A stretch of DNA of 64,000 nt from an uncultured bacterium (GTDB lineage Bacteria > Patescibacteriota > Minisyncoccia > Phycocordibacterales > DATDWN01), in contig CAIOTC010000020.1 of NCBI GenBank assembly GCA_903861205.1, positions 39,976 to 103,975 on the forward strand, read 5' to 3'. Below the pieces are notes generated by a model. It made no database searches. It was not told where the DNA came from and worked only from the letters and a program-made list of their open reading frames with translations. Of the stretch, positions 1 through 64,000 are shown one piece after another (within the stretch, counting starts at the first letter, position 1; each line of letters begins with the position of its first letter). A program made the position numbers and the translations under genes.

Positions 1-19
1 AAATACAAAGATGTTTTAA

Positions 20-823
20 TTGCCAACGAAAATGATTTACCTCCTAAAAAGTAGAGAAAAAAACGGAAATCGCGCCAGAAATATTTTAATACTTTCGGTT
101 TTTGTTTTACTCTCCATTTTTGCTTTTATTTTTCCGAATTTTTCGCGCGGAGTTTTTCAAACGCTCGGCAAACCGGTTTGGCTTATTCGAGATCAGATGG
201 TTGATTGGGCAGATGACGTCAAAGGTTTTTTCAGTTTGAAATCTTCTCTGGTCGCGCAGGTGGAAAATTTGCAATCTCAAGTTGACACGCTTAGTTTGAA
301 AACGGTTGATTATGATACGGTGCTGAAAGAAAATCAGGATTTGAAAGCGGTGCTTGGCAGAAACGTAACCGCGAATCGCGTCATCTCGCGTGTTTTGTCG
401 CGTCCGCCACAGTCGCCATACGACACCTTGGTCATAGATGCCGGTTCTGGCGACGGCATTAAGCCGGGCAACAAAGTTTACATTTCTGACAGCGTTATCG
501 TCGGCAACATCACGAACGTCACTCCACACACATCGCTCGTCGAAATGTTTTCAAGCGGCGACAAAAAAACGGAAGCGCAACAAGATCGCACCGGTACGAG
601 TTACGAGCTTGTCGGAATGGGCGGAGCCAATTTTTCCATCGAGGTTCCGAAAGAAGCCGACATTTTATGGGGCGATGTTTTCAGTTACCCTGGCCTTTTG
701 CAGTCTGTTCTAGGCTCCGTCTATTACATCGACACAAACTCACAAAGCGCTTTCAAAACCATTTTTATCCGTATTTCAGGAAATGTTTTTCAGAGCAAAT
801 GGGTGTTTGTAGATACGAAATAA
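20..823 (+). CDS. mreC: rod shape-determining protein MreC (start TTG at 20 or ATG at 32; may begin just upstream)
   Basis: 267-aa ORF with an N-terminal TM segment, a coiled-coil region, then Gly-rich beta domains (VIDAGSGDGIKPGNKVY...VGNITNV) typical of MreC. Followed by a small membrane protein and a PBP2 gene. Confidence 0.7.
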   Translation: MPTKMIYLLKSREKNGNRARNILILSVFVLLSIFAFIFPNFSRGVFQTLGKPVWLIRDQMVDWADDVKGFFSLKSSLVAQVENLQSQVDTLSLKTVDYDTVLKENQDLKAVLGRNVTANRVISRVLSRPPQSPYDTLVIDAGSGDGIKPGNKVYISDSVIVGNITNVTPHTSLVEMFSSGDKKTEAQQDRTGTSYELVGMGGANFSIEVPKEADILWGDVFSYPGLLQSVLGSVYYIDTNSQSAFKTIFIRISGNVFQSKWVFVDTK

Positions 824-866
824 TATAGACGAAGTAACGAATAAATTACGAATTGCTACGAATAAA

Positions 867-1118
867 ATGCGATACAAAATAAAAATTTGGCAACGGATTT
901 TACTTTTTACGGTGATTTACATATGCGTACTGACATTGCCGTGGTGGCTTTCTGTTGTGGCGCTGGTGGGGCTCTCCATTTTTGTGCCGAATTATATCGA
1001 AGTCCTTTTTTTCGGTTTTCTTTTTGATACAATATATTCACTCAAACACACCGGTTTGATTGTAGCGACAATTTTTTTGATTGCAGTGCTGTTTGTCAAA
1101 TCACGAATTCGAACGTAA
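867..1118 (+). CDS. small polytopic membrane protein, possibly a reduced MreD
   Basis: 83-aa hydrophobic ORF in the MreD position between mreC and the PBP2 gene. Confidence 0.35.
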   Translation: MRYKIKIWQRILLFTVIYICVLTLPWWLSVVALVGLSIFVPNYIEVLFFGFLFDTIYSLKHTGLIVATIFLIAVLFVKSRIRT

Positions 1119-1121
1119 ATT

Positions 1122-1175
1122 CCAAAGGTCTGGCCTTTAATGCCCAATTTCCCAAGGCCAGACCTTAAAATGCAG
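1122..1175. repeat. about 54-nt palindromic repeat element, copy 1 (second copy inside uvrC at 25131-25184)
   Basis: ccaaaggtctggcctttaatgcccaatttcccaaggccagaccttaaaatgcag forms a 13-bp perfect stem. The same sequence recurs at about 88% identity at 25131-25184. Confidence 0.7.
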
Positions 1176-1193
1176 ATGCAAATTCACCACTAG

Positions 1194-1246
1194 CAAATTT
1201 CTTATGAACTGAGACCTTTTTAAGGGCTCAGTTCATAAGAAATTTG
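1194..1246 (+). repeat. 20-bp perfect-stem hairpin immediately upstream of the PBP2 gene
   Basis: caaatttcttatgaactgag / ctcagttcataagaaatttg with a 13-nt loop. It may act as a terminator or processing site between mreD and PBP2. Confidence 0.6.
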
Positions 1247-1258
1247 TGTTATCATACT

Positions 1259-2971
1259 ATGCTCTCCAAACTAAAAAATTTTTTCAAAAGCAAAATCAGA
1301 AAATCCTACGCTCCAATCGATCCGGACGAAATTTTTCTCGACTCGCAAAATTTGCCGGAGTTCAATCGCGATCAGTTCGAGGGTCGGATCGAAAAGCCGA
1401 TTACGCGCCACGTTTTTTCCGTTTTGGCGTTTGTTCTGGTGCTTGTCGGTTTGATTTTTATCGGCAAAGTTTGGGCGTTACAGGTGTTGCACGGAGACAT
1501 AATGAAAACGAAAAGCGATAACAATTCGCTACACAATGTGACCATTTTCGCCGACCGTGGTTTGATCACCGATCGAAACGGCGTGCCGCTTGTTTGGAAT
1601 ACGCTCAACCCGACATCGTCAGAATTTTCTTTGCGACAATATGCCACGTCGACCGGGCTTTCCACGCTTCTCGGCTACGTCAAATATCCAACAAAAGATT
1701 CATCAGGTTTTTATTATCAGGAAAAATTCGTGCCAAAAGACGGCCTTGAAAAAATTTACGATTCAGATTTGTCCGGCGTTGACGGCAGTAAAATCACCGA
1801 GACAGATGTCAAAGGAAACATCACGTCCGAAAGTGTCGTTCATCCTCCGCAAGACGGAAAAAATTTGACGCTTTCTATCGACGCGCGAGTTCAGAAGAAA
1901 TTGTACGACTCGATGCTCGACATTGCTCAGCGTGCCGGTTTCAGGGGCGGAGCCGGAATGATTATGGATGTGCATACTGGCGAGATTATCGCTTCGGCCA
2001 CTTTTCCGGAATTTTCATCGCAAGTTTTGACGGACGGTAGTGACAGCAAACAAATCAATGCGTGGCTTTCCGATAGCAACAAGCCGTTTTTGAATCGCGC
2101 CATCAACGGGCTTTACACGCCGGGTTCGATTGTCAAACCGTTCATCGCCATGGGTGTTTTAGATCAAAAAGTTATTTCTCCAACAACACAAATTCTCTCG
2201 ACAGGTTCCATTTCCGTGCCAAATCCGTACGACAAAACCAAGCCGTCGATTTTCAACGACTGGCGGGCCAACGGTTGGGTTGACTTGGAGCACGCCATCG
2301 CGGTTTCATCCGACGTTTATTTTTATGAAGTCGGCGGGGGATTTGAAAGTCAAAAAGGCATCGGCATAAATAATATCGAAAAGTACACGCGCATGTTTGG
2401 TTTCGGTTCAACCACGGAGATAAATTTTCCCGGCGAGCAGGACGGCGTTATTCCCGATCCGGCCTGGAAAGCCAGCACTTTTAAAGGCGAAATGTGGCGA
2501 GTCGGCGATACATACAACACGACTATCGGCCAGTATGGTTTTCAGGTGACGCCGGTGCAGGCTCTGCGAGCGGTGGCGGCGCTGGCCAACGGCGGAAATC
2601 TTCTTGTCCCGACATTTCTCAAAACAGATTCGAAAAATAATCCACCGAAAATTTCCGGCACGGTCGGTTTGGATCCGTCGTATTTCAAAATCGTCAAAGA
2701 CGGCATGCGTTTGTGCGTGACGGAGGGCACGTGCACGGCCATGAACTTGCCGTTCGTCGATGTAGCCGGCAAGTCCGGTACTGCCCAGCTTGGAGTTTCC
2801 AAGGATTTGGTCAACTCGTGGATTGTCGGTTTTTGGCCGGCGGAAAATCCGCATTACGCTTTTGCCGTGGTCATGGAACGCGCCAGCAAAACGAACCAGT
2901 TTGGCGCGGCGTTGGTGATGCAGAATTTGTTTAATTGGATGGGGATTTATGGAACGGAGTGGCTGAAATAA
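1259..2971 (+). CDS. mrdA: penicillin-binding protein 2 (peptidoglycan D,D-transpeptidase, elongasome); alternative TTG start at 1244
   Basis: Transpeptidase motifs S-I-V-K (SxxK), S-S-D (SxN-like) and K-S-G-T. N-terminal TM anchor. Located after mreCD. Confidence 0.85.
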   Translation: MLSKLKNFFKSKIRKSYAPIDPDEIFLDSQNLPEFNRDQFEGRIEKPITRHVFSVLAFVLVLVGLIFIGKVWALQVLHGDIMKTKSDNNSLHNVTIFADRGLITDRNGVPLVWNTLNPTSSEFSLRQYATSTGLSTLLGYVKYPTKDSSGFYYQEKFVPKDGLEKIYDSDLSGVDGSKITETDVKGNITSESVVHPPQDGKNLTLSIDARVQKKLYDSMLDIAQRAGFRGGAGMIMDVHTGEIIASATFPEFSSQVLTDGSDSKQINAWLSDSNKPFLNRAINGLYTPGSIVKPFIAMGVLDQKVISPTTQILSTGSISVPNPYDKTKPSIFNDWRANGWVDLEHAIAVSSDVYFYEVGGGFESQKGIGINNIEKYTRMFGFGSTTEINFPGEQDGVIPDPAWKASTFKGEMWRVGDTYNTTIGQYGFQVTPVQALRAVAALANGGNLLVPTFLKTDSKNNPPKISGTVGLDPSYFKIVKDGMRLCVTEGTCTAMNLPFVDVAGKSGTAQLGVSKDLVNSWIVGFWPAENPHYAFAVVMERASKTNQFGAALVMQNLFNWMGIYGTEWLK

Positions 2972-3037
2972 AAAAATTTTTAATTTTTGAATTTAGAATT
3001 TTTATTGAATTTTCAATAATTAAATTTTAAAATTTAG

Positions 3038-3061
3038 AAATTCATTAAAAATTCTAAATTC
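3038..3061. repeat. AT-only intergenic repeat aaattcattaaaaattctaaattc (identical copy at 9138-9161)
   Basis: 24-nt identical string inside a pure-AT intergenic block (2972-3098) built from AATTTAGAATTT and TAAAATTT words. Confidence 0.7.
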
Positions 3062-3137
3062 AAAAATTAAAAATTTAATTTGTATAGCTTCTTGTTTTAT
3101 GTTACACTATCCACAATTATTTATATTTACACAATTT

Positions 3138-3599
3138 ATGAACGAAAAGGAATATCTTACGCAGGAGAAGTTTGACGAGTTTAAAAAGGAGCTGGCTAAT
3201 TTGAAAAATGTTCGTCGCAAGGAAGTGGCCGAGAATTTGGAATATTCAAAAGCCCTCGGTGACCTGGCGGAGAATGCTGAATATCATGAAGCGCGAGATA
3301 TGCAGGCAACCATCGAGGACCGCATTGCCAAGCTTGAGGAATTGCTCAAAAACGCCGTCATTGTTTCCGCGCATGATGCGACCGGTACTGTCAACGTCGG
3401 CTCTGTCGTGACGGTGGAAAAAGACAGTAAAACGTTCATTTACACCATTGTCGGTTCCGAGGAATCAGATGTCACCTCAAACAAAATTTCCATTCGTTCA
3501 CCGTTCGGCCAGGCTGTTCTAGGCAAGAAAAAAGGCGAAAAATTCACTTTCAAAGCACCAAACGGCGAGCTTTCGTATGTGGTTAGTGATGTGAAGTAA
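3138..3599 (+). CDS. greA: transcription elongation factor GreA
   Basis: N-terminal coiled coil (YLTQEKFDEFKKELANLK...RRKEVAE) and C-terminal FKBP-like domain. Typical GreA size from the ATG at 3138. Confidence 0.85.
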   Translation: MNEKEYLTQEKFDEFKKELANLKNVRRKEVAENLEYSKALGDLAENAEYHEARDMQATIEDRIAKLEELLKNAVIVSAHDATGTVNVGSVVTVEKDSKTFIYTIVGSEESDVTSNKISIRSPFGQAVLGKKKGEKFTFKAPNGELSYVVSDVK

Positions 3600-3604
3600 T
3601 ATTA

Positions 3605-3722
3605 CAAACTCACTTGCATGTGTCATTTTTGGAGCACGGATAAAAGTCTGCTGACTTTTTCCTCAAGCCTCACGCCAGCCGCGCTCCGGAGTCTCCAAAA
3701 ACGACACATGCAAGTGAGTTTG
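3605..3722. repeat. long inverted repeat with about 29-bp arms and about 58-nt spacer between greA and lysS
   Basis: Arms caaactcacttgcatgtgtcatttttggag and ctccaaaaacgacacatgcaagtgagtttg are reverse-complementary with one mismatch. The spacer contains a terminator-like hairpin aaagtcTGCTgacttttt. Confidence 0.6.
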
Positions 3723-3756
3723 TTTAGTCTTTCAAGTTTGGTATACTATATTTATC

Positions 3757-5214
3757 ATGGCTTCACTAGATGAAATTCGTGATGGGAGAATACAGAAATT
3801 AAATTTGTTAAAAGAAAATGGTGTAAATCCATACCCGGCAAAAGTGTCGCGGGATTTTTCAGTGGAAGAAGTCAAAAAAGATTTTGAAAATTTGGAAAAA
3901 TCCGAAAAGGAATTCAGCGTGGCCGGGCGCGTAATGGCTATACGTGGACAAGGCGCTATACTTTTTGCTGTCATTTTTGATGGTACAGAAAAAATTCAAG
4001 CAATCATAAAAAAAGACGAAATTGACGAAAATGTTTTCTCACTTTTTGTCGATACAGTGGACATTGGAGATTTTATTTCTGTCACTGGTACAGCAATGGT
4101 TTCTAAAACTGGTGAGCAGAGCATTTTGCTTAAAAACTGGACAATGGCTTCCAAGTCGCTTTTGCCTTTGCCGGAAAAATTTCACGGTTTGCAGGATGTG
4201 GACGAAAAATATCGCAAGAGATATTTGGATTTGCTCATGGATACCGAAACGCGCGATTTGATGATAAAGAAAAGCAAATTCTGGGACGTTACTCGCCAAT
4301 TTATGAAAGACGAAGGATTTTTGGAAGTGGAAACACCGACACTCGAAACGACGACTGGCGGAGCCGAAGCAGAGCCGTTCAAAACGCACCACAATGACTA
4401 CGATTTGGATGTATTTTTGCGCATTTCCGTCGGTGAGTTGTGGCAGAAAAGGCTGATGGCCGCTGGTTTTCCGAAAACTTTTGAGATTGGCAGAATTTAT
4501 CGAAACGAGGGTTCATCGCCGGAGCATTTGCAGGAATTCACAAACATGGAATTTTATTGGGGCTACGCTGACTACCGCGATGGCATGGAATTGGTCAAAA
4601 AAATGTACAGAAAAATTGCCCTGGAAGTTTTTGGCAAAACGGAATTCACTACGCGCGGACACACTTTTGATTTGGCCAAGGAATGGGATTTGATTGATTA
4701 CGTTGATGAAATAAAAAAGCAGGTGGGGATTGATGTCACGAAAGCGTCCACGAAAGAAATGGCGGAAAAACTTGATGAGCTTGGTGTAAAATATGATGGC
4801 GAAAACAGCGAGCGACTGACCGACTCGCTTTGGAAATATTGCCGCAAAAACATCTCCGGCCCGGCTTTTCTCGTCAATCATCCTGTGCTGATGGCTCCGC
4901 TCGCCAAATTGAATTCTGACGGAAAAACTGTGCAAGAATTTCAACCAATCATTGCCGGAAGCGAAATGGGCCGGGGGTATTCGGAGCTGAACGATCCAAT
5001 CGACCAAAAAGCACGCTTTGAAGAACAGCAAAAATTGATTGATTCCGGCGACAAGGAAGCCATGATGCCCGACTGGGAATTTGTCGAAATGCTCGAACAC
5101 GGTATACCACCAACCTGCGGTTTCGGTTTCGGTGAACGCTTTTTCGCTTTCCTGGCCGACCGCCCGGCACGCGAGTTGCAGTTATTTCCTTTGATGAGAC
5201 CTAAAGAAAAATAG
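3757..5214 (+). CDS. lysS: lysine--tRNA ligase (class II)
   Basis: 485 aa with an N-terminal OB anticodon-binding domain and class II motifs (FEIGRIYRNEG, ...GFGFGERF). Confidence 0.9.
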   Translation: MASLDEIRDGRIQKLNLLKENGVNPYPAKVSRDFSVEEVKKDFENLEKSEKEFSVAGRVMAIRGQGAILFAVIFDGTEKIQAIIKKDEIDENVFSLFVDTVDIGDFISVTGTAMVSKTGEQSILLKNWTMASKSLLPLPEKFHGLQDVDEKYRKRYLDLLMDTETRDLMIKKSKFWDVTRQFMKDEGFLEVETPTLETTTGGAEAEPFKTHHNDYDLDVFLRISVGELWQKRLMAAGFPKTFEIGRIYRNEGSSPEHLQEFTNMEFYWGYADYRDGMELVKKMYRKIALEVFGKTEFTTRGHTFDLAKEWDLIDYVDEIKKQVGIDVTKASTKEMAEKLDELGVKYDGENSERLTDSLWKYCRKNISGPAFLVNHPVLMAPLAKLNSDGKTVQEFQPIIAGSEMGRGYSELNDPIDQKARFEEQQKLIDSGDKEAMMPDWEFVEMLEHGIPPTCGFGFGERFFAFLADRPARELQLFPLMRPKEK

Positions 5215-5249
5215 AATATAGAATTTGGAATATTGAATATAGATAAAAA

Positions 5250-5275
5250 AGACTCGTTTGCGCGAGTCTTTTTCG
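5250..5275 (+). terminator. rho-independent terminator after lysS
   Basis: agactcg-tttgcg-cgagtct followed by ttttc. Confidence 0.6.
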
Positions 5276-5290
5276 AGATATCCACAGGCA

Positions 5291-5375
5291 AAGTGGCCAA
5301 TTGTGTTTGACGGTGGGAAGGAGTGGTATATAATAGATATTAAGTGGGAAAGAGTGGGAAAAATTTATGTGGAAT
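5291..5375 (+). promoter_or_regulatory. mraZ promoter (extended -10 tgtatataat) with an array of GTGG(G)AA direct repeats at about 10-nt periodicity, a putative MraZ operator
   Basis: GTGG cores at 5293, 5313, 5323, 5344, 5354 and 5369, e.g. ggtgggaagg, agtgggaaag, agtgggaaaa. MraZ is known to bind direct repeats in its own promoter. Confidence 0.55.
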
Positions 5376-5404
5376 TCATGAAGCGCGTTACATAATGAAA
5401 ACAA

Positions 5405-5839
5405 ATGTTGATTGGCGAATACACACATTCAATAGATGAAAAAAACAGAATTTCGCTTCCGGCGAAATTTCGCGCGGAGATGGGCAAGAAGATGGTGGTT
5501 ACTCCGGGATTGGACGGATGTTTGTGGGTCTTCACTTACAAAGAGTGGCAGAAGATTGAGGAAAAGTTGAACCAGTCGTCGCTGGGTCAGGCTGATAATC
5601 GCGGTTTCAATCGTTTTATGTTTGCGGGCGCGACGGAAGCGGAAGTGGACTCGATCGGTCGAATTCTCATTCCAGATTTTCTCCGTGACAGGGCAAATCT
5701 GAAAAACAAAGTGGTGGTCATAGGCGTTTCCAGTCGAGTGGAAATTTGGAATGAGAAGACATGGACTGATTACAAGAAAGGCGTCGAGAAAACGGCCGAC
5801 ACGCTGGCGGAAAAGCTGGGACAGGTAGGAGTGTTGTAA
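5405..5839 (+). CDS. mraZ: transcriptional regulator MraZ
   Basis: 144 aa. Two SpoVT/AbrB-like halves with a DxxxR-type motif (IDEKNRISLPAKFR ...). First gene of the dcw cluster. Confidence 0.9.
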   Translation: MLIGEYTHSIDEKNRISLPAKFRAEMGKKMVVTPGLDGCLWVFTYKEWQKIEEKLNQSSLGQADNRGFNRFMFAGATEAEVDSIGRILIPDFLRDRANLKNKVVVIGVSSRVEIWNEKTWTDYKKGVEKTADTLAEKLGQVGVL

Positions 5840-5957
5840 CAATTTTCAATTAACAATTTCCAATTTTCAATAAATGACACAATTTATCAATTAAACAAGT
5901 GAATTCAATTGGTTTATTGATTCATTGGAAAATTCATTGGAAATTGAAAATTGATAC

Positions 5958-6869
5958 TTGGAAATTATGATTCATAAATCTGTTCTTTTACATGAAGCTA
6001 TAGATGGACTGGATATTCACGAGGGCGACACCTTTGTTGACGGAACGTTGGGGAATGGCGGGCATACGGAGGAGGTTTTGAAACGGTTTGGCGACAGGGT
6101 GACTGTCATCGGAATCGATTTGGACGCGGACGCGCTGGCCAGGTCAAAGGAGCGACTTTCAAAGCAAGGCTGGAACAACGTCAAATACGCCCAGGGCAGT
6201 TTCCGGAACATCGACCAAATTTTAACGACACTTAGTGTTGTAAAGGTAGACAGGATTTTGCTGGATATCGGGTTGTCGTCGAATCAGTTTGAGGAATCGG
6301 GCAGGGGATTTTCATTTCAGAAAGATGAACCACTCGTCATGAATTTCAAAAAAGATTTGACCGAAAATGATTTGACCGCCAAAGAAATTCTGAACACATG
6401 GGACGAGGAAAACATTGTGGCGATACTTCAGGGCTACGGCGAGGAGCAGTTTGCGCCACGAATTGCCAAGGCGATTGTCCGATCCAGACAGCTCAAGTCG
6501 ATTGAAACGACGTTTGAATTGGTCGACATTATCATGTCCGCTACGCCGAAATTCTATCATCATCGTAAAATCCACCCGGCTACCAAGACATTCCAAGCTT
6601 TGCGAGTGACAGTCAACGACGAGATCGGCGCGATTAAAGAAGGGGCGAGAAAAAGTTTTGATATTTTAAATCCGCAAGGCAGATTGGCAATCATTTCATT
6701 TCACAGTTTGGAAGACAGAGTGGTCAAACAATTTTTTAAGCAAATGGAGGATGACGGCGTCGGCAAGCGGGTGAACAAAAAAATCATCACACCAAGCCGA
6801 GAAGAAACTACCGAGAATCCACGATCGAGAAGCGCCAAATTGAGGATAGTTGAAAAACATGCCCGGTAG
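5958..6869 (+). CDS. rsmH: 16S rRNA (cytosine1402-N4)-methyltransferase RsmH
   Basis: 303 aa with SAM-binding DGTLGNGGH and the conserved RsmH core. Follows mraZ. Confidence 0.9.
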   Translation: MEIMIHKSVLLHEAIDGLDIHEGDTFVDGTLGNGGHTEEVLKRFGDRVTVIGIDLDADALARSKERLSKQGWNNVKYAQGSFRNIDQILTTLSVVKVDRILLDIGLSSNQFEESGRGFSFQKDEPLVMNFKKDLTENDLTAKEILNTWDEENIVAILQGYGEEQFAPRIAKAIVRSRQLKSIETTFELVDIIMSATPKFYHHRKIHPATKTFQALRVTVNDEIGAIKEGARKSFDILNPQGRLAIISFHSLEDRVVKQFFKQMEDDGVGKRVNKKIITPSREETTENPRSRSAKLRIVEKHAR

Positions 6870-7032
6870 TAGAAGTCGGCATTGCGCCAAAGGCGCATAA
6901 AAAGATGCCGACTTCACTACAGGGCTATCCCGTAGTGAAAATGGCATTGAATAAATTCAAAATATATAGAAATTATGAATAAGTCGATATTATCAATATT
7001 AATCAAGAAAGTGACAATAAGCTCGTAGAGCG

Positions 7033-7356
7033 ATGCCATTTTCTACTAACGGGATGGTAGAAAAAGTACTACAACTAAATACGGAAAAAAATATTTTTTG
7101 GACACTCGTCGCCATTCTGGCTTTTTGCGCCATGTTTTACATGTATTCGATCAATGTGACCATTCGAAACGTCGTGGCCCGCGAAAATTTGGAAAATAAA
7201 GCGGCCGAACTGACACTTACTATCGGCAACAAAGAATTTCAATACATCAGTTTGCGAAACACAGTCACACTTCCTTTGGCTTACTCGCTCGGTTTCAAAG
7301 ATGTGACGGCGAAAACATACATCACAAAGAAAATTGTCGGTTTTGTGCTAAACTAG
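7033..7356 (+). CDS. cell-division protein FtsL-like (single TM)
   Basis: 107 aa, single TM helix followed by a short periplasmic segment. Sits in the ftsL position between rsmH and ftsI. Confidence 0.4.
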   Translation: MPFSTNGMVEKVLQLNTEKNIFWTLVAILAFCAMFYMYSINVTIRNVVARENLENKAAELTLTIGNKEFQYISLRNTVTLPLAYSLGFKDVTAKTYITKKIVGFVLN

Positions 7357-7360
7357 GTTT

Positions 7361-9067
7361 ATGAAGTTCAACTATCTGACAAGAATACGGATTATTTCAA
7401 TCTGTATTTTTATTTTTGGCTTGGTTCTGATCGGCAAATTGTACACCTTGCAGATCGTGAACGGTGATGTCTACACTCAAAAAGCCGACAGGCAATATGT
7501 TTCGGCCGGCGGGTCGCTTTTTTCGCGCGGCAGTATTTATTTCCAAAACAAAGATGGCACGATAGTTTCGGCCGCTACGCTCAAATCCGGTTTTATTGTT
7601 GCCGTCAATCCGGAAATTTTGAAAGATCCGGAGGAAGCGTATAAAAAAGCAAACGAAATTTTGCCGCTCGATCACGACATATTTATTGCCAAAGCGACAA
7701 AGAAAAACGATCCGTACGAAGAGGTGGCCAAGCATGTTGACGAAACTTTGGGACAGCAAATCGCCGATTTGAAAATTCCTGGTCTCAATGCTTACAAAGA
7801 ACGTTGGCGATTTTATCCGGGCGGAACTACGGCCGCCGCTACCGTCGGCATTCTCGGTTACAAAGGCGACGAATATGCCGGGCGATACGGACTGGAAAGC
7901 CAATACGAGAATATTTTAAAACGGACCGACAGTACCGATATCAATTTTTTCGCTCAAATTTTTTCAAATATAAAAACTACCTCCGGCACCCGTGCGCAAA
8001 GCGAGGGCGACATAGTGACCACAATAGAGCCGACAGTGGAGTCCGCGCTTGAAGCCGTGCTGGCCAGTACGAGCGAAAAGTGGAGCTCGGATTATGCCGG
8101 TGGAATCATTATGAACCCGACAACCGGAGAAATTTACGCTATGGCCGGATACCCGACATTTAATGCCAACGATTTTTCAAATGAAAAAAATGTTTCAATA
8201 TTTTCAAATCCGCTGGTGGAAAATGTTTACGAAATGGGATCGATCATAAAACCGTTGACCATTTCGGCCGGCATTGATTCCGGAGTAATCACGGCCAGCT
8301 CGACTCTGGTGGACCACGGATTCATCATGTCAAACGGCAAGAAAATTTCCGATTTTGACAGCAAAGACCGCGGCACAGTGACCATGCAGGACGTTTTGTC
8401 GCAGTCGCTCAACGTCGGTGTGGCGCATGTCGTTTCTCTCCTCGGCAATAAATTGTTTTCGCAATACATGTTGAATTTTGGTTTGAACGAAAAAACCGGA
8501 ATTGATTTGCCGAATGAAGGAAAAGATTTGGTTAAAAATTTGAACAACAATATCGACATCGATCATTTCACCGCTTCTTTCGGACAGGGAATCGCTCTCA
8601 CGCCGATTAGCACGGTCAGGGCGCTGTCCGCCATTGCCAACGGTGGCGTTTTGGTTGATCCTCACGTGGTCAAACGCGTGAGCTACAAGGCCGGTTTTTC
8701 CACCGATACGCCGGTGGTTCAGGGCGCGCGTGTCATAAAACGCGAAACGGCGGAGGAGGTGACACGCATGATGATCTGGAGTGTCGATCACGTTTTGCAG
8801 GATGGAAAAATGAAAATTGCCAATTTCAGCGTGGCTGCCAAAACTGGCACGGCCCAAATTGCAAATCCGGCCGGAGGGGGATATTATGAAGACAGATTTT
8901 TGCATTCGTTTGTCGGTTTTTTCCCGGCCTACAATCCAAAGTTTTTCATCTTTTTGTACATGGTTTATCCGAAAGGGGCGCAGTACGGCTCGGAAACGTT
9001 GACGGGACCGTTCATGGATTTGACCAAGTTTTTGATAAATTATTATGAGGTAGCACCAGATAGGTAA
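7361..9067 (+). CDS. ftsI: peptidoglycan D,D-transpeptidase FtsI (PBP3-like)
   Basis: Motifs S-I-I-K (SxxK), S-Q-S-L-N (SxN) and K-T-G-T. TM anchor. Part of the dcw cluster. Confidence 0.8.
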   Translation: MKFNYLTRIRIISICIFIFGLVLIGKLYTLQIVNGDVYTQKADRQYVSAGGSLFSRGSIYFQNKDGTIVSAATLKSGFIVAVNPEILKDPEEAYKKANEILPLDHDIFIAKATKKNDPYEEVAKHVDETLGQQIADLKIPGLNAYKERWRFYPGGTTAAATVGILGYKGDEYAGRYGLESQYENILKRTDSTDINFFAQIFSNIKTTSGTRAQSEGDIVTTIEPTVESALEAVLASTSEKWSSDYAGGIIMNPTTGEIYAMAGYPTFNANDFSNEKNVSIFSNPLVENVYEMGSIIKPLTISAGIDSGVITASSTLVDHGFIMSNGKKISDFDSKDRGTVTMQDVLSQSLNVGVAHVVSLLGNKLFSQYMLNFGLNEKTGIDLPNEGKDLVKNLNNNIDIDHFTASFGQGIALTPISTVRALSAIANGGVLVDPHVVKRVSYKAGFSTDTPVVQGARVIKRETAEEVTRMMIWSVDHVLQDGKMKIANFSVAAKTGTAQIANPAGGGYYEDRFLHSFVGFFPAYNPKFFIFLYMVYPKGAQYGSETLTGPFMDLTKFLINYYEVAPDR

Positions 9068-9137
9068 GTAAAATACAATTTTTAATTTAAAATTTATAAT
9101 TTAAAATAAATTTAAAATGACTGAATTTTTAAATTTT

Positions 9138-9161
9138 AAATTCATTAAAAATTCTAAATTC
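9138..9161. repeat. second copy of AT-only repeat aaattcattaaaaattctaaattc
   Basis: Identical 24-mer to 3038-3061. Both copies lie directly downstream of a PBP gene and upstream of the next gene. Confidence 0.7.
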
Positions 9162-9178
9162 TAAATTTTAAATTATTC

Positions 9179-10483
9179 ATGATATTTCTCAAACATATCG
9201 CAAAACAAATTTTCCAATACGAAGCGCGGCTTGTACTGCGCAGGTATCATCCTAAAATCATCGCTATTACCGGCAGTGTTGGAAAAACTTTGACCAAGGA
9301 TACGTTGTATGCCATTTTGTCCAAGAAATTTTTTGTTCGCAAAAGTGAAAAAAGTTTTACGACCGAGCTTGGCGTGCCTCTTTCGGTCATCGGCTGTCCG
9401 TATGGCAGTGGTTCTGTTTTGCAATGGACACAGAATATTTTGATTGGTCTTCGATTGCTTGTTTTCAAATCCAAATATCCGGATTGGCTCATTTTGGAAA
9501 TTGACGGTGACAAGCCCGGCGACTTTTTGAAATTGAGCTCGTGGCTTTCGCCGGATATTTTAGTCGTCACGGCGGTGGGTGGAGTGCCGGCGCATATTGA
9601 GGAATTTGGCAGTGACGTCGAAGCGTTTTTGAACGAGAAAAAAAGTTTGATCGATTCCGTCTCGCGCGATGGAGTGATTATTTTCAATGAAGATGACGAG
9701 GTGACAGATCGACTGGTCAAGGGCGCATCCGCGAGGACAATCTCGTGTGGGACGACTTCGGATTGTGCCGTCAGTTCAAAAGATTTCAAAATATTGTACA
9801 GCAAAACAAAAAACGGCCAAACGGTAAACGGCATGTCTTTTGAAATATTTATTAACGGCAAATCATGTCCGGTAACCATTTTGTCGTATCTCGGAGAGCC
9901 GATTCAGAATGCCGTTTTGCTTTCCGTGGCCGCGGCGAAAGAGCTCGGCGTTTCTCCGGAAGATAGCGTGGCGATCCTCGGCAAATTAAATTTCGCGCCG
10001 GGACGGATGAATCTCGTAACGGGATTGAAGGATACGATTATCATCGATGATTCGTACAATTCCTCGCCGATTGCTATGAAGCAAGCCGTGGCAGTTTTTT
10101 CGCAGATTAAAAATGTCGGCCGAAAAATCGCGGTCATCGGCGACATGTTCGAGCTCGGCAGATTTTCAGCGCAGGAGCATGTTCGCATAGCCCAGGAACT
10201 TCACGGTGTCGCTTCATATGTCATTTGTGTCGGTATTCGCAGTCGCCGAATAGGCGAAGAATTGCTCTCGCTCGGCTTTGACGAGTCGTCGCTTGTTTGC
10301 GTTGACACATCATACGAAGCCGGAAATATTTTGCAAAATATTATTCAAGCGGGAGATTTGATTTTAATAAAAGGCTCGCAAGCTATGCGCATGGAACGCG
10401 TGGTCGAGGAGGTGATGCGCCACCCGGAGGACAAAGCGACCGTTTTGTGCCGTCAAGAAAGCGAATGGTTGGGTAGGGAATAA
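9179..10483 (+). CDS. murF: UDP-N-acetylmuramoyl-tripeptide--D-alanyl-D-alanine ligase MurF
   Basis: Mur ligase P-loop ITGSVGKT, and central and C-terminal Mur ligase domains. Follows ftsI. Confidence 0.85.
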   Translation: MIFLKHIAKQIFQYEARLVLRRYHPKIIAITGSVGKTLTKDTLYAILSKKFFVRKSEKSFTTELGVPLSVIGCPYGSGSVLQWTQNILIGLRLLVFKSKYPDWLILEIDGDKPGDFLKLSSWLSPDILVVTAVGGVPAHIEEFGSDVEAFLNEKKSLIDSVSRDGVIIFNEDDEVTDRLVKGASARTISCGTTSDCAVSSKDFKILYSKTKNGQTVNGMSFEIFINGKSCPVTILSYLGEPIQNAVLLSVAAAKELGVSPEDSVAILGKLNFAPGRMNLVTGLKDTIIIDDSYNSSPIAMKQAVAVFSQIKNVGRKIAVIGDMFELGRFSAQEHVRIAQELHGVASYVICVGIRSRRIGEELLSLGFDESSLVCVDTSYEAGNILQNIIQAGDLILIKGSQAMRMERVVEEVMRHPEDKATVLCRQESEWLGRE

Positions 10484-10492
10484 TTTTTCATA

Positions 10493-10534
10493 AAAAAAGC
10501 CCCGGAGCGGACTCAGGGGCATCGGGCTTTTTTT
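10493..10534 (+). terminator. terminator-like hairpin after murF (aaaaaagccc...gggcttttttt)
   Basis: GC stem flanked by an A-run and a T-run, so it could act bidirectionally. Confidence 0.55.
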
Positions 10535-11101
10535 ACGAACATTTTTGCGAACAAAAACAGAACAAATAACAACTCGCTCAGATCAGGGGGTGGGTTATTC
10601 CGCCCGTCTAGTCAACTTGTGCTTTCGCACCTGCTGGCCAAAATTGCGGGTTTCCCCAACCTCCTGATACTTTCGCATCCGTCGGCCGCATTTTTGTGCG
10701 CCCAAAGATACCCATATTACCATCGACAAGTGGACTTGCCTTCGGCTCCCAGGGTGGGGATTTGACCGTCTAGTCTTTTGTTGGCTCTAAACCAAATGCT
10801 GTTTATCCTTACCGGCATTCCAAGGACGTTTACTTCTGCCAGAATCCCTTTGGATTTGGAGATTAACCCGACAGAAATAATTTTTCGGTTTGGTCAATGA
10901 TACAAGGACTGCTCTTGTTTTGTCCCGCTTTTGACGGCGAAACTTTGAAGGGAATTTCTTCCCACTGATTGCTTAGCTTTAAACTGAGAGCAAGATATCC
11001 ACTCTACGCTCTCCAATCAGTACAGCCTTCCGTATCTGTTCCGGTTCTGGTGGCAAATATACACTTGTCGGATGAAGATGGTGGGAAGATGGAGATGAGA
11101 T

Positions 11102-11129
11102 AAAAAAACAGCACACCACTTGGGTGCGC
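11102..11129 (-). terminator. rho-independent terminator downstream of the metalloprotease gene (minus strand)
   Basis: On the minus strand: gcgcacc-caagt-ggtgtgc followed by tgttttttt. Confidence 0.6.
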
Positions 11130-11145
11130 CGTTATGAAGTCGAAC

Positions 11146-11787
11146 CTAAAACTGTTTCCGATTGAGTGCTTTGTCTTTCGCGATTGCAATAGCCGCCTCA
11201 CTCAGTTTTTCTGATCCCATACATTCCGCATTCATGAGAGAATCATCCTTGATATCAGGAACTCCCAGTAAATGACCAATTTCATGAACCATGACAGAGG
11301 TCTTACTACATTCTCCGGGATCGCCAACAATCCAAACCGTAGGGTTATCACCACCAAGCACACTGCACGCAATCGCAATTTCACTCCTGCATACGTCACG
11401 TTTATCGGCCACGAGGGTAAAAGATGGTACCTTTACTTCTTTTTGCCAGATTTCCGTCGCCCGCATTGCCGCAGGAGCCCATTCTTTCCAAAGCGCAAGA
11501 TTCTTTTTGTCTCGCTTATCTACCATGGAAATTTTGAATTCCTCGGTAGATGTCACCTTTTGTTCTTTTGCGGTTGCTGATGACCCTGTCGAAACAGAAG
11601 TTCGATTAGCAGTCGATCTCCCAAGGAGCGTTCCCATTGCGAAAACTAACAAAGTAAAACTAATGGACCAAAGAATATTGAAAAGGTTTTGGTCAGATAC
11701 GACCTTTTTTGTCTCAACGCCTTCAGTTACACCACCCACCGTGCACGGGTATTCGTAAGTTGCTGCCAAACACTTTTGAACTTGCAT
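11146..11787 (-). CDS. membrane-anchored zinc metalloprotease with HEIGHLLGVPD motif (snapalysin/M7-like metzincin)
   Basis: HExxHxxGxxD zinc-binding signature. N-terminal TM helix. AGGAGG RBS 8 nt upstream of the ATG. Confidence 0.6.
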   Translation of the reverse strand: MQVQKCLAATYEYPCTVGGVTEGVETKKVVSDQNLFNILWSISFTLLVFAMGTLLGRSTANRTSVSTGSSATAKEQKVTSTEEFKISMVDKRDKKNLALWKEWAPAAMRATEIWQKEVKVPSFTLVADKRDVCRSEIAIACSVLGGDNPTVWIVGDPGECSKTSVMVHEIGHLLGVPDIKDDSLMNAECMGSEKLSEAAIAIAKDKALNRKQF

Positions 11788-11837
11788 TGTTTATGCCTCC
11801 TGGCTCAGGATAGCATACTAAATCTGAAAGTCAAGTG

Positions 11838-11909
11838 TGACCCTACGCGGGGTCGAACCGCGCTTCTAGCCTTGAGAAGGCTATGTCCTAGCCGATAGAC
11901 GATAGGGCC
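11838..11909 (-). tRNA. tRNA-Glu (anticodon CUC), CCA not encoded
   Basis: Cloverleaf read by eye: acceptor GGCCCTA/TAGGGTC, anticodon stem TAGCC/GGCTA with loop TTCTCAA, T arm CGCGG-TTCGACC-CCGCG. Confidence 0.8.
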
Positions 11910-12199
11910 GTGAAATAAATATAACATTCCAATGATCTTTTGTCACTTGTTTTTATTTGGTGGGGGAATATAATGTAGGTGTGAGTTGAGTTAGGGTTGT
12001 GTGGTTGAGGTTGAGCGATGATATTCATCCTCCCTCCCACACAAGACCCTTCCGTCATTCACAAGTTCCTTCTGACAGGCCGATCGAAACTAGTATCGAT
12101 CACTCTGTCACTTATGTTTTGGCAAGTTGATATCAATTTGCCCCGTTTCCCACAAAGGCGTCCTTCGGGATGGCCTTTTTTGCTATGAAAAATTTTTTA

Positions 12200-12229
12200 C
12201 AAAAAAAGTGGCACTGATTTCTCAGTGCC
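12200..12229 (-). terminator. rho-independent terminator (minus strand) after the small hydrophobic peptide gene
   Basis: On the minus strand: ggcactga-gaaa-tcagtgcc followed by acttttttt. Confidence 0.55.
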
Positions 12230-12231
12230 GG

Positions 12232-12348
12232 TTAATGCTTGCTTGTTGCAATGCAATATAAAACTGTCACAAGGATCAATGATCCGACAAACTCGCAAGA
12301 AACGAGAATAAATAACTTTGAAAAATATTCACATATTGTTTTGCTCAT
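12232..12348 (-). CDS. 38-aa hydrophobic peptide (MSKTICEYFSKLFILVSCEFVGSLILVTVLYCIATSKH); small membrane peptide, possibly type-I-toxin-like
   Basis: Not in the ORF track because it is under 60 aa. It has its own TTGACT-17 nt-TATAAC promoter (12398-12370), GGAGG 10 nt upstream of the ATG, and the terminator directly after the stop. Confidence 0.3.
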   Translation of the reverse strand: MSKTICEYFSKLFILVSCEFVGSLILVTVLYCIATSKH

Positions 12349-12452
12349 TTCCTTTGAACCTCCGAAATAGTTATACATGAACTGTATGATAAAGTCAAAC
12401 CCTGTTAACATCTTTTGTGGTTTTGCTGTGGCAGATTGTATATAATGTATAC

Positions 12453-15179
12453 ATGGAGCAATTTAAAAGTCCGCAGGAGGAAATAAATTTTTTGCGCGAG
12501 CAGATTACCAGCAAAGAAAAAGTCTTGAGCGAAAAAGATTTCAGCGTGGAAAAAGATACCCTGGTTCACGATCAGATTTCTCGTTACCGCGATGCCAGTC
12601 CGGCCGAAATTTTGCACCAGGATTACGCGCTCACCCCGGAAAACACAAATGAAATTGTTCTGAATCTGACGCCGGAACGCCACGACAAAAAAATAAAAGA
12701 GTTGGTTAAAATAATGGACGAAAAAGGCGTCAAAAATGCGCTGTCTGTTTTGTCGAAGTTCAAAGATCCGCACCTGGAAGACGACTTTCACCGCTTTTTG
12801 GTTCAATATGTCAAGGGTGGCAAGAAGCCGAAAGATTTCGCGCCAAAGGAAGAAAAATTCCGCGGCGTTGACATGGTTTTGTACGAGGTTGTTTTGCCGG
12901 AGGATAATTTTTCCTCACCTGGTGAGGAAAAAAACAAAACACTCAAGGAACTTATTTCCAGCATGGAGCAATTTTTTTCCGGCATGCTTTCGGTCACGAC
13001 TAAAGACGAAAAAGGAAATTACATTTCGCTGGAAATCGCCAATTCAAACGGCAGTGACCAGTTTATTTATTATGTGGCTGTGCCGGCAAAATACAAAGAT
13101 CTTTTCGAAAAGCACATCATTTCCGTTTTTCACAACGCGCGTTTGACGGAGAAAATCGACGACTACAATGTTTTCAACGAGGAGGGTTTTTCCGTCGGTT
13201 CGTGTTTGAAGACGAAAGAAAATCCGATTTATCCGTTCAAAACTTACGAGCAATTTGACCACGATCCGATGAATGTGGTGCTCAACAGCTTTTCCAAAAT
13301 CAAAAAAGACGGTGAGGGTGCCGCGCTTCAGATTATTTTTGCTCCGCGAGGGGATTATTATTACAAACGCTACGAATACGCGGTCAAGCAAATTGAAAAA
13401 GGCGTCAAAACGAAGGAAGCGATAAATCAGCCGGAAACATTTTGGGGTGAAGCGGGTCAGACATTAAAAACTTTGTTTGTTGAGCCCGAGAAAAAGGACA
13501 AGGACAAACCTGTCGACAATGATGCAATAACCAAAATCCGGGCCAAAATGTCGAGCACTATCGTGGCCACCAATATTCGCTTGGTTGTTTCGAGCCAGAA
13601 TCAAACCGACGCCGAAAATATTTTGCATACCATCGAGTCTAGCTTCAACCAATTTTCCGACACTGCTTCAAACGGTTTAGTCTGGAAGCACATTGAAAAG
13701 AGCGCGTTGCAAAAAATGTTCCGCGAATTTTCATTCAGAATGTTTAATGGAGATGAGACGATTCCACTCAATTTGCACGAGCTGACAAGTCTTATTCATT
13801 TCCAAACCAACACACTTTCGCCAACGCCACAGCTCAAACAAACACAGTCTGTCACTGCGCCTGCGCCGGCCGATATGAAAAATAGCGGGACATTTTTGGG
13901 TGTCAACAATTTCCGCAATGTTGAGACAAAAGTTTTCATCGGCGACGAAGATCGTCTGCGGCACATGTACATCATCGGCCAGACCGGTGTTGGAAAAACT
14001 GTTTGTTTGAAAAATATGGTTATCCAGGATATCGAGCGAGGCAACGGCTGTTGTTTTATCGATCCGCACGGCACAGATATTTTGGACGTTTTGGCCAACA
14101 TTCCGCAGGAGCGTTTTCAAGATGTCATTTATTTTGATCCGAGTTACACGGAACGGCCGATGGCGCTCAATATGCTCGAATACGATCTGCGATTTCCGGA
14201 ACAGAAAACTTTTGTGGTCAACGAACTGTTTTCCATTTTCCAAAAATTATACGGCGGGGTTCCGGAGTCGATGGGGCCGATTTTCGAGCAATATTTTCGC
14301 AACGCCACCATGCTGGTTATCGAGGATCCGGAGACCGGTTGTACACTGCTCGACGTTTCGCGCGTCATGGCCAACAAAGCTTATCGCGATTTGAAAATTT
14401 CTCGCTGCAAAAATCCGGTGGTGGTGGAGTTTTGGAAAGAAGTGGCCGAAAAAGCCGGTGGGGAAGCGGCGCTCTCGAACATTGTGCCGTACATCACCAG
14501 CAAGTTCGATGTCTTTTTGGCCAACGACATCATGCGGCCGATTATCGCGCAGGAAAAATCGTCCTTCAATTTCCGCGATATCATGGATAATAAGAAAATT
14601 TTGCTGGTCAACCTTGCTAAAGGCCGGCTCGGCGACATCAACGCAAACTTGATTGGGCTCATTTTGGTCGGAAAGATTTTGATGGCGGCACTCTCGAGAG
14701 TAGATTTGTTGACACCCGGTGTCAATGAGTTGTCCCCATTTTATCTTTACATCGACGAGTTCCAAAACATCACCACTGATTCGATTTCCACTATTTTGTC
14801 GGAGGCGCGCAAATATAAATTGTCGCTGACCGTAGCGCACCAGTTCATTGCCCAGCTCCAGGAAAAAATTCGCGACGCCGTTTTTGGCAATGTCGGCTCG
14901 ATTGTCTCTTTCCGCGTTTCAGCCGAGGACGCCGAATATTTGGAAAAACAATTTTCACCTGTTTTCACAGCCAAGGATATTATGAATATTGATAACTTGA
15001 ATGCGTACGTCAAAATGCTGGTGGATGGCCGGGCCGAAAAAGCATTTAACATCAAAGAACCATTTCCGCCAGCCGGCAATCCGGCTATCGTCGAATCATT
15101 AAAACAACTTTCATATCTGACATATGGTGGCAATCGCGCCGAAATCGAAGCGGGGATTTTGCAGAAGTACAAAAAGTAA
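12453..15179 (+). CDS. P-loop ATPase of the TraG/VirD4 coupling-protein / HerA-FtsK superfamily with a large uncharacterised N-terminal domain
   Basis: Walker A YIIGQTGVGKT, CFIDPHGTD, Walker B LYIDEFQN, arginine finger-like VAHQF. About 470-aa N-terminal domain with no obvious homology. The start is most likely the ATG at 12453, directly after tgtatataat (the track ORF begins at 12417). Confidence 0.55.
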   Translation: MEQFKSPQEEINFLREQITSKEKVLSEKDFSVEKDTLVHDQISRYRDASPAEILHQDYALTPENTNEIVLNLTPERHDKKIKELVKIMDEKGVKNALSVLSKFKDPHLEDDFHRFLVQYVKGGKKPKDFAPKEEKFRGVDMVLYEVVLPEDNFSSPGEEKNKTLKELISSMEQFFSGMLSVTTKDEKGNYISLEIANSNGSDQFIYYVAVPAKYKDLFEKHIISVFHNARLTEKIDDYNVFNEEGFSVGSCLKTKENPIYPFKTYEQFDHDPMNVVLNSFSKIKKDGEGAALQIIFAPRGDYYYKRYEYAVKQIEKGVKTKEAINQPETFWGEAGQTLKTLFVEPEKKDKDKPVDNDAITKIRAKMSSTIVATNIRLVVSSQNQTDAENILHTIESSFNQFSDTASNGLVWKHIEKSALQKMFREFSFRMFNGDETIPLNLHELTSLIHFQTNTLSPTPQLKQTQSVTAPAPADMKNSGTFLGVNNFRNVETKVFIGDEDRLRHMYIIGQTGVGKTVCLKNMVIQDIERGNGCCFIDPHGTDILDVLANIPQERFQDVIYFDPSYTERPMALNMLEYDLRFPEQKTFVVNELFSIFQKLYGGVPESMGPIFEQYFRNATMLVIEDPETGCTLLDVSRVMANKAYRDLKISRCKNPVVVEFWKEVAEKAGGEAALSNIVPYITSKFDVFLANDIMRPIIAQEKSSFNFRDIMDNKKILLVNLAKGRLGDINANLIGLILVGKILMAALSRVDLLTPGVNELSPFYLYIDEFQNITTDSISTILSEARKYKLSLTVAHQFIAQLQEKIRDAVFGNVGSIVSFRVSAEDAEYLEKQFSPVFTAKDIMNIDNLNAYVKMLVDGRAEKAFNIKEPFPPAGNPAIVESLKQLSYLTYGGNRAEIEAGILQKYKK
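14709..14725. repeat. palindromic repeat ttgacacccggtgtcaa (GACACC[C/G]GGTGTC family) inside the ATPase CDS, encoding LTPGV
   Basis: Perfect 17-nt palindrome. A member of a family with at least 8 copies in the window. Confidence 0.75.
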
Positions 15180-15195
15180 AACCCCGCCGACGACC

Positions 15196-15423
15196 TTAGT
15201 CGTTGACGGGGCACACGTGCTCGTTGGCCTCGAACCTCATCTGACGAGACCCAACAAGTCTCCGGAAGTTTTTGAGTTCGGCGAGAAATTCTTTTTCTTT
15301 GCGATCTCTCTCCGCGAACTCTTTTTTCCTCATTGCGCCCAACCTCCCGAGTCGGGACAAGGCATTGTGATCTCCAAGCCGTTGGGCAGTTAAAACGCTC
15401 GGCGGTTTTTCGCGATTTCTCAT
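15196..15423 (-). CDS. small basic Lys/Arg/Glu-rich protein (75 aa), hypothetical
   Basis: On the minus strand gtataat then aggagg 7 nt before the ATG. A hairpin terminator overlaps the stop of the convergent ATPase gene. Confidence 0.4.
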   Translation of the reverse strand: MRNREKPPSVLTAQRLGDHNALSRLGRLGAMRKKEFAERDRKEKEFLAELKNFRRLVGSRQMRFEANEHVCPVND

Positions 15424-15501
15424 ACCAAACCTCCTGATACAATTATACTACCAACCAATATAAAAGTCAAGCTAAACTGTGGATAACTAAACCAATTTTT
15501 G

Positions 15502-15520
15502 GACACCGGGTGTCAACGAA
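15502..15520. repeat. palindromic repeat family copy gacaccgggtgtcaacgaa (intergenic), followed by aggagggct as in the uvrC copy
   Basis: Shares about 31 nt with 24838-24868 (ggacaccgggtgtcaacgaaWaggagggctWa). Confidence 0.75.
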
Positions 15521-15541
15521 TAGGAGGGCTTAGTTGAGCCA

Positions 15542-16000
15542 CTAATTGGTGAGGAGTTCATCGACAACGGATTTGACTGTGTCGCCATCGGTTTGACCTT
15601 TGAATTCTTTCATCAGCGCACCCATGAATTTGCCCGCGCCGGATTTGTCGGTCACTCCAAGTTCCGCTTTTTTGGCCACAGCCACTTTCATAACATCTTC
15701 TCGTGACATCATTTGCGGTAAGTAAGTTTCCAAGATGGCCATTTCGGCTTTTTCACTTTCCGCCAGTTCTGGTCGTCCGCCTTTTGTGAATTGTTCAATC
15801 GAATCTTTGCGTTGTTTAACTTGTCTACGGATGACGGCAATAACCTCGTCATCTTTCAGTTCTTCCGTCGGTGGTCGTTTGGTGGCGACAAGTTCATTTG
15901 TAAACCCGGCCAAAAGTCCGCGCAAAACGGACAATCGTACTTCCTCCCGTGCCCTCATGGCTTCTTTGACTTGATCTCGAATTGTTTGTTGTAGTGACAT
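15542..16000 (-). CDS. GatB/YqeY domain protein
   Basis: 152-aa protein with a conserved YqeY-family fold pattern (LRGLLA...YLPQ...). Confidence 0.75.
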   Translation of the reverse strand: MSLQQTIRDQVKEAMRAREEVRLSVLRGLLAGFTNELVATKRPPTEELKDDEVIAVIRRQVKQRKDSIEQFTKGGRPELAESEKAEMAILETYLPQMMSREDVMKVAVAKKAELGVTDKSGAGKFMGALMKEFKGQTDGDTVKSVVDELLTN

Positions 16001-16001
16001 G

Positions 16002-16316
16002 TTATTTATTTTGTAATTGTCTTTCCAATTTGGCGATTCGCATTTCGTGGTTTTTAAAACTTGTTTTCATGGCATCAACAACCATCACAAGCGGTCCTAA
16101 AATATTTTCAATATTTTTCATTCTGTCATCTATGCTGTCCAATTTTAATTTAACTTCGAACATTGATCTATCCAAACCATCTACTCTTTTTTCCAATACG
16201 TCGAACCTGTTTTCCAAGACATCGAATCTTTTGTCTTGCCCTGCAAATCCTCCTTGAACCATAATAGCCAAGTCATCGATGGTTATTTCTTTTTTTGCGG
16301 AGACTTTCTTTTTCAT
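16002..16316 (-). CDS. hypothetical coiled-coil protein with internal KRFDVLENRFDVLEKRVD repeat
   Basis: 104-aa ORF one nt upstream of yqeY on the same strand. Heptad-like repeats. Confidence 0.45.
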   Translation of the reverse strand: MKKKVSAKKEITIDDLAIMVQGGFAGQDKRFDVLENRFDVLEKRVDGLDRSMFEVKLKLDSIDDRMKNIENILGPLVMVVDAMKTSFKNHEMRIAKLERQLQNK

Positions 16317-16389
16317 AATTTACATTATATCAGAGTGTAAAAAAAGATAGCAAGATGAATTCTTTAATTTTTCCTGTTATAATATAGTT

Positions 16390-17430
16390 ATGGAGATAAT
16401 ACTCTATATTCTTATTGGGCTAGTGGTTGGTGGAACGATCGCATATTTATTGCGGTCGAAGCCAGAAACAAACGACACCGGGCTCAAACTAATTCTCCAG
16501 CAAATCAATGAGCTCAATCGCACGGTGGATGCCAAAATCGGCGAAAGTAGCCGGCATATGAACGAATCGGTGCGGACGCAACTTGGCGAGTCAGCCAATT
16601 TGATTCGTGAAGTGACGAAAGGTTTGACCAAACTCGACGAAACGAATCGTCAGGTGGTTTCTTTTGCCGATCAACTCCAAAATTTGCAGGACATTTTGAA
16701 AAATCCGAAACAGCGCGGAATTTTAGGCGAATATTATCTGGAAACGTTGCTGAAAAATGTTTTGGCGCCGGCGCAATATCAGATGCAATACGCTTTTGCC
16801 AGCGGGGAAATTGTTGACGCGGTTGTTTTTGTCAAAGATAAAATCATTCCGATTGACTCCAAATTTTCGCTTGAAAATTACAACCGTTTGACCGAGGCCA
16901 AAGATCCGACCGAAAAAGATCGGCTGGAAAAACTTTTTGTCAGTGACCTGAAAATCCGCATTACCGAAACGGCCAAATACATTCGGCCAGCCGAGGGGAC
17001 GATGGATTTCGCTTTTATGTTCATTCCACACGAGGCTATTTATTACGATTTACTCATCAACAAAATCGGTGGAATTTCCGACGATACGGAAAATTTGATT
17101 CAACGTGCGGCCGGAAAATACAAAGTCATTATTGTTTCGCCGACTTCATTTCTGGCTTACTTGCAAACGGTTTTGCAAGGACTCAAAGCCATGCAAATCG
17201 AGGAAACGGCCAAGGATATTATCAAACGTGTGGGCGAGCTCGGCGAACATTTGAAAAGGTACGAAACATATCACGGCAAGTTGGGCACTTCGCTCGAAAC
17301 GGTGGTCAATCATTTCAACGCTTCGAGTAAAGAATTCAAAAAAGTGGACAAGGATGTCATGCGAATAACTGGCACGTCGGTGGACATCGAAACGTCGCTG
17401 ATTGAAAAACCGGAAGATAGTAGTCAGTAG
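16390..17430 (+). CDS. rmuC: DNA recombination protein RmuC
   Basis: N-terminal TM helix, long coiled coil and a C-terminal RmuC nuclease-like domain (FMFIPHEAIYYDL...). Confidence 0.75.
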   Translation: MEIILYILIGLVVGGTIAYLLRSKPETNDTGLKLILQQINELNRTVDAKIGESSRHMNESVRTQLGESANLIREVTKGLTKLDETNRQVVSFADQLQNLQDILKNPKQRGILGEYYLETLLKNVLAPAQYQMQYAFASGEIVDAVVFVKDKIIPIDSKFSLENYNRLTEAKDPTEKDRLEKLFVSDLKIRITETAKYIRPAEGTMDFAFMFIPHEAIYYDLLINKIGGISDDTENLIQRAAGKYKVIIVSPTSFLAYLQTVLQGLKAMQIEETAKDIIKRVGELGEHLKRYETYHGKLGTSLETVVNHFNASSKEFKKVDKDVMRITGTSVDIETSLIEKPEDSSQ

Positions 17431-17487
17431 TTAGTAGATAGCATTTAGGAATAAATAGGAAAAATTATTATTAATTATTACAAAAAT

Positions 17488-17766
17488 ATGAAATTTTTTT
17501 GGGAATCAAAACCAGCGGTTGTGGAGCAAGATCAAGAAAAAGTGGCGGAACTCGTGCGCATGGTGCAACAATGGTCAAATGTTGAATCGTTTGCCAGTGA
17601 GCCGGGTTCTTCTCACGGTGGTGATAATACAAATGTTTCAGAATTAGTTGCAAATATTTCTGAACAAGCAAAAACATTGTCATCAGATCAAATCGACGGC
17701 GCATTTAAAATGGCACAATTAAATGATGAGGAAATAGGTAGATTGAAAGAATTGCTTGGTAGGTAG
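17488..17766 (+). CDS. hypothetical protein (92 aa)
   Basis: ORF with ordinary codon usage and no recognisable domain. Confidence 0.35.
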   Translation: MKFFWESKPAVVEQDQEKVAELVRMVQQWSNVESFASEPGSSHGGDNTNVSELVANISEQAKTLSSDQIDGAFKMAQLNDEEIGRLKELLGR

Positions 17767-17789
17767 GCGGGTGTGGATAAGTGATTGCA

Positions 17790-18131
17790 ACAAAAAACAC
17801 TTCATGATAAGTTAATATAGGAAATACGTTCGCGATCAGCACGCTTTGAATTGCCATAACTCGCTCTACCTCGTTTAGCTGCGTAGCCACAAAACTGTTC
17901 CGCAGCTCGGACTAAATGCGATCGATTATCGAGATGTCGGTTGCAGGCAGTTAACCCGTTCAACCAGGAGGTAACCCCCCCGTGAATATTCATTCTCCTC
18001 CGATGAAGGATGGCGGCGACTAGCGTTCCCAGTGCCAAAGGGTAAGTTGCGGGGCGGCCGCGAGTGGCCCCCCGCAACGCAAATTTGTTCATTCGTTTTC
18101 ACACGACGACCCTTCGGGGTTGTTTTTGTTT
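17790..18131 (+). ncRNA. candidate structured noncoding RNA 1 (family unassigned), ending in a rho-independent terminator
   Basis: About 340 nt of GC-richer noncoding sequence with strong internal hairpins, e.g. gttgcgggg-cggccgcgagtggc-ccccgcaac. It ends in gaccc-ttcg-ggggt followed by tgtttttgttt at 18104-18131. No ORF with coding character. Confidence 0.25.
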
Positions 18132-18229
18132 AAAAATTTATTGTGGAAAACTGCTTGCGTAAAAAATTACTACATGATATCTTAATGAAGAAGTTGTTCA
18201 TTTTTGTTGAGGAGGAATTTCTCTTGAAG

Positions 18230-18440
18230 CATTCTTCTCATCAGCGGCGGGCCAGGGATAAGGATATTCTGCCCTAGCTTCCGGCTAGGGCGAGCGATAG
18301 AAGCGAGGGAAAGTCGGCAATGAGCCGAAACCTCAAGACTGACATCGCGTCAAACACCGGCGGTGGGGGCATGGCAAAGCGCGAAACTTGCCCCCACAAA
18401 CCATTTCACAACGCGAGCTACGGCTCGTGTTTTTCTTTTT
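18230..18440 (+). ncRNA. candidate structured noncoding RNA 2 (family unassigned), ending in a terminator just upstream of the uvrB promoter
   Basis: Hairpins ccctagc-ttccg-gctaggg and gtgggggca-...-tgcccccac, and a gagggaaagtcggc motif weakly reminiscent of the RNase P P4 strand. Terminator cgagc-tacg-gctcg followed by tgtttttcttttt at 18411-18440. Confidence 0.25.
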
Positions 18441-18445
18441 CAATC

Positions 18446-18459
18446 TACGCTATAGCGTA
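18446..18459. promoter_or_regulatory. perfect 14-nt palindrome TACGCTATAGCGTA upstream of uvrB; its half-site TAGCGTA recurs overlapping the uvrB ATG
   Basis: Palindrome seen directly. Third half-site at 18499-18505. Candidate operator of a DNA-repair gene. Confidence 0.35.
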
Positions 18460-18505
18460 AATCATAAATTTTTATTTTTCATATTTATGTTGTATTGTGT
18501 AGCGT

Positions 18506-20590
18506 ATGCAATTTAAGATAAAAAAAGATTTTCAACCTGCTGGTGATCAGCCACAGGCGATTGAGAAGCTGGTCAGTGGTGTCAAAAAAGGTCTGAAGCA
18601 CCAGACCCTTTTGGGCGTGACCGGAAGCGGAAAAACTTTCACCGTGGCCAATGTTATCCAGGAAATTCAGAAGCCGACGTTGGTCATTGCCCACAACAAA
18701 ACTTTGGCCGCTCAACTGGCGCAGGAGTATCGCGAATTTTTTCCCGAAAATGCCGTGCACTATTTTGTTTCGTACTACGACTACTATCAGCCGGAAGCTT
18801 ACATGCCTGTTTCGGACACATACATAGAAAAGGAAGCGATGATAAACCAGGAAATTGAACGTTTGCGACACGCCTCGACGCAGGCGCTTCTGACGCGCAA
18901 AGATGTCATTATTGTGGCGTCTGTTTCGTGCATTTACGGCCTCGGTTCGCCGGTGGAGTATGAAAAAGTTAATTTGAAAATTGGCGTAGGCGAGCGAGTT
19001 TCCCGCGCAGAATTCATCCGCAAACTAATCGACATTCATTTCGAACGCACTACGGCGGATTTGTCGCCGGGACAGTTTCGGGCTATCGGCAACATGGTGG
19101 AAATCATGCCAGTGTCGGAAAAGTGCATTTTTAGAATTGAAATCGAAAATAGTAAAATCGAGAAAATTTTAAAAATCGACGCGATAACGAGAACGATTTT
19201 GGAAGAGACACAAGTTTTCTTTTTGTTTCCAGCCAAACATTTTATTTCCACCAAAGAACAAAGCGCGCAGGCTTTCAAAACAATCAAAGCGGAATTGGCC
19301 GGGCAATTGAAAAAATTTGAAAAGGAGGGAAAACTTTTGGAGGCGGAACGTCTCAAGCGACGAACGAGCTACGACTTGGCGCTTATTCGAGAGATTGGAT
19401 ATTGCAACGGAATCGAAAACTATTCGCGGCATTTTTCCGGCAAGTCAGCGGGCGAACCGCCGGACACTTTGTTGTCGTACTTCCCACATAAGGCTGATGG
19501 CTCGGCTGATTTTTTAACTATCATCGACGAGTCGCACGTTTCTGTCCCTCAAATTGGCGCGATGTACAACGGCGACGCGGCGCGCAAGCAAGCTCTGGTG
19601 GACTATGGTTTTCGCTTACCGAGTTGTCGTGATAATAGGCCTTTGAAGTTTGAAGAATTTGAACAGCGAGTTGGTCAGACGATTTACACCAGCGCCACGC
19701 CGAGCGATTACGAACGTGAGCACAGCACACAAGTGGTGGAGCAGGTTATTCGCCCGACCGGGCTTATCGATCCGGTGGTGGAGGTGCGCCCAATAGTGAG
19801 TGGAAAAGTGTCAAGGGTGCCCCTTGCCATGCGAAGCCAAATGGCAAAGGGCACCTTTGACACGAGTGAGAACTATCCCGGCCAGATTGCCGACTTCATT
19901 GTCGAAGCTGAAGAAAATATCAAGGCTGGCGGACGAGTGATTGCCACGACGCTGACCAAAAAAATGGCGGAGGACTTGTCGGAATATTTGAAAGAAAAAG
20001 GGATTAAAGCCGAATATTTGCACAGCGACATCAAAACGATCGAGCGAATCGAGATTTTGACCAACTTACGTAAAGGGCCGGAAAACGGTGGTTTTGATGT
20101 GCTTGTCGGAGTGAACTTGCTCCGCGAAGGTTTGGATTTGCCGGAGGTGACACTCATCGGCATTTTGGACGCGGACAAGGAGGGATTTTTGCGTAGCGAC
20201 ACATCGCTCATTCAAATCATCGGCCGCGCCGCCAGAAATGTAAAAGGCAAAGTGATTTTATACGCCGACAGCGTGACCAAGTCGATGAAATTTGCTATGG
20301 ATGAAACGAATCGCCGCCGAGCAATCCAGATTGCTTACAATACAAAACACGGCATCACTCCGAAAACGATTATTAAAAAAATTCAGGATATCACCGACCA
20401 ACTGCAATCCAAACACCAAAAAACTGTCAAAGAACTTTTAACCTTCGATATTAAAACGGAAAAAAATATCAAGTCGGTTATAAAATACAAAGAAAAACAG
20501 CTGAACTCCGCCGTCAAAATCCTCGACTTCGAAACAGCAGCGCTTTTGCGTGACGAAATTGTGGAGTTGACAAAGTTGGTGGAAAAATAA
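18506..20590 (+). CDS. uvrB: excinuclease ABC subunit B
   Basis: 694 aa with helicase motifs GVTGSGKT and DESH, a beta-hairpin region and the C-terminal UvrB/UvrC interaction motif (...AAL LRDEI...). Confidence 0.95.
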   Translation: MQFKIKKDFQPAGDQPQAIEKLVSGVKKGLKHQTLLGVTGSGKTFTVANVIQEIQKPTLVIAHNKTLAAQLAQEYREFFPENAVHYFVSYYDYYQPEAYMPVSDTYIEKEAMINQEIERLRHASTQALLTRKDVIIVASVSCIYGLGSPVEYEKVNLKIGVGERVSRAEFIRKLIDIHFERTTADLSPGQFRAIGNMVEIMPVSEKCIFRIEIENSKIEKILKIDAITRTILEETQVFFLFPAKHFISTKEQSAQAFKTIKAELAGQLKKFEKEGKLLEAERLKRRTSYDLALIREIGYCNGIENYSRHFSGKSAGEPPDTLLSYFPHKADGSADFLTIIDESHVSVPQIGAMYNGDAARKQALVDYGFRLPSCRDNRPLKFEEFEQRVGQTIYTSATPSDYEREHSTQVVEQVIRPTGLIDPVVEVRPIVSGKVSRVPLAMRSQMAKGTFDTSENYPGQIADFIVEAEENIKAGGRVIATTLTKKMAEDLSEYLKEKGIKAEYLHSDIKTIERIEILTNLRKGPENGGFDVLVGVNLLREGLDLPEVTLIGILDADKEGFLRSDTSLIQIIGRAARNVKGKVILYADSVTKSMKFAMDETNRRRAIQIAYNTKHGITPKTIIKKIQDITDQLQSKHQKTVKELLTFDIKTEKNIKSVIKYKEKQLNSAVKILDFETAALLRDEIVELTKLVEK

Positions 20591-20627
20591 AAGTGCGCAG
20601 CCGTGGCCGCACACTGATAAAAAGCTT

Positions 20628-20993
20628 TTACCATTCTGAGAAATGTTTAGGAATCGGACGATCTCCGACCAATCGTGTCTGTTCTCTAATCAGGCGTTGC
20701 CGGAGAGATTTGATATCAGAAATCAGTTCAAGGCGCGGATCATCTTCTTCGCCTTGGTACAACTCAGAATTGCACATCACATAGTTGACTATGTAACGGA
20801 ATTCTTCCATCGAAATTTCTTTTCCTGCTATTAACAATTTGTTGTAGCAAGGTAAAGTCATCACGGACAACTGGTCATTTCCTTCACCGACAACAAGTGA
20901 CATACAAGTACCTCCGGAGAAAAGACTACATTTATTTGCAAAAATAGTCAATGGTGCTATAATAACTCTGTTACACGTACACCCAATGGGCAA
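20628..20993 (-). CDS. hypothetical protein (121 aa)
   Basis: ORF convergent with uvrB and divergent from uvrA. No recognisable domain. Confidence 0.4.
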   Translation of the reverse strand: MPIGCTCNRVIIAPLTIFANKCSLFSGGTCMSLVVGEGNDQLSVMTLPCYNKLLIAGKEISMEEFRYIVNYVMCNSELYQGEEDDPRLELISDIKSLRQRLIREQTRLVGDRPIPKHFSEW

Positions 20994-21148
20994 TCCATGG
21001 GCGTGTTTCTGTATATTTCTGATGCGTTTCTGTCATTCCCGCGAAGAGCCTGTCCTCGACCTGATCGGGGACGGGAATCCAGACTTAAAATGTAACCTAG
21101 ATTCCAGCCTGCGCGGGAATGACATGAAAAAGTGGGAATGACAAAAAT

Positions 21149-23917
21149 ATGAAAAAAGAACAAAAAATAATCGGCGAAAAAATAATCGTCAAAGGCGCGC
21201 GGACACATAACTTGAAAAACATCACGGTGGAGATGCCGCGTAATAAGATGATTGCTTTCACCGGATTGTCTGGAAGTGGCAAATCGTCGCTGGCTTTTGA
21301 CACTATTTTTGCCGAGGGTCAGCGCCGATACGTGGAGTCGCTTTCGTCGTACGCGCGGCAGTTTTTGCGCCAAATGCAAAAGCCGGACGTGGATGAGATT
21401 GTTGGTCTTTCGCCGGCAATTTCCATTGATCAGAAATCGCGTTCAAACAATCCGCGTTCGACCGTGGCGACCATCACCGAGATCTACGACTACTTGCGCA
21501 TTTTGTATTCGCGCGTCGGACATCCGCACTGTTTGGTTTGCGGTGAGGAAATCAAAAAACTTTCCAACGAGGAAATCAAAAATTTTGTGCTGGAAAAAAT
21601 CGCGGTATACAAGAAGGATATTAAATCTAAGAATTTGTTGACACTTAGTGTCGGGGACGGGAAAATGGCGGTGAAAAAAGAAGATCAAATCAAGCAAGCT
21701 ATTTCTGATGCGAAAAATCGAATGTACATAGAGATTTTTGCGCCGGTGGTGCGAGGACGAAAGGGCGAATACTACCAGTTGCTTTACGATTTGCTCGGCA
21801 AAGGTTACTCGCATGTGCTCGTCGACGGAGTTCGCAAATCTTTGCGCGACAGAATTGAGCTGACAAAAACAAAACGGCACTCAATTGACGTTTTGGTCGA
21901 CAGCATCAGCATGTTGGATTTTGTAAATGATCAAAAAAGCGCCGAGGAAAGGTTGTCGGAAGATTTGGAAAAAGCTCTGCATGAGTCCGATGGTGTCGTT
22001 CGAATCGTTTTTAAAGGTGAGGATTCGTTGACACCCGGTGTCAAAGTCTCCCAGACACCGGGTGTCAACGAATCTGCAGAAAAAGAATTTTTCATGTCCA
22101 ATAAACTTTCGTGTCCAAACGACGGCTATTCATATCCGGAAGTTGAACCTCGGTTGTTTTCTTTCAACTCGCCGTATGGCGCTTGCCCGGAATGCAACGG
22201 TCTCGGTACACGATATTTTTTTAGCAAGGAAGTTTGTCCGGTCTGCCACGGCGCGCGATTGCGACCGGAAGCGCTCCATGTGACTTTGGGTAATAGCCCT
22301 AGGTCTCACCTAGGGCAGAATATTAATGGTCTAAATATTGTGGAACTGACAGCCATGTCAATCAAAGACTGCTACGATTTTTTTGAACATCTCAAATTGA
22401 CCGAGCGCGAAAAAAGTATCTCCAAAGTGGTTTTGCGAGAAATCGAATCGCGTTTGCTTTTCATGCTCAACGTCGGCATCGAATATCTCCAGCTCGATCG
22501 CCGAGCTCATACACTTTCTGGCGGAGAAGCCCAGCGTATTCGCTTGGCGTCACAACTTGGCTCGGGACTCGTCGGCGCGTTGTATGTACTCGACGAACCG
22601 ACCATCGGACTTCATTCCCGCGACAACGCTCGGTTGGTGGAAACTTTGCTCGAGTTGCGCAATCTCGGCAATACTATAATAGTGGTCGAGCACGACGAGG
22701 ACACAATTTTTGCTTCGGATTATTTGGTGGACATCGGACCAAAAGCTGGCGTGCACGGCGGGGAAGTGGTGGTTGCCGGGTATCTTGACGAACTTATCTC
22801 GGCAAAAAAGAACGAGTCTGGATCGCTCACGCTGGATTATTTGCGCGGTGACAAAATTATTGAGTTGCCTGAGTCTCGTCGAGAGTCGCCAAAAGGTGAG
22901 TTACAAATTCGCGGTGGAAAAATTTTCAATATTAAAAATTTGAATGTCGATTTGCCGCTGGGGAAATTTGTGGCGGTGACTGGTGTGTCCGGCTCTGGCA
23001 AGTCGTCTTTTGTTTACGAAATTTTGCACAAAAATTTGCAGGCGCGTTTTGAGCGTAAATATCGCAGCGCCGAAATTTTCAACTGCAAATCTTTCGCCGG
23101 AACCGAATATCTCGGCCGAGCCATTTTGATCGACCAGTCGCCGATTGGCCGAACCCCGCGCAGCAATCCAGCCACTTACACAGGCAGTTGGACGTTTATT
23201 CGCCAACTTTTCGCCGAAACTGCCGAGGCGCGAGCGCGCGGATGGAAAGCCAACAGATTTTCATTTAACGTCAAAGGTGGGCGGTGCGAAGTTTGCGGCG
23301 GCAACGGAGAAATTGAAGTGGAGATGCACTTTTTGCCGACGGTTTACGTGCCGTGCGATGTCTGTCACGGCCGGCGATTTACCAAAGAAACGTTGGAAGT
23401 AAAATACAAGCACAAAAATATTTACGACGTGCTTTCGATGACTGTCGAGGAGGCGCTGAAATTTTTCGAGGACATTCCAGCGGTGGCCGATCGTTTGAGA
23501 ACACTCAATGAAGTTGGCCTCGGATATTTGCAACTTGGCCAGTCAGCTACAACACTTTCGGGCGGTGAAGCCCAACGCGTCAAAATTTCCAGCGAGCTTT
23601 ATCGTCCGCACTTGCAGAAAACGATTTACTTGCTCGACGAGCCGACGATCGGTTTGCATTACGAGGACGTTAAAAAACTGATCGAAATTTTGCAAACCTT
23701 GGTCAATCACGGAAACACGGTGGTGGTTATTGAGCATAACATGGATATTATCAAGTCATGCGATTATGTCATCGACATCGGACCGGAAGGCGGAGATGGT
23801 GGCGGACAACTGGTGGCCAAAGGCACGCCGGAGGAAATAGCGAACACAGAGAAATCCTACACCGGGCAGTATCTCAGGAAAGCACTCAAGCAATACAAAG
23901 CGTACCGCTCGCATTAA
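21149..23917 (+). CDS. uvrA: excinuclease ABC subunit A
   Basis: 922 aa with two ABC modules (GLSGSGKSS / [17 protein letters not shown] twice) and zinc-finger Cys clusters. Confidence 0.95.
22022..22074. repeat. 53-nt perfect palindrome made of two inverted copies of gattcgttgacacccggtgtc inside uvrA (encodes [17 protein letters not shown])
   Basis: gattcgttgacacccggtgtcaaagtctcccagacaccgggtgtcaacgaatc. Same repeat family as 14709, 15502, 24838 and 56373. Confidence 0.8.
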
Positions 23918-24062
23918 TCCTCCTTTTTTAAAGGAGGTGCCCGCAGGGCGGAGGATTTTTTGAATTCAAAATCCCTCGGCCTTTGGCCACTCCCTTTAGG
24001 AAAGGGAGAATTAAATCCAAGACAAAAAGAAAAGGCGCCGGGATCTCCGGCACCTCTGGCGG

Positions 24063-24278
24063 CTAATCGAAATCTAGAGGGTTGATTTTCAGCCCTCGCC
24101 GTCGAGCTTCTCTCATGGTCCTTATGGAAAGAATCGTGAGTAAATCTTCCGGCGACCCCTCCCCGCTAATCTGAAAAATAATTTCTACGCCGGGTTGCGC
24201 GACGTATGTTTCGCCCCATAATCTAAAGTGGGGCATAATATCATTACCTAATTTGACTACATAAATCGTTCCTTGCAT
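24063..24278 (-). CDS. hypothetical small protein (71 aa)
   Basis: GGAGGAA RBS 5 nt upstream of the ATG on the minus strand. Hairpin-rich terminator region downstream. Confidence 0.4.
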   Translation of the reverse strand: MQGTIYVVKLGNDIMPHFRLWGETYVAQPGVEIIFQISGEGSPEDLLTILSIRTMREARRRGLKINPLDFD

Positions 24279-24313
24279 GTGCTTCCTCCGATAATTATGA
24301 TATAATAGATAAA

Positions 24314-25660
24314 ATGAATAGTCAAGCCATCAAAAAGAAAATAGCCAGGTTGCCGGATGCGCCTGGGGTGTATCAATTTTTGCGAGGGAAAAAGATTCTT
24401 TACATCGGTAAAGCGACATCTCTGCGCGATAGGGTGCGGAGCTATTTTGCCGGGGATATTGAAGTCACTCGCGGACCGCTAATTTCTAAAATGCTTGGGC
24501 GATTCGACGATATCAAATTTCAGAAAACTGATTCCGTTTTGGAAGCACTGATTTTGGAAGCGAATCTCATCAAAAAATATCAGCCGGAGGCCAACACAAT
24601 GGAAAAGGACGACAAAAGTTTTAATTTTGTTGTGATTACCGACGAGAATTTCCCGCGTGTTCTCGTTGTCCGCGGCAGGGAATTAGAAACATCGAGTGTC
24701 GGCGGCGAAGCAACGCAGTCACTTGGTGTTGGGAAATTATTGTATTCCTTCGGTCCCTTCACCAACGGCAGACAACTCAAGGAGGCAATGAAAATCGTCC
24801 GCAAACTTTTTCCATACCGCGATAGGTGTCAACCTGTGGACACCGGGTGTCAACGAAAAGGAGGGCTAAAAATAAGGCCATGTTTCAATCGCCAGCTCGG
24901 ATTGTGTCCGGGGGTTTGCACGGGAGAAATTAGCAAAAAAGATTATGCAAAAACGATAAAGAACATCAGGTTATTTTTTGAAGGTAATAAAAAACAAATC
25001 GTTAAAAATTTGGAAAAAGAAATGAAAATTTTGGCCAAAAATCGCGAGTTTGAAAAAGCCGGAAAAATAAAAAATAAAATATTCGCTTTGAATCATATCC
25101 GCGATGTGGCGCTGATTAAAAATGCGGATTCCCAAGGTCTGGCCTTTAATGCCCAATTCCCCAAGGACAGACCTTTGAATGCAGGGTTCAGAATTGAATC
25201 CTACGACGTTGCGCACATGTCAGGGCAAAATGTTGTCGGGGTGATGACGGTGGTGGAAAACGGCGAGACCAAAAAATCAGATTACAGAAAATTTAAAATT
25301 CGAGAAAATCCGGGAGTGAATGACACCAAAGCATTGGCGGAAATTTTGACGAGACGACTCGGGCACATCGAGTGGTCTTTGCCGAATCTGATCGTCGTTG
25401 ATGGGGGAGTGGCACAGAGAAATGTTGCAGAGAAAGTGCTGAAAGAAAACGGCGCGCAAATTCCCGTTGTGTCGGTTGTGAAAGACGATCATCACCGACC
25501 AAAACAAATTCTCGGTGACCCCGGTAGCAGAGCAAAGCTCGCTACGGGGCAGGCCGGCGGTTGGAATGAAATTGAGAGGCAGATTTTATTGGCTAACTCT
25601 GAAGCGCATCGCTTCGCCCTATCTTTTCATAAGCAATTAAGAAGTAAAAATTACCACTGA
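24314..25660 (+). CDS. uvrC: excinuclease ABC subunit C, short form (GIY-YIG plus RNase H-like endonuclease, no C-terminal HhH domain)
   Basis: GIY-YIG motif VYQFLRG...ILYIGKA...R, UvrB-interacting region and endonuclease motif ESYDVAHMSGQNVVGV. 448 aa against about 600 for typical UvrC. Contains two different repeat elements. Confidence 0.8.
   Translation: MNSQAIKKKIARLPDAPGVYQFLRGKKILYIGKATSLRDRVRSYFAGDIEVTRGPLISKMLGRFDDIKFQKTDSVLEALILEANLIKKYQPEANTMEKDDKSFNFVVITDENFPRVLVVRGRELETSSVGGEATQSLGVGKLLYSFGPFTNGRQLKEAMKIVRKLFPYRDRCQPVDTGCQRKGGLKIRPCFNRQLGLCPGVCTGEISKKDYAKTIKNIRLFFEGNKKQIVKNLEKEMKILAKNREFEKAGKIKNKIFALNHIRDVALIKNADSQGLAFNAQFPKDRPLNAGFRIESYDVAHMSGQNVVGVMTVVENGETKKSDYRKFKIRENPGVNDTKALAEILTRRLGHIEWSLPNLIVVDGGVAQRNVAEKVLKENGAQIPVVSVVKDDHHRPKQILGDPGSRAKLATGQAGGWNEIERQILLANSEAHRFALSFHKQLRSKNYH
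24825..24872. repeat. palindromic repeat family copy inside uvrC (ggtgtcaacctgtggacaccgggtgtcaacgaaaaggagggctaaaaa; encodes VDTGCQRKGG)
   Basis: 31-nt match to the intergenic copy at 15501-15531. Confidence 0.75.
25131..25184. repeat. about 54-nt palindromic repeat element, copy 2, in frame inside uvrC (encodes SQGLAFNAQFPKDRPLNA)
   Basis: About 88% identical to the intergenic copy at 1122-1175. Confidence 0.7.
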
Positions 25661-25969
25661 GCAAATTTTGTCGAGCCAACACTTTTCCGGCGCATTGCGG
25701 AATGCGTGAAGACATGAGCAGGAAGAAAATTTTCACCAGAAAATTATTCTGGCGACGGAAAAGTGTTGGATTGTAAGAAATTTGCGACTATGACTTTTCC
25801 ACATTGCTTCAAAATTTTTTTTCTGTATAATGAACCCCGGATGTTCCTTCGATTTCTGCAGAAATCTTCGGGCCCTATTTGGGGCCATCATTTTTTAATT
25901 CGAATCCAATTGTCACGGGTCAGGCAGTTGGATTTTTGTGCACGTGAAATTTAATGTATAATAATATGC

Positions 25970-26950
25970 ATGCAAACGCTTCCAAATAATTTGCGCATCG
26001 GCGTCATTCGCGGCGGACCGTCGGCTGAGTATGATGTGTCACTTAAAAGTGGAGCCAATGTTTTGAAAACACTTTCGGAAACTCACAGGCCGTTGGATAT
26101 TTTCATTTCAAAAGACGGCACATGGCATGTGCAAGGAATTGTGCGAAGCCCTGAAAGAATTTTGCCTCACGTTGATGTCGTTTTTAACGCTTTGCATGGC
26201 GCGTTTGGCGAGGATGGCAAATTGCAAAAAATTTTAGATCATCACGGCGTCAAATACACCGGATCCAACTCGTATTCGTCAGCCATTTGCATGAACAAAG
26301 TTTTAAGCAAAGAAATTTTTATTAAACACGGACTGAAAACTCCACACTACGCGGTTATAAAAAGAAACGACGATATTGCTGAAAAAGTCAGAGAAATTTT
26401 CAAGACATTTGTAATGCCTGTTATCGTCAAACCGGCCGGCTCCGGATCATCAATCGGTGTGTCGGTTGTCAGAACGATTCCGGAAATAATTGATGCTGCG
26501 AGGTCAGCCTTCAAACATGGCACAAGTGTTTTGGTCGAGGAATTTATAAAAGGCAAGGAAGCGACATGCGCTGTAATGGAGGATTGGAGAGGTCAGCCAG
26601 TCTACGCGCTACTGCCGGTGGAAATAAGAATGAAAAATGAGGACAAATTTTTCGATTACGATTCAAAATATTCCGATGGCGCATGCGAGGAAATTTGCCC
26701 GGGGAAATTTTTGAAAGATGAAAAAAATGTGCTGGAAGAATGCGCCAGAAAAGCACACGAATCCTTACAATTGTCACATTATTCCAGATCAGATTTCATT
26801 GTCTCGCCAAACAGGGGAGTTTATATTTTGGAAACGAATTCCTTGCCTGGTTTGACCGATGAATCGCTTTTGCCCAAGTCGCTTTCGGCCGTCGGAATAT
26901 CCACGCGTGACTTTTTGCACCACGTTTTATCTCTTGCGATGAGTGGATAA
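25970..26950 (+). CDS. ddl: D-alanine--D-alanine ligase
   Basis: 326 aa with an ATP-grasp fold and conserved Ddl motifs (...HGAFGEDGKLQ..., ...EINSLPGLT...). Confidence 0.9.
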   Translation: MQTLPNNLRIGVIRGGPSAEYDVSLKSGANVLKTLSETHRPLDIFISKDGTWHVQGIVRSPERILPHVDVVFNALHGAFGEDGKLQKILDHHGVKYTGSNSYSSAICMNKVLSKEIFIKHGLKTPHYAVIKRNDDIAEKVREIFKTFVMPVIVKPAGSGSSIGVSVVRTIPEIIDAARSAFKHGTSVLVEEFIKGKEATCAVMEDWRGQPVYALLPVEIRMKNEDKFFDYDSKYSDGACEEICPGKFLKDEKNVLEECARKAHESLQLSHYSRSDFIVSPNRGVYILETNSLPGLTDESLLPKSLSAVGISTRDFLHHVLSLAMSG

Positions 26951-26975
26951 TTTTGTTATATTTCAGCTTGTGTTT

Positions 26976-27048
26976 GGGCCGTTAGCTCATCTGGTAGAGC
27001 ACTACATTTGCAATGTAGGGGTGGCAGGTTCGAGTCCTGTACGGTCCA
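26976..27048 (+). tRNA. tRNA-Ala (anticodon UGC)
   Basis: Acceptor GGGCCGT/ACGGTCC with a G3:U70 identity pair, D arm GCTCATCTGGTAGAGC, anticodon loop TTTGCAA, T arm GGCAGGTTCGAGTCCTGT. Confidence 0.85.
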
Positions 27049-27074
27049 CTTTTTATAAACTAACAAAAAATATT

Positions 27075-27275
27075 ATGGAAGCAGAAAAATGTTTGTGCAA
27101 GTGCAAAAAAGGCAACAGCACAATGGGCGGGATTTATGGCGTGGCATTTCTGGGCGCGCTGGTTTATTACATCCAACACGCGACGACGTTTTGGATGGGA
27201 GTTTTGGGCGTTCTCAAGGCGGCAGTCTGGCCGGCCATGCTGATCTACAAAGTTTTGTCGCTTTTGAAAATGTAA
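27075..27275 (+). CDS. small membrane protein (66 aa) with a CxCxC N-terminus
   Basis: ORF directly after tRNA-Ala (MEAEKCLCKCKKG...) with two predicted TM helices. The track ORF 26943..27275 spans the tRNA and is rejected. Confidence 0.35.
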   Translation: MEAEKCLCKCKKGNSTMGGIYGVAFLGALVYYIQHATTFWMGVLGVLKAAVWPAMLIYKVLSLLKM

Positions 27276-27374
27276 ATCGATTCATCTTTTCTTAATCCGC
27301 TCATATTATAATGTCCGCGTTGGTCGATTAAGTGGCTTAAATTAACTTAAATTAATTAGATAATAATTAAATTT

Positions 27375-27566
27375 ATGAAAGCAACAATATCACCAGTGGA
27401 CTTGGAAAAGTACCTCAGCGGTATCAGCTATCCAGCCAACAAACAGATGATCATACAGAACGCCAAAGGCAAAGGAGCCAGCGGAGACGTGTTGGGCGCG
27501 TTAAACGGTCTTCCCAACAGGGAGTTCGCCGACAGCGCTGACGTTTCCGATGAACTCGAATCCTGA
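27375..27566 (+). CDS. DUF2795-like small protein
   Basis: 63 aa with the ...YLSGISYPANKQMIIQNAK...VLGALNGLP...F... pattern typical of DUF2795. Confidence 0.5.
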   Translation: MKATISPVDLEKYLSGISYPANKQMIIQNAKGKGASGDVLGALNGLPNREFADSADVSDELES

Positions 27567-27667
27567 TTTTACGGAAAGGAACTAAGCCAAAAAAATATCG
27601 TGAAATAAAACAAGAATCCTCCTCGCGGGGATTTTTGTTTTAAGATTTTGATAGCATAATGACAAAA

Positions 27668-28462
27668 TCAGTAGTATTTTTTTATGTTGGCTTGGTGGCC
27701 GGCGTATGTTGACGAGCAGTGGATCACGCCTTTTTTGTCGTGCAAATAATACAGGCAGGAAGTTTTTTGCGGATTGTAAGCGGCGTCGAGCGCGGCCAGT
27801 CCGGGATTGGCGATCGGCGTCGGCGGCAGTGACGGATACATGTAGGTGTTGTAGAGCGAATCGATTTTCTTGTCCGCCGGTTCCACTGTCGGCCACCAAC
27901 CGTCTTCCTCGGAACCTTTGGCGTATTGCAGAGTGGCGTCCATTTGCAATTTCATGCCGGAAAAAAGTCGATTCCAAATGATTCCGGAAATTAATTTCAT
28001 ATCGCTTTTGCCTGCTGCTTCGCGCTGAATAATGGAGGCGATTTTGACGGCCGTGTCCTCGCTGATGATTTTTGTCGCTTTCGGTTTGGGCACGGTTTTG
28101 ATTTCTTTTTTGTATTCGGAAAGCATCGTCTGGCTGACATCAACCGGACTGTCATCTTTGTTTATCATGTAACTTTTCGGAAAGTAATATCCTTCCATAC
28201 TGACGAGGCCGAGCGCGATGTGAGCGTTTTCAAATTCAACTTTTTCGCTTGGATCCCAGCCAAGTTTGTCGCCCATCAGATCGGCGATTTGTTCTTTGCG
28301 CAAACCTTCCTGAACTTTGACGATTCGCACCGACGGGTTGGCCAGGTTTTCGTAAAAGGAAAGGGAAGCCAGATCGTTCCAGCCGAAACCGTAATAAAAA
28401 ACAAGCGCGCCTAAACTTCCTGCAGCGATAAAAACTAAAATAAAAACGTGTTTCCACTTCAT
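27668..28462 (-). CDS. mltG: endolytic murein transglycosylase MltG (YceG family)
   Basis: N-terminal TM helix and the YceG motifs EGYYFP, ...IIQREA..., LQMDATLQY, NTYMYPSLPPTPIANPG. Confidence 0.8.
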   Translation of the reverse strand: MKWKHVFILVFIAAGSLGALVFYYGFGWNDLASLSFYENLANPSVRIVKVQEGLRKEQIADLMGDKLGWDPSEKVEFENAHIALGLVSMEGYYFPKSYMINKDDSPVDVSQTMLSEYKKEIKTVPKPKATKIISEDTAVKIASIIQREAAGKSDMKLISGIIWNRLFSGMKLQMDATLQYAKGSEEDGWWPTVEPADKKIDSLYNTYMYPSLPPTPIANPGLAALDAAYNPQKTSCLYYLHDKKGVIHCSSTYAGHQANIKKYY

Positions 28463-28528
28463 ATATTTTTATGATAACATACTTGAGAAGAATTTAAAAT
28501 TTAGAATTTAGAATTTAAAATTGAACCC

Positions 28529-28753
28529 ATGAGTATAAAAGATTATTTGATGAAAAAAATGTTAGCGTCGAAATTAAAAGATGTTCCGCAAGTCGAGCAA
28601 GATAAAATGTTTGCCATGATCGAAAAAAATCCGGACCTTTTCCAAAAAATCGCGCTGGAAGTTCAGGAAGAAATGAAACTCGGCAAAGATCAAATGTCCG
28701 CCACCATGTCCGTGGTCAAAAAATACGAGGAGGAGTTGAAGGGGGTGATGTAA
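28529..28753 (+). CDS. hypothetical protein (74 aa)
   Basis: Helical Lys/Glu-rich ORF. Confidence 0.3.
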   Translation: MSIKDYLMKKMLASKLKDVPQVEQDKMFAMIEKNPDLFQKIALEVQEEMKLGKDQMSATMSVVKKYEEELKGVM

Positions 28754-28817
28754 GTGGTCATTTACATTAAATTGATTTTATGCTTGTATATAGTGGGAGT
28801 TATTTGAAAACAAAACT

Positions 28818-29591
28818 ATGACAAAAGCAAAAATTCTCTTGATCCATGGCTGGAACTACGCGAACTACACATCCTCTGGACGTACAGATGCATGGTCCAA
28901 CCGTTCAAAGTTTGTGCTCGCCCTGTCACAACATTTCAATGTCGTGACGATTAATTTGCCTGGATTTTGCGGACAGCCAGATCCGGAAAAGCCTTGGACA
29001 TTGGATGACTACGTCAACTATGCTGGAGAAATTATCGAGAAAGAAGAATCAAGTTACATTTTAGGATATTCTTTTGGTGGGGCGATTGCTCTGCGATGGA
29101 AAAAACAAAATGAAGGAAACGGAGTCAAAGCTATTTTGGTTTCTCCGGCGATTCTTCGCAAATACGAACACTCGGATTTGAGCCTTCCGCAGAAGATTCT
29201 CAAAAAGATTCTTCCCGGTGTGCCCATCTCTTTGCTCCGGGATTTTTACCTGACACAAATAGTCAAAAATCCTTACTATTCAAAGGCAACGAGAGTGATG
29301 CGCGAGACGTATCGTAACATTGTTGCTGTTGATTTGAGGAATGATTTGCAAAGTATTTCCGAACCGTTAACTTTAATTTATGGTGGAAACGATTCGGCTA
29401 CACCTCTGGCCCTAGTCAGGGAGGCTTTAGGTGACTCGGAAGTGCACCATGACCTATATGTCATTTCTGGTGGCGGACATGACATTGCGAATACCCACAC
29501 CGACGAACTAGTCGATCTAATCAAAAAAGTAAAGGAGGATGACGATGAAGCTCAGTCCACAGACATTTCTTCAGATTATCCAGGATGCTAA
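28818..29591 (+). CDS. alpha/beta hydrolase
   Basis: GYSFGG nucleophile-elbow motif, C-terminal His (GGGHD). Confidence 0.6.
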   Translation: MTKAKILLIHGWNYANYTSSGRTDAWSNRSKFVLALSQHFNVVTINLPGFCGQPDPEKPWTLDDYVNYAGEIIEKEESSYILGYSFGGAIALRWKKQNEGNGVKAILVSPAILRKYEHSDLSLPQKILKKILPGVPISLLRDFYLTQIVKNPYYSKATRVMRETYRNIVAVDLRNDLQSISEPLTLIYGGNDSATPLALVREALGDSEVHHDLYVISGGGHDIANTHTDELVDLIKKVKEDDDEAQSTDISSDYPGC

Positions 29592-30918
29592 GTGCGTTGG
29601 GCTACGCAATGTTGAGGATTTTGATATCCTCAACATTGCACACTTGAAACGATTCGAGTCTTTCTCTCCACAAAGTAAAATTCTCTACTTTGCGGTGTAT
29701 GAAGATGATCCCGAAAAATTTGGCTGGTATAACAAACCATTTGACCGGACGCTAAATATACAAAAACTGGGCGTTTACGAGAATTTTGTTTTTGTGGTTG
29801 ACGACAGAATTTCTGACGAACAACTTATCGGCATTCGCTACATTCGCGTGGATAATATCTATCACGCGATAGAGAGAATTTGTCGACATGTTGTTTTGCA
29901 AGTTAATCCACAAGTAATTGGGGTGACTGGCAGTGTCGGAAAAACTACTGGCACAGCACTCATTCAGGGTGTATTGGATAAAAAATTCAGTTGTGGAAGA
30001 ATTTACTCAAAACGTCTGACTCCACTAACTTTATCCTCGTGGCTGGTCAATTTTCTTGAGCCGGAGCACCAAGTCTTGACTTTGGAATACTCGATGTATC
30101 GAAAAAATCACATCGACATTTTGACTGACATATTGAGACCGGATATTAGCGTGTTTATGAACATCAAAAGAGTGCATCTTGGTGTGCAGGGAATAAATAC
30201 GCTGGACGATATTGTGGATGGCAAACGAGCTTTGGTCGACAAATCTCGTGTGGCTTTGCTTAATATCGATGATACTCGCATCTCTCGACTGAAAAGAAAA
30301 GGTGATTTTGGGTTTTCTCTGTCCAATCAGAGAGCGGACGCTTTTGTGTCAATTGCTGGCGATGAAGCAATGCTTGTTTTGAATTACACGAATCAAACCT
30401 TACGATTTGCGCCTTACATAAAAACGAGTTTGTTTTACTACCAGGCCGTTGTCGCCGGACTTCTTGGGGCGTATCTTGGAGTTCCAGCAGATTCAATTGC
30501 CGAGGCTCTGGGAAATTTTAGGCCGGCGGAAAACAGAATCAACTGGCTGGACATTTTCGGCCAACAGGTTTTGTTTGATGGCGATGTCACAACCAGCGGA
30601 CGAATGTCGTCTCTCTCCGAGCACCACTACTCAACCAGTCTGTTGATGATCCATAGTTTTGATTTTGGTGAGGAAAATGTCGACTTGCAAGTCGATGACT
30701 TCAACCAAGTTTTTTCAAAGTTTGACGAAGTTAGGGTTCTGGATACAGAGAAAAATAGAACTGTTGTTTCGAGACATTCTTTTAGAAATATCATTTTTAC
30801 ACAAAAGAATGACTTTCTTTCAGACCTCTCGAAATTTGAGTTCAAAGTTCTTCACTTCGCAATTTATTTTAGGAAACACAAAGATTTAAGTTTTCTAAAT
30901 GAGTTTATAGCCGCTTGA
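29545..30918 (+). CDS. Mur ligase family protein (MurF-like paralogue outside the dcw cluster)
   Basis: P-loop VIGVTGSVGKTT and a Mur ligase central domain. AAGGAGG is 6 nt upstream of the ATG at 29545. Overlaps the preceding gene by 47 nt. Confidence 0.55.
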   Translation: MKLSPQTFLQIIQDAKCVGLRNVEDFDILNIAHLKRFESFSPQSKILYFAVYEDDPEKFGWYNKPFDRTLNIQKLGVYENFVFVVDDRISDEQLIGIRYIRVDNIYHAIERICRHVVLQVNPQVIGVTGSVGKTTGTALIQGVLDKKFSCGRIYSKRLTPLTLSSWLVNFLEPEHQVLTLEYSMYRKNHIDILTDILRPDISVFMNIKRVHLGVQGINTLDDIVDGKRALVDKSRVALLNIDDTRISRLKRKGDFGFSLSNQRADAFVSIAGDEAMLVLNYTNQTLRFAPYIKTSLFYYQAVVAGLLGAYLGVPADSIAEALGNFRPAENRINWLDIFGQQVLFDGDVTTSGRMSSLSEHHYSTSLLMIHSFDFGEENVDLQVDDFNQVFSKFDEVRVLDTEKNRTVVSRHSFRNIIFTQKNDFLSDLSKFEFKVLHFAIYFRKHKDLSFLNEFIAA

Positions 30919-30956
30919 GTAATATCGAGTGGTTATTTTTTATGAAAATAATAACT

Positions 30957-31028
30957 TAAAAAACTTATGCACAAAAATTGTCCAGTCGGTATTGCTTTGA
31001 CTTTCCGCAAAGTTGTATAATTAAAGTG
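30957..31028 (+). promoter_or_regulatory. conserved promoter cassette A: aaaaaacttatgcacaaaaattgt ... tttccgcaaagttgTATAATtaaagt
   Basis: About 80% identical over about 70 nt to cassette B at 36538-36609. Contains the palindromic ACAAAAATTGT and an extended -10. Confidence 0.6.
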
Positions 31029-31063
31029 AAAACATTTACTATTTTTGAACTTAATAAATTTAT

Positions 31064-31666
31064 ATGGAAAACAATCTTGAAAATGTCGGGCAAACAACTC
31101 AAGCCGTTCCGAAAACAAACGGCGCCAAAAAAAGTTTGCTTGTCGCGCTGATTATTATCGTGGTCGCGTTGGCTCTGGCCGGCGGCTGGTATTATTGGAC
31201 GAGCAAAGCCAAGATGGCCAAGTCGACGCAGGTTGCCCTTCAATTGGCCGTGAACACTCCGGCCCGGACGAATATCACGCTTGCTTCTCTGGTGGGGGAG
31301 TCGAAAGTTGTTTTTCCGGATGTCGCGAAGCTTTTGCCCGTTGACCCGAAAAAAATGTCGAAAGAAAATAACGATTTGATTTTGCCGAACGCCGCGCAAA
31401 TCAGCATGAAAAATCTTTCATATGTCGACTCTCAAACAGGATTTTTTATAACATATCAAATCGCCAGCTCATCCGTTAAAGATTTTATGTCGTCGATCTC
31501 GCGTTTCGGCCAGGGAAAATGGCAGGTGACGGGCGGTTACTCTTCCAACTTCGCTGCCGTTCTCGATTTGCAAAACACCGTCTCCGGCGCGCTCGGCCAA
31601 GTCAAATATATTTTGTCCGGAACCGTAGGGCAGGTTGCCGTCAAAACCTTGGATAAAGTGAAATAA
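31064..31666 (+). CDS. membrane-anchored hypothetical protein (200 aa)
   Basis: Single N-terminal TM helix (LLVALIIIVVALALAGGWYYW). Precedes the 776-aa secreted protein. Confidence 0.5.
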   Translation: MENNLENVGQTTQAVPKTNGAKKSLLVALIIIVVALALAGGWYYWTSKAKMAKSTQVALQLAVNTPARTNITLASLVGESKVVFPDVAKLLPVDPKKMSKENNDLILPNAAQISMKNLSYVDSQTGFFITYQIASSSVKDFMSSISRFGQGKWQVTGGYSSNFAAVLDLQNTVSGALGQVKYILSGTVGQVAVKTLDKVK

Positions 31667-31700
31667 TGATATTTTAAGCCGTCTTTTTGCGGTTTTAGTG

Positions 31701-31747
31701 TTGACTTGCGTTGCAAGATGTTTCCATTGTATAATAAAGTCAGGAGG
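31701..31747 (+). promoter_or_regulatory. promoter of the 776-aa secreted protein gene (tttccattgTGTATAATaaagt plus AGGAGG), same TTTCC..TGTATAAT..AAAGT type as cassettes A and B
   Basis: Sequence similarity to 31002-31028 and 36582-36609. Confidence 0.5.
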
Positions 31748-31755
31748 TTTTCGCC

Positions 31756-34086
31756 ATGCAGACGAAGACGGTTTTTCGGTTCTTTGTCATTGCGTTTTTT
31801 GCGTTTGCCGCCTTGCCCTTGTTTGGGCAGGTGGTGTACGAAGAAATTCAGATGCCAGTCAACTCCCTTGTGGGAAGCGTTGGAGTGGATGACTCGAATA
31901 ACTTCTGGATGTCGGGTGTTCAAAGCTTGAATGGTTCCGGATCCGGCAGATTGATTTTCGAGTTGGATCCAACCAAAACCATGGCTTCTTTTCTGGGATT
32001 TGCCGACGGGTACAATTCAAGGAAGCAAGCTGGGGCGACATACGTTTTCTACAATTCTTTTCCGCCCAAAGGGCCTCAAAATTTGTTCGGACAGAATGTG
32101 GATTCTTTGTCGCTTGTAACAACTCCGACCAGCTGGGTGTACGTTGGCCATTACATGGTGAACGTGTACCAAGCGGTTAACGGAGGCGTGAATCTTGTCT
32201 GTTCGGATTACACAATAGACGGAAATCCGAACCAGAAACCCACAGATCTTGTTGCCGGACCGTTCTCGAATACGGACGGGAGTTATTTTCTGTCTGGATT
32301 TGTGAATGCAACTCCGAAACTTTTCCAGCTCGGGGCACAAGGATCCGGCGGGCAATGCGATCTCAAAACCGTTCTGACGAGCGATCACCAGATCATCCAG
32401 GCCTACAGGCTTGGAACGGACATTTTGGTTGAAGAGTTGGCAACACCGACTCCAAACTCGCTCAATCTTCTGACGGAAATCGCGGTTTCCGCCAAAGGCG
32501 GTCCGCTGACCGTTTTGCTCGGACCCGTAGGGGACAACAATCCGCAGATCTTGACCGGCAGGAGCTCTGTTGACCTTTCGGTCGATCAGAAAACCAAAAC
32601 GGCCGTGATCACATATGCCGACAACACTGGCTTACACGCCATGTTGTGGCCTTCAATGCGCGAGTTTTACTCCAGCGCAAACGATCAGTCGGCGACCAAA
32701 CTGGCAACCGAGATTCGGGGGGTGTATTTTAATCCTCCATACATGATTCTCGGTGGCAACCCTGTCAATATAGGATTCCAGAGTAGCAAGGTTATTTTGG
32801 CGAACACCGATACTGGTGCAACATACCCTGTAATTGACAGCTCGACGGTGATTGACGGACTCAATGCCAAACTGTTTCCGTACAGCGTTTTTGCAGTCAC
32901 ATCAACCGGTTTTGTGGATTTTGTTGTGTATAATTCAAATTATCCAACTGATCCACATATACACACCTTTCGAGCCCAGATCCCTGGTGTCTCCCAATTC
33001 CCACCGACGACAGTCAGCAGCTTCACCGCCGACAACCTGTCGGTCACGGAAGGCGACGCTGTCACACTCGCTTGGAACACGACAAATGCCAACTCGGTCT
33101 CGATCGACAACGGCGTCGGCTCGGTTTCTGTTTCGGGGACGGCGCAAGTTGTTGTCAGCGGGACGACCACGTTCACTTTGACGGCTACTGGCTATGGCGG
33201 ATCTGCCACGGCCACGGTGACTGTCACGGCAACGCCGCGCAAACCGGCCATCAGCAAATTCTCTCTTTCCACGGGCGAAGCAACATCAACCGTGGCCCAG
33301 GGCAGCGTGCTGAGTGTGCTCGGAACGAACATGTGTGGACTGGTGACGGACATCACGTACGAAGTCGAGATCATTGCCACCATCCGACCATTGCCGTACT
33401 CAATCGGCGGTTGCCGGATGAGAATCACCGACGCAAGTGGCAACACCAGCTACCTGCCGATGAAATTCGGCATCACCTTCGCCACATCCACTCCGCCGCA
33501 TCAGTCGCAATCCAACGGGCAGATTCCGTGGAGTCAGACTCCCGGTGTTTACCAGTTGGTTGTCGAAAATCGCAATTGGGCCACCGACGCCTACGTGAGC
33601 GAGACGGATCCCGTTTCGATCACTGTGGTTCCGGTCAACCCTTCGCTCAACCGCGCAAATGACGGCACGAGCGATCCGCCGCTTGACATGACCGACGGAT
33701 CCGGCGCATCTGTCACGCCGAAAAATCCCGCCCAGCCCGGCGGAATGTTCCTTGCAAAGGGAACCGGCTTCGGCCAACCGACTGTGCCTCTTCCCGCCGG
33801 TATGGCGCCAGCAGATATTCACCTCTCCGACTGGGACAACATCCAGTCGCCGGCTGAAATCTGGGCGTATGTTTCGGAGGGCGGCAACTGGAACATGCAC
33901 CAACTGCCGATTCAACTCGCGGTCATGGACCCGAGCGACATCGGCACGCAGATTGTTGTGTTCGCCGTTCCGGACGATGTTAATCCGGACGCCGGCCAGC
34001 AAAACGCTTTCATGTTTTTCAAAATGGCAGACGGGACGACAACCCCGATCAAAGGGTTCCCGCTGTCGCCAAAGGTGGTGAAATGA
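31756..34086 (+). CDS. large secreted protein (776 aa), Gly/Thr/Ser-rich beta-domain protein with an Ig-like domain
   Basis: Signal peptide MQTKTVFRFFVIAFFAFAALPLFGQVV. Ig-like segment PTTVSSFTADNLSVTEGDAVTLAWNTTNANSVSID...TATGYGG. Confidence 0.7.
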   Translation: MQTKTVFRFFVIAFFAFAALPLFGQVVYEEIQMPVNSLVGSVGVDDSNNFWMSGVQSLNGSGSGRLIFELDPTKTMASFLGFADGYNSRKQAGATYVFYNSFPPKGPQNLFGQNVDSLSLVTTPTSWVYVGHYMVNVYQAVNGGVNLVCSDYTIDGNPNQKPTDLVAGPFSNTDGSYFLSGFVNATPKLFQLGAQGSGGQCDLKTVLTSDHQIIQAYRLGTDILVEELATPTPNSLNLLTEIAVSAKGGPLTVLLGPVGDNNPQILTGRSSVDLSVDQKTKTAVITYADNTGLHAMLWPSMREFYSSANDQSATKLATEIRGVYFNPPYMILGGNPVNIGFQSSKVILANTDTGATYPVIDSSTVIDGLNAKLFPYSVFAVTSTGFVDFVVYNSNYPTDPHIHTFRAQIPGVSQFPPTTVSSFTADNLSVTEGDAVTLAWNTTNANSVSIDNGVGSVSVSGTAQVVVSGTTTFTLTATGYGGSATATVTVTATPRKPAISKFSLSTGEATSTVAQGSVLSVLGTNMCGLVTDITYEVEIIATIRPLPYSIGGCRMRITDASGNTSYLPMKFGITFATSTPPHQSQSNGQIPWSQTPGVYQLVVENRNWATDAYVSETDPVSITVVPVNPSLNRANDGTSDPPLDMTDGSGASVTPKNPAQPGGMFLAKGTGFGQPTVPLPAGMAPADIHLSDWDNIQSPAEIWAYVSEGGNWNMHQLPIQLAVMDPSDIGTQIVVFAVPDDVNPDAGQQNAFMFFKMADGTTTPIKGFPLSPKVVK

Positions 34087-34156
34087 GCCAGCTACCCTGC
34101 TTCGTTCTCACCAATTGTACTTTCGCCAAGGAGCTTCACTCCCCGGCATTAAGAAA

Positions 34157-34196
34157 CCGGCCACCGCCTCTCACGAGACGCTGGCCGGATTTTTTG
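34157..34196 (+). terminator. rho-independent terminator after the 776-aa protein gene
   Basis: ccggcca...tggccgg followed by attttttg. Confidence 0.6.
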
Positions 34197-34225
34197 TGGA
34201 AAAAATCGGAAGAATTTTTATAAAT

Positions 34226-34885
34226 TTATTTTGAATTTATATATTTAACGAATTCTTTTTCCATTATTTCTATATTACTGCCAAATATTTTTTCAAAATT
34301 TTTGCTGAAATTGTCATAGAAGTAGTTTTTTTCCAAGGTAAATATGAGTTCACGAACTTTTTCAATGGAAAATTCTTTAACTAGAAAACTGACAAACATC
34401 TGAGAAATTTTGTAGGCGTAATAGTTTGAGTTTTCATCCCAACACCTCGGAGTTCCAAGTTTCTTTAAAAATTTTTCCTCAATATATATATATTCATCAG
34501 AAATATTGAATCCAGCGACAAAAGAAGAAAATCCTTCATTTAGCCACTTTGGTATTTTATGTCCACCAGAAAGAATATCTAAGAATACGTGTGAGATTTC
34601 GTGTTTTAATATCGAAAGGAATTCATTTTTTTCGTGAGTGCTTTCTTTTGCCATGCAGTCTGGATGCAAAATATCGATATCACCTGAATAAGATGCATTT
34701 GCAACTTCCCATTCAAGAGTTATTCTTTTTAATTTGTTCTCGAAATCCTTTCTTGATTTATGCACAGTAATGTTTATACTTTCTGGTTTTTTATCAAAAA
34801 ATTTCTCCGCTTCTTGATAAGCAGTAGATGCCATTTTTTCTATTTCATTATAATCTTTACCTTTGTAGACTATATTTATTTTCAT
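34226..34885 (-). CDS. HExxH zinc metallopeptidase (gluzincin-like: HEISH...NEGFSSF), candidate leader peptidase of the adjacent RiPP-like cluster
   Basis: 219 aa with HEISHVF and a downstream NEG glutamate ligand. Very AT-rich. Lies 65 nt downstream of the precursor-peptide gene on the same strand. Confidence 0.6.
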   Translation of the reverse strand: MKINIVYKGKDYNEIEKMASTAYQEAEKFFDKKPESINITVHKSRKDFENKLKRITLEWEVANASYSGDIDILHPDCMAKESTHEKNEFLSILKHEISHVFLDILSGGHKIPKWLNEGFSSFVAGFNISDEYIYIEEKFLKKLGTPRCWDENSNYYAYKISQMFVSFLVKEFSIEKVRELIFTLEKNYFYDNFSKNFEKIFGSNIEIMEKEFVKYINSK

Positions 34886-34902
34886 AAAATTAAATTATCG
34901 CT

Positions 34903-34942
34903 AAAAAATAAGGCGAGAGAGTCTAGCTAGAACCCTCTCGCC
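34903..34942 (-). terminator. terminator/attenuator hairpin between the precursor-peptide gene and the metallopeptidase gene (minus strand)
   Basis: On the minus strand: ggcgagaggg-ttctagctagac-tctctcgcc followed by ttatttttt. Confidence 0.55.
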
Positions 34943-34949
34943 TCGTCGG

Positions 34950-35102
34950 CTACTTGTTGCACTTGTTGTCACATGATTGGCAGTTGACGCACTGGCAACT
35001 GCCGCCGGAAGTGAGTCCGATCGAGTTGACAAGCTCGGCAGACTGCTGAGAGCGGTTGATAACCTCGGCAGAGTTCACAAAAAACTTCTTTGTGTTTTGC
35101 AC
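34950..35102 (-). CDS. RiPP precursor peptide, 50 aa: MQNTKKFFVNSAEVINRSQQSAELVNSIGLTSGG|SCQCVNCQSCDNKCNK (double-Gly leader plus Cys-rich core; SCIFF/ranthipeptide-like)
   Basis: Not in the ORF track because it is under 60 aa. GTG start 8 nt after AAAGGAGGA. Lies 18 nt downstream of the radical-SAM gene stop. A terminator hairpin follows the stop. Five Cys in the last 16 residues after a Gly-Gly. Confidence 0.55.
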   Translation of the reverse strand: MQNTKKFFVNSAEVINRSQQSAELVNSIGLTSGGSCQCVNCQSCDNKCNK

Positions 35103-35120
35103 GGATACTATCCTCCTTTC

Positions 35121-36428
35121 CTATTTAAGGATAACTCCGCTGTTAAAAAGTGTCAATACGACCTCAATAATATCACTGGCGTCTAAACCAGTTTCCTCTG
35201 TAATTTCAGCTGAGGAAAAGGTTCTTTTTTGGACCATAAGACGAACAAGTTGAAAACCATCGTGCGTCAAAAATTGGACACTAGTTCCAACATAGGCGAT
35301 TCCGCCAAAACTTTCCTCTCGCAATCTGGTGAGGGAATTTATTTCAACGCGTTCTTCCAACAAGATTTTTCCAAATTGTTTTTTCCGATTGGGCAACTTC
35401 GCCACTCTTTTTGGGTTGAATATGGGCAAAGACATGTACATATCTTTACCATTATAACTACCGTTTGTTGTTTTTGATGACATACGACAACCACCTTCGC
35501 ATATTGTCGTAGCTGAACAATTTATACACTCTGTCGGAAGCATTGATTCCTCCGACCACGGACTCATATTTGTCCAAATGGCGGAAAAATCTTCTTGAAA
35601 AACGTTACCGAATGATTTGTCGGCATGTATGCATGGCCTGACCATTCCAGTTGAGGAAATGGCGCATGATGTTGTGGCCGCGGAACATATTCTGTTGCCA
35701 AAAAAGGATAAAAAATCATCCTCATCGTTTTCATTAAATAAGCATCTGGCTATGGGTTCCAGCGTGTCGACGCTTATTCTGAAAGTTTGTTCTACCAAAA
35801 GAAGATTTCTCAGCGCAGATTTGCATTCTTCACCACTCAAAACAAAAGGTAAGTTTGACTCATGCGATGGAACCATTGGGGTTGCACAGAAAGTTTTTAC
35901 TCCTAGATTGTTAACAAGTTTGCCTACCTCAAACACTTCACTAAGGTTGAGCTTGGAAACGACCATATTTGTAGCTACCAATATACCCGCTTTAACCAAT
36001 TTTTCTATTCCTTTTAATGTTTGCGGGAATCCACTTTTAGTTCCTGTTATGAAATTGTGCGTTTCTTCTTTCCCGAGTATAGAACATAGAACATGATCAA
36101 GACCTTCATCTTTTAGTTGCTGAGCGGCGTCCGAAGTGACTAAGGACGCGTTGGTGTTTAGCCCAATTTCCATCCCATATTCTTTGGCTTTTCTGAGTGT
36201 CGGAAACAACACACCTGGTCTCAAAAGCGGTTCGCCGCCAGTGAGGGTAATGGCACTAACGCCATATTTTGCCAGAGTATCAATAACTCTCAAAAAATCT
36301 GTGGAGTTCAATTCTTGTTTGTCGCTTTTTGTGTCGTACCTCCAGTAGTTGTAACAATGTCTACATCTAAAATTACAACTCTCGGTCAATTCAAGTTGAA
36401 CATCGACAGGACCGGATAAGCGTTTCAT
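35121..36428 (-). CDS. radical SAM/SPASM-domain peptide-modifying enzyme with a C-terminal PqqD-like (RRE-like) extension
   Basis: CNFRCRHC (Cx3Cx2C), GGEPLL, Cys-rich SPASM region (CSAATTSCAISSTGMVRPC, CINCSATTICEGGC) and a C-terminal tail ...ITEETGLDASDIIEVVLTLFNSGVIL. Confidence 0.85.
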   Translation of the reverse strand: MKRLSGPVDVQLELTESCNFRCRHCYNYWRYDTKSDKQELNSTDFLRVIDTLAKYGVSAITLTGGEPLLRPGVLFPTLRKAKEYGMEIGLNTNASLVTSDAAQQLKDEGLDHVLCSILGKEETHNFITGTKSGFPQTLKGIEKLVKAGILVATNMVVSKLNLSEVFEVGKLVNNLGVKTFCATPMVPSHESNLPFVLSGEECKSALRNLLLVEQTFRISVDTLEPIARCLFNENDEDDFLSFFGNRICSAATTSCAISSTGMVRPCIHADKSFGNVFQEDFSAIWTNMSPWSEESMLPTECINCSATTICEGGCRMSSKTTNGSYNGKDMYMSLPIFNPKRVAKLPNRKKQFGKILLEERVEINSLTRLREESFGGIAYVGTSVQFLTHDGFQLVRLMVQKRTFSSAEITEETGLDASDIIEVVLTLFNSGVILK

Positions 36429-36537
36429 CTCGTCTCCTTTTAAGCCAAATGGCTTGCAGATACCAGTTTTTCAATGTACTTTTTCTAAGACAAGAATACT
36501 GAGTGGTAGATCTTTTGTCAAGCACTAATTTTTTGAA

Positions 36538-36609
36538 GAAAAAACTTATGCACAAAAGTTGTGTGGCGGCTATTGCCACACATTTCCGCAACGTAGTATA
36601 ATTAAAGTT
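36538..36609 (+). promoter_or_regulatory. conserved promoter cassette B: aaaaacttatgcacaaaagttgt ... tttccgcaacgtagTATAATtaaagtt, 7 nt before the ATG
   Basis: About 80% identical to cassette A. The -10 lies 7 nt from the start codon at 36610, implying a leaderless transcript. Confidence 0.6.
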
Positions 36610-38997
36610 ATGGACAGATCATTAAAAGTTTACGCGAAATGTTTTTTTGTTTTTACTTTGCTGTTTGTTGTTTCTTTCGGTTTGTTTGGCCAAGTCGCGC
36701 ATGCTCAGCTTCTCAACCCGCAACCGCCGTCTTGGACTTGGCCACCGTGTTCAACATGGAGTGGAACGAATGGCGGGTCATGCAATTATCCCTATCCTGG
36801 CAGTGGTTGTCAAGGATCCGTCTCCACAGTTTATTGTCCGATTTGTGACAGTTACCAGGGGTACACCAACGATTGTCCTAATCCGGGTGGAAATCTTTGC
36901 AATGACGGATCTGGCGGTGCAAACATATGCCAAAAAGATGGTGGCGGTTGCGGATGCGTCAAAACGTGGTCCGGCAACCAGTGCACTGATCCGGACGACG
37001 CTTGCTACGGCGAAGCCACTTGTTGCAACGGCTCATCTTGCAACAACAATGGCATCTGCGATGCCAACGAAACCACCTCTTCCTGCCCGCAGGGCTGCCA
37101 AGTCGGCCCGCAATTCAGATTTGACGTGAACAACTCACAAACTATAAATTATGGGGGCACCGCCGCTTACCAAATCCACGTCTACAATGATTCCAGCAAA
37201 AATAGTTTGAATTACAACATAACCTATTCCGGTCTGCCTTCATCCGCTTCCATCAGCTGGGGCTGGAGCGGGCAGAGCTACGCTTTGAGTTCGACGGACG
37301 GTGATAATTCCGACACAATCAGTTTGATGACCGTTGGCGGTCCGATCATGCCCGGCACGTACAACCTCACCATTACCGTTACCGGCACAACCAACGGCAT
37401 TTCAGTTCCGCAAACAAAATCTGCCGTTCTCATCGTCAGCCCCGCCAACTTCGCCCAGTGCAACGGTTTGTGGCACAACGCTCCGCTATCCGCCGCCTCG
37501 CCGGTACAGCCGGTCGGTTTGTACACTACTGTCAGTGGAAATCAAAACACCGTCAACTTGGTCTGGACCGGCACGGACAACGCCGTTTACCAACTTGGTT
37601 GCCGATTCTTCGGAGGCTCGTCATGCGCTTGGGACAGCTCAGTTTTCAAAATAGTTCCTAACGCCAACTATTCCGCTCCATTTTGGACAACGACTTCCGC
37701 TCCAAACATTTATCAAGACACCAGTTTCAAAGTGGCTTTTCTCAACTCAGGTGATGGCAAGAGATATTATAATTATATTTATTCGTCTTATGACGGCTTT
37801 TACGTCTGGCTGACACCGGACAATTCCGGCGCCACAGGCTACGGCACGCCAACGAACACCACCGACAGTCAAGGCAAACCGTGGAATTTTCAACGGCTCT
37901 CCGACAACACGGTGCAATACGAATGCGGCGTGCCTCTCACTCCAACCGGTTTCTGGGCCGGAGCCGGCACTTGCGGAACGGGACAAATCAATTTGTCGTG
38001 GAGCGCTTCGTACGGAGCAACAAGCTACACCGTGAAGGACGGAGCCAGGACGGTTTACAGCGGATCGGCTCTTGCCGTTTCCGACACCGGTCTTGTTGCG
38101 GGTTCCAATCACACCTACACGATCACCGCGACAGACGCTTCCGGCACTTCTGCTTCCGGTCCGACAACTCCGGCCACGACGGTCGCGCCAAGCTCATGCA
38201 CTCCGGTTCCGGTGACCACTTTCACCGCCTCGCCGACGTCCGGACCGGCGCCACTTTCCACAACGCTCTCATGGTCGGCCACGAACGGCGCCACTGGTTG
38301 CACGGCATCGTCCAATCCGGTCAACGCCAATTGGAACGGAGCAAAAACTCTGGCGCAATCACCGCAAACCATTTCCGGTTTGGCCGCCGGTTCCTACACA
38401 TTCAGTTTGTATTGCACGAACGCCACAGGTAATTCAACCACTGTTAGTCCCGTTGTCACGGTTGGTCCGGCGCTTCCGACGATCACGTCCTTTGTGGCAA
38501 ATCCACTGACCGGAACTTCGCCGCTATCCACGACTTTGACATGGGCATCATCGGGCGCCACAAGTTGTACCGCAAGCGGAGGATGGAGCGGTTCAAAAGC
38601 CACATCAAATGCAATCGGTGAAGTTGTGAGTGGATTAACTGTTCCAACAACTTTCAATCTGGTTTGCACAAATGCTTCTGGAAATAGTCCCCAATCTCAG
38701 GTTATAGTCACTCCTACAGCACCAAATTACACCCTAACTGTCAGCGTTACGACATCCCAGGGTGGTTATGTCACTGGTGCAGGAATAGATTGTGGTTCAT
38801 CAGGACACCCAACATGCACAGCGACATATCCTCAAGGTACTCCTGTCATTTTGACTCCAACACCTGTCGGCAACTGGAAATTCATCGGCTGGACAGGAGC
38901 GTGTACCGGCTCGGGCGCTTGCTCATTCAATGTGAACAGCAACTTGTCAGTTACCGCGCTATTTGTCCCGCGACCGATTAATTACCAGGAGTTCTAG
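36610..38997 (+). CDS. secreted Cys-rich protein with five tandem Fn3/Ig-like repeats and a C-terminal InlB B-repeat-like domain (795 aa)
   Basis: Signal peptide MDRSLKVYAKCFFVFTLLFVVSFGLFGQVAHA. About 25 Cys in the first 130 mature residues. About 90-aa repeats (..SPTSGPAPLSTTLSWSATNGATGCTAS.. / ..NPLTGTSPLSTTLTWASSGATSCTAS..). C-terminal GYVTGAGIDCG...GNWKFIGWTGACTGSGACSFNV. Start chosen at 36610 rather than the track start 36559. Confidence 0.7.
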   Translation: MDRSLKVYAKCFFVFTLLFVVSFGLFGQVAHAQLLNPQPPSWTWPPCSTWSGTNGGSCNYPYPGSGCQGSVSTVYCPICDSYQGYTNDCPNPGGNLCNDGSGGANICQKDGGGCGCVKTWSGNQCTDPDDACYGEATCCNGSSCNNNGICDANETTSSCPQGCQVGPQFRFDVNNSQTINYGGTAAYQIHVYNDSSKNSLNYNITYSGLPSSASISWGWSGQSYALSSTDGDNSDTISLMTVGGPIMPGTYNLTITVTGTTNGISVPQTKSAVLIVSPANFAQCNGLWHNAPLSAASPVQPVGLYTTVSGNQNTVNLVWTGTDNAVYQLGCRFFGGSSCAWDSSVFKIVPNANYSAPFWTTTSAPNIYQDTSFKVAFLNSGDGKRYYNYIYSSYDGFYVWLTPDNSGATGYGTPTNTTDSQGKPWNFQRLSDNTVQYECGVPLTPTGFWAGAGTCGTGQINLSWSASYGATSYTVKDGARTVYSGSALAVSDTGLVAGSNHTYTITATDASGTSASGPTTPATTVAPSSCTPVPVTTFTASPTSGPAPLSTTLSWSATNGATGCTASSNPVNANWNGAKTLAQSPQTISGLAAGSYTFSLYCTNATGNSTTVSPVVTVGPALPTITSFVANPLTGTSPLSTTLTWASSGATSCTASGGWSGSKATSNAIGEVVSGLTVPTTFNLVCTNASGNSPQSQVIVTPTAPNYTLTVSVTTSQGGYVTGAGIDCGSSGHPTCTATYPQGTPVILTPTPVGNWKFIGWTGACTGSGACSFNVNSNLSVTALFVPRPINYQEF

Positions 38998-39033
38998 GAT
39001 GTAACAGCTGTCTTGGTGGTTACATATTAGTTT

Positions 39034-39068
39034 TAGGCTACCTGTTCAACACTGGTAGCCTATTTTAT
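39034..39068 (+). terminator. rho-independent terminator after the Cys-rich protein gene
   Basis: aggctacc...ggtagcct followed by tattttat. Confidence 0.55.
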
Positions 39069-39195
39069 AAAATATTATTTAATTTGGCTCTCCTTTTTAT
39101 ACTTACATTTTTTACTGATATTCTGATATGGCACAAATGGTTGTCTATGGACTTATTTTTAAATGTAAATCTAACTAACTAGTATCGAATTAAAG

Positions 39196-39726
39196 TTATT
39201 TTGTTGTATCCAAATCTGATTCACGAATGTAATCAATTCTCTGACCATTTATATAGTATGAAGCATTCAATGAATCTTGAATGTAACCATTTGAAAGTGA
39301 AATATAAAAGTATAGATAAGCAATTAAAGATTTATTTCCTTGTTCATCTTGTAAGATTAAATAATTTACCCCTTTAGTTCCACTATCAATAGCAGATAAA
39401 CCATATTGAGCATTATTCAAAGCACCTATAACGGAAAATTTTGTTGAAGTAGAAACTGGTTTATATATAAAACGATTCGGATAATATGTATCAAGACTTT
39501 TATCTGTGACTATTTCTCTCCCTATCGTCTTAAATGTTTTTGTTCCTGCTTGTTGTACACCAATTTGGTAATACATTTGATTATCAAAAACTACTTGAGC
39601 TCCTTCTAAAATTTTAGGAATTGGAATTTGTGTTTCTCTTTCACCCCCGATAATAGTACTTGCAATGAAAAATAATACAAGAATTACTAATATTATACTG
39701 ATATTTTTTTTATTAATTATTTTCAT
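39196..39726 (-). CDS. membrane-anchored hypothetical protein (176 aa), strongly AT-rich
   Basis: N-terminal TM helix ISIILVILVLFFIASTIIGG. Codon usage shifted toward AT relative to its neighbours. Confidence 0.45.
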   Translation of the reverse strand: MKIINKKNISIILVILVLFFIASTIIGGERETQIPIPKILEGAQVVFDNQMYYQIGVQQAGTKTFKTIGREIVTDKSLDTYYPNRFIYKPVSTSTKFSVIGALNNAQYGLSAIDSGTKGVNYLILQDEQGNKSLIAYLYFYISLSNGYIQDSLNASYYINGQRIDYIRESDLDTTK

Positions 39727-39927
39727 CTCCTATATCATACCAGTAAACTTATAAAAATCCAATGTACCGTTGACTTTTTCTAAAAAATGATATAGCTTAT
39801 AATTAGATTCTACACCATAGGTACACACGAAAGTCTACTACCCATGTTGTTTCTGTTCTTTGAAAGAAACAGCGTGGAAAGTGGACTTGGTAGTGTATTG
39901 TATAGGTGAATCTCCAAAAGGAGTGGT

Positions 39928-41997
39928 ATGAAAACCATTCTAAATTTCACGGTAGTTTTTCTGCTTCTGGTTCTGTCCAGTGGCATACTCATCAACAACG
40001 CAAACGCTCAAACGGTTTGTCCGCAAGGAAAGTCCTGCGCTGTGTTCATTTGGGTCAACGGAATTGCAGTAAAAAATTCGGCTGATTGGGATACAACAGT
40101 CAACGACGTTAGAACCAAGTTTTTTAACGCTAATTCCGATATCGACCAAGCTTACATCAAGTTCGATCCTGCCTACAACCAAAGCTTCGGTATGTTAAAG
40201 GACATTTTCGGCCAGTCAATCTTCCAGTGGGACCAGCAGTTCACTGACAGTTTTCTGGCTAACTCTTCGGTCTTGCAAAATAGTTCGGTGAACAATATTT
40301 TGCTGGCATATGCTCTCTGGAACTATTCCTTTGACGCGAAGAGGTTCACAACAGATTTAATCGCGATTGGAGACAAAATTCATTCGTGGCAAAATCTCGG
40401 TTACCGAGTCGTCCTGGTTGGTCACAGTCAGGGTTCGTTTTTAACGAACGAAGCTTACACTGTCAGAATCAGAGAGGCAGTCGCCGACAAAAGCATTGCT
40501 CTGCCAGACGCAAACTTATTGTCAGTTGTAAATATTGCGAGTTCTGCCAATAATGTCGCTGATGGGCGGAACAAATACACCACCCAGTGCAATGACATTA
40601 TCCTGGTTGTTCCAAAAGTACTTCCGGGAAATGTGAACGACCCGACTGCTCCGTGCACTCCATTTTTGATGCCTCCACCCCCCGTCAGTATTTTGGCCGG
40701 AGTCCTTGATGCAATAGCTGCAACAGTGGATATAGCAAAGTTGTGGCACGGATATAACGTACACCAACTTTCGACCTACACGGCCGACAAATCTGCAACA
40801 CAAAAGCAAATCTTCGCGCATTTGGTTGACTCGCTTCCAGATCCGGGTTGTGCAGGTAACGAAAATTGTTATCTCCACGATACATACAGTCCAACCTTGA
40901 ACTACAAGGACAACTGGATTGTGACGAAAAAATCCGGTAACTCGCTTGAACCTTTGCGAGCTTCGGGGTGTTTGACTCTAAGTTCGCTCAGCGGTTTTCC
41001 AACTTTTCTCGACCCGGGGCAAATCACTCTCCGAACTCGCCGAGTTTTTACCGGTTTGTTTTGGGGATCCTTGCGATTTCGAAGTCGAGGAGCGGGAAAG
41101 TCTATCGTCAGTTTCAAAAAAGCGTCGGATGATTCTGTCGCGGCGTCTATTACAGCCGACAGCACTAAAGATTTTGGCGAAAACTGGAGGCAGATGTTCT
41201 TTGGTTGGAAAGACGATAACCTAACGATTTCGTCGTTAGGTCCTCTTCCTGTAAAAACTGCGTTCAATCAAGCAGAGGGTTACTATCTCGAGCTCGATTC
41301 TCAAGGTGACAACACGTTAGAGGTTAAAGATTTGGATGTGTCCAGAGTGAGGAACACGGAATTAAGCGATCCTACTTTGCCACCTCCGGCACCTTCTCCA
41401 CCTACTCCGTCTTCACCCTCACCCCCGCCTTCACCTCCTCCACCACCACCCGTACCTCTCACTGGTTCTTGCTCGCTAAACGGAGGACAAAATCCGGTTA
41501 CAATGCAAGTTAGTGGCACCGCGTATTTCAATGCTTCCTTCTCGGGCGGTACTGGTGCAATTCACTTTTCGTGGACTGGTGCTACTGGAGGTGATGCATC
41601 TAGTGCCTCGCAAGTTTACAACACTTCCGGAACATACACCGCTTCGGTCAAGTTGACCGACTCCGGTTCGCCGCAACAGCAAGTGATAGCAACATGCCCG
41701 CAGGTGACAGTGTCAAATCCCGCTCCACCGCCGCCAGTTGCCTTGTCCTACGTTTGCAGTATTTCACCGCCCACCATCAAATTGGGGTCGAGCGCGTCGT
41801 TTGCAGTTAGTGTTTATGGTGGCTATCCGCCATACACTTTCTACATGCCGGGCGCAGTGTTTTACCGAGCGCCGAACACCCAGATCTCAACCATTCCACC
41901 ACCACTTAGCGTCGGTGTGCAGACCTACTCGGGTTTTGTCCAGGATAGTCAAGGTAAAGTGACATATCCAACCTGCTCCGTCACGGTGACAAATTGA
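39928..41997 (+). CDS. secreted lipase-like alpha/beta hydrolase (GHSQGS) with a Pro-rich linker and a C-terminal beta domain; paralogue A
   Basis: Signal peptide MKTILNFTVVFLLLVLSSGIL. VVLVGHSQGS nucleophile elbow. PPPAPSPPTPSSPSPPPSPPPPPPVP linker. C-terminal domain homologous to that of 48009..50801. Confidence 0.7.
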   Translation: MKTILNFTVVFLLLVLSSGILINNANAQTVCPQGKSCAVFIWVNGIAVKNSADWDTTVNDVRTKFFNANSDIDQAYIKFDPAYNQSFGMLKDIFGQSIFQWDQQFTDSFLANSSVLQNSSVNNILLAYALWNYSFDAKRFTTDLIAIGDKIHSWQNLGYRVVLVGHSQGSFLTNEAYTVRIREAVADKSIALPDANLLSVVNIASSANNVADGRNKYTTQCNDIILVVPKVLPGNVNDPTAPCTPFLMPPPPVSILAGVLDAIAATVDIAKLWHGYNVHQLSTYTADKSATQKQIFAHLVDSLPDPGCAGNENCYLHDTYSPTLNYKDNWIVTKKSGNSLEPLRASGCLTLSSLSGFPTFLDPGQITLRTRRVFTGLFWGSLRFRSRGAGKSIVSFKKASDDSVAASITADSTKDFGENWRQMFFGWKDDNLTISSLGPLPVKTAFNQAEGYYLELDSQGDNTLEVKDLDVSRVRNTELSDPTLPPPAPSPPTPSSPSPPPSPPPPPPVPLTGSCSLNGGQNPVTMQVSGTAYFNASFSGGTGAIHFSWTGATGGDASSASQVYNTSGTYTASVKLTDSGSPQQQVIATCPQVTVSNPAPPPPVALSYVCSISPPTIKLGSSASFAVSVYGGYPPYTFYMPGAVFYRAPNTQISTIPPPLSVGVQTYSGFVQDSQGKVTYPTCSVTVTN

Positions 41998-42026
41998 CGA
42001 CACCTGCTTCGTTTACCAAGTATTTC

Positions 42027-42055
42027 ACCCCTGCGTTTGGCGCGCAGGGGTTTTA
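42027..42055 (+). terminator. rho-independent terminator after paralogue A
   Basis: cccctgcg-tttggcg-cgcagggg followed by ttttaaa. Confidence 0.65.
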
Positions 42056-42106
42056 AATTGTTGATAATTTGCTTTTCACCAAAAAACTTCGTGGTACAAT
42101 TACATC

Positions 42107-45094
42107 ATGAAGTTTTTTCGTCTCGCGATTTTGCCGGCGGTTTTGTTTTCATTTTTCGCTTTTTGCGGCACGGTTTTTGGTGATGTCGTGTATGAACAAC
42201 CGATCATTGGACAGGGGATTAACATCAAAGTTGCCGGCGATTATCACAAAAGTTTTTATATGTATTATGTTGGAGGTATTTCGGAACTTGCCAATCCGCC
42301 TGTCACCTCCGGTTTTATTGTACCTAGAGCATATAACAAAGTCAGAATAAAAAAGATGTTAGGAACATCATGCTCTAATATAACTGCCGGCACCAATCTC
42401 GACAGTTTTAACTACGGCCACGAGGTGGGTGAGGACTACTGCGAGTTTTATATCTATGATGGTGTCGGAAACGCCGGTCAAACTAATTATTTATATTTTT
42501 TTGGCAACGGCCAGGATTTGGTTTTTGATGGCAGTAGCGCCAACGCTGGAGTAACAGTCGACGGATATAATGATCACAGCATTCCGGGCGGTTACGCTTT
42601 CCAATTTTGCGAAAGCGTGTGCGACAGAGATTTTATTCTCGGTCCGGTCACCGATCCGGCAAATTATCCGACCAGAATTTTTGCTTTTGACGTATCAACT
42701 AGCACGAAAACAGCTTCGGTGCACGAATATCTAAATCCGAACGATCTCGGCGCGAAAATAAATTTTAACATCACCGATTCGGCCGGACAATTTTTCACTT
42801 CAAGTGTGACAGCAACCACGACCGGCGAATTTTATTACACCTGGAACTTTCCGGAATTTCCGGAAAACAAAACCGGTTTTGACGATTACACTTTTTACAC
42901 TGACATCGCCACTTCGACGGTCATAAAAAGCAAAAGCGTCAAAATGCATCTCGAAGTACCGATTATCGGCCGACCGGGTTACGGCAATTCAGGCTTCGAT
43001 TCTTCTCAACAGATCGGTAGCTCATTCAATCATTTGATTCAAACACTCGGCACAAATCTTTTCGGAAGTTTAAAGCGCATTGATATACAATCAAGCAATC
43101 CAAGTGCTATTTATTATGGTTCGCAAACTTGGTTTTCTTTGTACGAGTGCGATGATGACGCATACGGAAAATTCTTTTTTGACGGTTCAAATTGTAAATT
43201 TGTAAATCAGTTTATCTCTGACACGATGGGGAAGCTTGATAAAAGTGTTGAGAGTTTTTATCCTGATCTAACCAATCCGGTTATTTTGAATCCGACTAAA
43301 TATTACTATTTTGTCGTGCAAGGGAATAATCAGTTCAATTCTTTGCCTATTTACTACGGAAGCTCGGCGGACAATGTGGACGGCGCCTGCTACCAATATT
43401 CTCTCGGGCAAGAAGCCAAAGTCACTCCCTGCGCTACGGTTGCCGATTTGTATTTCCGTCTGTATGGAATAACCAAAGCACCACCCACACCGACAATTGA
43501 TCCAGTCATCATCATTCCGGGTATTATGGGAAGCGCTTATAAGAACGGCAAACTTATTATTGATCCGATTTTGCATACGTACGACGACCTGATTGATACT
43601 TTGAAAGCGAATGGATACGAAGAAGGCAAAGATCTTTTCACTTTTGCGTACGAATGGCGGAACTCAAACGTTGAAAGCGCCAATTTACTGAAAGATAAAA
43701 TCAGCGAGGTGAAGGAAATTTGCAAATGTTCGAAAGTCGATTTGGTCGCGCACTCGATGGGCGGGTTGGTGGCTCGCGAATATATTCAGTCCGGCCAATA
43801 CAGGCATGATGTTGACCAAGTTATCTTTTTGGGAACGCCACATAAGGGGTCGCCGTCTGATTATTTGAGATGGGAAGCAGGGGAGTTTGAATCAGGCACT
43901 TTTAACATTTTAACAAAGAAATTTTTCCAAGTAGAAGCGTTGGAACATTTCTATACAAGCTTGTTCGATTACATTCAAAAATATCCAATAGCGTCAGTCC
44001 AAAATCTGTTACCGGTTTTTGATTATTTGAAAGATAAAAATACCGGAGTTTTGAGAACATATCCAAACAATTATCCAAAAAATGTTTTTCTGGAAGCGTT
44101 GGATCTCAATACCGGTTTGCAAAAACTTCTGAATTCAGGAGTGAGAATCACAAACATTGTTGGTAATGCTGGAGCAACATCAACAATAGAAAAAATAAGA
44201 GTGACAGCAAGCTCGAGCCCACTTTGGTTGGATGGCAAGCCGGATGGATTTGACGGACAAACGGCTGACAGGGGATTGGAAATGGGTGCCGGAGATGGAA
44301 CGGTCACGATAAATGGCGCAACTTTGGACAGTTTGGTTGCAAATCAGGTAGTATCCGGTGAGCACCAAAAACTTCCAACCATGGCTGAGGCAAAAATTTA
44401 TAATATTCTGACAGGTAAAACGGCTCAAACGACTTTTGATCGCGATCATGGGGTTGATGTGAAGGTTTTGCTTTTGCAACTGCTTTCGCCGGTAGATTTT
44501 GTTATTACGGATCCGAATGGCCGAAGAATTGGCAAAAATTTTGCCACAGGCGAGGAATACAATGAAATCCCCGGAGCGTTTTACTCAGGGTATCAGACAG
44601 CCGAAGAATATATTTCAATTCCAAATCCTTTGGACGGAGATTATAAAATACAGTTGCAGGGAACGGGAAGCGGAAAATACACAGTTGATACAAGTTATGT
44701 GGGCGACACAACTTCCAACACCGCGGAAATTGTAGGCACAACAGTTCCGAATCAAATAAATAATCTTGATTTGACATTGAACAACGTTCACCCAGAATCT
44801 ATTTCTGTTGACCCGGATATAATTAGCGATATAAACAAATGTTTTGATTCGGGATGGATAAAAGATAAAAAAATAAAGGACGCATTGATAAAGGAAGTGC
44901 AATTTATTGTAAAATTTGAGAAAAAATTTGATATAATAAAACAGAAGAAGGTGGAAAAAATTGAAAAGAAAATAGACAAAATATTGGCAAAATTGGTAAA
45001 GATAGAATTGGATGGACTGTTAAAGAAAAAAATCATAAACCAACAAGCTTACAATTTATTAAAAAGCGATCTAGATTGGTTAATTAACAATTAA
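42107..45094 (+). CDS. large secreted PGAP1/LCAT-like alpha/beta hydrolase (HSMGG) with a C-terminal PPC-like domain and a Lys-rich coiled-coil tail (995 aa)
   Basis: Signal peptide ...FCGTVFGDVVYEQ. Motifs PGIMGS, LVAHSMGGLVAREY, GTPHKGSP. C-terminal ITDPNGRRIG...GDYKIQLQG. K-rich tail. Confidence 0.7.
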   Translation: MKFFRLAILPAVLFSFFAFCGTVFGDVVYEQPIIGQGINIKVAGDYHKSFYMYYVGGISELANPPVTSGFIVPRAYNKVRIKKMLGTSCSNITAGTNLDSFNYGHEVGEDYCEFYIYDGVGNAGQTNYLYFFGNGQDLVFDGSSANAGVTVDGYNDHSIPGGYAFQFCESVCDRDFILGPVTDPANYPTRIFAFDVSTSTKTASVHEYLNPNDLGAKINFNITDSAGQFFTSSVTATTTGEFYYTWNFPEFPENKTGFDDYTFYTDIATSTVIKSKSVKMHLEVPIIGRPGYGNSGFDSSQQIGSSFNHLIQTLGTNLFGSLKRIDIQSSNPSAIYYGSQTWFSLYECDDDAYGKFFFDGSNCKFVNQFISDTMGKLDKSVESFYPDLTNPVILNPTKYYYFVVQGNNQFNSLPIYYGSSADNVDGACYQYSLGQEAKVTPCATVADLYFRLYGITKAPPTPTIDPVIIIPGIMGSAYKNGKLIIDPILHTYDDLIDTLKANGYEEGKDLFTFAYEWRNSNVESANLLKDKISEVKEICKCSKVDLVAHSMGGLVAREYIQSGQYRHDVDQVIFLGTPHKGSPSDYLRWEAGEFESGTFNILTKKFFQVEALEHFYTSLFDYIQKYPIASVQNLLPVFDYLKDKNTGVLRTYPNNYPKNVFLEALDLNTGLQKLLNSGVRITNIVGNAGATSTIEKIRVTASSSPLWLDGKPDGFDGQTADRGLEMGAGDGTVTINGATLDSLVANQVVSGEHQKLPTMAEAKIYNILTGKTAQTTFDRDHGVDVKVLLLQLLSPVDFVITDPNGRRIGKNFATGEEYNEIPGAFYSGYQTAEEYISIPNPLDGDYKIQLQGTGSGKYTVDTSYVGDTTSNTAEIVGTTVPNQINNLDLTLNNVHPESISVDPDIISDINKCFDSGWIKDKKIKDALIKEVQFIVKFEKKFDIIKQKKVEKIEKKIDKILAKLVKIELDGLLKKKIINQQAYNLLKSDLDWLINN

Positions 45095-45098
45095 TTTT

Positions 45099-45470
45099 AT
45101 GAATTATTTTATAAAAAATGTTTTATTGCTGGTTGCAGTTTTAATTTTGAGTTATTTGACTGCTCCATATTTCGGCAGTTTATACGACAAATTTTCTCCA
45201 CAATATAACAATTCTTTTTTAGGGACAGGAAAAGATTTGTCAATATTCATCGCCGGTCTCCCTTTTGCCTACGTATTTTTTGTGCCATTTTTGTTTGAAT
45301 TGTTCGGTTTTGGCGCAAAAAATAAGTGGATAATCTGGCTTTTAATTCCAGCTGTATTGTTATGGATTTCTGTTGACCTGTATTATATTTACCTTCCAAT
45401 CATCCTATGCCTCATCGCCCTCCTCCTCGCCAAGCTCATAAATTTTTCATTTAAAAAATTAAGAGTTTAA
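45099..45470 (+). CDS. integral membrane protein (123 aa)
   Basis: Four predicted TM helices. 4 nt downstream of the preceding gene. Confidence 0.5.
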   Translation: MNYFIKNVLLLVAVLILSYLTAPYFGSLYDKFSPQYNNSFLGTGKDLSIFIAGLPFAYVFFVPFLFELFGFGAKNKWIIWLLIPAVLLWISVDLYYIYLPIILCLIALLLAKLINFSFKKLRV

Positions 45471-45508
45471 ATTTTCTGTGTTATACTGAACGGGTAAAAA
45501 ATGTCTAT

Positions 45509-46189
45509 ATGTCTGAATACCACGACAATGTTTTTTTGCAAATTTCATATTTGTTAATAAGACTAACTCTCGGAACACTTGTCCGACTAATTTGGGTCAA
45601 AAGGGTGGAGGGGATTGAGAATGTTCCAAAAACCGGCGCGGTCATCGTGGCTTTTAACCATCAAAGTTTTTTTGATTTTTTGTGTTTTATTTCAATCTCG
45701 CCGAGAAAAATCCATTTTCTGGCGGCTGAAAAATTTTTTACAAATCCGTTTTGGTATCCGCTGGTAAAATTGACTGGGCAAATAAAAGTTGACAGAAAAA
45801 TGCACGGCAAGGAAGATTTGCACGAGACAATTTTGAAGCATTTGGAAAACGGAAAAATGATTGGGATTTTTCCGGAGGGTACGCGTTCTCCGCACGAAAA
45901 AGAGATGTTACAAGCTTTCACTGGTGTAGCAAAATATGCGGTACGCGGCGAAGTCCCTGTACTTCCGGTCGGCATCAAAGGAACGTATGATATAATGGCC
46001 AAACATGACAAACGGCCGAAATTCAAAAAAATTGTTACAATACATATCGGTAAACCGATGCATTTCACTGAATACCATCACTCAAAATTAAACGAGAAAA
46101 CCTTCCGCGTTCTAACCGACAAAATCATGCTGGAAATCGCTGGCCTGTCTGGCAAGAATTATCCAAGTATTGAAAATTTATATAATTAA
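45509..46189 (+). CDS. 1-acyl-sn-glycerol-3-phosphate acyltransferase-like (PlsC family)
   Basis: Acyltransferase motifs NHQSFFD (HX4D) and FPEGTRS. Confidence 0.75.
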   Translation: MSEYHDNVFLQISYLLIRLTLGTLVRLIWVKRVEGIENVPKTGAVIVAFNHQSFFDFLCFISISPRKIHFLAAEKFFTNPFWYPLVKLTGQIKVDRKMHGKEDLHETILKHLENGKMIGIFPEGTRSPHEKEMLQAFTGVAKYAVRGEVPVLPVGIKGTYDIMAKHDKRPKFKKIVTIHIGKPMHFTEYHHSKLNEKTFRVLTDKIMLEIAGLSGKNYPSIENLYN

Positions 46190-46194
46190 AATTT

Positions 46195-46695
46195 ATGCAA
46201 ATAAAATCAACCATAAAAAACAAAGCGGGAAAGGATTTTGATGTTATCTATTACGAAGGATTGGATCCAAATCAAAATCTGGAAGGAAAAATTTTACAGG
46301 CCGTTCACGGGTTTTGTTTTTATGGCGATAAACTGGTTGTGGTATATGCAAAAGATAAAGGGTATTGGACATTACCAGGTGGAGGAATAGAACCCGGTGA
46401 AACTTACGAAGAAGCTACTGTTCGAGAAATACAAGAAGAATCCAATATGAAAGTTTTGCATCAGGAACTTATCGGTTTTCAAGATATTTACGAAGATGGA
46501 AAAATAATTAGACAAACTCGTTCATTTTGTATTGTTGAACCATACGGTGATTTTGTTTCTGATCCAGATGGAGATATAACAGAAATAAAACTAATTGATC
46601 CAAAAGATTACAAACAATACTTTGACTGGGGTGAGGTGGGTGAGAGAATAATAAAGAGAGCGTTGGAGTTGAAAGAAAAATTACTATTAAAATAA
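46195..46695 (+). CDS. NUDIX hydrolase
   Basis: Nudix box GGGIEPGETYEEATVREIQEESN. Confidence 0.7.
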   Translation: MQIKSTIKNKAGKDFDVIYYEGLDPNQNLEGKILQAVHGFCFYGDKLVVVYAKDKGYWTLPGGGIEPGETYEEATVREIQEESNMKVLHQELIGFQDIYEDGKIIRQTRSFCIVEPYGDFVSDPDGDITEIKLIDPKDYKQYFDWGEVGERIIKRALELKEKLLLK

Positions 46696-46706
46696 AACAG
46701 GTTATT

Positions 46707-47852
46707 ATGTCAACTGTTATTTTCAAAGAAAATGGTAAAACACTCAAACAAACTTTTGAGAAAATTTTTAGTGATTTAAATGTTGAGATAAAAGGTAAAA
46801 TTTTTATAAAACCAAATTTTTCAGGCCGGCCACCGCTAATTCCAGGTGAGAATACAAATCCGGAATTTTTGAAAGAACTGGTGGAATTTTTAATTGGAAT
46901 GGGGGCGGAAGAAGTTCTAATTGGGCACGGCGCCCTTTTGGGAACTTTTGATAAACAATTTCCATTCAACCAAATAATTGAAGGGGGTGGTTTTTCTTTT
47001 TTGCAAAAAATACCAAAAGTAAAGTTGATTGATTTGGACAAGGAACCGAAAAATTTGGTCGAATCAAAAAGTTTTAAATTTTTAGTTCCGCAAATTTTGA
47101 AAGGGGTTGATTTTTACATCAATCTGGCGGTATTAAAAATGCACATGGAAACAACTGTTTCGTTGTCGATAAAAAATCAAATGGGGCTCGTGGCACCGGG
47201 GGATAGAATAAACATGCACCACACGAAGTTGGAAGAATCAATAGCTTTGCTTGCCACGCTGATAAAACCGGATTTAAATATAATCGACGGAATAGTTGCG
47301 ATGGAAGGCAATGGTCCACACCATGGCAAGGGTAAAAAATTAAATTTAATTTTTGCCGGTGTTGATATGGTGGAATTAGATTCAGTTGTTTGCAATATAG
47401 TTGGAATTGATTTCAAACAAGTCAAACATATTTGTTTTGCGGAAAGTTTTGGAGTTGGAAAATTTCCAACAGAAGATGAGTTGAAAAAATACAAGGAATT
47501 TAAAGTCAGTAGTTTTTTGCTGGCGTCAAAATTTGAAAAATTCGGCAATATCAACGCTTGGCCAACCACAGCTTGCTCGCGATGTATTACCGCCATAAAC
47601 GAATCCGGCAAACTGATGAAAAAACATCCGATCAAACATTTCAGGATCATAACCAAAATTTTCATCGGTAAAAACAAATATAATGTGGTCATCGGCAAAG
47701 CTGAAGGCTTGAATCTGCCAAAAAATGAAAAAATAATTTGCATCGGTCAATGTACCAAAGAATTCGCCGACAAAAATTGTCTAAAATGTCTGAACAAATG
47801 TCCACCAACCGTAGCGGAAACTTTGGAGTATCTTAAAAAAGAAGTGGACTAA
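46707..47852 (+). CDS. DUF362-like protein with a C-terminal Cys cluster
   Basis: FIKPNFSGRPP...GHGALLG pattern of DUF362. C-terminal CSRC...CIGQC...CLKCLNKCP. Confidence 0.55.
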   Translation: MSTVIFKENGKTLKQTFEKIFSDLNVEIKGKIFIKPNFSGRPPLIPGENTNPEFLKELVEFLIGMGAEEVLIGHGALLGTFDKQFPFNQIIEGGGFSFLQKIPKVKLIDLDKEPKNLVESKSFKFLVPQILKGVDFYINLAVLKMHMETTVSLSIKNQMGLVAPGDRINMHHTKLEESIALLATLIKPDLNIIDGIVAMEGNGPHHGKGKKLNLIFAGVDMVELDSVVCNIVGIDFKQVKHICFAESFGVGKFPTEDELKKYKEFKVSSFLLASKFEKFGNINAWPTTACSRCITAINESGKLMKKHPIKHFRIITKIFIGKNKYNVVIGKAEGLNLPKNEKIICIGQCTKEFADKNCLKCLNKCPPTVAETLEYLKKEVD

Positions 47853-47861
47853 ATATTTTAA

Positions 47862-47925
47862 AATTAAAAGCCCCGCGTCGAGGTATTTCCAGATATGTTT
47901 GGAAATACACAAGACGCGGGGGAAG
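47862..47925. terminator. bidirectional terminator: long GC stem enclosing a second hairpin, between the convergent DUF362 gene and paralogue B
   Basis: gccccgcgtcg ... cgacgcgggg with an inner hairpin tatttccagatatgtttggaaata. The T-run is on the minus-strand side. Confidence 0.6.
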
Positions 47926-48008
47926 TTTGGAACGAGCAAGTGACTCGTTTGAACCACTTGCAAAATAACTATTGGTGGCGTGAGCGGGTGGCATGTGAGC
48001 TATGCTAG

Positions 48009-50801
48009 TTACTTCGTCACCGTGACAGAGCAGGTTGGTTTGAGCACTTGACCACTGCTGTCCTGAACGAAGCCTTGGTAGACTTGCGTGCCAATGTTGC
48101 CGGGTGTGATGGTCGTCAACTGGTTGAACGGCGATGTGGAGTACACCATGCCTGGCAGATTGAAAATGTATGGCGAGTAACCTCCTGATGCGTTTGCTGT
48201 GTATGTTGCACTCGCTCCCAACTTGATCAAGGAAGGAGTGATGTAGCAACTAGTGGCAAATGGAACCGGAGAAGGCGGTGGGGGTGGAGCGGACACTGTC
48301 ACCTGCGGACAATTGACTGTAATTTGTCGCGGAGGTGATGCGGAGTCGGTCATCATGACTGAAGCATTGTAGACACCGGCATAGTTGTAGATCTGCGAAG
48401 CGCTGGAAACATCACCACCGGAAGCGCCTGTCCAGAAAAAGTGAACCGCGCCGATGTTGTTGTAACCGGCTCCATAGTACGCGGTGTTGCCGGCTTGCAG
48501 GGTAATCGGATTGAGTGAACCGTTGACCGCGCACGAACCAGTGAAAGACGGCAGAGGTGGCGGTTGAACAACTGGTGGTGTCGAGTTTGTGGCAGTTGTC
48601 ACCACAAGTTGTGGTCGAAGGGTTGCGTCCGAATACAGCGGACTCCAAAATGTGTTGTGCACATCTGGGCCGTTAACTGTTGGCCGGAGCATAATCCCGT
48701 AGTTTGGAAATGTTCCGTTTTGCCAGCCATTGTATAGAGAGGTGATATCAATTTCATACCACTGACCGTAGACTGGTTGTGGGAGAGTGGTGATATTGAC
48801 CGATGCCGGTTTGGCCGACCACTTCGTTACGCCATTCCAGTCGGAAGTTACTCGGTCGAGAATGATCCCACTGAGAGATCCTCCCTCGACGTACTTGTAT
48901 AGGCGTAGGACTATTTTTGATCCTGGTGCGGAAATGTTGAATTTGATCAGGCAGTAGTAGTAATCGCCCCATCCACCGATACGACATTCCGCATTTTGCA
49001 TACCACCACCATAGTAGTTACTCGACAGCCAAACCACAGTGCTGTTGGCGGAGGTGAGAGTGATTGTTGTCGTGCCGGAAACTCGCGTTGCCACGACATT
49101 GACTGTTCGCGTTTTGGACGCCGACAATCCACCGTTGTCCGTAACAGAATAAGTCAATGTGTAAGTGCCAGCGACAGCAGTGTTGACTGAACCGCTGACC
49201 ACAACTCTGCTCGTGATGTTTCCATCCTCGGCATCAGTCGCGGTGTAACCCGGCTCGACAAATTGTGCGCCGACGTTGAGTGAAAGCGGATTTGCTCCGG
49301 AGAGCGTCAGGGTTGGCACGGTGTTTAGTGGAGGTGGTGACGGAGATGAAGATACATATTTCAAGACCAAACGTGGTCTAAAATTTGCATCAGCATATTC
49401 CGAACTGCGAAAAGTATTGTGCACATCACTGGCAACCGATGTTGGTCGCAATCTGATGCCGTAGTTTGGGTAGCTACCGTTCTGCCAACCGTTGTAGAGG
49501 CTGGTGATGTCGATAGTGTACCACTGACCATCCACCGGTGGCGGAAGCGTGGAGAGATTGACGGCCGACGGTTGATTCAACCATCGGGTACTTTCTGTCC
49601 AACTGCTTGTGACACGGTCGGAGTAAATTCCACTGCGATTTCCTCCCTCTGCGTACTTGTAGAATTGAAGTCCCGCATAGTCTACAATGGAAGGTTGACC
49701 GTATAGGCTGAATTTGAAGAGACAATAGTAATAGTCTCCCCATCCGCCAATACGACACTCGTTGTTGTCCATACCACCGCCGTAATAGATATTGGTAATC
49801 CAAACATCTTCACTGTTGGTGGGACCAAAGGTGGTAACAGTGGCTAGCGAATCCGCCATTTGTGTGAATATTTGCTTTTGCGTGGTGGAATTGTCCAGCA
49901 GGTACGAGTCACTCAATGAGTGGACATCAAAAGCGTGTCTCATTTCTGTAAGGTTTATTCCGCTAAAGATGCCTGTTATGTCAGACTGGGTGATGATCTG
50001 GCCCAGTACAGTTGCAACAACTACACTCCCAGGATCGATGCACGATCTTTTGCTATTGTCGGTAACATTCCAGGGTAACGGATCATCACTTGCGCTAAAT
50101 CCGCTAAACGGAATGTATTTGAGTAGACTGAGATACTCAATGATATCATTACATTGAGTGGTATACCTGTTGTGCCCGTCAGCAACACTGTGAGCTACAC
50201 CGGCAATGTTGATTACTTGGAGCGTGTTTGGCTGGAAGAATGTACTCGTATTTGTGGCGAGCAATGCTTCCCGATATTTGATGTTGTAGGCTTCGTTCAC
50301 GAACAGTGAACCTTGACTGTGACCCACAAGGACAACTCGGTAACCTGCGACCCACTGATTGAAAATTTCATCAGTGACTAACTTGAGGTCAGGGTCACCT
50401 TGCACAACACTTCTGTCGGTGTTCCTAATGAATGTACCGACGAGGTTCAACAGATTCAAGTCCGAGATGGCTTTGTTCGCCAGGTCGTTCAGCTGGCCTT
50501 GAAGCCGATCCAGCTCAATCTGACCTTTTGATTGTTTGAGGTCGTCGCGAAAGCCCTGGCTTTGGTTGTAGACGGGGACGAACTTGACACAGTTCGGGTC
50601 GAGGTTTCGGGATGTTAAGGAAGATTTGAATTTTACTTCATAACCCCTAACATCTTTATTCCATGTCCCCGAATCTGGCACCAAAATCCCGTTAACCCAG
50701 ATAAACGCAGTCTTACCTTGGGGACAAGTCTGCGCCATTAGTATGCCACTGGACAGGACCAGAAGCAGAAAAACTACCGTGAAATTCAGAATGGTTTTCA
50801 T
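48009..50801 (-). CDS. secreted lipase-like alpha/beta hydrolase (GHSQGS) with two tandem about 140-aa beta-domain repeats, an Ig-like domain and the shared C-terminal domain; paralogue B
   Basis: First 21 aa identical to paralogue A. VVLVGHSQGS. Tandem repeats YYGGGM(D/Q)N(N/A)ECRIGGWGDYYYC...GWQNG...NYGI(R/M)LRP. Ig-like GYTATDAEDGNIT...GTYTLTYSVTDNGG. C-terminal ...PTCSVTVTK. Confidence 0.7.
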   Translation of the reverse strand: MKTILNFTVVFLLLVLSSGILMAQTCPQGKTAFIWVNGILVPDSGTWNKDVRGYEVKFKSSLTSRNLDPNCVKFVPVYNQSQGFRDDLKQSKGQIELDRLQGQLNDLANKAISDLNLLNLVGTFIRNTDRSVVQGDPDLKLVTDEIFNQWVAGYRVVLVGHSQGSLFVNEAYNIKYREALLATNTSTFFQPNTLQVINIAGVAHSVADGHNRYTTQCNDIIEYLSLLKYIPFSGFSASDDPLPWNVTDNSKRSCIDPGSVVVATVLGQIITQSDITGIFSGINLTEMRHAFDVHSLSDSYLLDNSTTQKQIFTQMADSLATVTTFGPTNSEDVWITNIYYGGGMDNNECRIGGWGDYYYCLFKFSLYGQPSIVDYAGLQFYKYAEGGNRSGIYSDRVTSSWTESTRWLNQPSAVNLSTLPPPVDGQWYTIDITSLYNGWQNGSYPNYGIRLRPTSVASDVHNTFRSSEYADANFRPRLVLKYVSSSPSPPPLNTVPTLTLSGANPLSLNVGAQFVEPGYTATDAEDGNITSRVVVSGSVNTAVAGTYTLTYSVTDNGGLSASKTRTVNVVATRVSGTTTITLTSANSTVVWLSSNYYGGGMQNAECRIGGWGDYYYCLIKFNISAPGSKIVLRLYKYVEGGSLSGIILDRVTSDWNGVTKWSAKPASVNITTLPQPVYGQWYEIDITSLYNGWQNGTFPNYGIMLRPTVNGPDVHNTFWSPLYSDATLRPQLVVTTATNSTPPVVQPPPLPSFTGSCAVNGSLNPITLQAGNTAYYGAGYNNIGAVHFFWTGASGGDVSSASQIYNYAGVYNASVMMTDSASPPRQITVNCPQVTVSAPPPPPSPVPFATSCYITPSLIKLGASATYTANASGGYSPYIFNLPGMVYSTSPFNQLTTITPGNIGTQVYQGFVQDSSGQVLKPTCSVTVTK

Positions 50802-50982
50802 ACCACCCCTTTTTGAGATTCACCTATGGTAATACACTACCAACTTGATCAATCGTCACCGCTCTTTTATTTCAAAGAACAACAACGATGGACCATATTG
50901 ATGTGACCCATGGTGTAGATCTGATTTAAGACTGTACTATTTTGGAGAGAAAGTCAATGTTGACAATATTGATTTATATATT

Positions 50983-51843
50983 TTAATATTGACCCTGAAC
51001 AATGGGCTGGGTGCAATCTTCCGAACTAAGATAAATCGACGGGCCAGCGAAAGGTAGAGCCAGCCTATTATGTTCCTCGTATATTTTCTTTCTTTCCGGT
51101 GTATTTTTAACCAAATTATGTAAAAACTGTCCATTACCATCAGATGGATTCAGGCCAAATTCTGTATATGTATAACAATTGTCTAAAGCAAATTCTTTCA
51201 GCAATAATTTTACATAATAATCATGATCTCCATTAGTCAATAAGACCTCTTGCGTCACTTTCATTTCTGCTCTCAATATTCGTCGTATTAGATCGTTTCC
51301 CGGATACATAAACACAATCTCTCTCTGCAAATCATCTCTAACACCGTCATGGTCAGAGTCGATGCCGGCGAGTGTCACTTTTCCAGCTTCACCTGGGTCT
51401 GGCGGAAGTGTAACTGAAATGTCGGTTACTGCAAAGCGAACGATTTTGGATGTTTTCACTCCATTGAAATACAAAACAAAAGAAACAGTTTGCGGTTTAG
51501 AGAGCCATTCTGTCGGAGCTACAAGAGTGCCAGAAAAAGTTCCGTCAGCATTTTTTGAAAGTTGAACTTGCTCGGACGGAATTGTTGTTGTATCAATAGT
51601 TTTCAAATAAGCAGATGTGATTGTTGTTGAATTTTCCGGTGTTAGAATGAACGAAAGTGTGACAGGTGTTAGCGGTTGTGCATTTGTTGTTTGAACTAAG
51701 GCGGTTTCCGGAGAGACAACTATTGCTACCGGCGGATTTACGCGCGATTCCCTTTGGTGCAAAATATATGAGAAAACAGCGTAGGAAATGGCAAGGATAA
51801 TTAAGATAGCACCGACAACCAAAACAAATTTCTTAGATTTCAT
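50983..51843 (-). CDS. membrane-anchored extracytoplasmic hypothetical protein (286 aa)
   Basis: N-terminal TM helix KFVLVVGAILIILAISYAVF. No recognisable catalytic motif. Confidence 0.5.
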   Translation of the reverse strand: MKSKKFVLVVGAILIILAISYAVFSYILHQRESRVNPPVAIVVSPETALVQTTNAQPLTPVTLSFILTPENSTTITSAYLKTIDTTTIPSEQVQLSKNADGTFSGTLVAPTEWLSKPQTVSFVLYFNGVKTSKIVRFAVTDISVTLPPDPGEAGKVTLAGIDSDHDGVRDDLQREIVFMYPGNDLIRRILRAEMKVTQEVLLTNGDHDYYVKLLLKEFALDNCYTYTEFGLNPSDGNGQFLHNLVKNTPERKKIYEEHNRLALPFAGPSIYLSSEDCTQPIVQGQY

Positions 51844-51892
51844 ATTATTATAACTATACCATTATATATCAATAAGTGCTACTATATGTTAT

Positions 51893-52843
51893 ATGAAAAC
51901 ACACAAATATCTCCTCGTGGTTTTGTTAATAATCGTTCCAGCGGTTTCCATAGCTTCGATTGACGCCAACTTATCTTTCGGAAGTCGGGGACAAGCTGTC
52001 ACTGATCTGCAAAATTTACTCATTGGCAAAGGATTTTTGAGTGGCCAAGCCAGTGGCGGATTTTATTCGTTGACCAAGAGGGCTGTTGTAACATACCAAT
52101 CATCCTTCGGCTTGCCGGCGACAGGATTTGTCGGGCCGATGACGCGAGAAAAAATAAACAAGGAATTAGTTTCAACACAACTTCCGATTGCTGCGCCGGC
52201 AATACAAACAATACCAGCTCAAACATCACCAACCACAACAATAGTACCCGCTGTTTATTCAACCGGCACAACATTTATACCTACACCGGTTTCCATAAAT
52301 CCGACACCAGATGTTACTCCCACTTATATCACAGAAAACACACCCTTTGGTCCGATAACATATTTATCCACAATTGACTCTGCAGCAAAAGCAAAAATTT
52401 TTGCAGACGTGCAGGCATTGGCTACGGAGGCAGCAAAAAATGGATTGGTGAATTTTGCGCCACTTCCTACTCCAGCACAACCACCAACAGATGCGGAATC
52501 AATGGCTATAATCAACTCTCTCAAAGCAATGCATGATGCGTGTACCGAACAACCCAAATTAGCTTTTCAGGCCGACAGAGGTGTTGGTGCAGCGCAGGTT
52601 GTTTTTCGAGCTTCATACAGCGCCGCCTGCATTGTTGATCCAAACATGACATGGTTATTTTCTGATGGAAATCCTAATGATGCAAAGTCTGGAACACTCG
52701 GAAGTGGATGGGCGTTTGGCAGGTTAAACTCATCTACCGTGTACAATCTAGCCATCTATTCTTTCAGTGGAGTGTACCCCGGAATCACTAGTTTTACATT
52801 TGCGGTAGGAAATACAACTGCAGTAGCTACAATTTATAAATAG
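51893..52843 (+). CDS. secreted protein with an N-terminal peptidoglycan-binding (PG_binding_1-like) domain
   Basis: Signal peptide followed by GQAVTDLQNLLIGKGFL...GFYSLTKRAVVTYQSSFGLPATGFVGPMT. Confidence 0.6.
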   Translation: MKTHKYLLVVLLIIVPAVSIASIDANLSFGSRGQAVTDLQNLLIGKGFLSGQASGGFYSLTKRAVVTYQSSFGLPATGFVGPMTREKINKELVSTQLPIAAPAIQTIPAQTSPTTTIVPAVYSTGTTFIPTPVSINPTPDVTPTYITENTPFGPITYLSTIDSAAKAKIFADVQALATEAAKNGLVNFAPLPTPAQPPTDAESMAIINSLKAMHDACTEQPKLAFQADRGVGAAQVVFRASYSAACIVDPNMTWLFSDGNPNDAKSGTLGSGWAFGRLNSSTVYNLAIYSFSGVYPGITSFTFAVGNTTAVATIYK

Positions 52844-52864
52844 ACAAGTATTTATAATAAATAT

Positions 52865-53566
52865 ATGATAACGATTTTTACCCTAAACTTATGGAGATAT
52901 TATGATTTTGATTTGAGGTTGTCAAACATTGAAAAGGTAATCAAAAATAAAAGTCCTGACATTATTTTCTTGCAAGAGGTTCAAATAGACACTACCTTAT
53001 CTTTTTTTTCACAAGTTGAAATCATAAAAAAATTATTGCCGGAATATGAATATTCAATTCATTCCACAATCTATCCTAAAGAATTTCAAAGAGGAAAAAA
53101 ATTAGAGACACCTGTGCAGCATGGAATGGCGGTTATTTCAAAATATCCAGTCGTAAATTCATTTGAATATTTTTTGAAAAAAGAAAAAGATGAGTCAGAG
53201 CCAAGATCAATTCTTTGTTTTGATTTAAAAATAAAATCAAGAATATATTATTTTGCGAATATTCATTTTACCAACAAGGAAGAATCTGCCAAAAATGAAT
53301 TAGTCGAATTTTTGAATTTTATTCACTCACGCGGAGAAAAAAGAATTATGGCTGGAGACTTTAATATGTTTAACTTACCGAAATATTCCAATTTGTTTAA
53401 TGGCTATAAATTATCATATAATTATAAACCATATATATCGTACACAAAAGATAATGGGTGTTTGGATTATATAATGATACCTGATAATTTTAACTTCACA
53501 CATCTTGAGTTAGTGGAGGAATATCTTTCTGATCATAAGGGTTTATTTGTAAATCTGGATGATTAA
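52865..53566 (+). CDS. endonuclease/exonuclease/phosphatase (EEP) family protein
   Basis: IIFLQEVQ and MAGDFNM motifs, C-terminal SDHKG. Confidence 0.6.
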   Translation: MITIFTLNLWRYYDFDLRLSNIEKVIKNKSPDIIFLQEVQIDTTLSFFSQVEIIKKLLPEYEYSIHSTIYPKEFQRGKKLETPVQHGMAVISKYPVVNSFEYFLKKEKDESEPRSILCFDLKIKSRIYYFANIHFTNKEESAKNELVEFLNFIHSRGEKRIMAGDFNMFNLPKYSNLFNGYKLSYNYKPYISYTKDNGCLDYIMIPDNFNFTHLELVEEYLSDHKGLFVNLDD

Positions 53567-53586
53567 AATCATACTGAATAAATTTT

Positions 53587-54543
53587 ATGAAAATATTTGT
53601 CACTGGAGGAAGTGGATTTATTGGCAGGAGATTGGTTGAGAAATTATCTCAAAACAAAGATGACCAGATTTTTTGTCTAACTAGGGATTTATCAAAAATT
53701 TCTATTTCAACTGCGGAAAATGTTCAATATTTGGAAGGGGATATTACTAAACCGGAAACATATAAAAATTTTCTATATGGATCAGATCGTCTTTATCATT
53801 TAGCCGCGTATGTTGGCTATGGTATTTATGGAAGAGACAAAAAAGAGATGGGGAAAATTAATATTGACGGAACGAAAATCATTTTTGATATTGCGAAACA
53901 ATTTAAAATTCCAAAAATTTTGTATTTAAGTACCGCAATGGTTTATCATCCAATGGGAGAAAAAATTGTTGTTGAAACTGACAATTTTCCAAAAAAACAC
54001 ACAACTCATTACTCCTATACTAAATATCTTAGTTTTTTGGAAGCGCAAAAGTATATTAAAATAGGACTTCCAATAACTGTTATTTTACCTACATCAGTTT
54101 ATGGATATGGCAGCCCGCTTTTTAGTGATTTTGTGAAATTTCTATTAAAATACAAAGTTTTCTTTAAAAGCTTACTCGATAAAAGACTATCTGTTGTTTA
54201 TGTTAACGATGTTGTAGATGCTATTCTATTGGCTGAAAAAGGTGATTATGTCGGAGAATCTTTTATTGTTTCTTCTGAAATAATAACTATCAGAGATTTT
54301 ATAAAACAAGTTGAAATTTATTTTAAAATCGAGGTAAAAATTTATAATTTGCCAATTTTCATATTAAAATTATTTTCTCCAGTGATAGGTTTTATTTCCA
54401 GATTTAAAAAAGGTTTGTATATTAACAAAGAAATATTTAATTTTATAAATGGGAATTTCATTGCTTCAGGAGAAAAAGTAAAAAATAAGTTAGAATGGAA
54501 ACCAAAAACATCTATTTATAATAAATTTGAAGAGATGATCTAA
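53587..54543 (+). CDS. NAD-dependent epimerase/dehydratase family protein
   Basis: Rossmann motif MKIFVTGGSGFIGRRL and a YxxxK-type catalytic region. Confidence 0.75.
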   Translation: MKIFVTGGSGFIGRRLVEKLSQNKDDQIFCLTRDLSKISISTAENVQYLEGDITKPETYKNFLYGSDRLYHLAAYVGYGIYGRDKKEMGKINIDGTKIIFDIAKQFKIPKILYLSTAMVYHPMGEKIVVETDNFPKKHTTHYSYTKYLSFLEAQKYIKIGLPITVILPTSVYGYGSPLFSDFVKFLLKYKVFFKSLLDKRLSVVYVNDVVDAILLAEKGDYVGESFIVSSEIITIRDFIKQVEIYFKIEVKIYNLPIFILKLFSPVIGFISRFKKGLYINKEIFNFINGNFIASGEKVKNKLEWKPKTSIYNKFEEMI

Positions 54544-54597
54544 AATTTGTTCACAATTCCAATATGTTTTTATCATTTGACTTGATATAATGTAGAC

Positions 54598-56181
54598 ATG
54601 CTTAATTTGTTCATGTTATCAAATGTATTTCTTTCGGTCACCTCAATTTTTTTAGCTGTATTTGTATTCTTTAAAAATAGAAGGTCAAAACTAAATTATT
54701 TATGGGCGTTGACAAGTCTTGGTGTTGCCACATGGAGTTTCGGTATTTCCAGAATTGTCATTTCAGAAAGTGTAAAAGAAGCGTGGCTTTGGAATTATTT
54801 TTTGTATATGGGTGCTATTTTCATACCAATTTTTTTCTACCATTTTACACTTGTTTTATTAAAAAAAGAGAAAAGCAAAAAATTCTCTTTGATCGTCGGA
54901 TATTTATTATGTCTAGCCTTTCAAATTCTAAATTACACAAAATATTTTGTTAAAGATGTTCCTCCCAAATTTATGTTTAACCATTGGGTTGAACCAGGGG
55001 AAATATACTATTTCTTTTTTGCTTTTTTTGTTGGTTATTTTTTGTATTCATTAGTTTTATTGTTCAGACATTCTTTAAATCGATCAAATCCGGACAGAAA
55101 TCAAATAAAATACATTTTGATAGGAAGTATTATCGGAGTAAGCGGCGGAATTACAAATTTTTTCCCACAATTTTTTAATATTTACCCATTTGGAAATTAT
55201 TTGATAATACTGTACGTCTTTTTTGTTACTTATTCGATATTGAAATATCAATTATTCAATATTAAATCTCTCGCTACTGAATTATTTACTATCGCTATTT
55301 CACTGGTTCTCTTTACGAGAATATTCTTTGCAGATAATTTAACTGAAAAATTAGTAAATGTAATTGTTCTTGTGGCAGTATTTGTTTTTGGGGTTTTAAT
55401 TGTTCGTTCTGTTATGAGAGAAGTCAAGACCAGAGAAGAAAAGGAAAATCTTGCCAAAGATCTTGAGCGGGCGAATGATCGGTTGAAGGAGTTGGATCAG
55501 ATGAAGTCGGAGTTTTTGTCGTTGGCGACTCACCAAATACGGGCGCCGTTGACCGCTATTCGGGGATATGCGGCCAATGTGATGGATGGTGATTATGGGG
55601 AGATTTCGCCGAAAGTTCGCGGGGCGATCCAGGTCATTGCCACTTCGTGCACCAACTTGGTCGTTATTGTCGACGAGTTTCTGAACATTTCGCGCATCGA
55701 GCAGGGTCGGATGAAATACGACGTGGTGGATTTCGACGCGACCGCTTTGATCCAGGAAATTTTGATCGAGCTCAAACCAACAATCGAAAAAACATCGCTC
55801 ACAATGAATTTGGAACTGTCGGATTATATTTGCATGGCGCACGGTGATGTTGGCAAAATAAAACAGGTTGTGAACAACATCATCGACAACTCCATAAAAT
55901 ATACCAAGCAGGGCGGTATCAATGTTTCGCTGTCGTGCAACGGCCAATATATTACGATAAAAATTTCCGACACCGGCATTGGCATCGCGCCGGAAGACAT
56001 CCCGAAACTTTTCACCAAATTTACCCGAGCCAAGGACGCTTTCCGCACCAACGTCATCGGCACCGGTCTCGGCCTTTACATAGCCAAGCAAATGGTGGAA
56101 GCGCAAGACGGCAAAATTTGGGTCGAATCGGATGGGCTGGGCAAAGGCTCGACATTCTTCATTCAGTTACCGAAAGCTTAA
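54598..56181 (+). CDS. sensor histidine kinase (polytopic N-terminal sensor domain; HisKA plus HATPase_c), orphan
   Basis: About 7 TM helices, H-box ATHQIRAPLTAIRGYA, N, G1 and G2 boxes (..GTGLGLYIAKQMVEAQDGKIWVESDG..). No response regulator adjacent. Confidence 0.8.
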   Translation: MLNLFMLSNVFLSVTSIFLAVFVFFKNRRSKLNYLWALTSLGVATWSFGISRIVISESVKEAWLWNYFLYMGAIFIPIFFYHFTLVLLKKEKSKKFSLIVGYLLCLAFQILNYTKYFVKDVPPKFMFNHWVEPGEIYYFFFAFFVGYFLYSLVLLFRHSLNRSNPDRNQIKYILIGSIIGVSGGITNFFPQFFNIYPFGNYLIILYVFFVTYSILKYQLFNIKSLATELFTIAISLVLFTRIFFADNLTEKLVNVIVLVAVFVFGVLIVRSVMREVKTREEKENLAKDLERANDRLKELDQMKSEFLSLATHQIRAPLTAIRGYAANVMDGDYGEISPKVRGAIQVIATSCTNLVVIVDEFLNISRIEQGRMKYDVVDFDATALIQEILIELKPTIEKTSLTMNLELSDYICMAHGDVGKIKQVVNNIIDNSIKYTKQGGINVSLSCNGQYITIKISDTGIGIAPEDIPKLFTKFTRAKDAFRTNVIGTGLGLYIAKQMVEAQDGKIWVESDGLGKGSTFFIQLPKA

Positions 56182-56262
56182 TAGTCGCTGCACCCTTAAA
56201 TTTCATTCGCCATAGACGGCGAATGATTGAATTTCTTTAAGAAAAATGTATAAATTACTGGT

Positions 56263-56964
56263 ATGACACAGGAACATGCGTGGGATAGGGAATATAGAGA
56301 GTCGAAATTTTTGGTAAAAGAAAATAAGCCACAGGCCGATGTGGTGCGTTTTGTGAAGTGGCTGAAAAAAATTTCAGGACACCCGGTGTCTGGGAATCTT
56401 GACACCGGGTGTCCTGAAGTTCTGGATCTGGGTTCCGGGACTGGTCGCAACAGTTTTTATTTTACACAACTTGGCGCAAAAGTAACCAGTTTTGAAATTT
56501 CTGAAACGGCAATCGCCATAGCTAAAAATTTCGCCCTGGAAGCAGGTCTGAATATTTCGTACCAAAAGCAAAGCATCGGCGAAACGTTTCCGTGCGAGGA
56601 CAATTCGTTTGATGTTGTTTTGGATGTCACTTCTTCAAACTCGCTTTCCGAGGCTGAACGAGAAATTTATTTAATTGAAACACATCGTGTTTTAAAAGAA
56701 GATGGGTACTTTTTCGTCAAAGCGCTGTGCAAAGATGGCGACGATAATGCAAAATATCTTTTGAAAAATAATCCGGGCGCCGAGACAGACACCTACATTT
56801 TGCCGGAAACCGGAATCGTCGAGCGAGTTTGGAGCATGGCAGATTTCGTGGCCACGTACGAAAAATTTTTCACCATTTTGCATCTCGAAAAGAAAACCAG
56901 CTACACCACCATGGGAAACCGCATCTTCAAACGCAACTTTTGGATTTCTTATATGAAGAAGTAG
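56263..56964 (+). CDS. class I SAM-dependent methyltransferase
   Basis: VLDLGSGTGRNS motif I. Carries a palindromic repeat-family pair at 56373-56418. Confidence 0.7.
   Translation: MTQEHAWDREYRESKFLVKENKPQADVVRFVKWLKKISGHPVSGNLDTGCPEVLDLGSGTGRNSFYFTQLGAKVTSFEISETAIAIAKNFALEAGLNISYQKQSIGETFPCEDNSFDVVLDVTSSNSLSEAEREIYLIETHRVLKEDGYFFVKALCKDGDDNAKYLLKNNPGAETDTYILPETGIVERVWSMADFVATYEKFFTILHLEKKTSYTTMGNRIFKRNFWISYMKK
56373..56418. repeat. 46-nt palindrome with 18-nt arms ttcaggacacccggtgtc / gacaccgggtgtcctgaa inside the methyltransferase CDS (encodes SGHPVSGNLDTGCPE)
   Basis: Same GACACC[C/G]GGTGTC core as the copies in uvrA, uvrC and the ATPase gene. Confidence 0.8.
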
Positions 56965-57005
56965 TTTAGTCGACCGAGTATGTATTTTCTAGTATAATAA
57001 AATAT

Positions 57006-57632
57006 ATGTTTGAGAAATTTGAGATAAGTAAAAAAGAAAAAATTACGCAATTATGTAACGAAAGCAAAATTGAAGTAGTAAACGATTGTGCTGATCTAAC
57101 ACAATTTTCATTTAATGAAGTAATGAGTTTTTTTGATACGTTGACTAGTAATAATGATTTTCTTATACATGGAACAAATTCTAATGAAGTATACAGTTGT
57201 CTCGAAACGAGACAGGCACATTGTTTAGTTAAGGAATCTGGCAGAAAAAAGGCTGTATACGCTACTGAAATACCCAGGGTTGCATTATCTATTGCTGTAT
57301 TAAATCGTAGTTATCTGAAGAAAAAATTTGGTAACTACATCTTTGGGCACAGCGGAGACAACTTCAAACTTGTTTTTAAAGTACCCACAGAAATATACGA
57401 TTTATTTGTTGCGCATGATCCAAATCTTTTTACTGATGGATATGTATACATTCTGGATAGAGCAAACTTTGTAAATGCACCTGACGCTGGAAGCGAGTGG
57501 CATTCTGAATCAGACCAGGAACCACTTTTAGCGTGTAAAGTATCTAAAGTTTTAGCTGGGAGTATTTATATTATTTGTGAACCTAACAATACAGTAATAG
57601 AATTTGATTTTAAATCAAAATATGATATTTAA
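57006..57632 (+). CDS. hypothetical protein (208 aa), AT-rich
   Basis: ORF with no recognisable domain. Compositionally distinct from the flanking trpS. Confidence 0.4.
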   Translation: MFEKFEISKKEKITQLCNESKIEVVNDCADLTQFSFNEVMSFFDTLTSNNDFLIHGTNSNEVYSCLETRQAHCLVKESGRKKAVYATEIPRVALSIAVLNRSYLKKKFGNYIFGHSGDNFKLVFKVPTEIYDLFVAHDPNLFTDGYVYILDRANFVNAPDAGSEWHSESDQEPLLACKVSKVLAGSIYIICEPNNTVIEFDFKSKYDI

Positions 57633-57675
57633 TTAGGTAATTCCTAAATTTATTATTTTTTGTTAAACTATAAGC

Positions 57676-58656
57676 ATGAACAAAAAGACACTTTTATCGG
57701 GAGTCAAGCCGACGGGGCGGCCACATATTGGGAATTATTTTGGAGCGATGAAGCAGTTTGTCGATATGCAAAACGACTATTCCTGCCTTTTCATGCTGGC
57801 GGATTATCACGCGCTCAACCTTATTCAAGACAAGACGGAGATGTCGAAACAGATTATGGATTTGACCATCGACTATCTGGCGCTAGGGCTCGATCCACAA
57901 AAAGCCATTATTTTCAAACAGTCAGATGTGCCGGAACACGCCGAACTGGCTTGGATTTTCGACTCCATCACGACCATGCCGTACCTGATGCGCGCTCACG
58001 CCTACAAAGATGCCGAGGCCAAAAACAAAGAAATTTCTGTCGGCACATTTAATTATCCGATGCTCATGGCGGCCGATATTTTGCTGTACGACACCGATGT
58101 GGTGCCGGTGGGGCAGGATCAAAAACAGCATGTCGAGTACGCCCGCGACACGGCCCAGAAATTCAACTTCATTTTTAAAAGTGATGTTTTTAAAATGCCG
58201 GAATCGAAAATTTTGGAAACCGTAGCAACCGTGCCCGGCACTGACGGACAAAAAATGTCAAAAAGCTACAACAACACCATCGAACTTTTTGCCACAGCAG
58301 ATGAAATCAAAAAAGCAGTCATGTCCATCCAGACCGACTCGAAGGGGATTGATGAACCTAAAAATCCGGACGAGGACAATGTCTTCAAATTACACAAACT
58401 TTTCTCGACGCAGGATGAACTTTTGGAACTTCGCTCACGATACGAAAAAGGCGGAATGGGACACAAAGAATCAAAAGAAATTTTGATCGCCAACATCGAA
58501 AAATTCATCGCTCCGCTCCGAGAAAAGCGCGCGCAGATTGCCTCGGACACCGACTACGTTCTAGACATTCTGCGTGAGGGCGGCAAACGCGCCAAACAAA
58601 AAGCTGAGAAAAAAATGGAACAGGTGAGGGAAGCGATTGGTGTGAAGTTGTATTAA
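57676..58656 (+). CDS. trpS: tryptophan--tRNA ligase
   Basis: Class I motifs HIGN (HIGH) and KMSKS. 326 aa. Confidence 0.9.
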   Translation: MNKKTLLSGVKPTGRPHIGNYFGAMKQFVDMQNDYSCLFMLADYHALNLIQDKTEMSKQIMDLTIDYLALGLDPQKAIIFKQSDVPEHAELAWIFDSITTMPYLMRAHAYKDAEAKNKEISVGTFNYPMLMAADILLYDTDVVPVGQDQKQHVEYARDTAQKFNFIFKSDVFKMPESKILETVATVPGTDGQKMSKSYNNTIELFATADEIKKAVMSIQTDSKGIDEPKNPDEDNVFKLHKLFSTQDELLELRSRYEKGGMGHKESKEILIANIEKFIAPLREKRAQIASDTDYVLDILREGGKRAKQKAEKKMEQVREAIGVKLY

Positions 58657-58661
58657 AATAT

Positions 58662-60440
58662 ATGGAGAAAACAGGTAAAAATGTAAAAATCTCACAAATA
58701 ATGAGAAAGTTTTGGGATGGAACAAAGTCGTCCAAGGGTTTGTTTTTCTTTGCGTACGTATCTTTTTTCTTTTCTGTCATTGTCAATATTTTTGTTCCAC
58801 TGTACTACAAAAAATTCTTCGATGTTTTAGGTTCTGCAACCGACAGAACGATTGTATTGACATCACTGGTGCATATCATACTTGTAATACTAGTTTTTCA
58901 TGCATTGAACTGGCTTCTTTGGCGTATAGGCATGTACATGTATAACTTGATGCAGTCCAGAATTATGGCACGATTGAAACAGAATTCGTTTGACTATATG
59001 ATGATGCATTCATACACATTCTTTGCAAATAGTTTTAGCGGAGGTCTAGTCCAAAAAGTTAATCGTTTTAGTCGAGCATTTGAATCTCTGACTGACAGCG
59101 TGGCATTCAATATTATGCCGCTTATAGTTACGATTATTGCGTCTGTGGCCATCACATATTTTATTGCGCCGATAGTTTCTATCATTATGATTGGTTGGAT
59201 TGTTGTATTTTCAACATTCAATTTCACATTTTCCAGATGGAAATTGAAATACGATCTGGCTTCGGCAGAAGCGGATTCAAAAACTTCAGGGTATCTCGCC
59301 GACGCCATCACAAACAATAATGCAATCTCGTTTTTTACCGGTCACAAATATGAATCTGGTGAATTTAAAAATGTTTCCAACGACCAGGCGAAGAAAACAA
59401 GGTTTACGTGGCAACTAGGCGAAGTGGTTGACGCGACTCAGGCATTACTCATTCTCATTGTTGAATTTCTGATATTTTATTACGCAATCAAATATTGGAG
59501 CCGCGGACTTATCACCATAGGTACATTTGTGCTTGCCCAAACATACATTATCGGACTGGCTCAACAGTTGTGGGGCTTGAATAGGGTTATTCGCAGTGTA
59601 TATCAAAGTATTGCCGATTCGAAAGAAATGGTGGAAATACTCGTTAAACCTTACGACATTAAAGATATTCCTTCGGCTCAATATATGCTCGTTTCCAGGG
59701 GGGAGATTGAATTTAAAAATGTGTCATTTAATTTTAACGAAACGCGCCAAGTTTTAAAGAATATCAATATAAAAATTCAGCCCGGAGAAAAAATTGCCAT
59801 TATCGGACCATCTGGAGCTGGCAAAACAACATTCGTTCGACTGATAATGCGACTGTATGACGTTACCGAGGGTTCTATTTGCATAAACGGTCAGGATATT
59901 AAAAACGCAACACAAGATAGCCTGCGTGAACAAATCAGTTTGGTTCCGCAAGATCCGTTATTATTTCATAGGACGCTCATGGAAAATATTAGATACGGAC
60001 GCCGCGATGCAACAGATGGGGAAGTAAAAGAAGCCGCAAGGCTGGCACACTGCGATGAATTTATTGATACTTTGCCACTGAAATACGAGACATTTGTGGG
60101 AGAGAGAGGAATCAAACTGTCGGGAGGTGAACGTCAGCGTGTGGCTATTGCGCGAGCAATCTTGAAAAGAGCACCAATACTTATTCTGGATGAAGCCACA
60201 TCAAGTCTCGACTCCCATTCGGAATCGCTTATTCAGGATGCGCTTGATACGCTCATGCGAGATTGCACAACTATTGTAGTTGCCCATAGACTTTCAACGA
60301 TCAAAAAAATGGATCGCATTATTGGCATGGAGAATGGGCAGATTGTTGAACAAGGAAATCATGAGGAACTCTCAAATAAAGAGGGTGGTTTGTACAAGAA
60401 ATTATGGAATTTGCAGATCAGTGGGTTCATCAAAGAATAA
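58662..60440 (+). CDS. ABC transporter permease/ATP-binding protein (MsbA-like exporter)
   Basis: Six-TM domain, Walker A GPSGAGKTT, signature LSGGERQRVAIARA, Walker B ILILDEATS. Confidence 0.85.
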   Translation: MEKTGKNVKISQIMRKFWDGTKSSKGLFFFAYVSFFFSVIVNIFVPLYYKKFFDVLGSATDRTIVLTSLVHIILVILVFHALNWLLWRIGMYMYNLMQSRIMARLKQNSFDYMMMHSYTFFANSFSGGLVQKVNRFSRAFESLTDSVAFNIMPLIVTIIASVAITYFIAPIVSIIMIGWIVVFSTFNFTFSRWKLKYDLASAEADSKTSGYLADAITNNNAISFFTGHKYESGEFKNVSNDQAKKTRFTWQLGEVVDATQALLILIVEFLIFYYAIKYWSRGLITIGTFVLAQTYIIGLAQQLWGLNRVIRSVYQSIADSKEMVEILVKPYDIKDIPSAQYMLVSRGEIEFKNVSFNFNETRQVLKNINIKIQPGEKIAIIGPSGAGKTTFVRLIMRLYDVTEGSICINGQDIKNATQDSLREQISLVPQDPLLFHRTLMENIRYGRRDATDGEVKEAARLAHCDEFIDTLPLKYETFVGERGIKLSGGERQRVAIARAILKRAPILILDEATSSLDSHSESLIQDALDTLMRDCTTIVVAHRLSTIKKMDRIIGMENGQIVEQGNHEELSNKEGGLYKKLWNLQISGFIKE

Positions 60441-60461
60441 TAATCTGGTATTATTATCCCT

Positions 60462-60806
60462 ATGAACATCAAAATTGTTGAAAATAATATTACAGTTGAC
60501 GAGCTGAAAAAACTGGCGGAGGTTTTTTATGTGAATATGATAAAGGGCGTGGTTGACATTCAGAGAGAAATCATCGCTTTTGGCGGAGAATATCATGTCG
60601 ATGCCAATATGGTTTTGATGGAAAATGGATCGGAGCAGAAAGATGTTTGGGGGTTTAACATAAATTTTGATGAACCAAAAGATTCCTGGGTAGAATATAA
60701 TTCTCTTATAAATATACGACCGGCAGTGGGAAACAGAAAAATGGAAGTACAAGATGAAAATATTCGAAAAAAAATGAAAAAAATTATTAATTCAAAAATA
60801 ATATGA
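60462..60806 (+). CDS. hypothetical protein (114 aa)
   Basis: ORF only. Overlaps the next ORF by 4 nt. Confidence 0.4.
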   Translation: MNIKIVENNITVDELKKLAEVFYVNMIKGVVDIQREIIAFGGEYHVDANMVLMENGSEQKDVWGFNINFDEPKDSWVEYNSLINIRPAVGNRKMEVQDENIRKKMKKIINSKII

Positions 60807-61096
60807 AAACAACACGAACATCTCTTTTTCTCATGGCAAATTTGGGACCGGAAGTCGCCAGAGTTTTATCAGCCAAAGAAAAAAATAAAGCAGATTTGCT
60901 TGGAAGTGCTGTGGATAGAGCAAGAAACATTATTGCAGAATTAAAAAAATTACCTGATACAAAAAATAATACCGAGATCGATATACTTGATGATGTAGTA
61001 AATGATCTTGGAAAAAAAAACAGCATATATGAAATTTCTTCAGAAGAATTTACATCATATTTTTTACCTTTTGCAATGAGACTAACACGAGTTTAA
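60803..61096 (+). CDS. hypothetical protein (97 aa)
   Basis: ORF only. Confidence 0.35.
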   Translation: MKTTRTSLFLMANLGPEVARVLSAKEKNKADLLGSAVDRARNIIAELKKLPDTKNNTEIDILDDVVNDLGKKNSIYEISSEEFTSYFLPFAMRLTRV

Positions 61097-61118
61097 AAAA
61101 TATGGTAGTATAAATCTC

Positions 61119-62516
61119 ATGAAAAGGACTTATATCAAAGATTTGAACGAGTTGACCAGCCAGGAGGTGACGATCAAGGGTTGGGTTAATGTTCGGCGTG
61201 ATCAGGGCAAGATGGTTTTCATGGACATGCGCGACATGACCGGACTGGTGCAGTGTGTTGTTTTGCCGGGTAGCGAGGCGATTGAAACAGCCAAGGAGAT
61301 GCGGACCGAGTGGGTTTTGGCGGTTAGTGGTGTTGTGAACAAACGCCCGGAAAAAAATATCAAAGCCGGAGCGCAGAACGGCGACATTGAGTTGGAAGTC
61401 AAAAATATCGAGGTCCTGAACAAAGCGGAAGTTTTGCCTTTTGATATCTCGACAGACACCAAAGGTGTTGGCGAAGACATGCGGCTGAAATATCGATACT
61501 TGGATTTACGCTCCGACAGAATGCAAAAAAACATCCGCGCTCGCGACAAAATAATTTCTTTTTTCCGCGACTACATGCATCAAAATGATTTTGTGGAAAT
61601 TGAAACGCCAATCATGATGAAGGGCACGCCGGAAGGTTCGCGTGAATATGTGGTGCCATCGCGACTTTATCAGGGTAAGTTTTATGTTTTGCCACAGTCG
61701 CCACAGCAATTTAAACAGCTTTCCATGGTAGCCGGCTTCGAAAAATATTTTCAAATTGCGCGATGTATGCGCGACGAGGATAGCCGTGGAGATCGCCAGC
61801 CGGAATTCACCCAGCTGGATTACGAGATGTCCTTTGTCGAACAGGAAGATGTTTTGGAATATACGGAAAAAATGTTTATTGAGCTTGTCCAAACACTGTA
61901 CCCAAACAAAAAAATCACCACGGTTCCTTTTCCGAGATTTACGTTTGCCGAGACGATGGAAAAGTATGGCATGGACAAGCCGGATTTGCGTCAGGATAAA
62001 AATAATCCAGACGAGCTGGCTTTTGCCTGGATTACCGATTTTCCGATGTTCGAGAAAAAAGATGACGGCACCATCGCCGCGGCACACCACCCATTTTGCT
62101 CTATAAAACCGGAAGACAAAGAAAAATTTATGAAAGGCGAGGATTTATTTAGCATAAGAGCCAATTCATACGATCTGGTGCTCAATGGATTCGAGCTATC
62201 ATCCGGCTCGATCAGAATCCACGATCGCGCCGAACAAAAACAAGTATTCAAACTGCTGAATATTTCGGAGGAGGAACAGCAGAAAAAATTTGGTCATATG
62301 CTCGAGGCTTTCACTTATGGCGCGCCTCCGCACGGCGGATTTGCTCCTGGTATTGATCGTACTGTTATGCTTCTTCAAAATGAACCAAACATTCGAGAAG
62401 TCATTGCGTATCCAAAAACTGGCGAGGGTAAAGACCTAATGATGGGCGCGCCAAGCGAGATTTCAGATACGCAACTGCGTGAACTCGGTTTGACTCTGAA
62501 CATTAAGAAAAAATAA
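61119..62516 (+). CDS. aspS: aspartate--tRNA ligase, short form lacking the GAD insertion domain
   Basis: Class II motifs QSPQQFKQLSMVAGFEKYFQIARCMRDED..RQPEFTQLD (motif 2) and GAPPHGGFAPGIDR (motif 3). 465 aa against about 590 for the bacterial type. Confidence 0.8.
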   Translation: MKRTYIKDLNELTSQEVTIKGWVNVRRDQGKMVFMDMRDMTGLVQCVVLPGSEAIETAKEMRTEWVLAVSGVVNKRPEKNIKAGAQNGDIELEVKNIEVLNKAEVLPFDISTDTKGVGEDMRLKYRYLDLRSDRMQKNIRARDKIISFFRDYMHQNDFVEIETPIMMKGTPEGSREYVVPSRLYQGKFYVLPQSPQQFKQLSMVAGFEKYFQIARCMRDEDSRGDRQPEFTQLDYEMSFVEQEDVLEYTEKMFIELVQTLYPNKKITTVPFPRFTFAETMEKYGMDKPDLRQDKNNPDELAFAWITDFPMFEKKDDGTIAAAHHPFCSIKPEDKEKFMKGEDLFSIRANSYDLVLNGFELSSGSIRIHDRAEQKQVFKLLNISEEEQQKKFGHMLEAFTYGAPPHGGFAPGIDRTVMLLQNEPNIREVIAYPKTGEGKDLMMGAPSEISDTQLRELGLTLNIKKK

Positions 62517-62519
62517 CCC

Positions 62520-62570
62520 TGTGATATAGACCTGAGGTCTAAAGTTTGCAAAGCAAACTTATATCACAGT
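62520..62570 (+). other. 51-nt three-way-junction palindrome (10-bp outer stem enclosing two hairpins) after aspS
   Basis: ctgtgatata [gacc-tga-ggtc] taa [agtttgc-aaa-gcaaact] tatatcacag. Confidence 0.5.
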
Positions 62571-62706
62571 GTAAAAAAAGCCCGCGCATGCCGTCCCAGC
62601 ACGCGCGGGTAAAAGGAGCAAACACGCAACAGACCTTATTAAATAATACTCTTATTTTGTTTTTTTGCAACCGCCTGTGGACAACCGGATCTGATATAAT
62701 AGTGCT

Positions 62707-63453
62707 ATGGATTCCGAGTTTAACGTTAAAACGGGGGTTTTTGAAGGGCCGCTGGACACGCTGCTTTCGCTTATCGAGAAGCGTAAACTTTTCATAAACG
62801 ACATATCGCTGGCCCAGGTGGCTGACGACTATATTTCATACGTCAAAAATTTGGAGAATTTCCCGATCGCCGACAGCGCGCATTTCATTTTGATTGCTTC
62901 GACGCTTGTTTTGATCAAATCGAAATCGCTTTTGCCAAACCTTTCGCTTTCGGAGGAGGAACAACAAAGTATCGAGGATTTGGAAACACGGCTTTCAGAA
63001 TACAAAAAATACAAAGCACTTGCCGTCCATTTGCGTGAGCGATTTGGCATTCACGTATCGTATTTGCGCTTGCCGTCCAAAGAAAAGCAAATCGTTTTTG
63101 CACCGGACAAACAAACTACGCAATCAAGGATTTTTGAAATTATCAAAGAAGTCATTTTAAACATGCCGAAAAAGGAGGTTGTGGCCAAAGCTGTTGTCCA
63201 AAAAGTAATCAGTCTGGAGGAAACGATTGAGAACTTGACCCGACGCATCACATCAAGCCTCAAAATGAGCTTCAAAGATTTTTCCAGTCACGCAGGTGGA
63301 GGAGCCGGAACAAAAGAAAACAAGATTAATGTTATCGTCAGTTTTCTGGCCATGCTAGAACTGGTTAAACAGGGAATTATCCAAGTGCGACAGGACAAAT
63401 ATTTTCAAGACATAGAGATGGAGAATCAATATCTCGGAGTACCAAAATATTAA
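62707..63453 (+). CDS. scpA: segregation and condensation protein A
   Basis: N-terminal FEGPLDTLLSLIEKRKL...ISLAQVADDY kleisin motif. Confidence 0.8.
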   Translation: MDSEFNVKTGVFEGPLDTLLSLIEKRKLFINDISLAQVADDYISYVKNLENFPIADSAHFILIASTLVLIKSKSLLPNLSLSEEEQQSIEDLETRLSEYKKYKALAVHLRERFGIHVSYLRLPSKEKQIVFAPDKQTTQSRIFEIIKEVILNMPKKEVVAKAVVQKVISLEETIENLTRRITSSLKMSFKDFSSHAGGGAGTKENKINVIVSFLAMLELVKQGIIQVRQDKYFQDIEMENQYLGVPKY

Positions 63454-63454
63454 A

Positions 63455-64000
63455 ATGCAAAAATCTAAAACACAAATCGCCAAGGAAATTCATGCCGTAC
63501 TTTTTTATTTGGCCGAACCGGTTTCTTTTTCTTACTTAGCCAAAATTTTGGAAGCGAATGAAAATGAGATCCGCGAATGTGTGGAAAACCTTTCTGAATT
63601 TTTGAAAGACAGTGGAATGTGCCTTGTCGAGCATGACGGCGAAATTGCCTTGACCACGGCGCCGGAAATGGCGGAAATTGTGGAAAAAGTGGTAAAGGAC
63701 GAGCGCGAACGCGACCTTGGTCGGGCCAGCATCGAAACGCTCTCCATCATCGCCTACAAAGGTCCGGTCAGCCGCAAGGAAATCGAGTACATTCGCGGCG
63801 TCAACTGCCAGTTCGCCCTCCGGACGCTCCTTTTGCGCGGACTGGTCGAGAAGAAAAACAAGGAAGGGGACGAGAGATCATTTGTTTACAACATCACCAT
63901 GGACGCGCTCTTGCACCTGGGTATAAAAAACATTTGCGACTTGCCGGAATATGATAATATGAAGAAACAGTTGGAGGTAGTGGAAGAGGAGGAAATTTAT
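63455..64000 (+). CDS. scpB: segregation and condensation protein B (3' end runs off the window)
   Basis: Winged-helix pattern ...LFYLAEPVSFSYLAKIL... and ...IAYKGPVSRKEIEYIRGV.... Starts 2 nt after the scpA stop. No in-frame stop before 64000. Confidence 0.75.
   Translation, partial: MQKSKTQIAKEIHAVLFYLAEPVSFSYLAKILEANENEIRECVENLSEFLKDSGMCLVEHDGEIALTTAPEMAEIVEKVVKDERERDLGRASIETLSIIAYKGPVSRKEIEYIRGVNCQFALRTLLLRGLVEKKNKEGDERSFVYNITMDALLHLGIKNICDLPEYDNMKKQLEVVEEEEIY

Follow-up and report, generated by a model that had tools for sequence, protein, structure and literature searches.

A duplicated promoter unit with a putatively constrained upstream element in a patescibacterial genome

Described promoters and surface-protein gene families

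Among described systems, sigma-70 promoters with an upstream site or UP element (E. coli rrnB P1 and the class I CRP promoters) combine the -35 and -10 hexamers and a spacer of 17-18 nt with a region further upstream that is contacted by the alpha-CTD or by an activator. DnaA also acts as a transcription factor, in E. coli at dnaA, nrdAB, and uvrB and in B. subtilis at dnaA, sda, and the yydA cluster, and the promoters that it regulates usually carry several boxes. Leaderless mRNA promoters are common in Actinobacteria, Deinococcus, and archaea. At the level of gene families, YSIRK/GXXS is a short and widespread motif in the n/h region of the signal peptides of otherwise unrelated Gram-positive surface proteins, with a demonstrated role in sorting, and the vlp and vsa genes of Mycoplasma form variable surface-protein families with shared 5' expression modules. 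To our knowledge, experimental work on the promoters and gene regulation of the Patescibacteria is almost entirely lacking, and we found no transcription-start or promoter study of this group in the literature.

Here, we describe a promoter-like unit of 70 nt that occurs twice in a 64,000-nt stretch of DNA from an uncultured patescibacterium (hereafter the window, to which all coordinates refer unless a contig is named). Like the sigma-70 promoters above, both copies (A and B) have hexamers and a spacer of this length, and a conserved A/T-rich block at about -70 to -47 (block I) lies where the alpha-CTD or an activator makes contact in rrnB P1 and the class I CRP promoters; unlike in UP-element promoters, however, block I has no close match to the UP consensus. 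The unit resembles DnaA-box promoters in that a perfect TTATNCACA 9-mer, a candidate site by its sequence, lies 5' of the core in both copies, and differs from them in having one box per copy and surface or secreted proteins as targets. With respect to leaderless promoters, copy B is alike (7 nt between the -10 box and the start codon, no Shine-Dalgarno sequence), whereas copy A, with 42 nt, is not. The motif FG(Q/D)VV in the signal peptides of three nearby proteins recalls YSIRK/GXXS in that it is short and shared by otherwise unrelated proteins, but it is located at the predicted cleavage site and is known from these three proteins of one genome. Shared promoter and signal-peptide segments, differing mature parts, and a rearrangement at a module boundary in one contig (L004) are reminiscent of vlp and vsa, although a repeat-tract phase switch and an invertase are both missing, and only two or three genes are concerned. 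We regard the cassette as a promoter that was duplicated together with an apparently constrained upstream element, in a phylum that has received little study; it represents no new mechanism. As an internally controlled example, in which the pattern of conservation marks which promoter bases matter, the pair could be of use for gene-start annotation, the design of expression tools, and metatranscriptome analysis in Patescibacteria.

The duplicated unit and its promoter elements

The two copies are identical at 55 of 70 positions (78.6%) in an ungapped alignment, with a blastn E of ~1e-13 to 3e-13 within the window, and lie 5.6 kb apart in direct orientation, 5' of two unrelated membrane or secreted protein genes (Table 1). 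Their similarity has abrupt edges, the 60 nt on each flank being unrelated, and searching both strands of the window with a two-copy profile, all filters off, did not reveal a third copy. The original prediction of a duplicated cassette of about 70 nt was borne out (two copies, window-level E of 2-3e-13), as was that of an upstream motif shared by the copies: the 18-mer CTTATGCACAAAARTTGT occurs exactly twice in the window, against 0.2 occurrences expected. Copy B is situated in a divergent intergenic region between a radical SAM gene (ATG at 36428, minus strand) and a gene for a Cys-rich protein (ATG at 36610).

Table 1. Coordinates of the duplicated unit, its putative elements, and the genes and signal-peptide motifs discussed in the text
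Feature	Position	Strand	Remarks
Cassette A	30958..31027	+	first 70-nt copy of the promoter unit, spanning about -70 to -1 from the predicted start
Cassette B	36539..36608	+	second 70-nt copy of the promoter unit
Block I of copy A, AAAAAACTTATGCACAAAAATTGT	30958..30981	+	candidate site for a regulator, or UP-type element
Block I of copy B, AAAAAACTTATGCACAAAAGTTGT	36539..36562	+	delimited by mismatch clustering
DnaA box of copy A, TTATGCACA (consensus TTATNCACA)	30965..30973	+	perfect match; candidate site
DnaA box of copy B, TTATGCACA	36546..36554	+	perfect match; candidate site
-35 element of copy A, TTGCTT	30992..30997	+	18-nt spacer to -10; read from the sequence
-35 element of copy B, TTGCCA	36573..36578	+	from a consensus scan
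-10 box of copy A, TATAAT	31016..31021	+	preceded by TG (extended -10); ATG at 31064 lies 42 nt downstream
-10 box of copy B, TATAAT	36597..36602	+	7 nt 5' of the ATG at 36610, no Shine-Dalgarno sequence
Inverted repeat TGTGTGGC-N7-GCCACACA	36560..36582	.	perfect, 8 bp; copy B only, across -35
Site C, TTTCC-AT-TGTATAAT-AAAGT	31721..31740	+	putative extended -10 promoter
200-aa protein, first gene after cassette A	31064..31666	+	one N-terminal membrane helix, no Pfam family
776-aa secreted orphan	31756..34086	+	homologues only for an Ig-like segment (~10% of its length)
795-aa secreted protein after cassette B	36610..38997	+	Cys-rich N-terminal region, Ig-like repeats
995-aa secreted LCAT/PGAP1-like lipase	42107..45094	+	own leaderless TACAAT promoter, no cassette
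LFGQVVYEE	31819-31845	+	signal peptide of 31756
LFGQVAHAQ	36682-36708	+	signal peptide of 36610
VFGDVVYEQ	42173-42199	+	signal peptide of 42107

Differences between the copies are distributed unevenly. Twelve of the 15 mismatches fall within the 22 nt that flank an invariant TATTGC (permutation p = 0.0004). Upstream of them lies block I (AAAAAACTTATGCACAAAARTTGT; 24 nt, about -70 to -47), which is identical at 23 of 24 positions, and downstream a core block of 26 nt, comprising the 3' part of the spacer, the -10 box, and the discriminator, which is identical at 24 of 26. Most of the differences are due to the perfect inverted repeat of copy B, which has no equivalent in copy A; as the hairpins of the two copies are moreover in different registers, this repeat is specific to copy B and is not a case of covariation. 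The duplication, its boundaries, and the mosaic are direct observations, and we take the mosaic to reflect constraint on both block I and the core promoter. This reading draws on the single A/B pair, since every other contig on which the local genes were found matches the window at 99.96-100% identity where the two overlap. A direct repeat of block I and block III within the cassette was also considered and was not significant, with 372 of 2,000 shuffles scoring equally.

The 3' part of each copy has the layout of a sigma-70 promoter. In copy B, TTGCCA-18-TATAAT agrees with the sigma-70 consensus at 11 of 12 positions and is the best match on its strand between 28 and 46 kb, and the core of copy A is TTGCTT-18-TGTATAAT. 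Both copies therefore have hexamers comparable to TTGACA and TATAAT at a spacing within the usual 16-18 nt. The TATAAT is preceded by TG in copy A and by AG in copy B, and the sequence reads TTTCC-N7-TG-TATAAT, not with the TTTCC-N8 spacing that had been given for it. Because the unit spans about -70 to -1 and ends at the predicted start, the downstream sequences are unrelated, and the genes after A and B have no 5' coding sequence in common. With a -35 element, an 18-nt spacer, a TATAAT, and an end at the predicted start, the designation as a promoter cassette is well supported by geometry. Promoters of the sigma-54 and ECF types were rejected on inspection of the sequence.

In copy B, the arrangement TATAAT-taaagtt-ATG without a Shine-Dalgarno sequence has the form of a leaderless start, in which the -10 box lies 6-8 nt before the AUG; copy A does not have this form, and its leader is A/T-rich, with the ATG 42 nt past the -10 box. 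Of the 42 long ORFs of the window that were checked, at least eight besides 36610 have TATAAT or TACAAT at a distance of 6-8 nt upstream of the start codon (ATGs at 16390, 24314, 25970, 42107, 52865, 54598, 57006, and 62707), and a Shine-Dalgarno match was present at only 5 of the 42. As far as sequence can tell, leaderless starts look like the norm in this organism, and the promoter of copy B is a typical one of this type. The geometry and its prevalence can be read directly from the DNA and lend strong indirect support to the cassette TATAAT as a working -10 box, from which we infer that the unit is transcriptionally active. A few further genes in the window have weaker -10-like boxes before their ATG.

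A third -10 box of the cassette type had been placed at 31721-31740 (site C). This site does contain TTGTATAAT and AAAGT as in copy A, and TATAAT-N0-1-AAAGT occurs three times in the window against 0.04 expected. However, its TTTCC lies 5 nt nearer to the -10 box than that of the cassettes, and no alignment is found further upstream; therefore, site C is at most a degraded relative of the 3' part of the cassette. It is located 20 nt 5' of the ATG at 31756 and is followed by the Shine-Dalgarno sequence AGGAGG.

Candidate binders and readings of the pair

We lean towards the reading, probable though far from certain, that the two copies represent a single housekeeping promoter unit of the sigma-70 type, placed 5' of two transcription units that are unrelated to each other, with block I as a likely factor site. 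The host belongs to the Patescibacteria (Paceibacteria-like) and would have mostly leaderless or Shine-Dalgarno-less mRNAs. In each copy, transcription is predicted to start about 7 nt downstream of the TATAAT. For copy B, this start would fall at or next to the A of the ATG at 36610, giving a leaderless mRNA for the 795-aa protein, and the mRNA from copy A would have a leader of ~36 nt, lack a Shine-Dalgarno sequence, and encode the 200-aa membrane-anchored protein. Since no convincing terminator was found between 31666 and 31756, the copy-A transcript probably reads on into the 776-aa gene, which itself may also be served by the site C promoter. The near-unchanged state of the blocks, while the surroundings of the -35 element were replaced, makes block I most likely a protein contact site, and from this we infer binding by a factor, putatively an activator, a repressor, or the alpha subunit of RNA polymerase (UP-type contact). 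Such a contact would give both units the same expression behaviour. The cassette is real and probably couples the expression of both genes, as a local curiosity and no new kind of system.

Several candidates for the binder of block I were compared. The small palindrome ACAA-N3-TTGT, proposed as an operator, turned out to be at chance level, its arms being no longer than 4 bp (copy A) and 5 bp (copy B). Sites like GCACAA-N3-TTGTGC, the broader form of this pattern, were found 35 times in the window against 35.7 expected. Long arms conserved in both copies, as a palindromic operator would have, are absent, the 8-bp repeat being confined to copy B. The DnaA box in each cassette was recognised post hoc. 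Its consensus TTATNCACA occurs seven times in the window against 2.4 expected, one of them in each cassette, so that each holds a single consensus box and no cluster of the kind found at DnaA-regulated promoters, and the sequence 3' of the box matches an inverted box at just 4-5 of 9 positions. DnaA is thus one nameable candidate for the binder of block I, judged unlikely on the sequence, and another regulator or a UP-type polymerase contact is at least as likely. Among the genes of the window, no regulator (transcription-factor) gene adjoins either cassette, and the sole signalling gene is that of a histidine kinase (54598-56181). A-tracts are located at about -70 to -65 and -55 to -50, with no close match by eye to the UP consensus AAAWWTWTTTTNNNAAANNN (-59 to -38).

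A more far-reaching version, which we regard as improbable, is that block I would be a true site for DnaA or another global regulator that links the expression of lineage-specific surface proteins to how far an episymbiotic patescibacterium has progressed in replication or in its cell cycle, with the radical SAM cluster included via the divergent promoter, and that FG-(Q/D)-VVYE would be a lineage-specific processing or sorting signal carried by a small set of surface proteins.

Searches beyond the window were directed at further copies. When genome contigs were scanned with ACTTATGCACAAAANTTGT (18 specified bases), at least 118 loci were matched, mostly in Comamonadaceae. The rest of the cassette was present in none of the matches listed (118 loci); as none of those listed has its other blocks, they are unrelated to the cassette. 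In the Comamonadaceae, ACTTATGCACAAAAYTTGTGCTGCGGTGC is conserved in an intergenic region across many genera (L010 and at least about 90 other loci, within L005-L122). The locus that was examined (L010, 1600-1940) is the region between hemE and priA, and a nearby TTATCCACA box together with an A/T-rich stretch makes the region look like a DnaA-box cluster or origin-type sequence. Some matches from other phyla are also found among DnaA-box-like sequences, and in a published oriC analysis of Yersinia, GTTATGCACAT repeats overlap predicted DnaA boxes; the DnaA 9-mer of the cassette is, by its letters, one that occurs among predicted DnaA boxes elsewhere. In a metagenome scan with TTATGCACAAAANTTGT-N28-42-TAWAAT, all 11 matches were chance ones that lacked the other blocks, and eight viral contig matches were to the pattern alone, without the cassette. 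No cassette was found in ~8 kb of sequence past the right-hand end of the window, nor at three loci of two related Patescibacteria genomes that were reached via homologues of the 42107 protein and that differ in synteny.

Strain variation bears on how the pair may have arisen. A contig from two samples (L004, ERZ27313067) agrees with the window at every position from 30936 to the end of the 776-aa gene, and its positions 1-147 are unrelated to window positions 30789-30935 and match nowhere else in the window. The alternative junction lies 22 nt upstream of cassette A; a module starting just before this cassette therefore has more than one set of genomic surroundings within the population. Two other contigs (L001 and L002) stop at the same position, 34827, within a peptidase gene, and a third ends near this position, as judged from its gene table. 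Together, the L004 junction and these contig ends suggest strain-level variation.

The pair could also be a neutral remnant, which we hold to be possible but doubtful. A promoter segment would have been copied by recombination or 5'-module shuffling among fast-evolving surface-protein genes, with no specific regulator; both copies would be plain promoters, and the patchiness would result from one local replacement that created the repeat of copy B. Shuffling of this sort is in keeping with the second 5' module duplicated nearby (39770-39992 and 50957-50737, 79%), with the signal peptides of 31756, 36610, and 42107, which are related when the mature proteins are not, and with L004, which attests recombination at a point 22 nt upstream of cassette A. 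In copy B, moreover, the variable segment is a perfect 8-bp inverted repeat and might have arisen in one event. Both arms of this repeat differ from copy A, however, so that the 12 clustered changes exceed a single templated event, and the combination of fully randomised flanks with 47 of 50 block positions kept fits selection better than recency.

It is very unlikely that the repeats are recombination sites or the ends of a mobile island flanking the 5.6-kb segment 30958-36538, which holds the 200-aa gene, the 776-aa gene, and the radical SAM peptide cluster. An island could account for the direct orientation of the repeats, the alternative junction near copy A in two samples, the contigs (L001, L002, and the third one) that end at or near 34827, and the atypical base composition of 32-42 kb, but no integrase, transposase, or recombinase is encoded between or beside the repeats, their identity is patchy and lacks a single exact core, and the contigs contain only the normal arrangement or the L004 variant, with no deletion or hybrid junction. 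Both copies, moreover, are at promoter distance from a start codon, and the composition is accounted for by Thr/Ser/Pro/Ala-rich proteins. A still smaller chance is given to the cassette encoding a 17-codon micro-ORF (MHKNCPVGIALTFRKVV in A and MHKSCVAAIATHFRNVV in B, starting at the ATG of CTTATGCAC and stopping at the TAA within GTATAAT) or else a small structured RNA. The frame is open and of equal length in both copies, but an open frame of 17 codons is not unusual in this DNA, it has neither a Shine-Dalgarno sequence nor a -10 box at leaderless distance, and the 15 differences, falling 3/6/6 on codon positions 1/2/3 with just two synonymous codon changes, give no coding signature. As for an RNA, copy B folds better than shuffled sequences (z = -2.1), but copy A does not (z = 0.02), no covariation is seen because the two hairpins differ in register, and Rfam gave no match, either at the gathering threshold or at E<=1.

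Signal peptides, a second 5' module, and neighbouring features

The motif FG(Q/D)V(V) at the end of three signal peptides is present as originally described and is non-random. In the six frames of the window, FG[QD]V has four matches, of which three are at these signal-peptide ends. As a background, 175 signal-peptide-like N-termini were taken from unrelated proteins, most of them of Patescibacteria. The signal peptide of 31756 is closer to those of 42107 and 36610 than to any background sequence, and the similarity of the 42107/36610 pair is not above the same background. The shared residues use different synonymous codons, so the motif is not a recent DNA copy, and the mature proteins of 31756, 36610, and 42107 are unrelated except for Ig-like repeats. 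None of the 119 listed homologues of 42107 has FG(Q/D)V, and their signal peptides mostly end in A-x-A. A profile of the three N-termini had no match among 5.8 billion proteins in a word-based search, a weak negative because short matches cannot reach E<=10 in it. The nearest relatives of the 42107 protein are annotated as Patescibacteria, Zambryskibacteria, Kaiserbacteria, and Paceibacterota.

By inspection, the three peptides conform to Sec export and signal peptidase I cleavage in having a basic n-region, a hydrophobic h-region, and small or aliphatic residues at -3 and -1, with L-F-G before Q and V-F-G before D; in 36610, cleavage may fall after A-H-A before Q or after L-F-G before Q. The motif accordingly has L or V at -3 and G at -1. 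A type IV pilin-like signal was considered for 31756 and 42107, which have G at -1 and E at +5, and was rejected since the only hydrophobic segment lies N-terminal to the G, which is the wrong side of the cleavage point. A lipoprotein signal ([LVI][ASTVI][GAS]C) was rejected as well, the only nearby Cys being that in FAFC of 42107, which does not fit. Of the suggestion that the proteins are exported or processed in a shared way, the common motif remains, whereas the peptides themselves are ordinary Sec peptides with a cleavage-type site of the form [LV]-F-G that is absent from the 119 listed homologues. The simplest reading of these sequences is that the 5' gene ends may share ancestry through the shuffling of promoter and signal-peptide modules, for which a special export route would be unnecessary.

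A co-regulated secretome module can be upheld only for the two units that have the cassette (31064-34086 and 36610-38997); others use different 5' modules. The gene at 42107 has its own leaderless promoter, TGgTACAAT. Two paralogous genes for secreted alpha/beta-hydrolase-like proteins, 39928-41997 (+) and 48009-50801 (-), have identical signal peptides and are preceded by a second duplicated 5' module, located at 39770-39992 (+) and 50957-50737 (-), which is 79% identical over 231 nt and covers promoter, leader, and signal peptide. Since nearby secreted-protein genes thus use different 5' modules, a secretome-wide or regional regulon is not supported. The leaders of the second module (~130 nt each) fold into a single long hairpin, with dG of -49.1 and -43.5 kcal/mol and z of -6.6 and -5.1, and 0 of 200 shuffles were equally stable. 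In this hairpin, the outer stem is conserved and the inner stem differs in sequence and is paired in both copies; a Shine-Dalgarno sequence follows directly 3' of it. The leader has no match in Rfam.

Divergent from the adjoining cassette B, a probable RiPP-like cluster occupies 34226-36428 on the minus strand. Its enzyme is a radical SAM/SPASM protein (35121-36428, minus strand), and a 50-codon ORF (35102..34950, minus strand) that encodes VQNTKKFFVNSAEVINRSQQSAELVNSIGLTSGGSCQCVNCQSCDNKCNK follows a strong Shine-Dalgarno sequence, AGGAAAGGAGG. Five Cys are found among the last 16 residues of the VQNTKKFFVNSAEVINRSQQSAELVNSIGLTSGGSCQCVNCQSCDNKCNK peptide. On the 3' side of this ORF are a strong terminator (34944-34910) and then a gene for an HExxH-type peptidase (34226-34885). 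Neither the radical SAM enzyme nor the 50-codon peptide matched an NCBIfam equivalog.

Between 32000 and 42000, the GC skew is locally reversed, GC rises to 0.55, and most genes are on the plus strand. This shift in composition at 32-42 kb is likely due to the Thr/Ser/Pro/Ala-rich secreted proteins and not a replication feature. The gene content of the window includes cell-wall and division genes, uvrABC, Ddl, and Mur ligases.

Two smaller repeats are also present in the window. A hairpin-forming repeat of 57 nt (AAGGTCTGGCCTT...AAGGCCAGACCTT) is found at 1119-1175 and 25128-25184 (91% identical), and one of 38 nt with the palindrome GGACACCGGGTGTC at 15493-15530 and 24830-24867 (89% identical). 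Each has one intergenic copy and one inside the uvrC frame (24314-25660), and they look like miniature insertions that are tolerated in frame. Between rmuC and uvrB (17431-18505), ~1 kb is without an ORF of at least 150 aa, which is unusually long for a compact genome, and this gap contains a perfect TTATCCACA box at 17772-17780.

Follow-up and report, generated by a model that had tools for sequence, protein, structure and literature searches.

Ranthipeptides and sactipeptides are peptide classes defined by their chemistry, a Cys sulfur being joined to a beta or gamma carbon in the former and to an alpha carbon in the latter. SkfB, AlbA and StsB are thioether-forming SPASM/Twitch enzymes, and PqqE possesses an Asp-ligated cluster. 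Asp and Asn are known acceptors in ranthipeptides, as in the Cys-Asp links of freyrasin and the Cys-Asn links of NxxcA (PMC8326336). The genomes of Patescibacteria (CPR) are reduced, and few or no biosynthetic gene clusters are usually reported from them (PMC11613949). We found no description of the cassette family reported here in the literature that links Patescibacteria or CPR to radical SAM, ranthipeptides or SPASM.

The cassette resembles the ranthipeptide systems freyrasin/PapB, NxxcA/NxxcB and SCIFF/CteB in its RRE-bearing radical SAM/SPASM maturase, its short precursor and a core of Cys with Asp/Asn-type residues, and the invariant N-x(1,2)-C of this core is similar to the NxxC motif of NxxcA. 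It differs from them in that its precursor fits no curated family, its maturase stays far under the PapB cut-off (74.5 against 340 bits), its RRE lies at the C-terminus and not at the N-terminus, a small gluzincin dedicated to it is encoded alongside, and its hosts are Patescibacteria rather than Firmicutes, while its chemistry is a predicted one. Among the sactipeptide synthases SkfB, AlbA and StsB, SkfB is the best structural and the second-best PDB sequence match to the enzyme, but the scores for SkfB (80 against 300 bits) and StsB (85.7 against 625 bits) are low, the domain order differs and the core is much more Cys-dense than in sactipeptides. In the PQQ system, too, a peptide and a SPASM enzyme go together with an RRE and a zinc peptidase, and no dedicated exporter is part of the set; among PDB sequences, PqqE matches the enzyme best (6.5e-18). 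However, the enzyme scores 92.4 against 381 bits for TIGR02109, the peptide is devoid of a Glu/Tyr pair, PqqB/PqqC-type domains were not found in neighbouring genes of the loci examined, and the RRE, unlike PqqD, is fused to the C-terminus of the enzyme. The cassette is a member of an established class of peptide natural products, none of whose curated families it matches.

The locus is part of a window of 64,000 nucleotides, by which we mean the whole stretch of DNA analysed. Direct reading of the ORFs located three co-oriented genes on the minus strand exactly where the original prediction had placed them (Table 1), with intergenic gaps of 18 nt between enzyme and precursor and 64 nt between precursor and peptidase, giving a three-gene cassette of about 2.2 kb. 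The G+C-rich hairpin 3' of the peptidase gene is probably the end of the operon. Our results support the central reading: a radical-SAM RiPP cassette of three genes in a CPR host, in which a Cys-rich precursor had gone uncalled, the enzyme ends in an RRE-like tail, and a metallopeptidase gene and a terminator follow the peptide gene.

Table 1 Features of the cassette and its flanks, with positions in the window.
Feature	Position	Strand	Basis
Promoter-like site TTGACA-17-TATTCT, upstream of enzyme gene (putative)	36493..36521	-	Consensus scan
Radical SAM/SPASM peptide maturase with C-terminal RRE domain, 435 aa, ATG	35121..36428	-	ORF; Pfam; fold; homologues
Cx3Cx2C radical-SAM cluster motif (C18, C22, C25)	36354..36377	-	Direct reading and alignment
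SPASM auxiliary-cluster region, seven invariant Cys (C229, C248, C266, C301, C304, C310, C314)	35487..35744	-	Alignment; Pfam
RRE (PqqD-like winged-helix) domain, enzyme residues ~355-435	35124..35366	-	Fold comparison
RBS GAAAGGAGGA of precursor gene	35111..35120	-	Direct reading; 8 nt before GTG
Precursor gene, 50 aa, GTG start, uncalled in protein collection	34950..35102	-	ORF; conserved in 14/14 loci
Conserved leader motif FFVNSAEVINRS, residues 7-18, presumed RRE-binding segment	35049..35084	-	Alignment and called relatives; binding inferred
Core CQCVNCQSCDNKCNK, residues 36-50, runs to C-terminus	34953..34997	-	Pattern; synonymous codon variation
Intrinsic-terminator-like hairpin (14 bp) and T-run, between precursor and peptidase genes	34900..34944	-	Fold; conservation
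Small gluzincin metallopeptidase, 219 aa, ATG, presumed leader peptidase	34226..34885	-	Motifs; Pfam below cut-off; linkage
Zinc motif HEISH (residues 95-99) to E117 of WLNEG	34535..34603	-	Alignment
G+C-rich hairpin followed by UUUCUU, 3' of peptidase gene	34153..34186	-	Fold -33.7 kcal/mol over 94-nt stretch, z -3.3

The enzyme had been predicted to be a Cx3Cx2C radical SAM protein with a SPASM domain, and both Pfam Radical_SAM (PF04055, 87.7 bits against a cut-off of 29.5, E = 1.2e-24) and Pfam SPASM (PF13186, 27.4 bits against 21.5, E = 4.2e-6) were found above their cut-offs. In an alignment of 71 homologues the three Cys of the radical-SAM motif are invariant, as are C229 and the Cys of the SPASM pattern Cx12Gx4C...Cx2Cx5Cx3C (C248-x12-G-x4-C266 and C301-x2-C304-x5-C310-x3-C314). 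Motif and Pfam evidence thus assign the protein to the radical SAM superfamily and its SPASM subgroup with the exception of the final Cys, since direct reading of the window enzyme found no Cys after C314 to act as the eighth ligand. The ligand set is a variant one, such as some other SPASM enzymes have. D329 is nearly invariant in the same alignment, and this conserved Asp, together with the missing last Cys, recalls the Asp ligation of PqqE.

A Foldseek search of the PDB with the AF2 model of the enzyme (pLDDT 94) returned SkfB (1.2e-18), SuiB and PqqE as the best matches; anSME and EpeE were also among the structural neighbours, with anSME ranking under these three by fold. The nearest solved relatives are therefore peptide maturases, and the grouping with anSME that had been named as a possible refutation was not observed. 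None of the best 25 of 96 NCBIfam matches to the enzyme reached an equivalog cut-off. It scored highest with the models of AhbD and NirJ, two tetrapyrrole enzymes, at 127 bits where the cut-off is 500, and neither anSME models nor the SCIFF maturase model appeared among these best 25.

A PqqD/RRE-like tail had also been claimed, and the modelled C-terminus does adopt the fold of known RREs, a winged helix with a three-stranded sheet and three helices. This assignment rests on fold comparison because the sequence searches found no PqqD match: Pfam PqqD (PF05402) did not match the window tail at E<=10 or the tail of any of 33 relatives, which gave weak generic winged-helix matches only, and a profile search of PDB sequences with the tail likewise yielded only weak wHTH matches. 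With the radical-SAM motif beginning at residue 18 there is no N-terminal domain, and the RRE is found at the opposite end from that of SkfB, SuiB and TigE. CteB and PapB also carry theirs at the opposite end.

The 50-aa ORF between the two enzyme genes is, on sequence grounds, a real gene. As predicted, it has a GTG start and a correctly spaced RBS, and an RBS of the AAAGGAGG type occurs at the equivalent position in 13 of 14 loci. In all 14 main-clade loci the enzyme gene is followed by a counterpart of this ORF, as expected of a conserved precursor, with the leader consensus FFVxxxEVINR and the core consensus C-x(1,2)-C-x2-C-x2-C-x-N-x(1,2)-C-N-K/R. Synonymous codons differ among loci at all invariant core residues, including the Cys and Asn, which indicates that the ORF is under purifying selection. 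Five of the 15 core residues are Cys, and both the alignment and the called relatives preserve the C-terminal end ...CN(K/R) strictly. The core contains no Tyr and no conserved aromatic residue, so aromatic-ring C-C crosslinks of the streptide, PQQ and triceptide types are disfavoured.

The exact 50-aa sequence was not present in the protein collection and a word-indexed homology search with it gave no match, while an exhaustive search of 1.84 billion representatives recovered five called peptide relatives. The top match of the peptide search, P0133, is a repetitive protein of 3820 aa whose similarity is confined to the leader region, and it was discarded as spurious. Inside the enzyme gene, shortly before the precursor, lies a promoter-like match that only 5 of 14 loci share at that offset; as it overlaps conserved coding sequence, it was not counted as evidence.

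Several details of the original description of the peptide did not hold. The leader described as Lys-rich contains two Lys only. The conserved GG-Cys-rich core stood in its Cys-rich part (14/14 loci) and fell in its GG, since the residues before the first Cys vary among GG, RG, AG, SG, NG, GY, QS, AS, NS and SK; with no C39 peptidase or ABC transporter in any locus examined, the proposed double-glycine site was not borne out. SCIFF kinship was not supported either: the precursor matched no NCBIfam family at E<=0.1 (two relatives and five sister-clade peptides matched none at E<=1), no maturase model came near its cut-off, and the RRE is at the other end. The SCIFF models concerned are TIGR03973 for the precursor and TIGR03974 for the maturase.

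The terminator or attenuator expected between peptide and peptidase was found as a G+C-rich hairpin (34944..34910) with a 14-bp stem followed by ATTTTTT, with a folding energy of -23.1 kcal/mol and a z of -2.8. Of the 14 loci, 13 have a predicted equivalent hairpin with a T-run 3' of the peptide gene; the position is kept and the stem sequences are unrelated.

The third gene, linked in all 14 main-clade loci, encodes the HExxH protein that had been predicted downstream. In the peptidase alignment H95, E96 and H99 are invariant and E117 of WLxEG is nearly so, giving the motif HExxH-x17-E and thus the ligand set of gluzincins (clan MA(E)). The window peptidase scored 29.8 bits against the cut-off of 32.4 for Pfam Peptidase_MA_2 (PF13485), most of its homologues carry a precomputed PF13485 match, and it reached no NCBIfam cut-off. 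A peptidase profile matched solely the active-site stretch of M1 aminopeptidases in the PDB. The N-terminus is not hydrophobic, and the protein appears to be signal-less and cytoplasmic. In other RiPP classes, zinc peptidases of the M1 type are known to remove leaders, and the cassette protein shares with the AplP-like enzymes of class III/IV lanthipeptides the zinc gluzincin HExxH...E arrangement, a WLNEG-type motif and a proposed role in leader removal (PMC10885120). Unlike them, it is only about 220 aa long without the M1 N- and C-terminal domains, is encoded in the cluster and tied to a radical-SAM RiPP, and has a predicted activity.

The order enzyme, peptide, HExxH peptidase is kept in 14/14 main-clade loci, while the flanking genes differ. 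The 331 enzyme homologues are mostly from Patescibacteria, in agreement with the predicted CPR host, and it is from the labels of homologues that the CPR assignment is taken. The cassette-bearing MAGs are labelled Paceibacteria, Saccharibacteria and Parcubacteria. Among 185,579 species genomes we found 24 related loci, of which about 13 belong to the main clade; a metagenome scan with very general radical-SAM patterns recovered mostly distant relatives and 2 new main-clade loci. In the wider superfamily a Cys-rich small ORF lies 3' of the enzyme gene in 35 of 50 non-redundant cases, against a background of 5.6% among the other small ORFs of these loci, and the C-terminal peptides of sister clades are rich in Cys plus Asp, Asn or Glu. 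No sulfatase-type domain was detected by Pfam in ten flanking proteins (four had no Pfam match at all), and no exporter or immunity gene is linked. In locus L003 an EamA-type transporter lies near the cluster; it is not conserved.

Based on these features, the cassette is probably a compact RiPP operon of a Patescibacteria-type genome that works as follows, thioether rings included. The precursor would be produced in excess, through a strong RBS and a terminator that lets only some transcripts reach the peptidase gene. Its leader segment FFVxxxEVINR may dock on the C-terminal RRE domain of the enzyme, which would cleave SAM reductively and then abstract hydrogen in the Cys-rich C-terminal core. 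The Cys sulfurs would most likely be joined to carbons of neighbouring residues, forming thioether rings of the ranthipeptide or sactipeptide type. The best candidate acceptors are the D/N/Q positions and the invariant Asn that stands 2-3 residues ahead of the final Cys. The small gluzincin would then take off the leader inside the cell. Counted against this explanation were the lack of any curated equivalog reached, the score of the peptidase under its Pfam cut-off and the lack of a linked exporter or immunity gene.

Thioether crosslinking appears the likeliest chemistry, and we hold this with middling confidence. SPASM enzymes catalyse several chemistries, so a RiPP modified in another way has to be weighed: by epimerization as in EpeE, by a Cys-to-formylglycine-like oxidation as in anSME, both of which are structural neighbours, or by an unprecedented crosslink, the Cys then forming disulfides or binding metal. 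No thioether-maturase model was reached, five Cys in 15 residues leave few acceptor positions, and the second auxiliary cluster has only three visible Cys ligands, unlike the canonical motif. Nevertheless, the anSME substrate motif (C/S)xPxR does not occur in the precursor by direct reading, the core Val is not conserved across the clade, and the composition rich in Cys and Asp/Asn, a signature of thioether substrates, recurs in the peptides of the superfamily (PMC8326336); we regard such a reaction as unlikely. A non-RiPP SPASM enzyme, AhbD/NirJ-like or a sulfatase maturase, next to an incidental small ORF would fit the models that score best, but the enzyme attains just a quarter of the cut-offs of those models, its gene has no tetrapyrrole or sulfatase gene as a neighbour, the protein carries an RRE domain, and the small ORF is conserved under purifying selection with its own RBS. 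The RRE domain, the ORF conservation and the low scores already contradict this reading, which is scarcely credible.

The role of the product is a separate matter. The antimicrobial function suggested by the original prediction is disfavoured, since a core that is near-invariant across enzymes only 42-70% identical argues against an arms race. A bacteriocin-like peptide with a double-glycine leader and PCAT-like cleavage and export would agree with the GG two residues ahead of the first Cys in the window precursor and the small residues there in most relatives; it is very improbable, because the GG is not conserved, the C39/ABC machinery is missing from the loci examined, the linked peptidase is a gluzincin and such core conservation is atypical for bacteriocins. 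PQQ and mycofactocin, which are cofactors, and SCIFF, which acts in signalling, offer parallels for a conserved intracellular or cell-associated molecule (a cofactor, metal-binding peptide or signal) in place of a secreted antibiotic. Such a product is compatible with the thioether chemistry, and it would explain why the conserved three-gene module has no transporter, immunity gene or signal peptide, why the peptidase N-terminus is not hydrophobic, and why the core and its C-terminal end are so strictly kept while the enzyme diverges. The same conservation argument was earlier made for SCIFFs (PMC8326336). Exporters may, however, be encoded elsewhere, the transporter near L003 being a non-conserved instance, and a distribution as patchy as that found among the species genomes is unlike that of an essential cofactor, so this role is put forward tentatively, as a minority possibility.

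A broader and rather doubtful view is that the cassette is one branch of a large uncharacterised superfamily, mostly of Patescibacteria, that combines SPASM, a C-terminal RRE and Cys-rich peptides; its near-invariant products would then not be antibiotics but would serve these ultra-small episymbionts in some conserved function, for example as a peptide-derived redox or metal cofactor or as a signal in host interaction, and might be made via an undescribed crosslink pattern or chemistry. If the product is merely another thioether peptide, the cassette is a routine genome-mining find. Its unusual features, the SPASM-then-RRE domain order and the minimal gluzincin leader peptidase, are open to test, and with three genes in about 2.2 kb it is a directly testable entry into CPR chemistry. 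The strong purifying selection on the cassette across Paceibacteria, Saccharibacteria and Parcubacteria MAGs indicates that its product matters to these organisms.

The cassette is best read as a RiPP operon, in which the RRE of the enzyme would dock the leader of the precursor peptide, the radical SAM/SPASM enzyme would modify the Cys-rich core, and the gluzincin peptidase would then remove the leader. Its three minus-strand ORFs lie exactly where the original prediction placed them, with gaps of 18 nt (enzyme to peptide) and 64 nt (peptide to peptidase), and GAAAGGAGGA is located 8 nt 5' of the peptide start. The exact sequence of the window peptide was not in the protein collection; it had therefore been reported by no gene caller represented there.

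Positions of the cassette genes, hairpins and neighbouring features in the window
Feature	Position	Strand	Detail
Radical SAM/SPASM enzyme gene	36428..35121	minus	ORF, 435 aa
Promoter-like match	35128..35156	minus	TTGACA-17-TATCCT, inside enzyme gene 3' end, ~25 nt before peptide start
Precursor peptide gene	35102..34950	minus	ORF, 50 aa, GTG start
Hairpin + ATTTTTT between peptide and peptidase genes	34944..34910	minus	14 bp, G+C-rich
Peptidase gene	34885..34226	minus	ORF, 219 aa
Strong second hairpin, then UUUCUU, past peptidase gene	34186..34153	minus	fold
Flanking gene	31756..34086	plus	776 aa
Flanking gene	36559..38997	plus	812 aa
Strongly A+T-rich segments	39001..40000 and 53001..55000		27-30% G+C, unlike remaining window

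The comparison covered 14 distinct loci of the main clade, whose enzymes are 42-70% identical. An equivalent ORF of 48-60 aa was present in all 14, starting a few dozen nucleotides or less past the enzyme stop and carrying a AAAGGAGG-type RBS in 13; an HExxH ORF of ~220-260 aa followed in every locus, and the genes beyond this three-gene module varied. The aligned peptides share a leader motif, [FY]F[VIL]xxxx[VI][IV]NR, a variable linker and a core, C-x(1,2)-C-x2-C-x2-C-x-N-x(1,2)-C-N-[KR], which forms the C-terminal end of the protein. Among eight cores aligned without gaps, each of the invariant positions (five Cys, Val and two Asn) uses at least two synonymous codons, and pairwise codon differences were 178 synonymous versus 94 non-synonymous. 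Exhaustive phmmer against 1.84 billion representatives retrieved five called peptide relatives with the same motifs. The Lys-rich, double-glycine leader first proposed did not hold up: the window leader has only two Lys, and the double-glycine idea fails because the residues preceding the first Cys differ among relatives (GG, RG, AG, SG, NG, GY, QS, AS, NS, SK).

The hairpin predicted between the peptide and peptidase genes was found in the window (-23.1 kcal/mol, z -2.8 versus shuffles), and a 9-17-bp hairpin with a T-run lies ~10-35 nt past the peptide stop in 13 of the 14 loci. Stem sequences are unrelated between clades; conservation of position and shape but not of sequence is good evidence that the hairpin is functional, and this conserved predicted terminator supports the idea of a high peptide-to-downstream-gene ratio. 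A similar promoter-like match is present at the same offset in five of the 14 loci (the window, L003, L007, L014 and L015), where it overlaps conserved coding sequence.

Pfam, Cys alignment, NCBIfam, PDB and Foldseek results together identify the enzyme as a SPASM enzyme that resembles peptide maturases and belongs to an uncurated family. Pfam matched Radical_SAM (1.2e-24), Fer4_12 and SPASM (27.4 bits, cut-off 21.5). Across 71 aligned homologues, C18/C22/C25 are invariant, as are C229, C248, C266, C301, C304, C310 and C314, with the SPASM spacing Cx12Gx4C ... Cx2Cx5Cx3C; the usual final SPASM Cys is absent, and D329 is nearly invariant at roughly that distance. No NCBIfam equivalog cut-off was approached (AhbD, 127.6 bits against 500; PqqE, 92 against 381; StsB, 86 against 625; SkfB, 80 against 300; PapB, 74.5 against 340). 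The nearest solved structures by sequence were PqqE (6.5e-18) and SkfB (4.4e-17), and with a confident AlphaFold2 model (pLDDT 94) Foldseek ranked SkfB, SuiB and PqqE ahead of anSME. The proposed SCIFF kinship was not borne out: on the criteria tested, the cassette does not belong with SCIFF, nor with PapB, SkfB/StsB, PqqE or anSME, and the SCIFF maturase and anSME models were both absent from the best 25 NCBIfam matches of the enzyme. Homology searching gave 331 matches, the named ones mostly Patescibacteria, Paceibacter, Taylorbacteria or Pacebacteria. Top identity was 70%; the window enzyme itself is in the collection, but a 214-aa fragment represents its 90% cluster, so the identical protein was not among the matches.

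Sequence searches matched nothing specific in the last ~90 enzyme residues. Modelled alone (pLDDT 92), this tail adopts a beta-sheet with three helices after it, and its top Foldseek matches are RREs (TfuB1 with bound leader, MccB, PqqD, McbB, TbiB1, PbtF, CteB, SuiB), so the predicted structure bears out the RRE-like tail suspected earlier. The domain order is thus radical SAM, SPASM, RRE, whereas alignment offsets place the extra domain of SkfB, SuiB and TigE at the N-terminus. One 660-aa homologue, P0014, runs on for ~220 residues past the RRE into another Cys-rich, SPASM-like segment (CGGCG...CINC...CGGGC); it is either a genuine fusion or an artefact of merged gene calling.

The peptidase scored 29.8 bits against Pfam Peptidase_MA_2, slightly under the cut-off of 32.4, and most of its relatives carry this domain. 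HExxH is invariant and WLxEG nearly invariant among 25 aligned sequences, giving HExxH-x17-E, and the profile matched M1 aminopeptidases in the PDB over the active-site stretch only. The N-terminal sequence (MKINIVYKGKDY...) lacks a signal-like stretch. The homology search did return the identical peptidase, P0121, carried on a contig of 231,850 bp. For class III/IV lanthipeptides, M1-type zinc peptidases are known to remove the leader; the same review mentions none for sactipeptides or ranthipeptides (PMC10885120).

Sister-clade enzymes (27-37% identity; L018-L023, L028, L033-L053, L062) have the same length and C-terminal domain. The ORFs after them encode other peptide families, each with a leader motif of its own and a Cys/Asp-rich C-terminal core, including ...EVFAEVSLFG...GDCSCFNCDGNPCVK, ...GFETIL...NYCPDCYDCDYNCEECDNN and further peptides rich in Cys and Asp; a few (L034, L044, L045, L052) also have an HExxH ORF. 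Overall, a Cys-rich small ORF lies directly downstream of 35 of 50 non-redundant enzyme genes, against 61 of 1086 small ORFs at other positions in those loci, and no curated NCBIfam family matched these peptides at a meaningful E-value. In certain genomes, two or three of these enzyme-peptide pairs are next to each other (L001/L002, L005). Immediately preceding the homologous cassette in L001/L002 (region 1985-3517) is a paralogous radical SAM/SPASM gene of 439 aa with the same CxHCYNYW motif; it has its own Cys/Asp-rich peptide (...SPSCDCDPCDCDASDCTCNCNG), and a further 54-aa ORF is called at 3673-3837. Past the peptidase in L005/L006 (6213-7907), a 55-aa ORF precedes a shorter radical SAM gene (365 aa) and a 47-aa ORF, which may be a third pair.

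The cassette setting is chromosomal rather than an obvious mobile element, with the housekeeping genes UvrC, Ddl, YceG and a Mur ligase nearby; assignment to the CPR follows from the labels of homologues. On either side, the opposite strand encodes large Pfam-less proteins whose N-termini are hydrophobic and, by eye, signal-like; they contain Gly/Thr/Ser-rich repeats, have almost no Pfam matches, and their genes reach 60% G+C versus ~43% in the window. The 64-kb window contains no second CxxxCxxC enzyme and no other credible Cys-rich peptide gene.

Thioether formation is the favoured chemistry, with roughly an even chance of being correct, for three reasons. The substrates are defined by Cys plus Asp/Asn/Gln/Glu, which include the acceptors in freyrasin (Cys-Asp) and in NxxcA (Cys-Asn) (PMC8326336). 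An invariant N-x(1,2)-C close to the C-terminal end is reminiscent of the NxxC motif. Aromatic C-C crosslinks are disfavoured by a core without conserved aromatic residues. The enzyme may instead catalyse epimerisation, oxidation or a new crosslink. The antimicrobial role first suggested fared poorly: the lack of a linked exporter or immunity gene, the cytoplasmic-looking peptidase and the near-invariant core all argue against a classical bacteriocin, as already argued for SCIFFs (PMC8326336), and favour a conserved physiological role, for example as a signal, metal/redox peptide or cofactor-like product. An essential cofactor is argued against by the patchy distribution (24 related loci, ~13 of them main-clade, among 185,579 species genomes).

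By gene-based reading, the cassette works like ranthipeptide/sactipeptide systems, and its set of components matches that of PQQ-type systems. It differs from SCIFF, PapB, SkfB/StsB, PqqE and anSME in its C-terminal RRE, its minimal gluzincin as linked peptidase and, from homologue labels, its host range in Patescibacteria. Our literature search found no published description of it. This kind of system would not surprise a RiPP specialist; as a lead, the cassette itself is solid, well conserved and tractable by experiment.

Follow-up and report, generated by a model that had tools for sequence, protein, structure and literature searches.

A conserved promoter-like element, hairpin leader and signal-peptide region ahead of secreted serine-hydrolase-like genes in Patescibacteria

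Two genes for secreted surface proteins, A and B, were analysed in a 64-kb stretch of DNA of an uncultured, ultrasmall (CPR) bacterium (the window). A and B are ancient paralogues, each with its own copy of a module that is also conserved in other genomes. The module contains a long hairpin (H1), which covaries and folds asymmetrically between the two strands, and the copy in A is a mosaic. The explanation that we favour, with moderate confidence, is that in Paceibacteria-type CPR the genes of a serine-hydrolase-like family of secreted, multi-domain surface proteins are preceded by a conserved expression module of ~190 nt, and that the extra likeness between A and B was left by a short conversion tract.

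Genes A and B and the region common to them

39928-41997, plus strand: gene A, 689 aa; signal peptide, GHSQG serine-hydrolase-like domain, second beta-rich domain, Pro-rich linker, two C-terminal repeats
48009-50801, minus strand: gene B, 930 aa; N-terminal hydrolase-like domain as in A, two CBM96/DNRLRE domains flanking a Bact_surface_Ig-like domain, C-terminal repeats common to A

The starting point was an earlier note on this DNA, which described A and B as inverted paralogues with a near-identical beginning. The first 63 coding nucleotides indeed matched at 60/63 positions (39928-39990 on the plus strand against 50801-50739 on the minus strand). All three differences were synonymous, and the two proteins begin with the same 21 residues, MKTILNFTVVFLLLVLSSGIL. 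The most similar segment was a gap-free inverted repeat of 91 nt with 95% identity (39902-39992 / 50737-50827), including a perfect run of 29 nt. The remaining inverted repeats between A and B were determined as 71-74% identical over 50-179 nt, with one of 29 nt at 86%. A 62-nt pattern occurred twice in the window and was never found in the shuffles. The homology blocks that had been noticed upstream of the genes were real as well: the gapped alignment of 39750-39989 with 50980-50737 resulted in 79.5% identity over ~250 nt.

The remainder of the two proteins, described before as about half identical, had a full-length amino acid identity of about 46%, and the reported difference in architecture was confirmed, the Pro-rich linker being found in A and the two CBM96/DNRLRE domains with the Bact_surface_Ig-like domain in B. 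The mature N-terminal domains shared 44% of their amino acids and 51% of their nucleotides. The third-codon-position identity of these domains was 0.48, which suggests that the third positions are close to saturation. A recent duplication of A/B was ruled out by the near-saturated synonymous sites together with the mature-domain tree. The locus is located on a ~232-kb contig, probably chromosomal, with housekeeping-type genes on its flanks.

The leader module and its distribution

39770-39798, plus strand: promoter-like element of A; TTGACT (39770-39775), 17-nt spacer, TAGCTT (39793-39798)
50929-50957, minus strand: promoter-like element of B; TTGACT (50957-50952), 17-nt spacer, CAGTCT (50934-50929)
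39812-39908, plus strand: H1 of A, an extended, imperfectly paired hairpin (~97 nt) in which the basal ACACCAU pairs with AUAGGUG
50821-50916, minus strand: H1 of B, the same hairpin as in A; the inner stem has diverged, and pairing is kept by compensatory changes
39909-39941, plus strand: ribosome-binding region of A; invariant AAUCUC(C) at 39909-39915, Shine-Dalgarno (SD) GGAG at 39920-39923
39920-39941, plus strand: predicted helix H2 of A; GGAGUGGU (39920-39927) pairs with ACCAUUCU (39934-39941, codons 3-5), AUGAAA in the loop
39928-40008, plus strand: signal-peptide coding region of A; Sec-type, MKTILNFTVVFLLLVLSSGILINNANA/Q (the slash marks the probable cleavage site)
39962-39985, plus strand: predicted hairpin H3 of A, inside signal-peptide codons 12-20
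50733-50820, minus strand: AAUCUC, SD, H2 and signal-peptide region of B; MKTILNFTVVFLLLVLSSGILMA/Q, with H3 at 50744-50767

The leader was also detected in five further assemblies of Patescibacteria (CPR), ahead of the homologous genes P0006 (P6; L005), P0008 (P8; L006), P0009 (P9; L008), P0002 (P2; L015), P0023 (P23; L016) and P0022 (P22; L018), and an orphan remnant of it was located at L006:4052-4188. It was present in every gene examined that starts with M-K-T/A-I-L and absent from P0010, P0003 and P0014. Since the promoter-like element, the hairpin leader and the MKTIL start recur in these five assemblies, the leader is conserved family-wide. The mature domains of A, B, P2, P6, P8 and P9, compared across clades, were 36-48% identical, with third-position identities of 0.32-0.48.

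The TTGACT hexamer was invariant and lay 41-43 nt upstream of ACACCAT in A, B, P6, P8 and P9; it was also found in P2, P23 and P22. A TAnnnT motif at a spacing of 16-17 nt may represent the -10-like hexamer, and that of A stops ~13 nt ahead of H1. The transcription start and the 5'-terminal place of H1 are predicted from the consensus promoter, and a scan for consensus promoters was not enriched around A/B (30 found vs 27.7 expected).

Downstream of H1, the SD has two alternative pairings, with AUCUC or with codons 3-5; the invariant AAUCUC(C) is a possible anti-SD. The second pairing, H2, was predicted in A, B, P2, P6 and P9 and was not the minimum-energy fold in P8 or P23. In the alignment 88-97% of the H2 cells were paired, and its pairs were either invariant or altered on one side only and still paired, e.g. 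in P22, with no double compensatory change. In the case of H3, 100% of the cells were paired in 7 sequences and 3 of the 8 pairs were altered on both sides, in an alignment that was not fitted to the structure.

The third-position identity of the signal-peptide codons between genomes ranged from 11/13 to 15/17, compared with 0.32-0.48 in the mature domains of the same pairs. For A-P6 and A-P8 the corresponding values were 85-88% and about 41%. The signal peptides end with ...NNANA/Q in A and ...ILMA/Q in B and are of the SPase-I type, with no lipobox Cys; the cleavage site was placed by the conserved A-x-A/Q and is to be taken as putative.

The pattern ACACCATRRGT-N(65-95)-ATAGGTG-N(1-2)-ATCTC was searched in JGI metagenome and GTDB genome contigs, and the known P0008 contig was the sole true leader retrieved. 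Matches in a marine contig and a Muribaculaceae genome were judged to be due to chance, having the wrong spacing or host. A second pattern and a protein-based scan of viral contigs gave no further leaders. The breadth of the family is therefore poorly sampled.

A probable short conversion tract in A

39889-39991, plus strand: inferred conversion tract in A, -39 to +64 from the ATG; B-type, with a 1-nt insertion at -12 and codons 6-9 (NFTV)
About 50738-50841, minus strand: counterpart of the tract in B

Gene conversion or cassette exchange confined to the regulatory and secretion-signal module had been proposed for A and B. The proposal holds for a tract of only ~100 nt (about 39889-39991 in A), and not for the upstream region as a whole, where the family-wide leader accounts for the likeness. 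The hairpin and the end of the signal peptide of A resemble P0006, while the segment from -39 to +64 matches B. The maximum chi-square test picked out this segment as its window, with 15 B-like and 6 P6-like informative sites inside it and 4 and 39 outside, and the statistic was equalled in 0/5000 permutations. This mosaic, with P0006-like flanks and a B-like middle, indicates that A carries a short gene-conversion tract.

The distribution of differences between A and B was in agreement with the tract. The hairpin differed at 32/98 positions and the SD and signal-peptide segment at 5/89 (p=2e-6), whereas the same counts were even for A-P6 (16 and 12) and A-P2 (17 and 14), neither being significant. 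Expressed as divergence, A and B differ by ~5% in the segment from -39 to +64 and by 30% in the adjoining hairpin. The copying of B-type sequence into A is the most likely direction. The 8 B-like sites clustered at +18 to +26 could stem from a single event, and the divergence of the B hairpin could partly reflect faster evolution instead of recombination. In the mature-domain tree, A was sister to P0014 (98% bootstrap), which has no module. On a small scale, the mosaic in A illustrates cleanly how conversion of a short tract homogenises the expression and secretion module of two old paralogues.

Purifying selection could in principle produce the same likeness with no exchange of DNA, if the SD and signal-peptide part were under strong constraint and perhaps tuned to the ribosome or secretion machinery of the genome. 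In most cross-genome pairs no other part was as well conserved as the SD and signal-peptide segment (63-87% identity), and this segment holds H2 and H3, which constrain its nucleotides. On the protein level, the LLLV-SSG motif of the signal peptide is kept in P0010 with different codons and in the absence of the leader. Constraint alone does not explain, however, why A matches B and not P6 inside the tract, yet P6 on both of its flanks. It also leaves unexplained the 1-nt insertion common to A and B, which is situated in an unpaired spacer. The 8 states shared by A and B in codons 6-9 lie outside H2 and H3 and vary freely in other genomes, and no comparable drop in divergence was observed in this segment for A-P6 and A-P2. 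Selection as the only cause is thus considered unlikely, and a conversion tract superimposed on a conserved module is preferred.

The long hairpin H1 as an RNA structure

The fold z-scores of the leaders ranged from -2.3 to -7.2, and those of A H1 were -5.4 (196 nt) and -7.2 (136 nt). The folding energies were determined to be -44.7 kcal/mol for the sense and -29.7 kcal/mol for the antisense strand of A, and -40.6 and -19.9 kcal/mol, respectively, for those of B. In 5/6 leaders the sense strand folded better than the antisense by 10-21 kcal/mol due to G-U pairs. In 9 copies from 6 organisms, some of them closely related, and in a cmsearch alignment that leans to the structure of the model, 94% of the H1 cells were paired and 15 pairs were altered on both sides. 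The shuffles gave 8.0±1.6 such pairs (0/500), and the slid controls no more than 4. The covariance model R1 gave 156.9 bits for A, 123.6 bits for B and 70-157 bits for all leaders. The H1 of B had 32 differences from that of A and 36-37 from those of P2 and P6. The covariation and the strand-specific folding support H1 as an RNA structure. Its consensus is a single extended hairpin with no junction, and no ligand or factor is deducible from it. A search of Rfam 15 with gathering thresholds and in a permissive E-value mode returned no family, only sub-threshold miRNA-hairpin noise.

Two other roles of the leader were rejected. An upstream ORF encoding a leader peptide in the hairpin was discarded, as the ATG in CAUGUUGUUU gives varying lengths and frames and is replaced by AUA in P9. 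An intrinsic terminator or attenuator was discarded as well: the terminator-like match in the B leader (50911-50888) is a local alternative fold that is not conserved, and the conserved H1 stem is not followed by a U-tract.

The hairpin might instead act as DNA, being a palindromic operator, a cruciform or attC-like recombination site, or a mobile inverted-repeat element (MITE/REP) that came to lie ahead of both genes. As DNA, H1 reads as a long, imperfect inverted repeat whose outer arms, ACACCAT and ATAGGTG, do not vary, and its antisense strand gave a weak R1 match of 32.6 bits. However, the G-U pairs that support the sense fold become C-A mismatches on the opposite strand, and the compensatory changes extend along the whole stem of ~40 bp, far beyond the length of a protein operator. 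The position of the hairpin between promoter and SD is fixed within 1-3 nt in every intact copy. A mobile element or dispersed repeat would be expected to occur elsewhere too, but a search of the 64-kb window and of ~140 kb from other loci gave no additional copies, and neither core sites of the GTTRRRY type nor an integrase were present. A function of H1 as DNA is therefore regarded as improbable, and its interpretation as part of the mRNA leader is retained.

Possible inversion of the segment between A and B

The inverted arrangement of A and B had led to the suggestion that they bracket an 8-kb segment and are candidates for inversion or variation of surface lipases. The distance from stop to stop was found to be 6.0 kb (41998-48008), and the arms of the inverted repeat are 10.7 kb apart. 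In its full form, the suggestion is that recombination at the repeat inverts the 10.7-kb segment, frequently or in a programmed way, resulting in phase or antigenic variation of surface enzymes as with Mycoplasma vsp/vpma/vsa. In its favour, two genes for surface proteins begin with a 91-nt inverted repeat of 95% identity that includes a perfect run of 29 nt, and in the vsp/vpma families inversion takes place in the conserved 5' UTR and signal-peptide regions (PMC2268961).

Several observations speak against inversion. From 29.5 to 57 kb, 20 ORFs were scanned with Pfam; no tyrosine or serine recombinase and no integrase, resolvase or invertase was among them. A and B each have a complete promoter and leader, so an exchange would merely swap equivalent 5' ends, with nothing to be switched by it. 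Three ENA samples yielded four independent metagenome contigs, all of them consensus assemblies, that are collinear with the window and match it at 100%. Each of the other loci examined has the module ahead of one intact gene, which means that a partner repeat is not needed. The signal peptides, moreover, are of the SPase-I type and not lipoprotein signals. Inversion as a means of surface variation is accordingly very improbable.

The hydrolase-like domain and the partner gene

50983-51843, minus strand: partner gene, 286 aa; N-terminal membrane anchor, conserved C-terminal domain of ~150 aa

The designation of A and B as lipases is plausible and unproven. In 11 sequences, G165-H166-S167 were invariant and Q168-G169 nearly so, and D212, D223 and H279 were also invariant, in agreement with a GxSxG elbow and the order Ser...Asp...His. 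The AlphaFold2 model of the N-terminal domain placed GHSQG between a strand and a helix, with a pLDDT of 66 (low confidence). The best Foldseek matches, a cutinase (4psc, E=0.012), PlaB and a DDHD domain, were all weak, none reaching E<=0.001, and no match to the N-terminal domain of A and B was found in Pfam or NCBIfam. Due to the low-confidence model and the weak matches, a firm fold assignment was dropped.

The partner gene lies on the same strand as B, directly upstream of the B promoter, and A has no such neighbour. By BLASTP, its product shared 48-61% identity with the products of hydrolase-adjacent genes in L005, L006, L008 (two copies), L009 and L015 (two copies), and 34% with a 91-aa fragment in L014. 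No match to the partner protein was found in Pfam, NCBIfam or the PDB.

Comparison with known systems

A close likeness was seen with the erp genes of Borrelia burgdorferi (OspE/F-related, 'upstream homology box'), where divergent surface-protein paralogues have a conserved promoter/operator and leader-peptide coding sequence. As in A and B, a module of promoter, 5' UTR and signal-peptide region is joined to divergent mature domains, and for A a recombination tract is detectable. The likeness is one of working and not of membership, and no sequence homology is expected between the two systems. The erp products are lipoproteins encoded on cp32 prophage plasmids, whereas A and B have SPase-I-type signals and lie on the ~232-kb contig. 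The conserved upstream DNA of erp is a protein-bound operator; its counterpart in A and B is a covarying, strand-specific RNA hairpin. Unlike that of erp, the A/B module is kept in separate genomes, the mature domains of which have diverged almost to saturation.

In the Mycoplasma vsp/vpma families, the mature parts have no significant homology, yet the 5' UTRs and signal-peptide coding regions are highly conserved, not just within a family but also from one species to another (PMC2268961). Members of these families and of the M. pulmonis vsa family can be inverted. A and B have the common 5' UTR and signal-peptide region (~250 nt, 79.5%), but the adjacent site-specific recombinase that these systems need (Xer1 and similar) was not found between 29.5 and 57 kb. 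In vsp/vpma/vsa a single promoter is moved between genes, whereas A and B each carry TTGACT with a -10-like hexamer after a spacer of 17 nt, and the leader is complete in both. The products of vsp/vpma/vsa are lipoproteins and those of A and B are not, and no alternative orientation of A/B was found among the four assembled contigs.

With regard to riboswitches, the leader matched no described aptamer class in Rfam 15. Stabilising stem-loops at the 5' end and SD-occluding 5' UTRs are known from the ompA leader of E. coli, the aprE leader of B. subtilis and RNA thermometers. The A/B leader resembles these in having a stem-loop that probably lies at or near the 5' end of the transcript of an exported protein, and a predicted SD-pairing helix with G-U pairs. 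It differs from them in the much greater length of the hairpin (~97 nt), in its covariation across CPR genomes and in its coupling to constrained MKTIL codons and to a hairpin in the signal-peptide codons.

Proposed function and significance

The favoured explanation can be formulated as a module of four parts. A sigma-70-like promoter, TTGACT-17-TAnnnT, would be followed within a few nucleotides of the presumed transcription start by the ~97-nt imperfect H1. In the third part, the SD GGAG can pair either with codons 3-5 (ACC AUU CU) or with the invariant upstream AUCUC; the pairing with codons 3-5 would explain the fixed MKTIL. The fourth part is the Sec signal-peptide coding region with the small hairpin H3. 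Control may be exerted after transcription: a 5'-terminal H1 would protect the mRNA from decay that depends on its 5' end, and H2, by occluding the SD and AUG, would gate the initiation of translation. Both the stabilising and the gating role are proposed ones, and a trans-acting factor or a physical cue may take part in the control.

A more speculative and rather unlikely extension is that the ~190-nt module constitutes an undescribed class of cis-regulatory RNA of Paceibacteria-type CPR. A lipid hydrolase that attacks the host envelope would have its translation and secretion gated by the module, which would act together with the conserved membrane-anchored partner protein, e.g. on host contact or according to physiological state. 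The module would also be a portable expression and secretion cassette spreading among paralogues by short-tract conversion. If this were true, it would offer one of the earliest tangible ways into how CPR regulate genes after transcription and acquire lipids.

Patescibacteria (CPR) are unable to make their own lipids. The locus bears on this question through a family of secreted serine-hydrolase-like surface proteins and through the uncharacterised membrane partner that is consistently encoded adjacent to them. It also does so through the conserved, covarying mRNA leader, which has no match in Rfam and whose candidacy as an element of post-transcriptional control in CPR can be tested.

The leader is also of use in genome annotation, as it fixes the true start codons. 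In the case of P0002, the true ATG was located at position 2107 of L015, the start given by NCBI being 120 nt too far downstream.

Shared 5' ends of genes A and B

Secreted hydrolase-like genes of CPR bacteria are headed by a conserved structured leader, and the paralogues A and B of the window also share a short tract of probable gene conversion. The two genes are convergent:

39928-41997, + strand, gene A, 689 aa
48009-50801, - strand, gene B, 930 aa

The coding regions start almost identically: 60 of 63 nt are alike, all three differences are synonymous, and both proteins begin with MKTILNFTVVFLLLVLSSGIL. The ungapped inverted repeat (39902-39992 / 50737-50827) covers 91 nt at 95% identity; the remaining A/B inverted repeats are 71-74% identical over 50-179 nt, with one more of 29 nt at 86%. 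An alignment with gaps lengthens the homologous stretch to about 250 nt, at 79.5% identity. The rest of the proteins is much less alike, the mature N-terminal domains having 44% amino acid identity; the third-position identity of these domains, counted at identical residues, is 0.48, which we read as close to saturation. The earlier note had described such a shared cassette on otherwise diverged genes, and the observation was confirmed as a whole. The sole corrections concern the segment bracketed by A and B, which measures 6.0 kb between the genes, not 8 kb, and the repeat arms, which lie 10.7 kb apart.

The C-terminal parts (41554-41998 of A and 48008-48452 of B, with GSC..NG...CPQVTVS repeats) have 71-72% nucleotide identity and the catalytic domains only 51%, so the 3' ends, too, depart from an even level of likeness along A and B.

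Distribution of the leader among homologous loci

The signal peptide of A and B recurs at the N-termini of homologues, e.g. MKTILKTLAVFLLLVLSSGILVNNLNAQ in P0006 and MKTILKLLVMLWLLVLSSG in P0008. The leader, comprising the promoter, a hairpin of about 97 nt (H1), the Shine-Dalgarno (SD) region with helix H2 and the signal-peptide codons with hairpin H3, was located upstream of homologous genes in other contigs:

L005, leader upstream of P0006 (P6)
L006, leader upstream of P0008 (P8)
L008, leader upstream of P0009 (P9)
L015, leader upstream of P0002 (P2), true ATG at 2107
L016, leader upstream of P0023 (P23)
L018, leader upstream of P0022 (P22)

The following blocks are conserved:

Block 1, TTGACT, fixed 41-43 nt before ACACCAT, with a TAnnnT hexamer 16-17 nt later
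Block 2, ACACCAUrrGU...AUAGGUG
Block 3, AAUCUC
Block 4, AAGGAG
Block 5, AUGAAAACCAUUCU

The deposited start of P0002 (GTG at 2227; L015:2107-2229; GCA_054605875.1, JBTSDG010000005.1) is wrong, being 120 nt too far downstream: the reading frame stays open back to ATG 2107. With this start the protein regains the signal peptide MKTILNFVVVFLLLVLSSG, and the conserved leader lies in front of it. No leader was found upstream of P0010, P0003 and P0014, the N-termini of which are not MKTIL. The cassette is family-wide rather than local.

In comparisons between clades among A, B, P2, P6, P8 and P9, the mature domains share 36-48% identity, at third-position identities of 0.32-0.48 (near saturation); identity is 58-84% in the hairpins and 63-94% in the SD and signal-peptide segments. 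Within the signal peptide, third positions agree at 15/17 (A-P6) and 11/13 (A-P8).

A further copy was detected without a hydrolase gene:

L006:4052-4188, orphan leader directly downstream of the P0008 gene, 70 bits

Its hairpin and SD are intact; after them come GTG AAA ATG TGA, a tandem duplication of 17 nt and a terminator, and the promoter (TTGACT) is missing. The copy was probably left behind when a tandem paralogue was deleted, but may alternatively be a stand-alone small RNA.

The P0003 gene lies, without a hairpin leader, at 10001-12187 of L013 (a 36-kb Logan contig, SRR31244250), oriented against its neighbours. This contig resembles a phage genome (GP3_package terminase small subunit, YopX, PDDEXK_1, PG_binding_1), and P0003 may be a phage-borne hydrolase copy.

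RNA structure of the leader

Every leader folded into one long hairpin, with z-scores of -2.3 to -7.2. RNAalifold returned the long hairpin together with two further elements: a helix GGAGUGGU:ACCAUUCU, in which the SD pairs with codons 3-5 and the loop holds the AUG, and a hairpin within codons 12-20. The A and B copies were the only two matches of R1, the covariance model of the leader, over the 64-kb window. In nine leader copies 94% of the cells were paired, and 15 pairs were altered on both sides, whereas shuffles gave 8.0±1.6 such pairs (0/500) and slid controls no more than 4; the alignment had been fitted to the model, which somewhat favours the structure. In the ungapped MAFFT alignment, H3 was 100% paired with both-side changes in 3 of 8 pairs (6/500 shuffles), and in P9 and P23 the pairing is retained with SSG replaced by FSN. 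The changes in H2 were one-sided only and preserved the pairs, e.g. ACC to GCC in P22; the putative H2 helix is consistent with these data, and an alternative CUC(C):GGAG pairing is possible in all copies.

The sense strand folded better than the antisense by 10-21 kcal/mol in 5 of 6 leaders, which argues for an RNA structure rather than a DNA palindrome. The Rfam search with the leader gave no match; considered as an RNA, its motif is new but of a familiar kind. From the promoter placement, H1 would lie at the mRNA 5' end and could stabilise the mRNA against 5'-end-dependent decay. The pairing that occludes the SD could gate initiation, and H3 may tune early elongation.

Probable gene conversion and the proposed inversion

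The differences in the hairpin and in the SD and signal-peptide segment, respectively, were 32/5 for A-B, 16/12 for A-P6, 17/14 for A-P2 and 36/16 for B-P2. The divergence was uneven only in A-B (p=2e-6; A-P6, p=0.68). Compared at single sites, A agrees with P6 throughout the hairpin and with B between -39 and +64; from +66 it is P6-like again (INNANAQ against VNNLNAQ). The B-like stretch holds codons 6-9 (NFTV) and a 1-nt insertion that B has as well; codons 6-9 read NFVV in P2, which has the domain architecture of B. The maximum chi-square window contained 15 B-like and 6 P6-like sites, against 4 and 39 outside, a contrast reached in 0/5000 permutations. In the neighbour-joining tree of the mature domain, P0014, which is from another sample and lacks the module, is the sister of A (98% bootstrap); B is placed elsewhere, and the leader-bearing genes are spread over deep, poorly resolved branches. 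A and B are therefore old paralogues with a homogenised tract of about 100 nt, copied probably from B into A. The interpretation in the earlier note was thereby partly supported: conversion holds for this tract, not for the whole upstream region, since the hairpin of A is P6-like and the leader family-wide.

The proposed inversion of the segment between A and B was not borne out: no recombinase was found between 29.5 and 57 kb of the window, promoters are present at both copies, and contigs of the same organism from three ENA samples (L001-L004) show the gene order of the window at 100% identity. With a longest perfect A/B run of 29 nt, a rare RecA-mediated inversion is conceivable, but it would exchange only equivalent 5' ends. 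Around A and B (39384-45108 and 47747-51669) these independent assemblies fall into contigs of 3.9-5.5 kb, and L003 begins at 39811, exactly where the hairpin region starts; this points to difficulties in assembly or to differences between strains near the shared cassette.

In the erp/UHB genes of Borrelia (PMC10016077), a common promoter and leader stand on varied mature parts that recombine. The organisation of A and B works in a similar way, but their locus has no prophage plasmid and no lipoprotein signal. The 5' UTR and signal peptide are likewise conserved in the Mycoplasma vsp/vpma families (PMC2268961), whereas the A/B locus has neither a recombinase nor a single promoter. The defining features of both systems are thus lacking.

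Protein domains and genomic surroundings

Protein A has an exact match on a 231,850-bp contig in NCBI/ENA; its homologues are few and annotated as Minisyncoccota or Paceibacterota (Patescibacteria/CPR). The exhaustive HMMER search resulted in 2035 representatives at E<=1e-3 and just 34 at E<=1e-30. The N-terminal domain shared by A and B gave no match in Pfam and NCBIfam; its GHS(Q)G motif, Asp and His are invariant and ordered as an alpha/beta-hydrolase triad. With the AlphaFold2 model (pLDDT 66), Foldseek gave weak matches to cutinase, Legionella PlaB and the DDHD phospholipase domain (best E=0.012), and the lipase label used earlier is therefore plausible but unproven. B additionally holds two CBM96/DNRLRE domains and one Bact_surface_Ig-like domain. 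A direct repeat in gene B (48611-48811 and 49373-49573, spacing 762 nt, identity 71-73%) corresponds to the two CBM96/DNRLRE domains with the Ig-like domain between them. The neighbour of A is a true hydrolase:

42107-45094, LCAT/PGAP1-type alpha/beta hydrolase

Almost all loci have a partner gene adjoining that of the hydrolase, with two copies each in L008 and L015:

50983-51843 of the window, - strand, partner gene upstream of B only, A being without one
L005:916-1560; L006:219-860; L008:3070-3930 and 4106-4786, partner copies
L009:258-857; L014:2-277; L015:158-958 and 1040-1906, partner copies

B is therefore in the ancestral syntenic position. The partner protein consists of a membrane anchor at the N-terminus and a C-terminal domain of about 150 aa, 48-71% identical among full-length copies, with no match in Pfam, NCBIfam or PDB; it may serve as foldase, anchor or regulator.

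The ORF at 31756-34086 (776 aa) had no Pfam match. Two adjacent genes lie directly upstream of a large 812-aa protein with an InlB B-repeat-like domain (36559-38997) and could be a peptide-maturation pair:

35121-36428, - strand, radical SAM/SPASM enzyme
34226-34885, - strand, Peptidase_MA-like protein

The G+C content shows a strong regional contrast, being 0.49-0.55 in the large secreted-protein genes (32001-34000, 40001-42000, 48001-50000) and 0.33-0.37 in the neighbouring housekeeping-type genes (44001-48000, 52001-56000).
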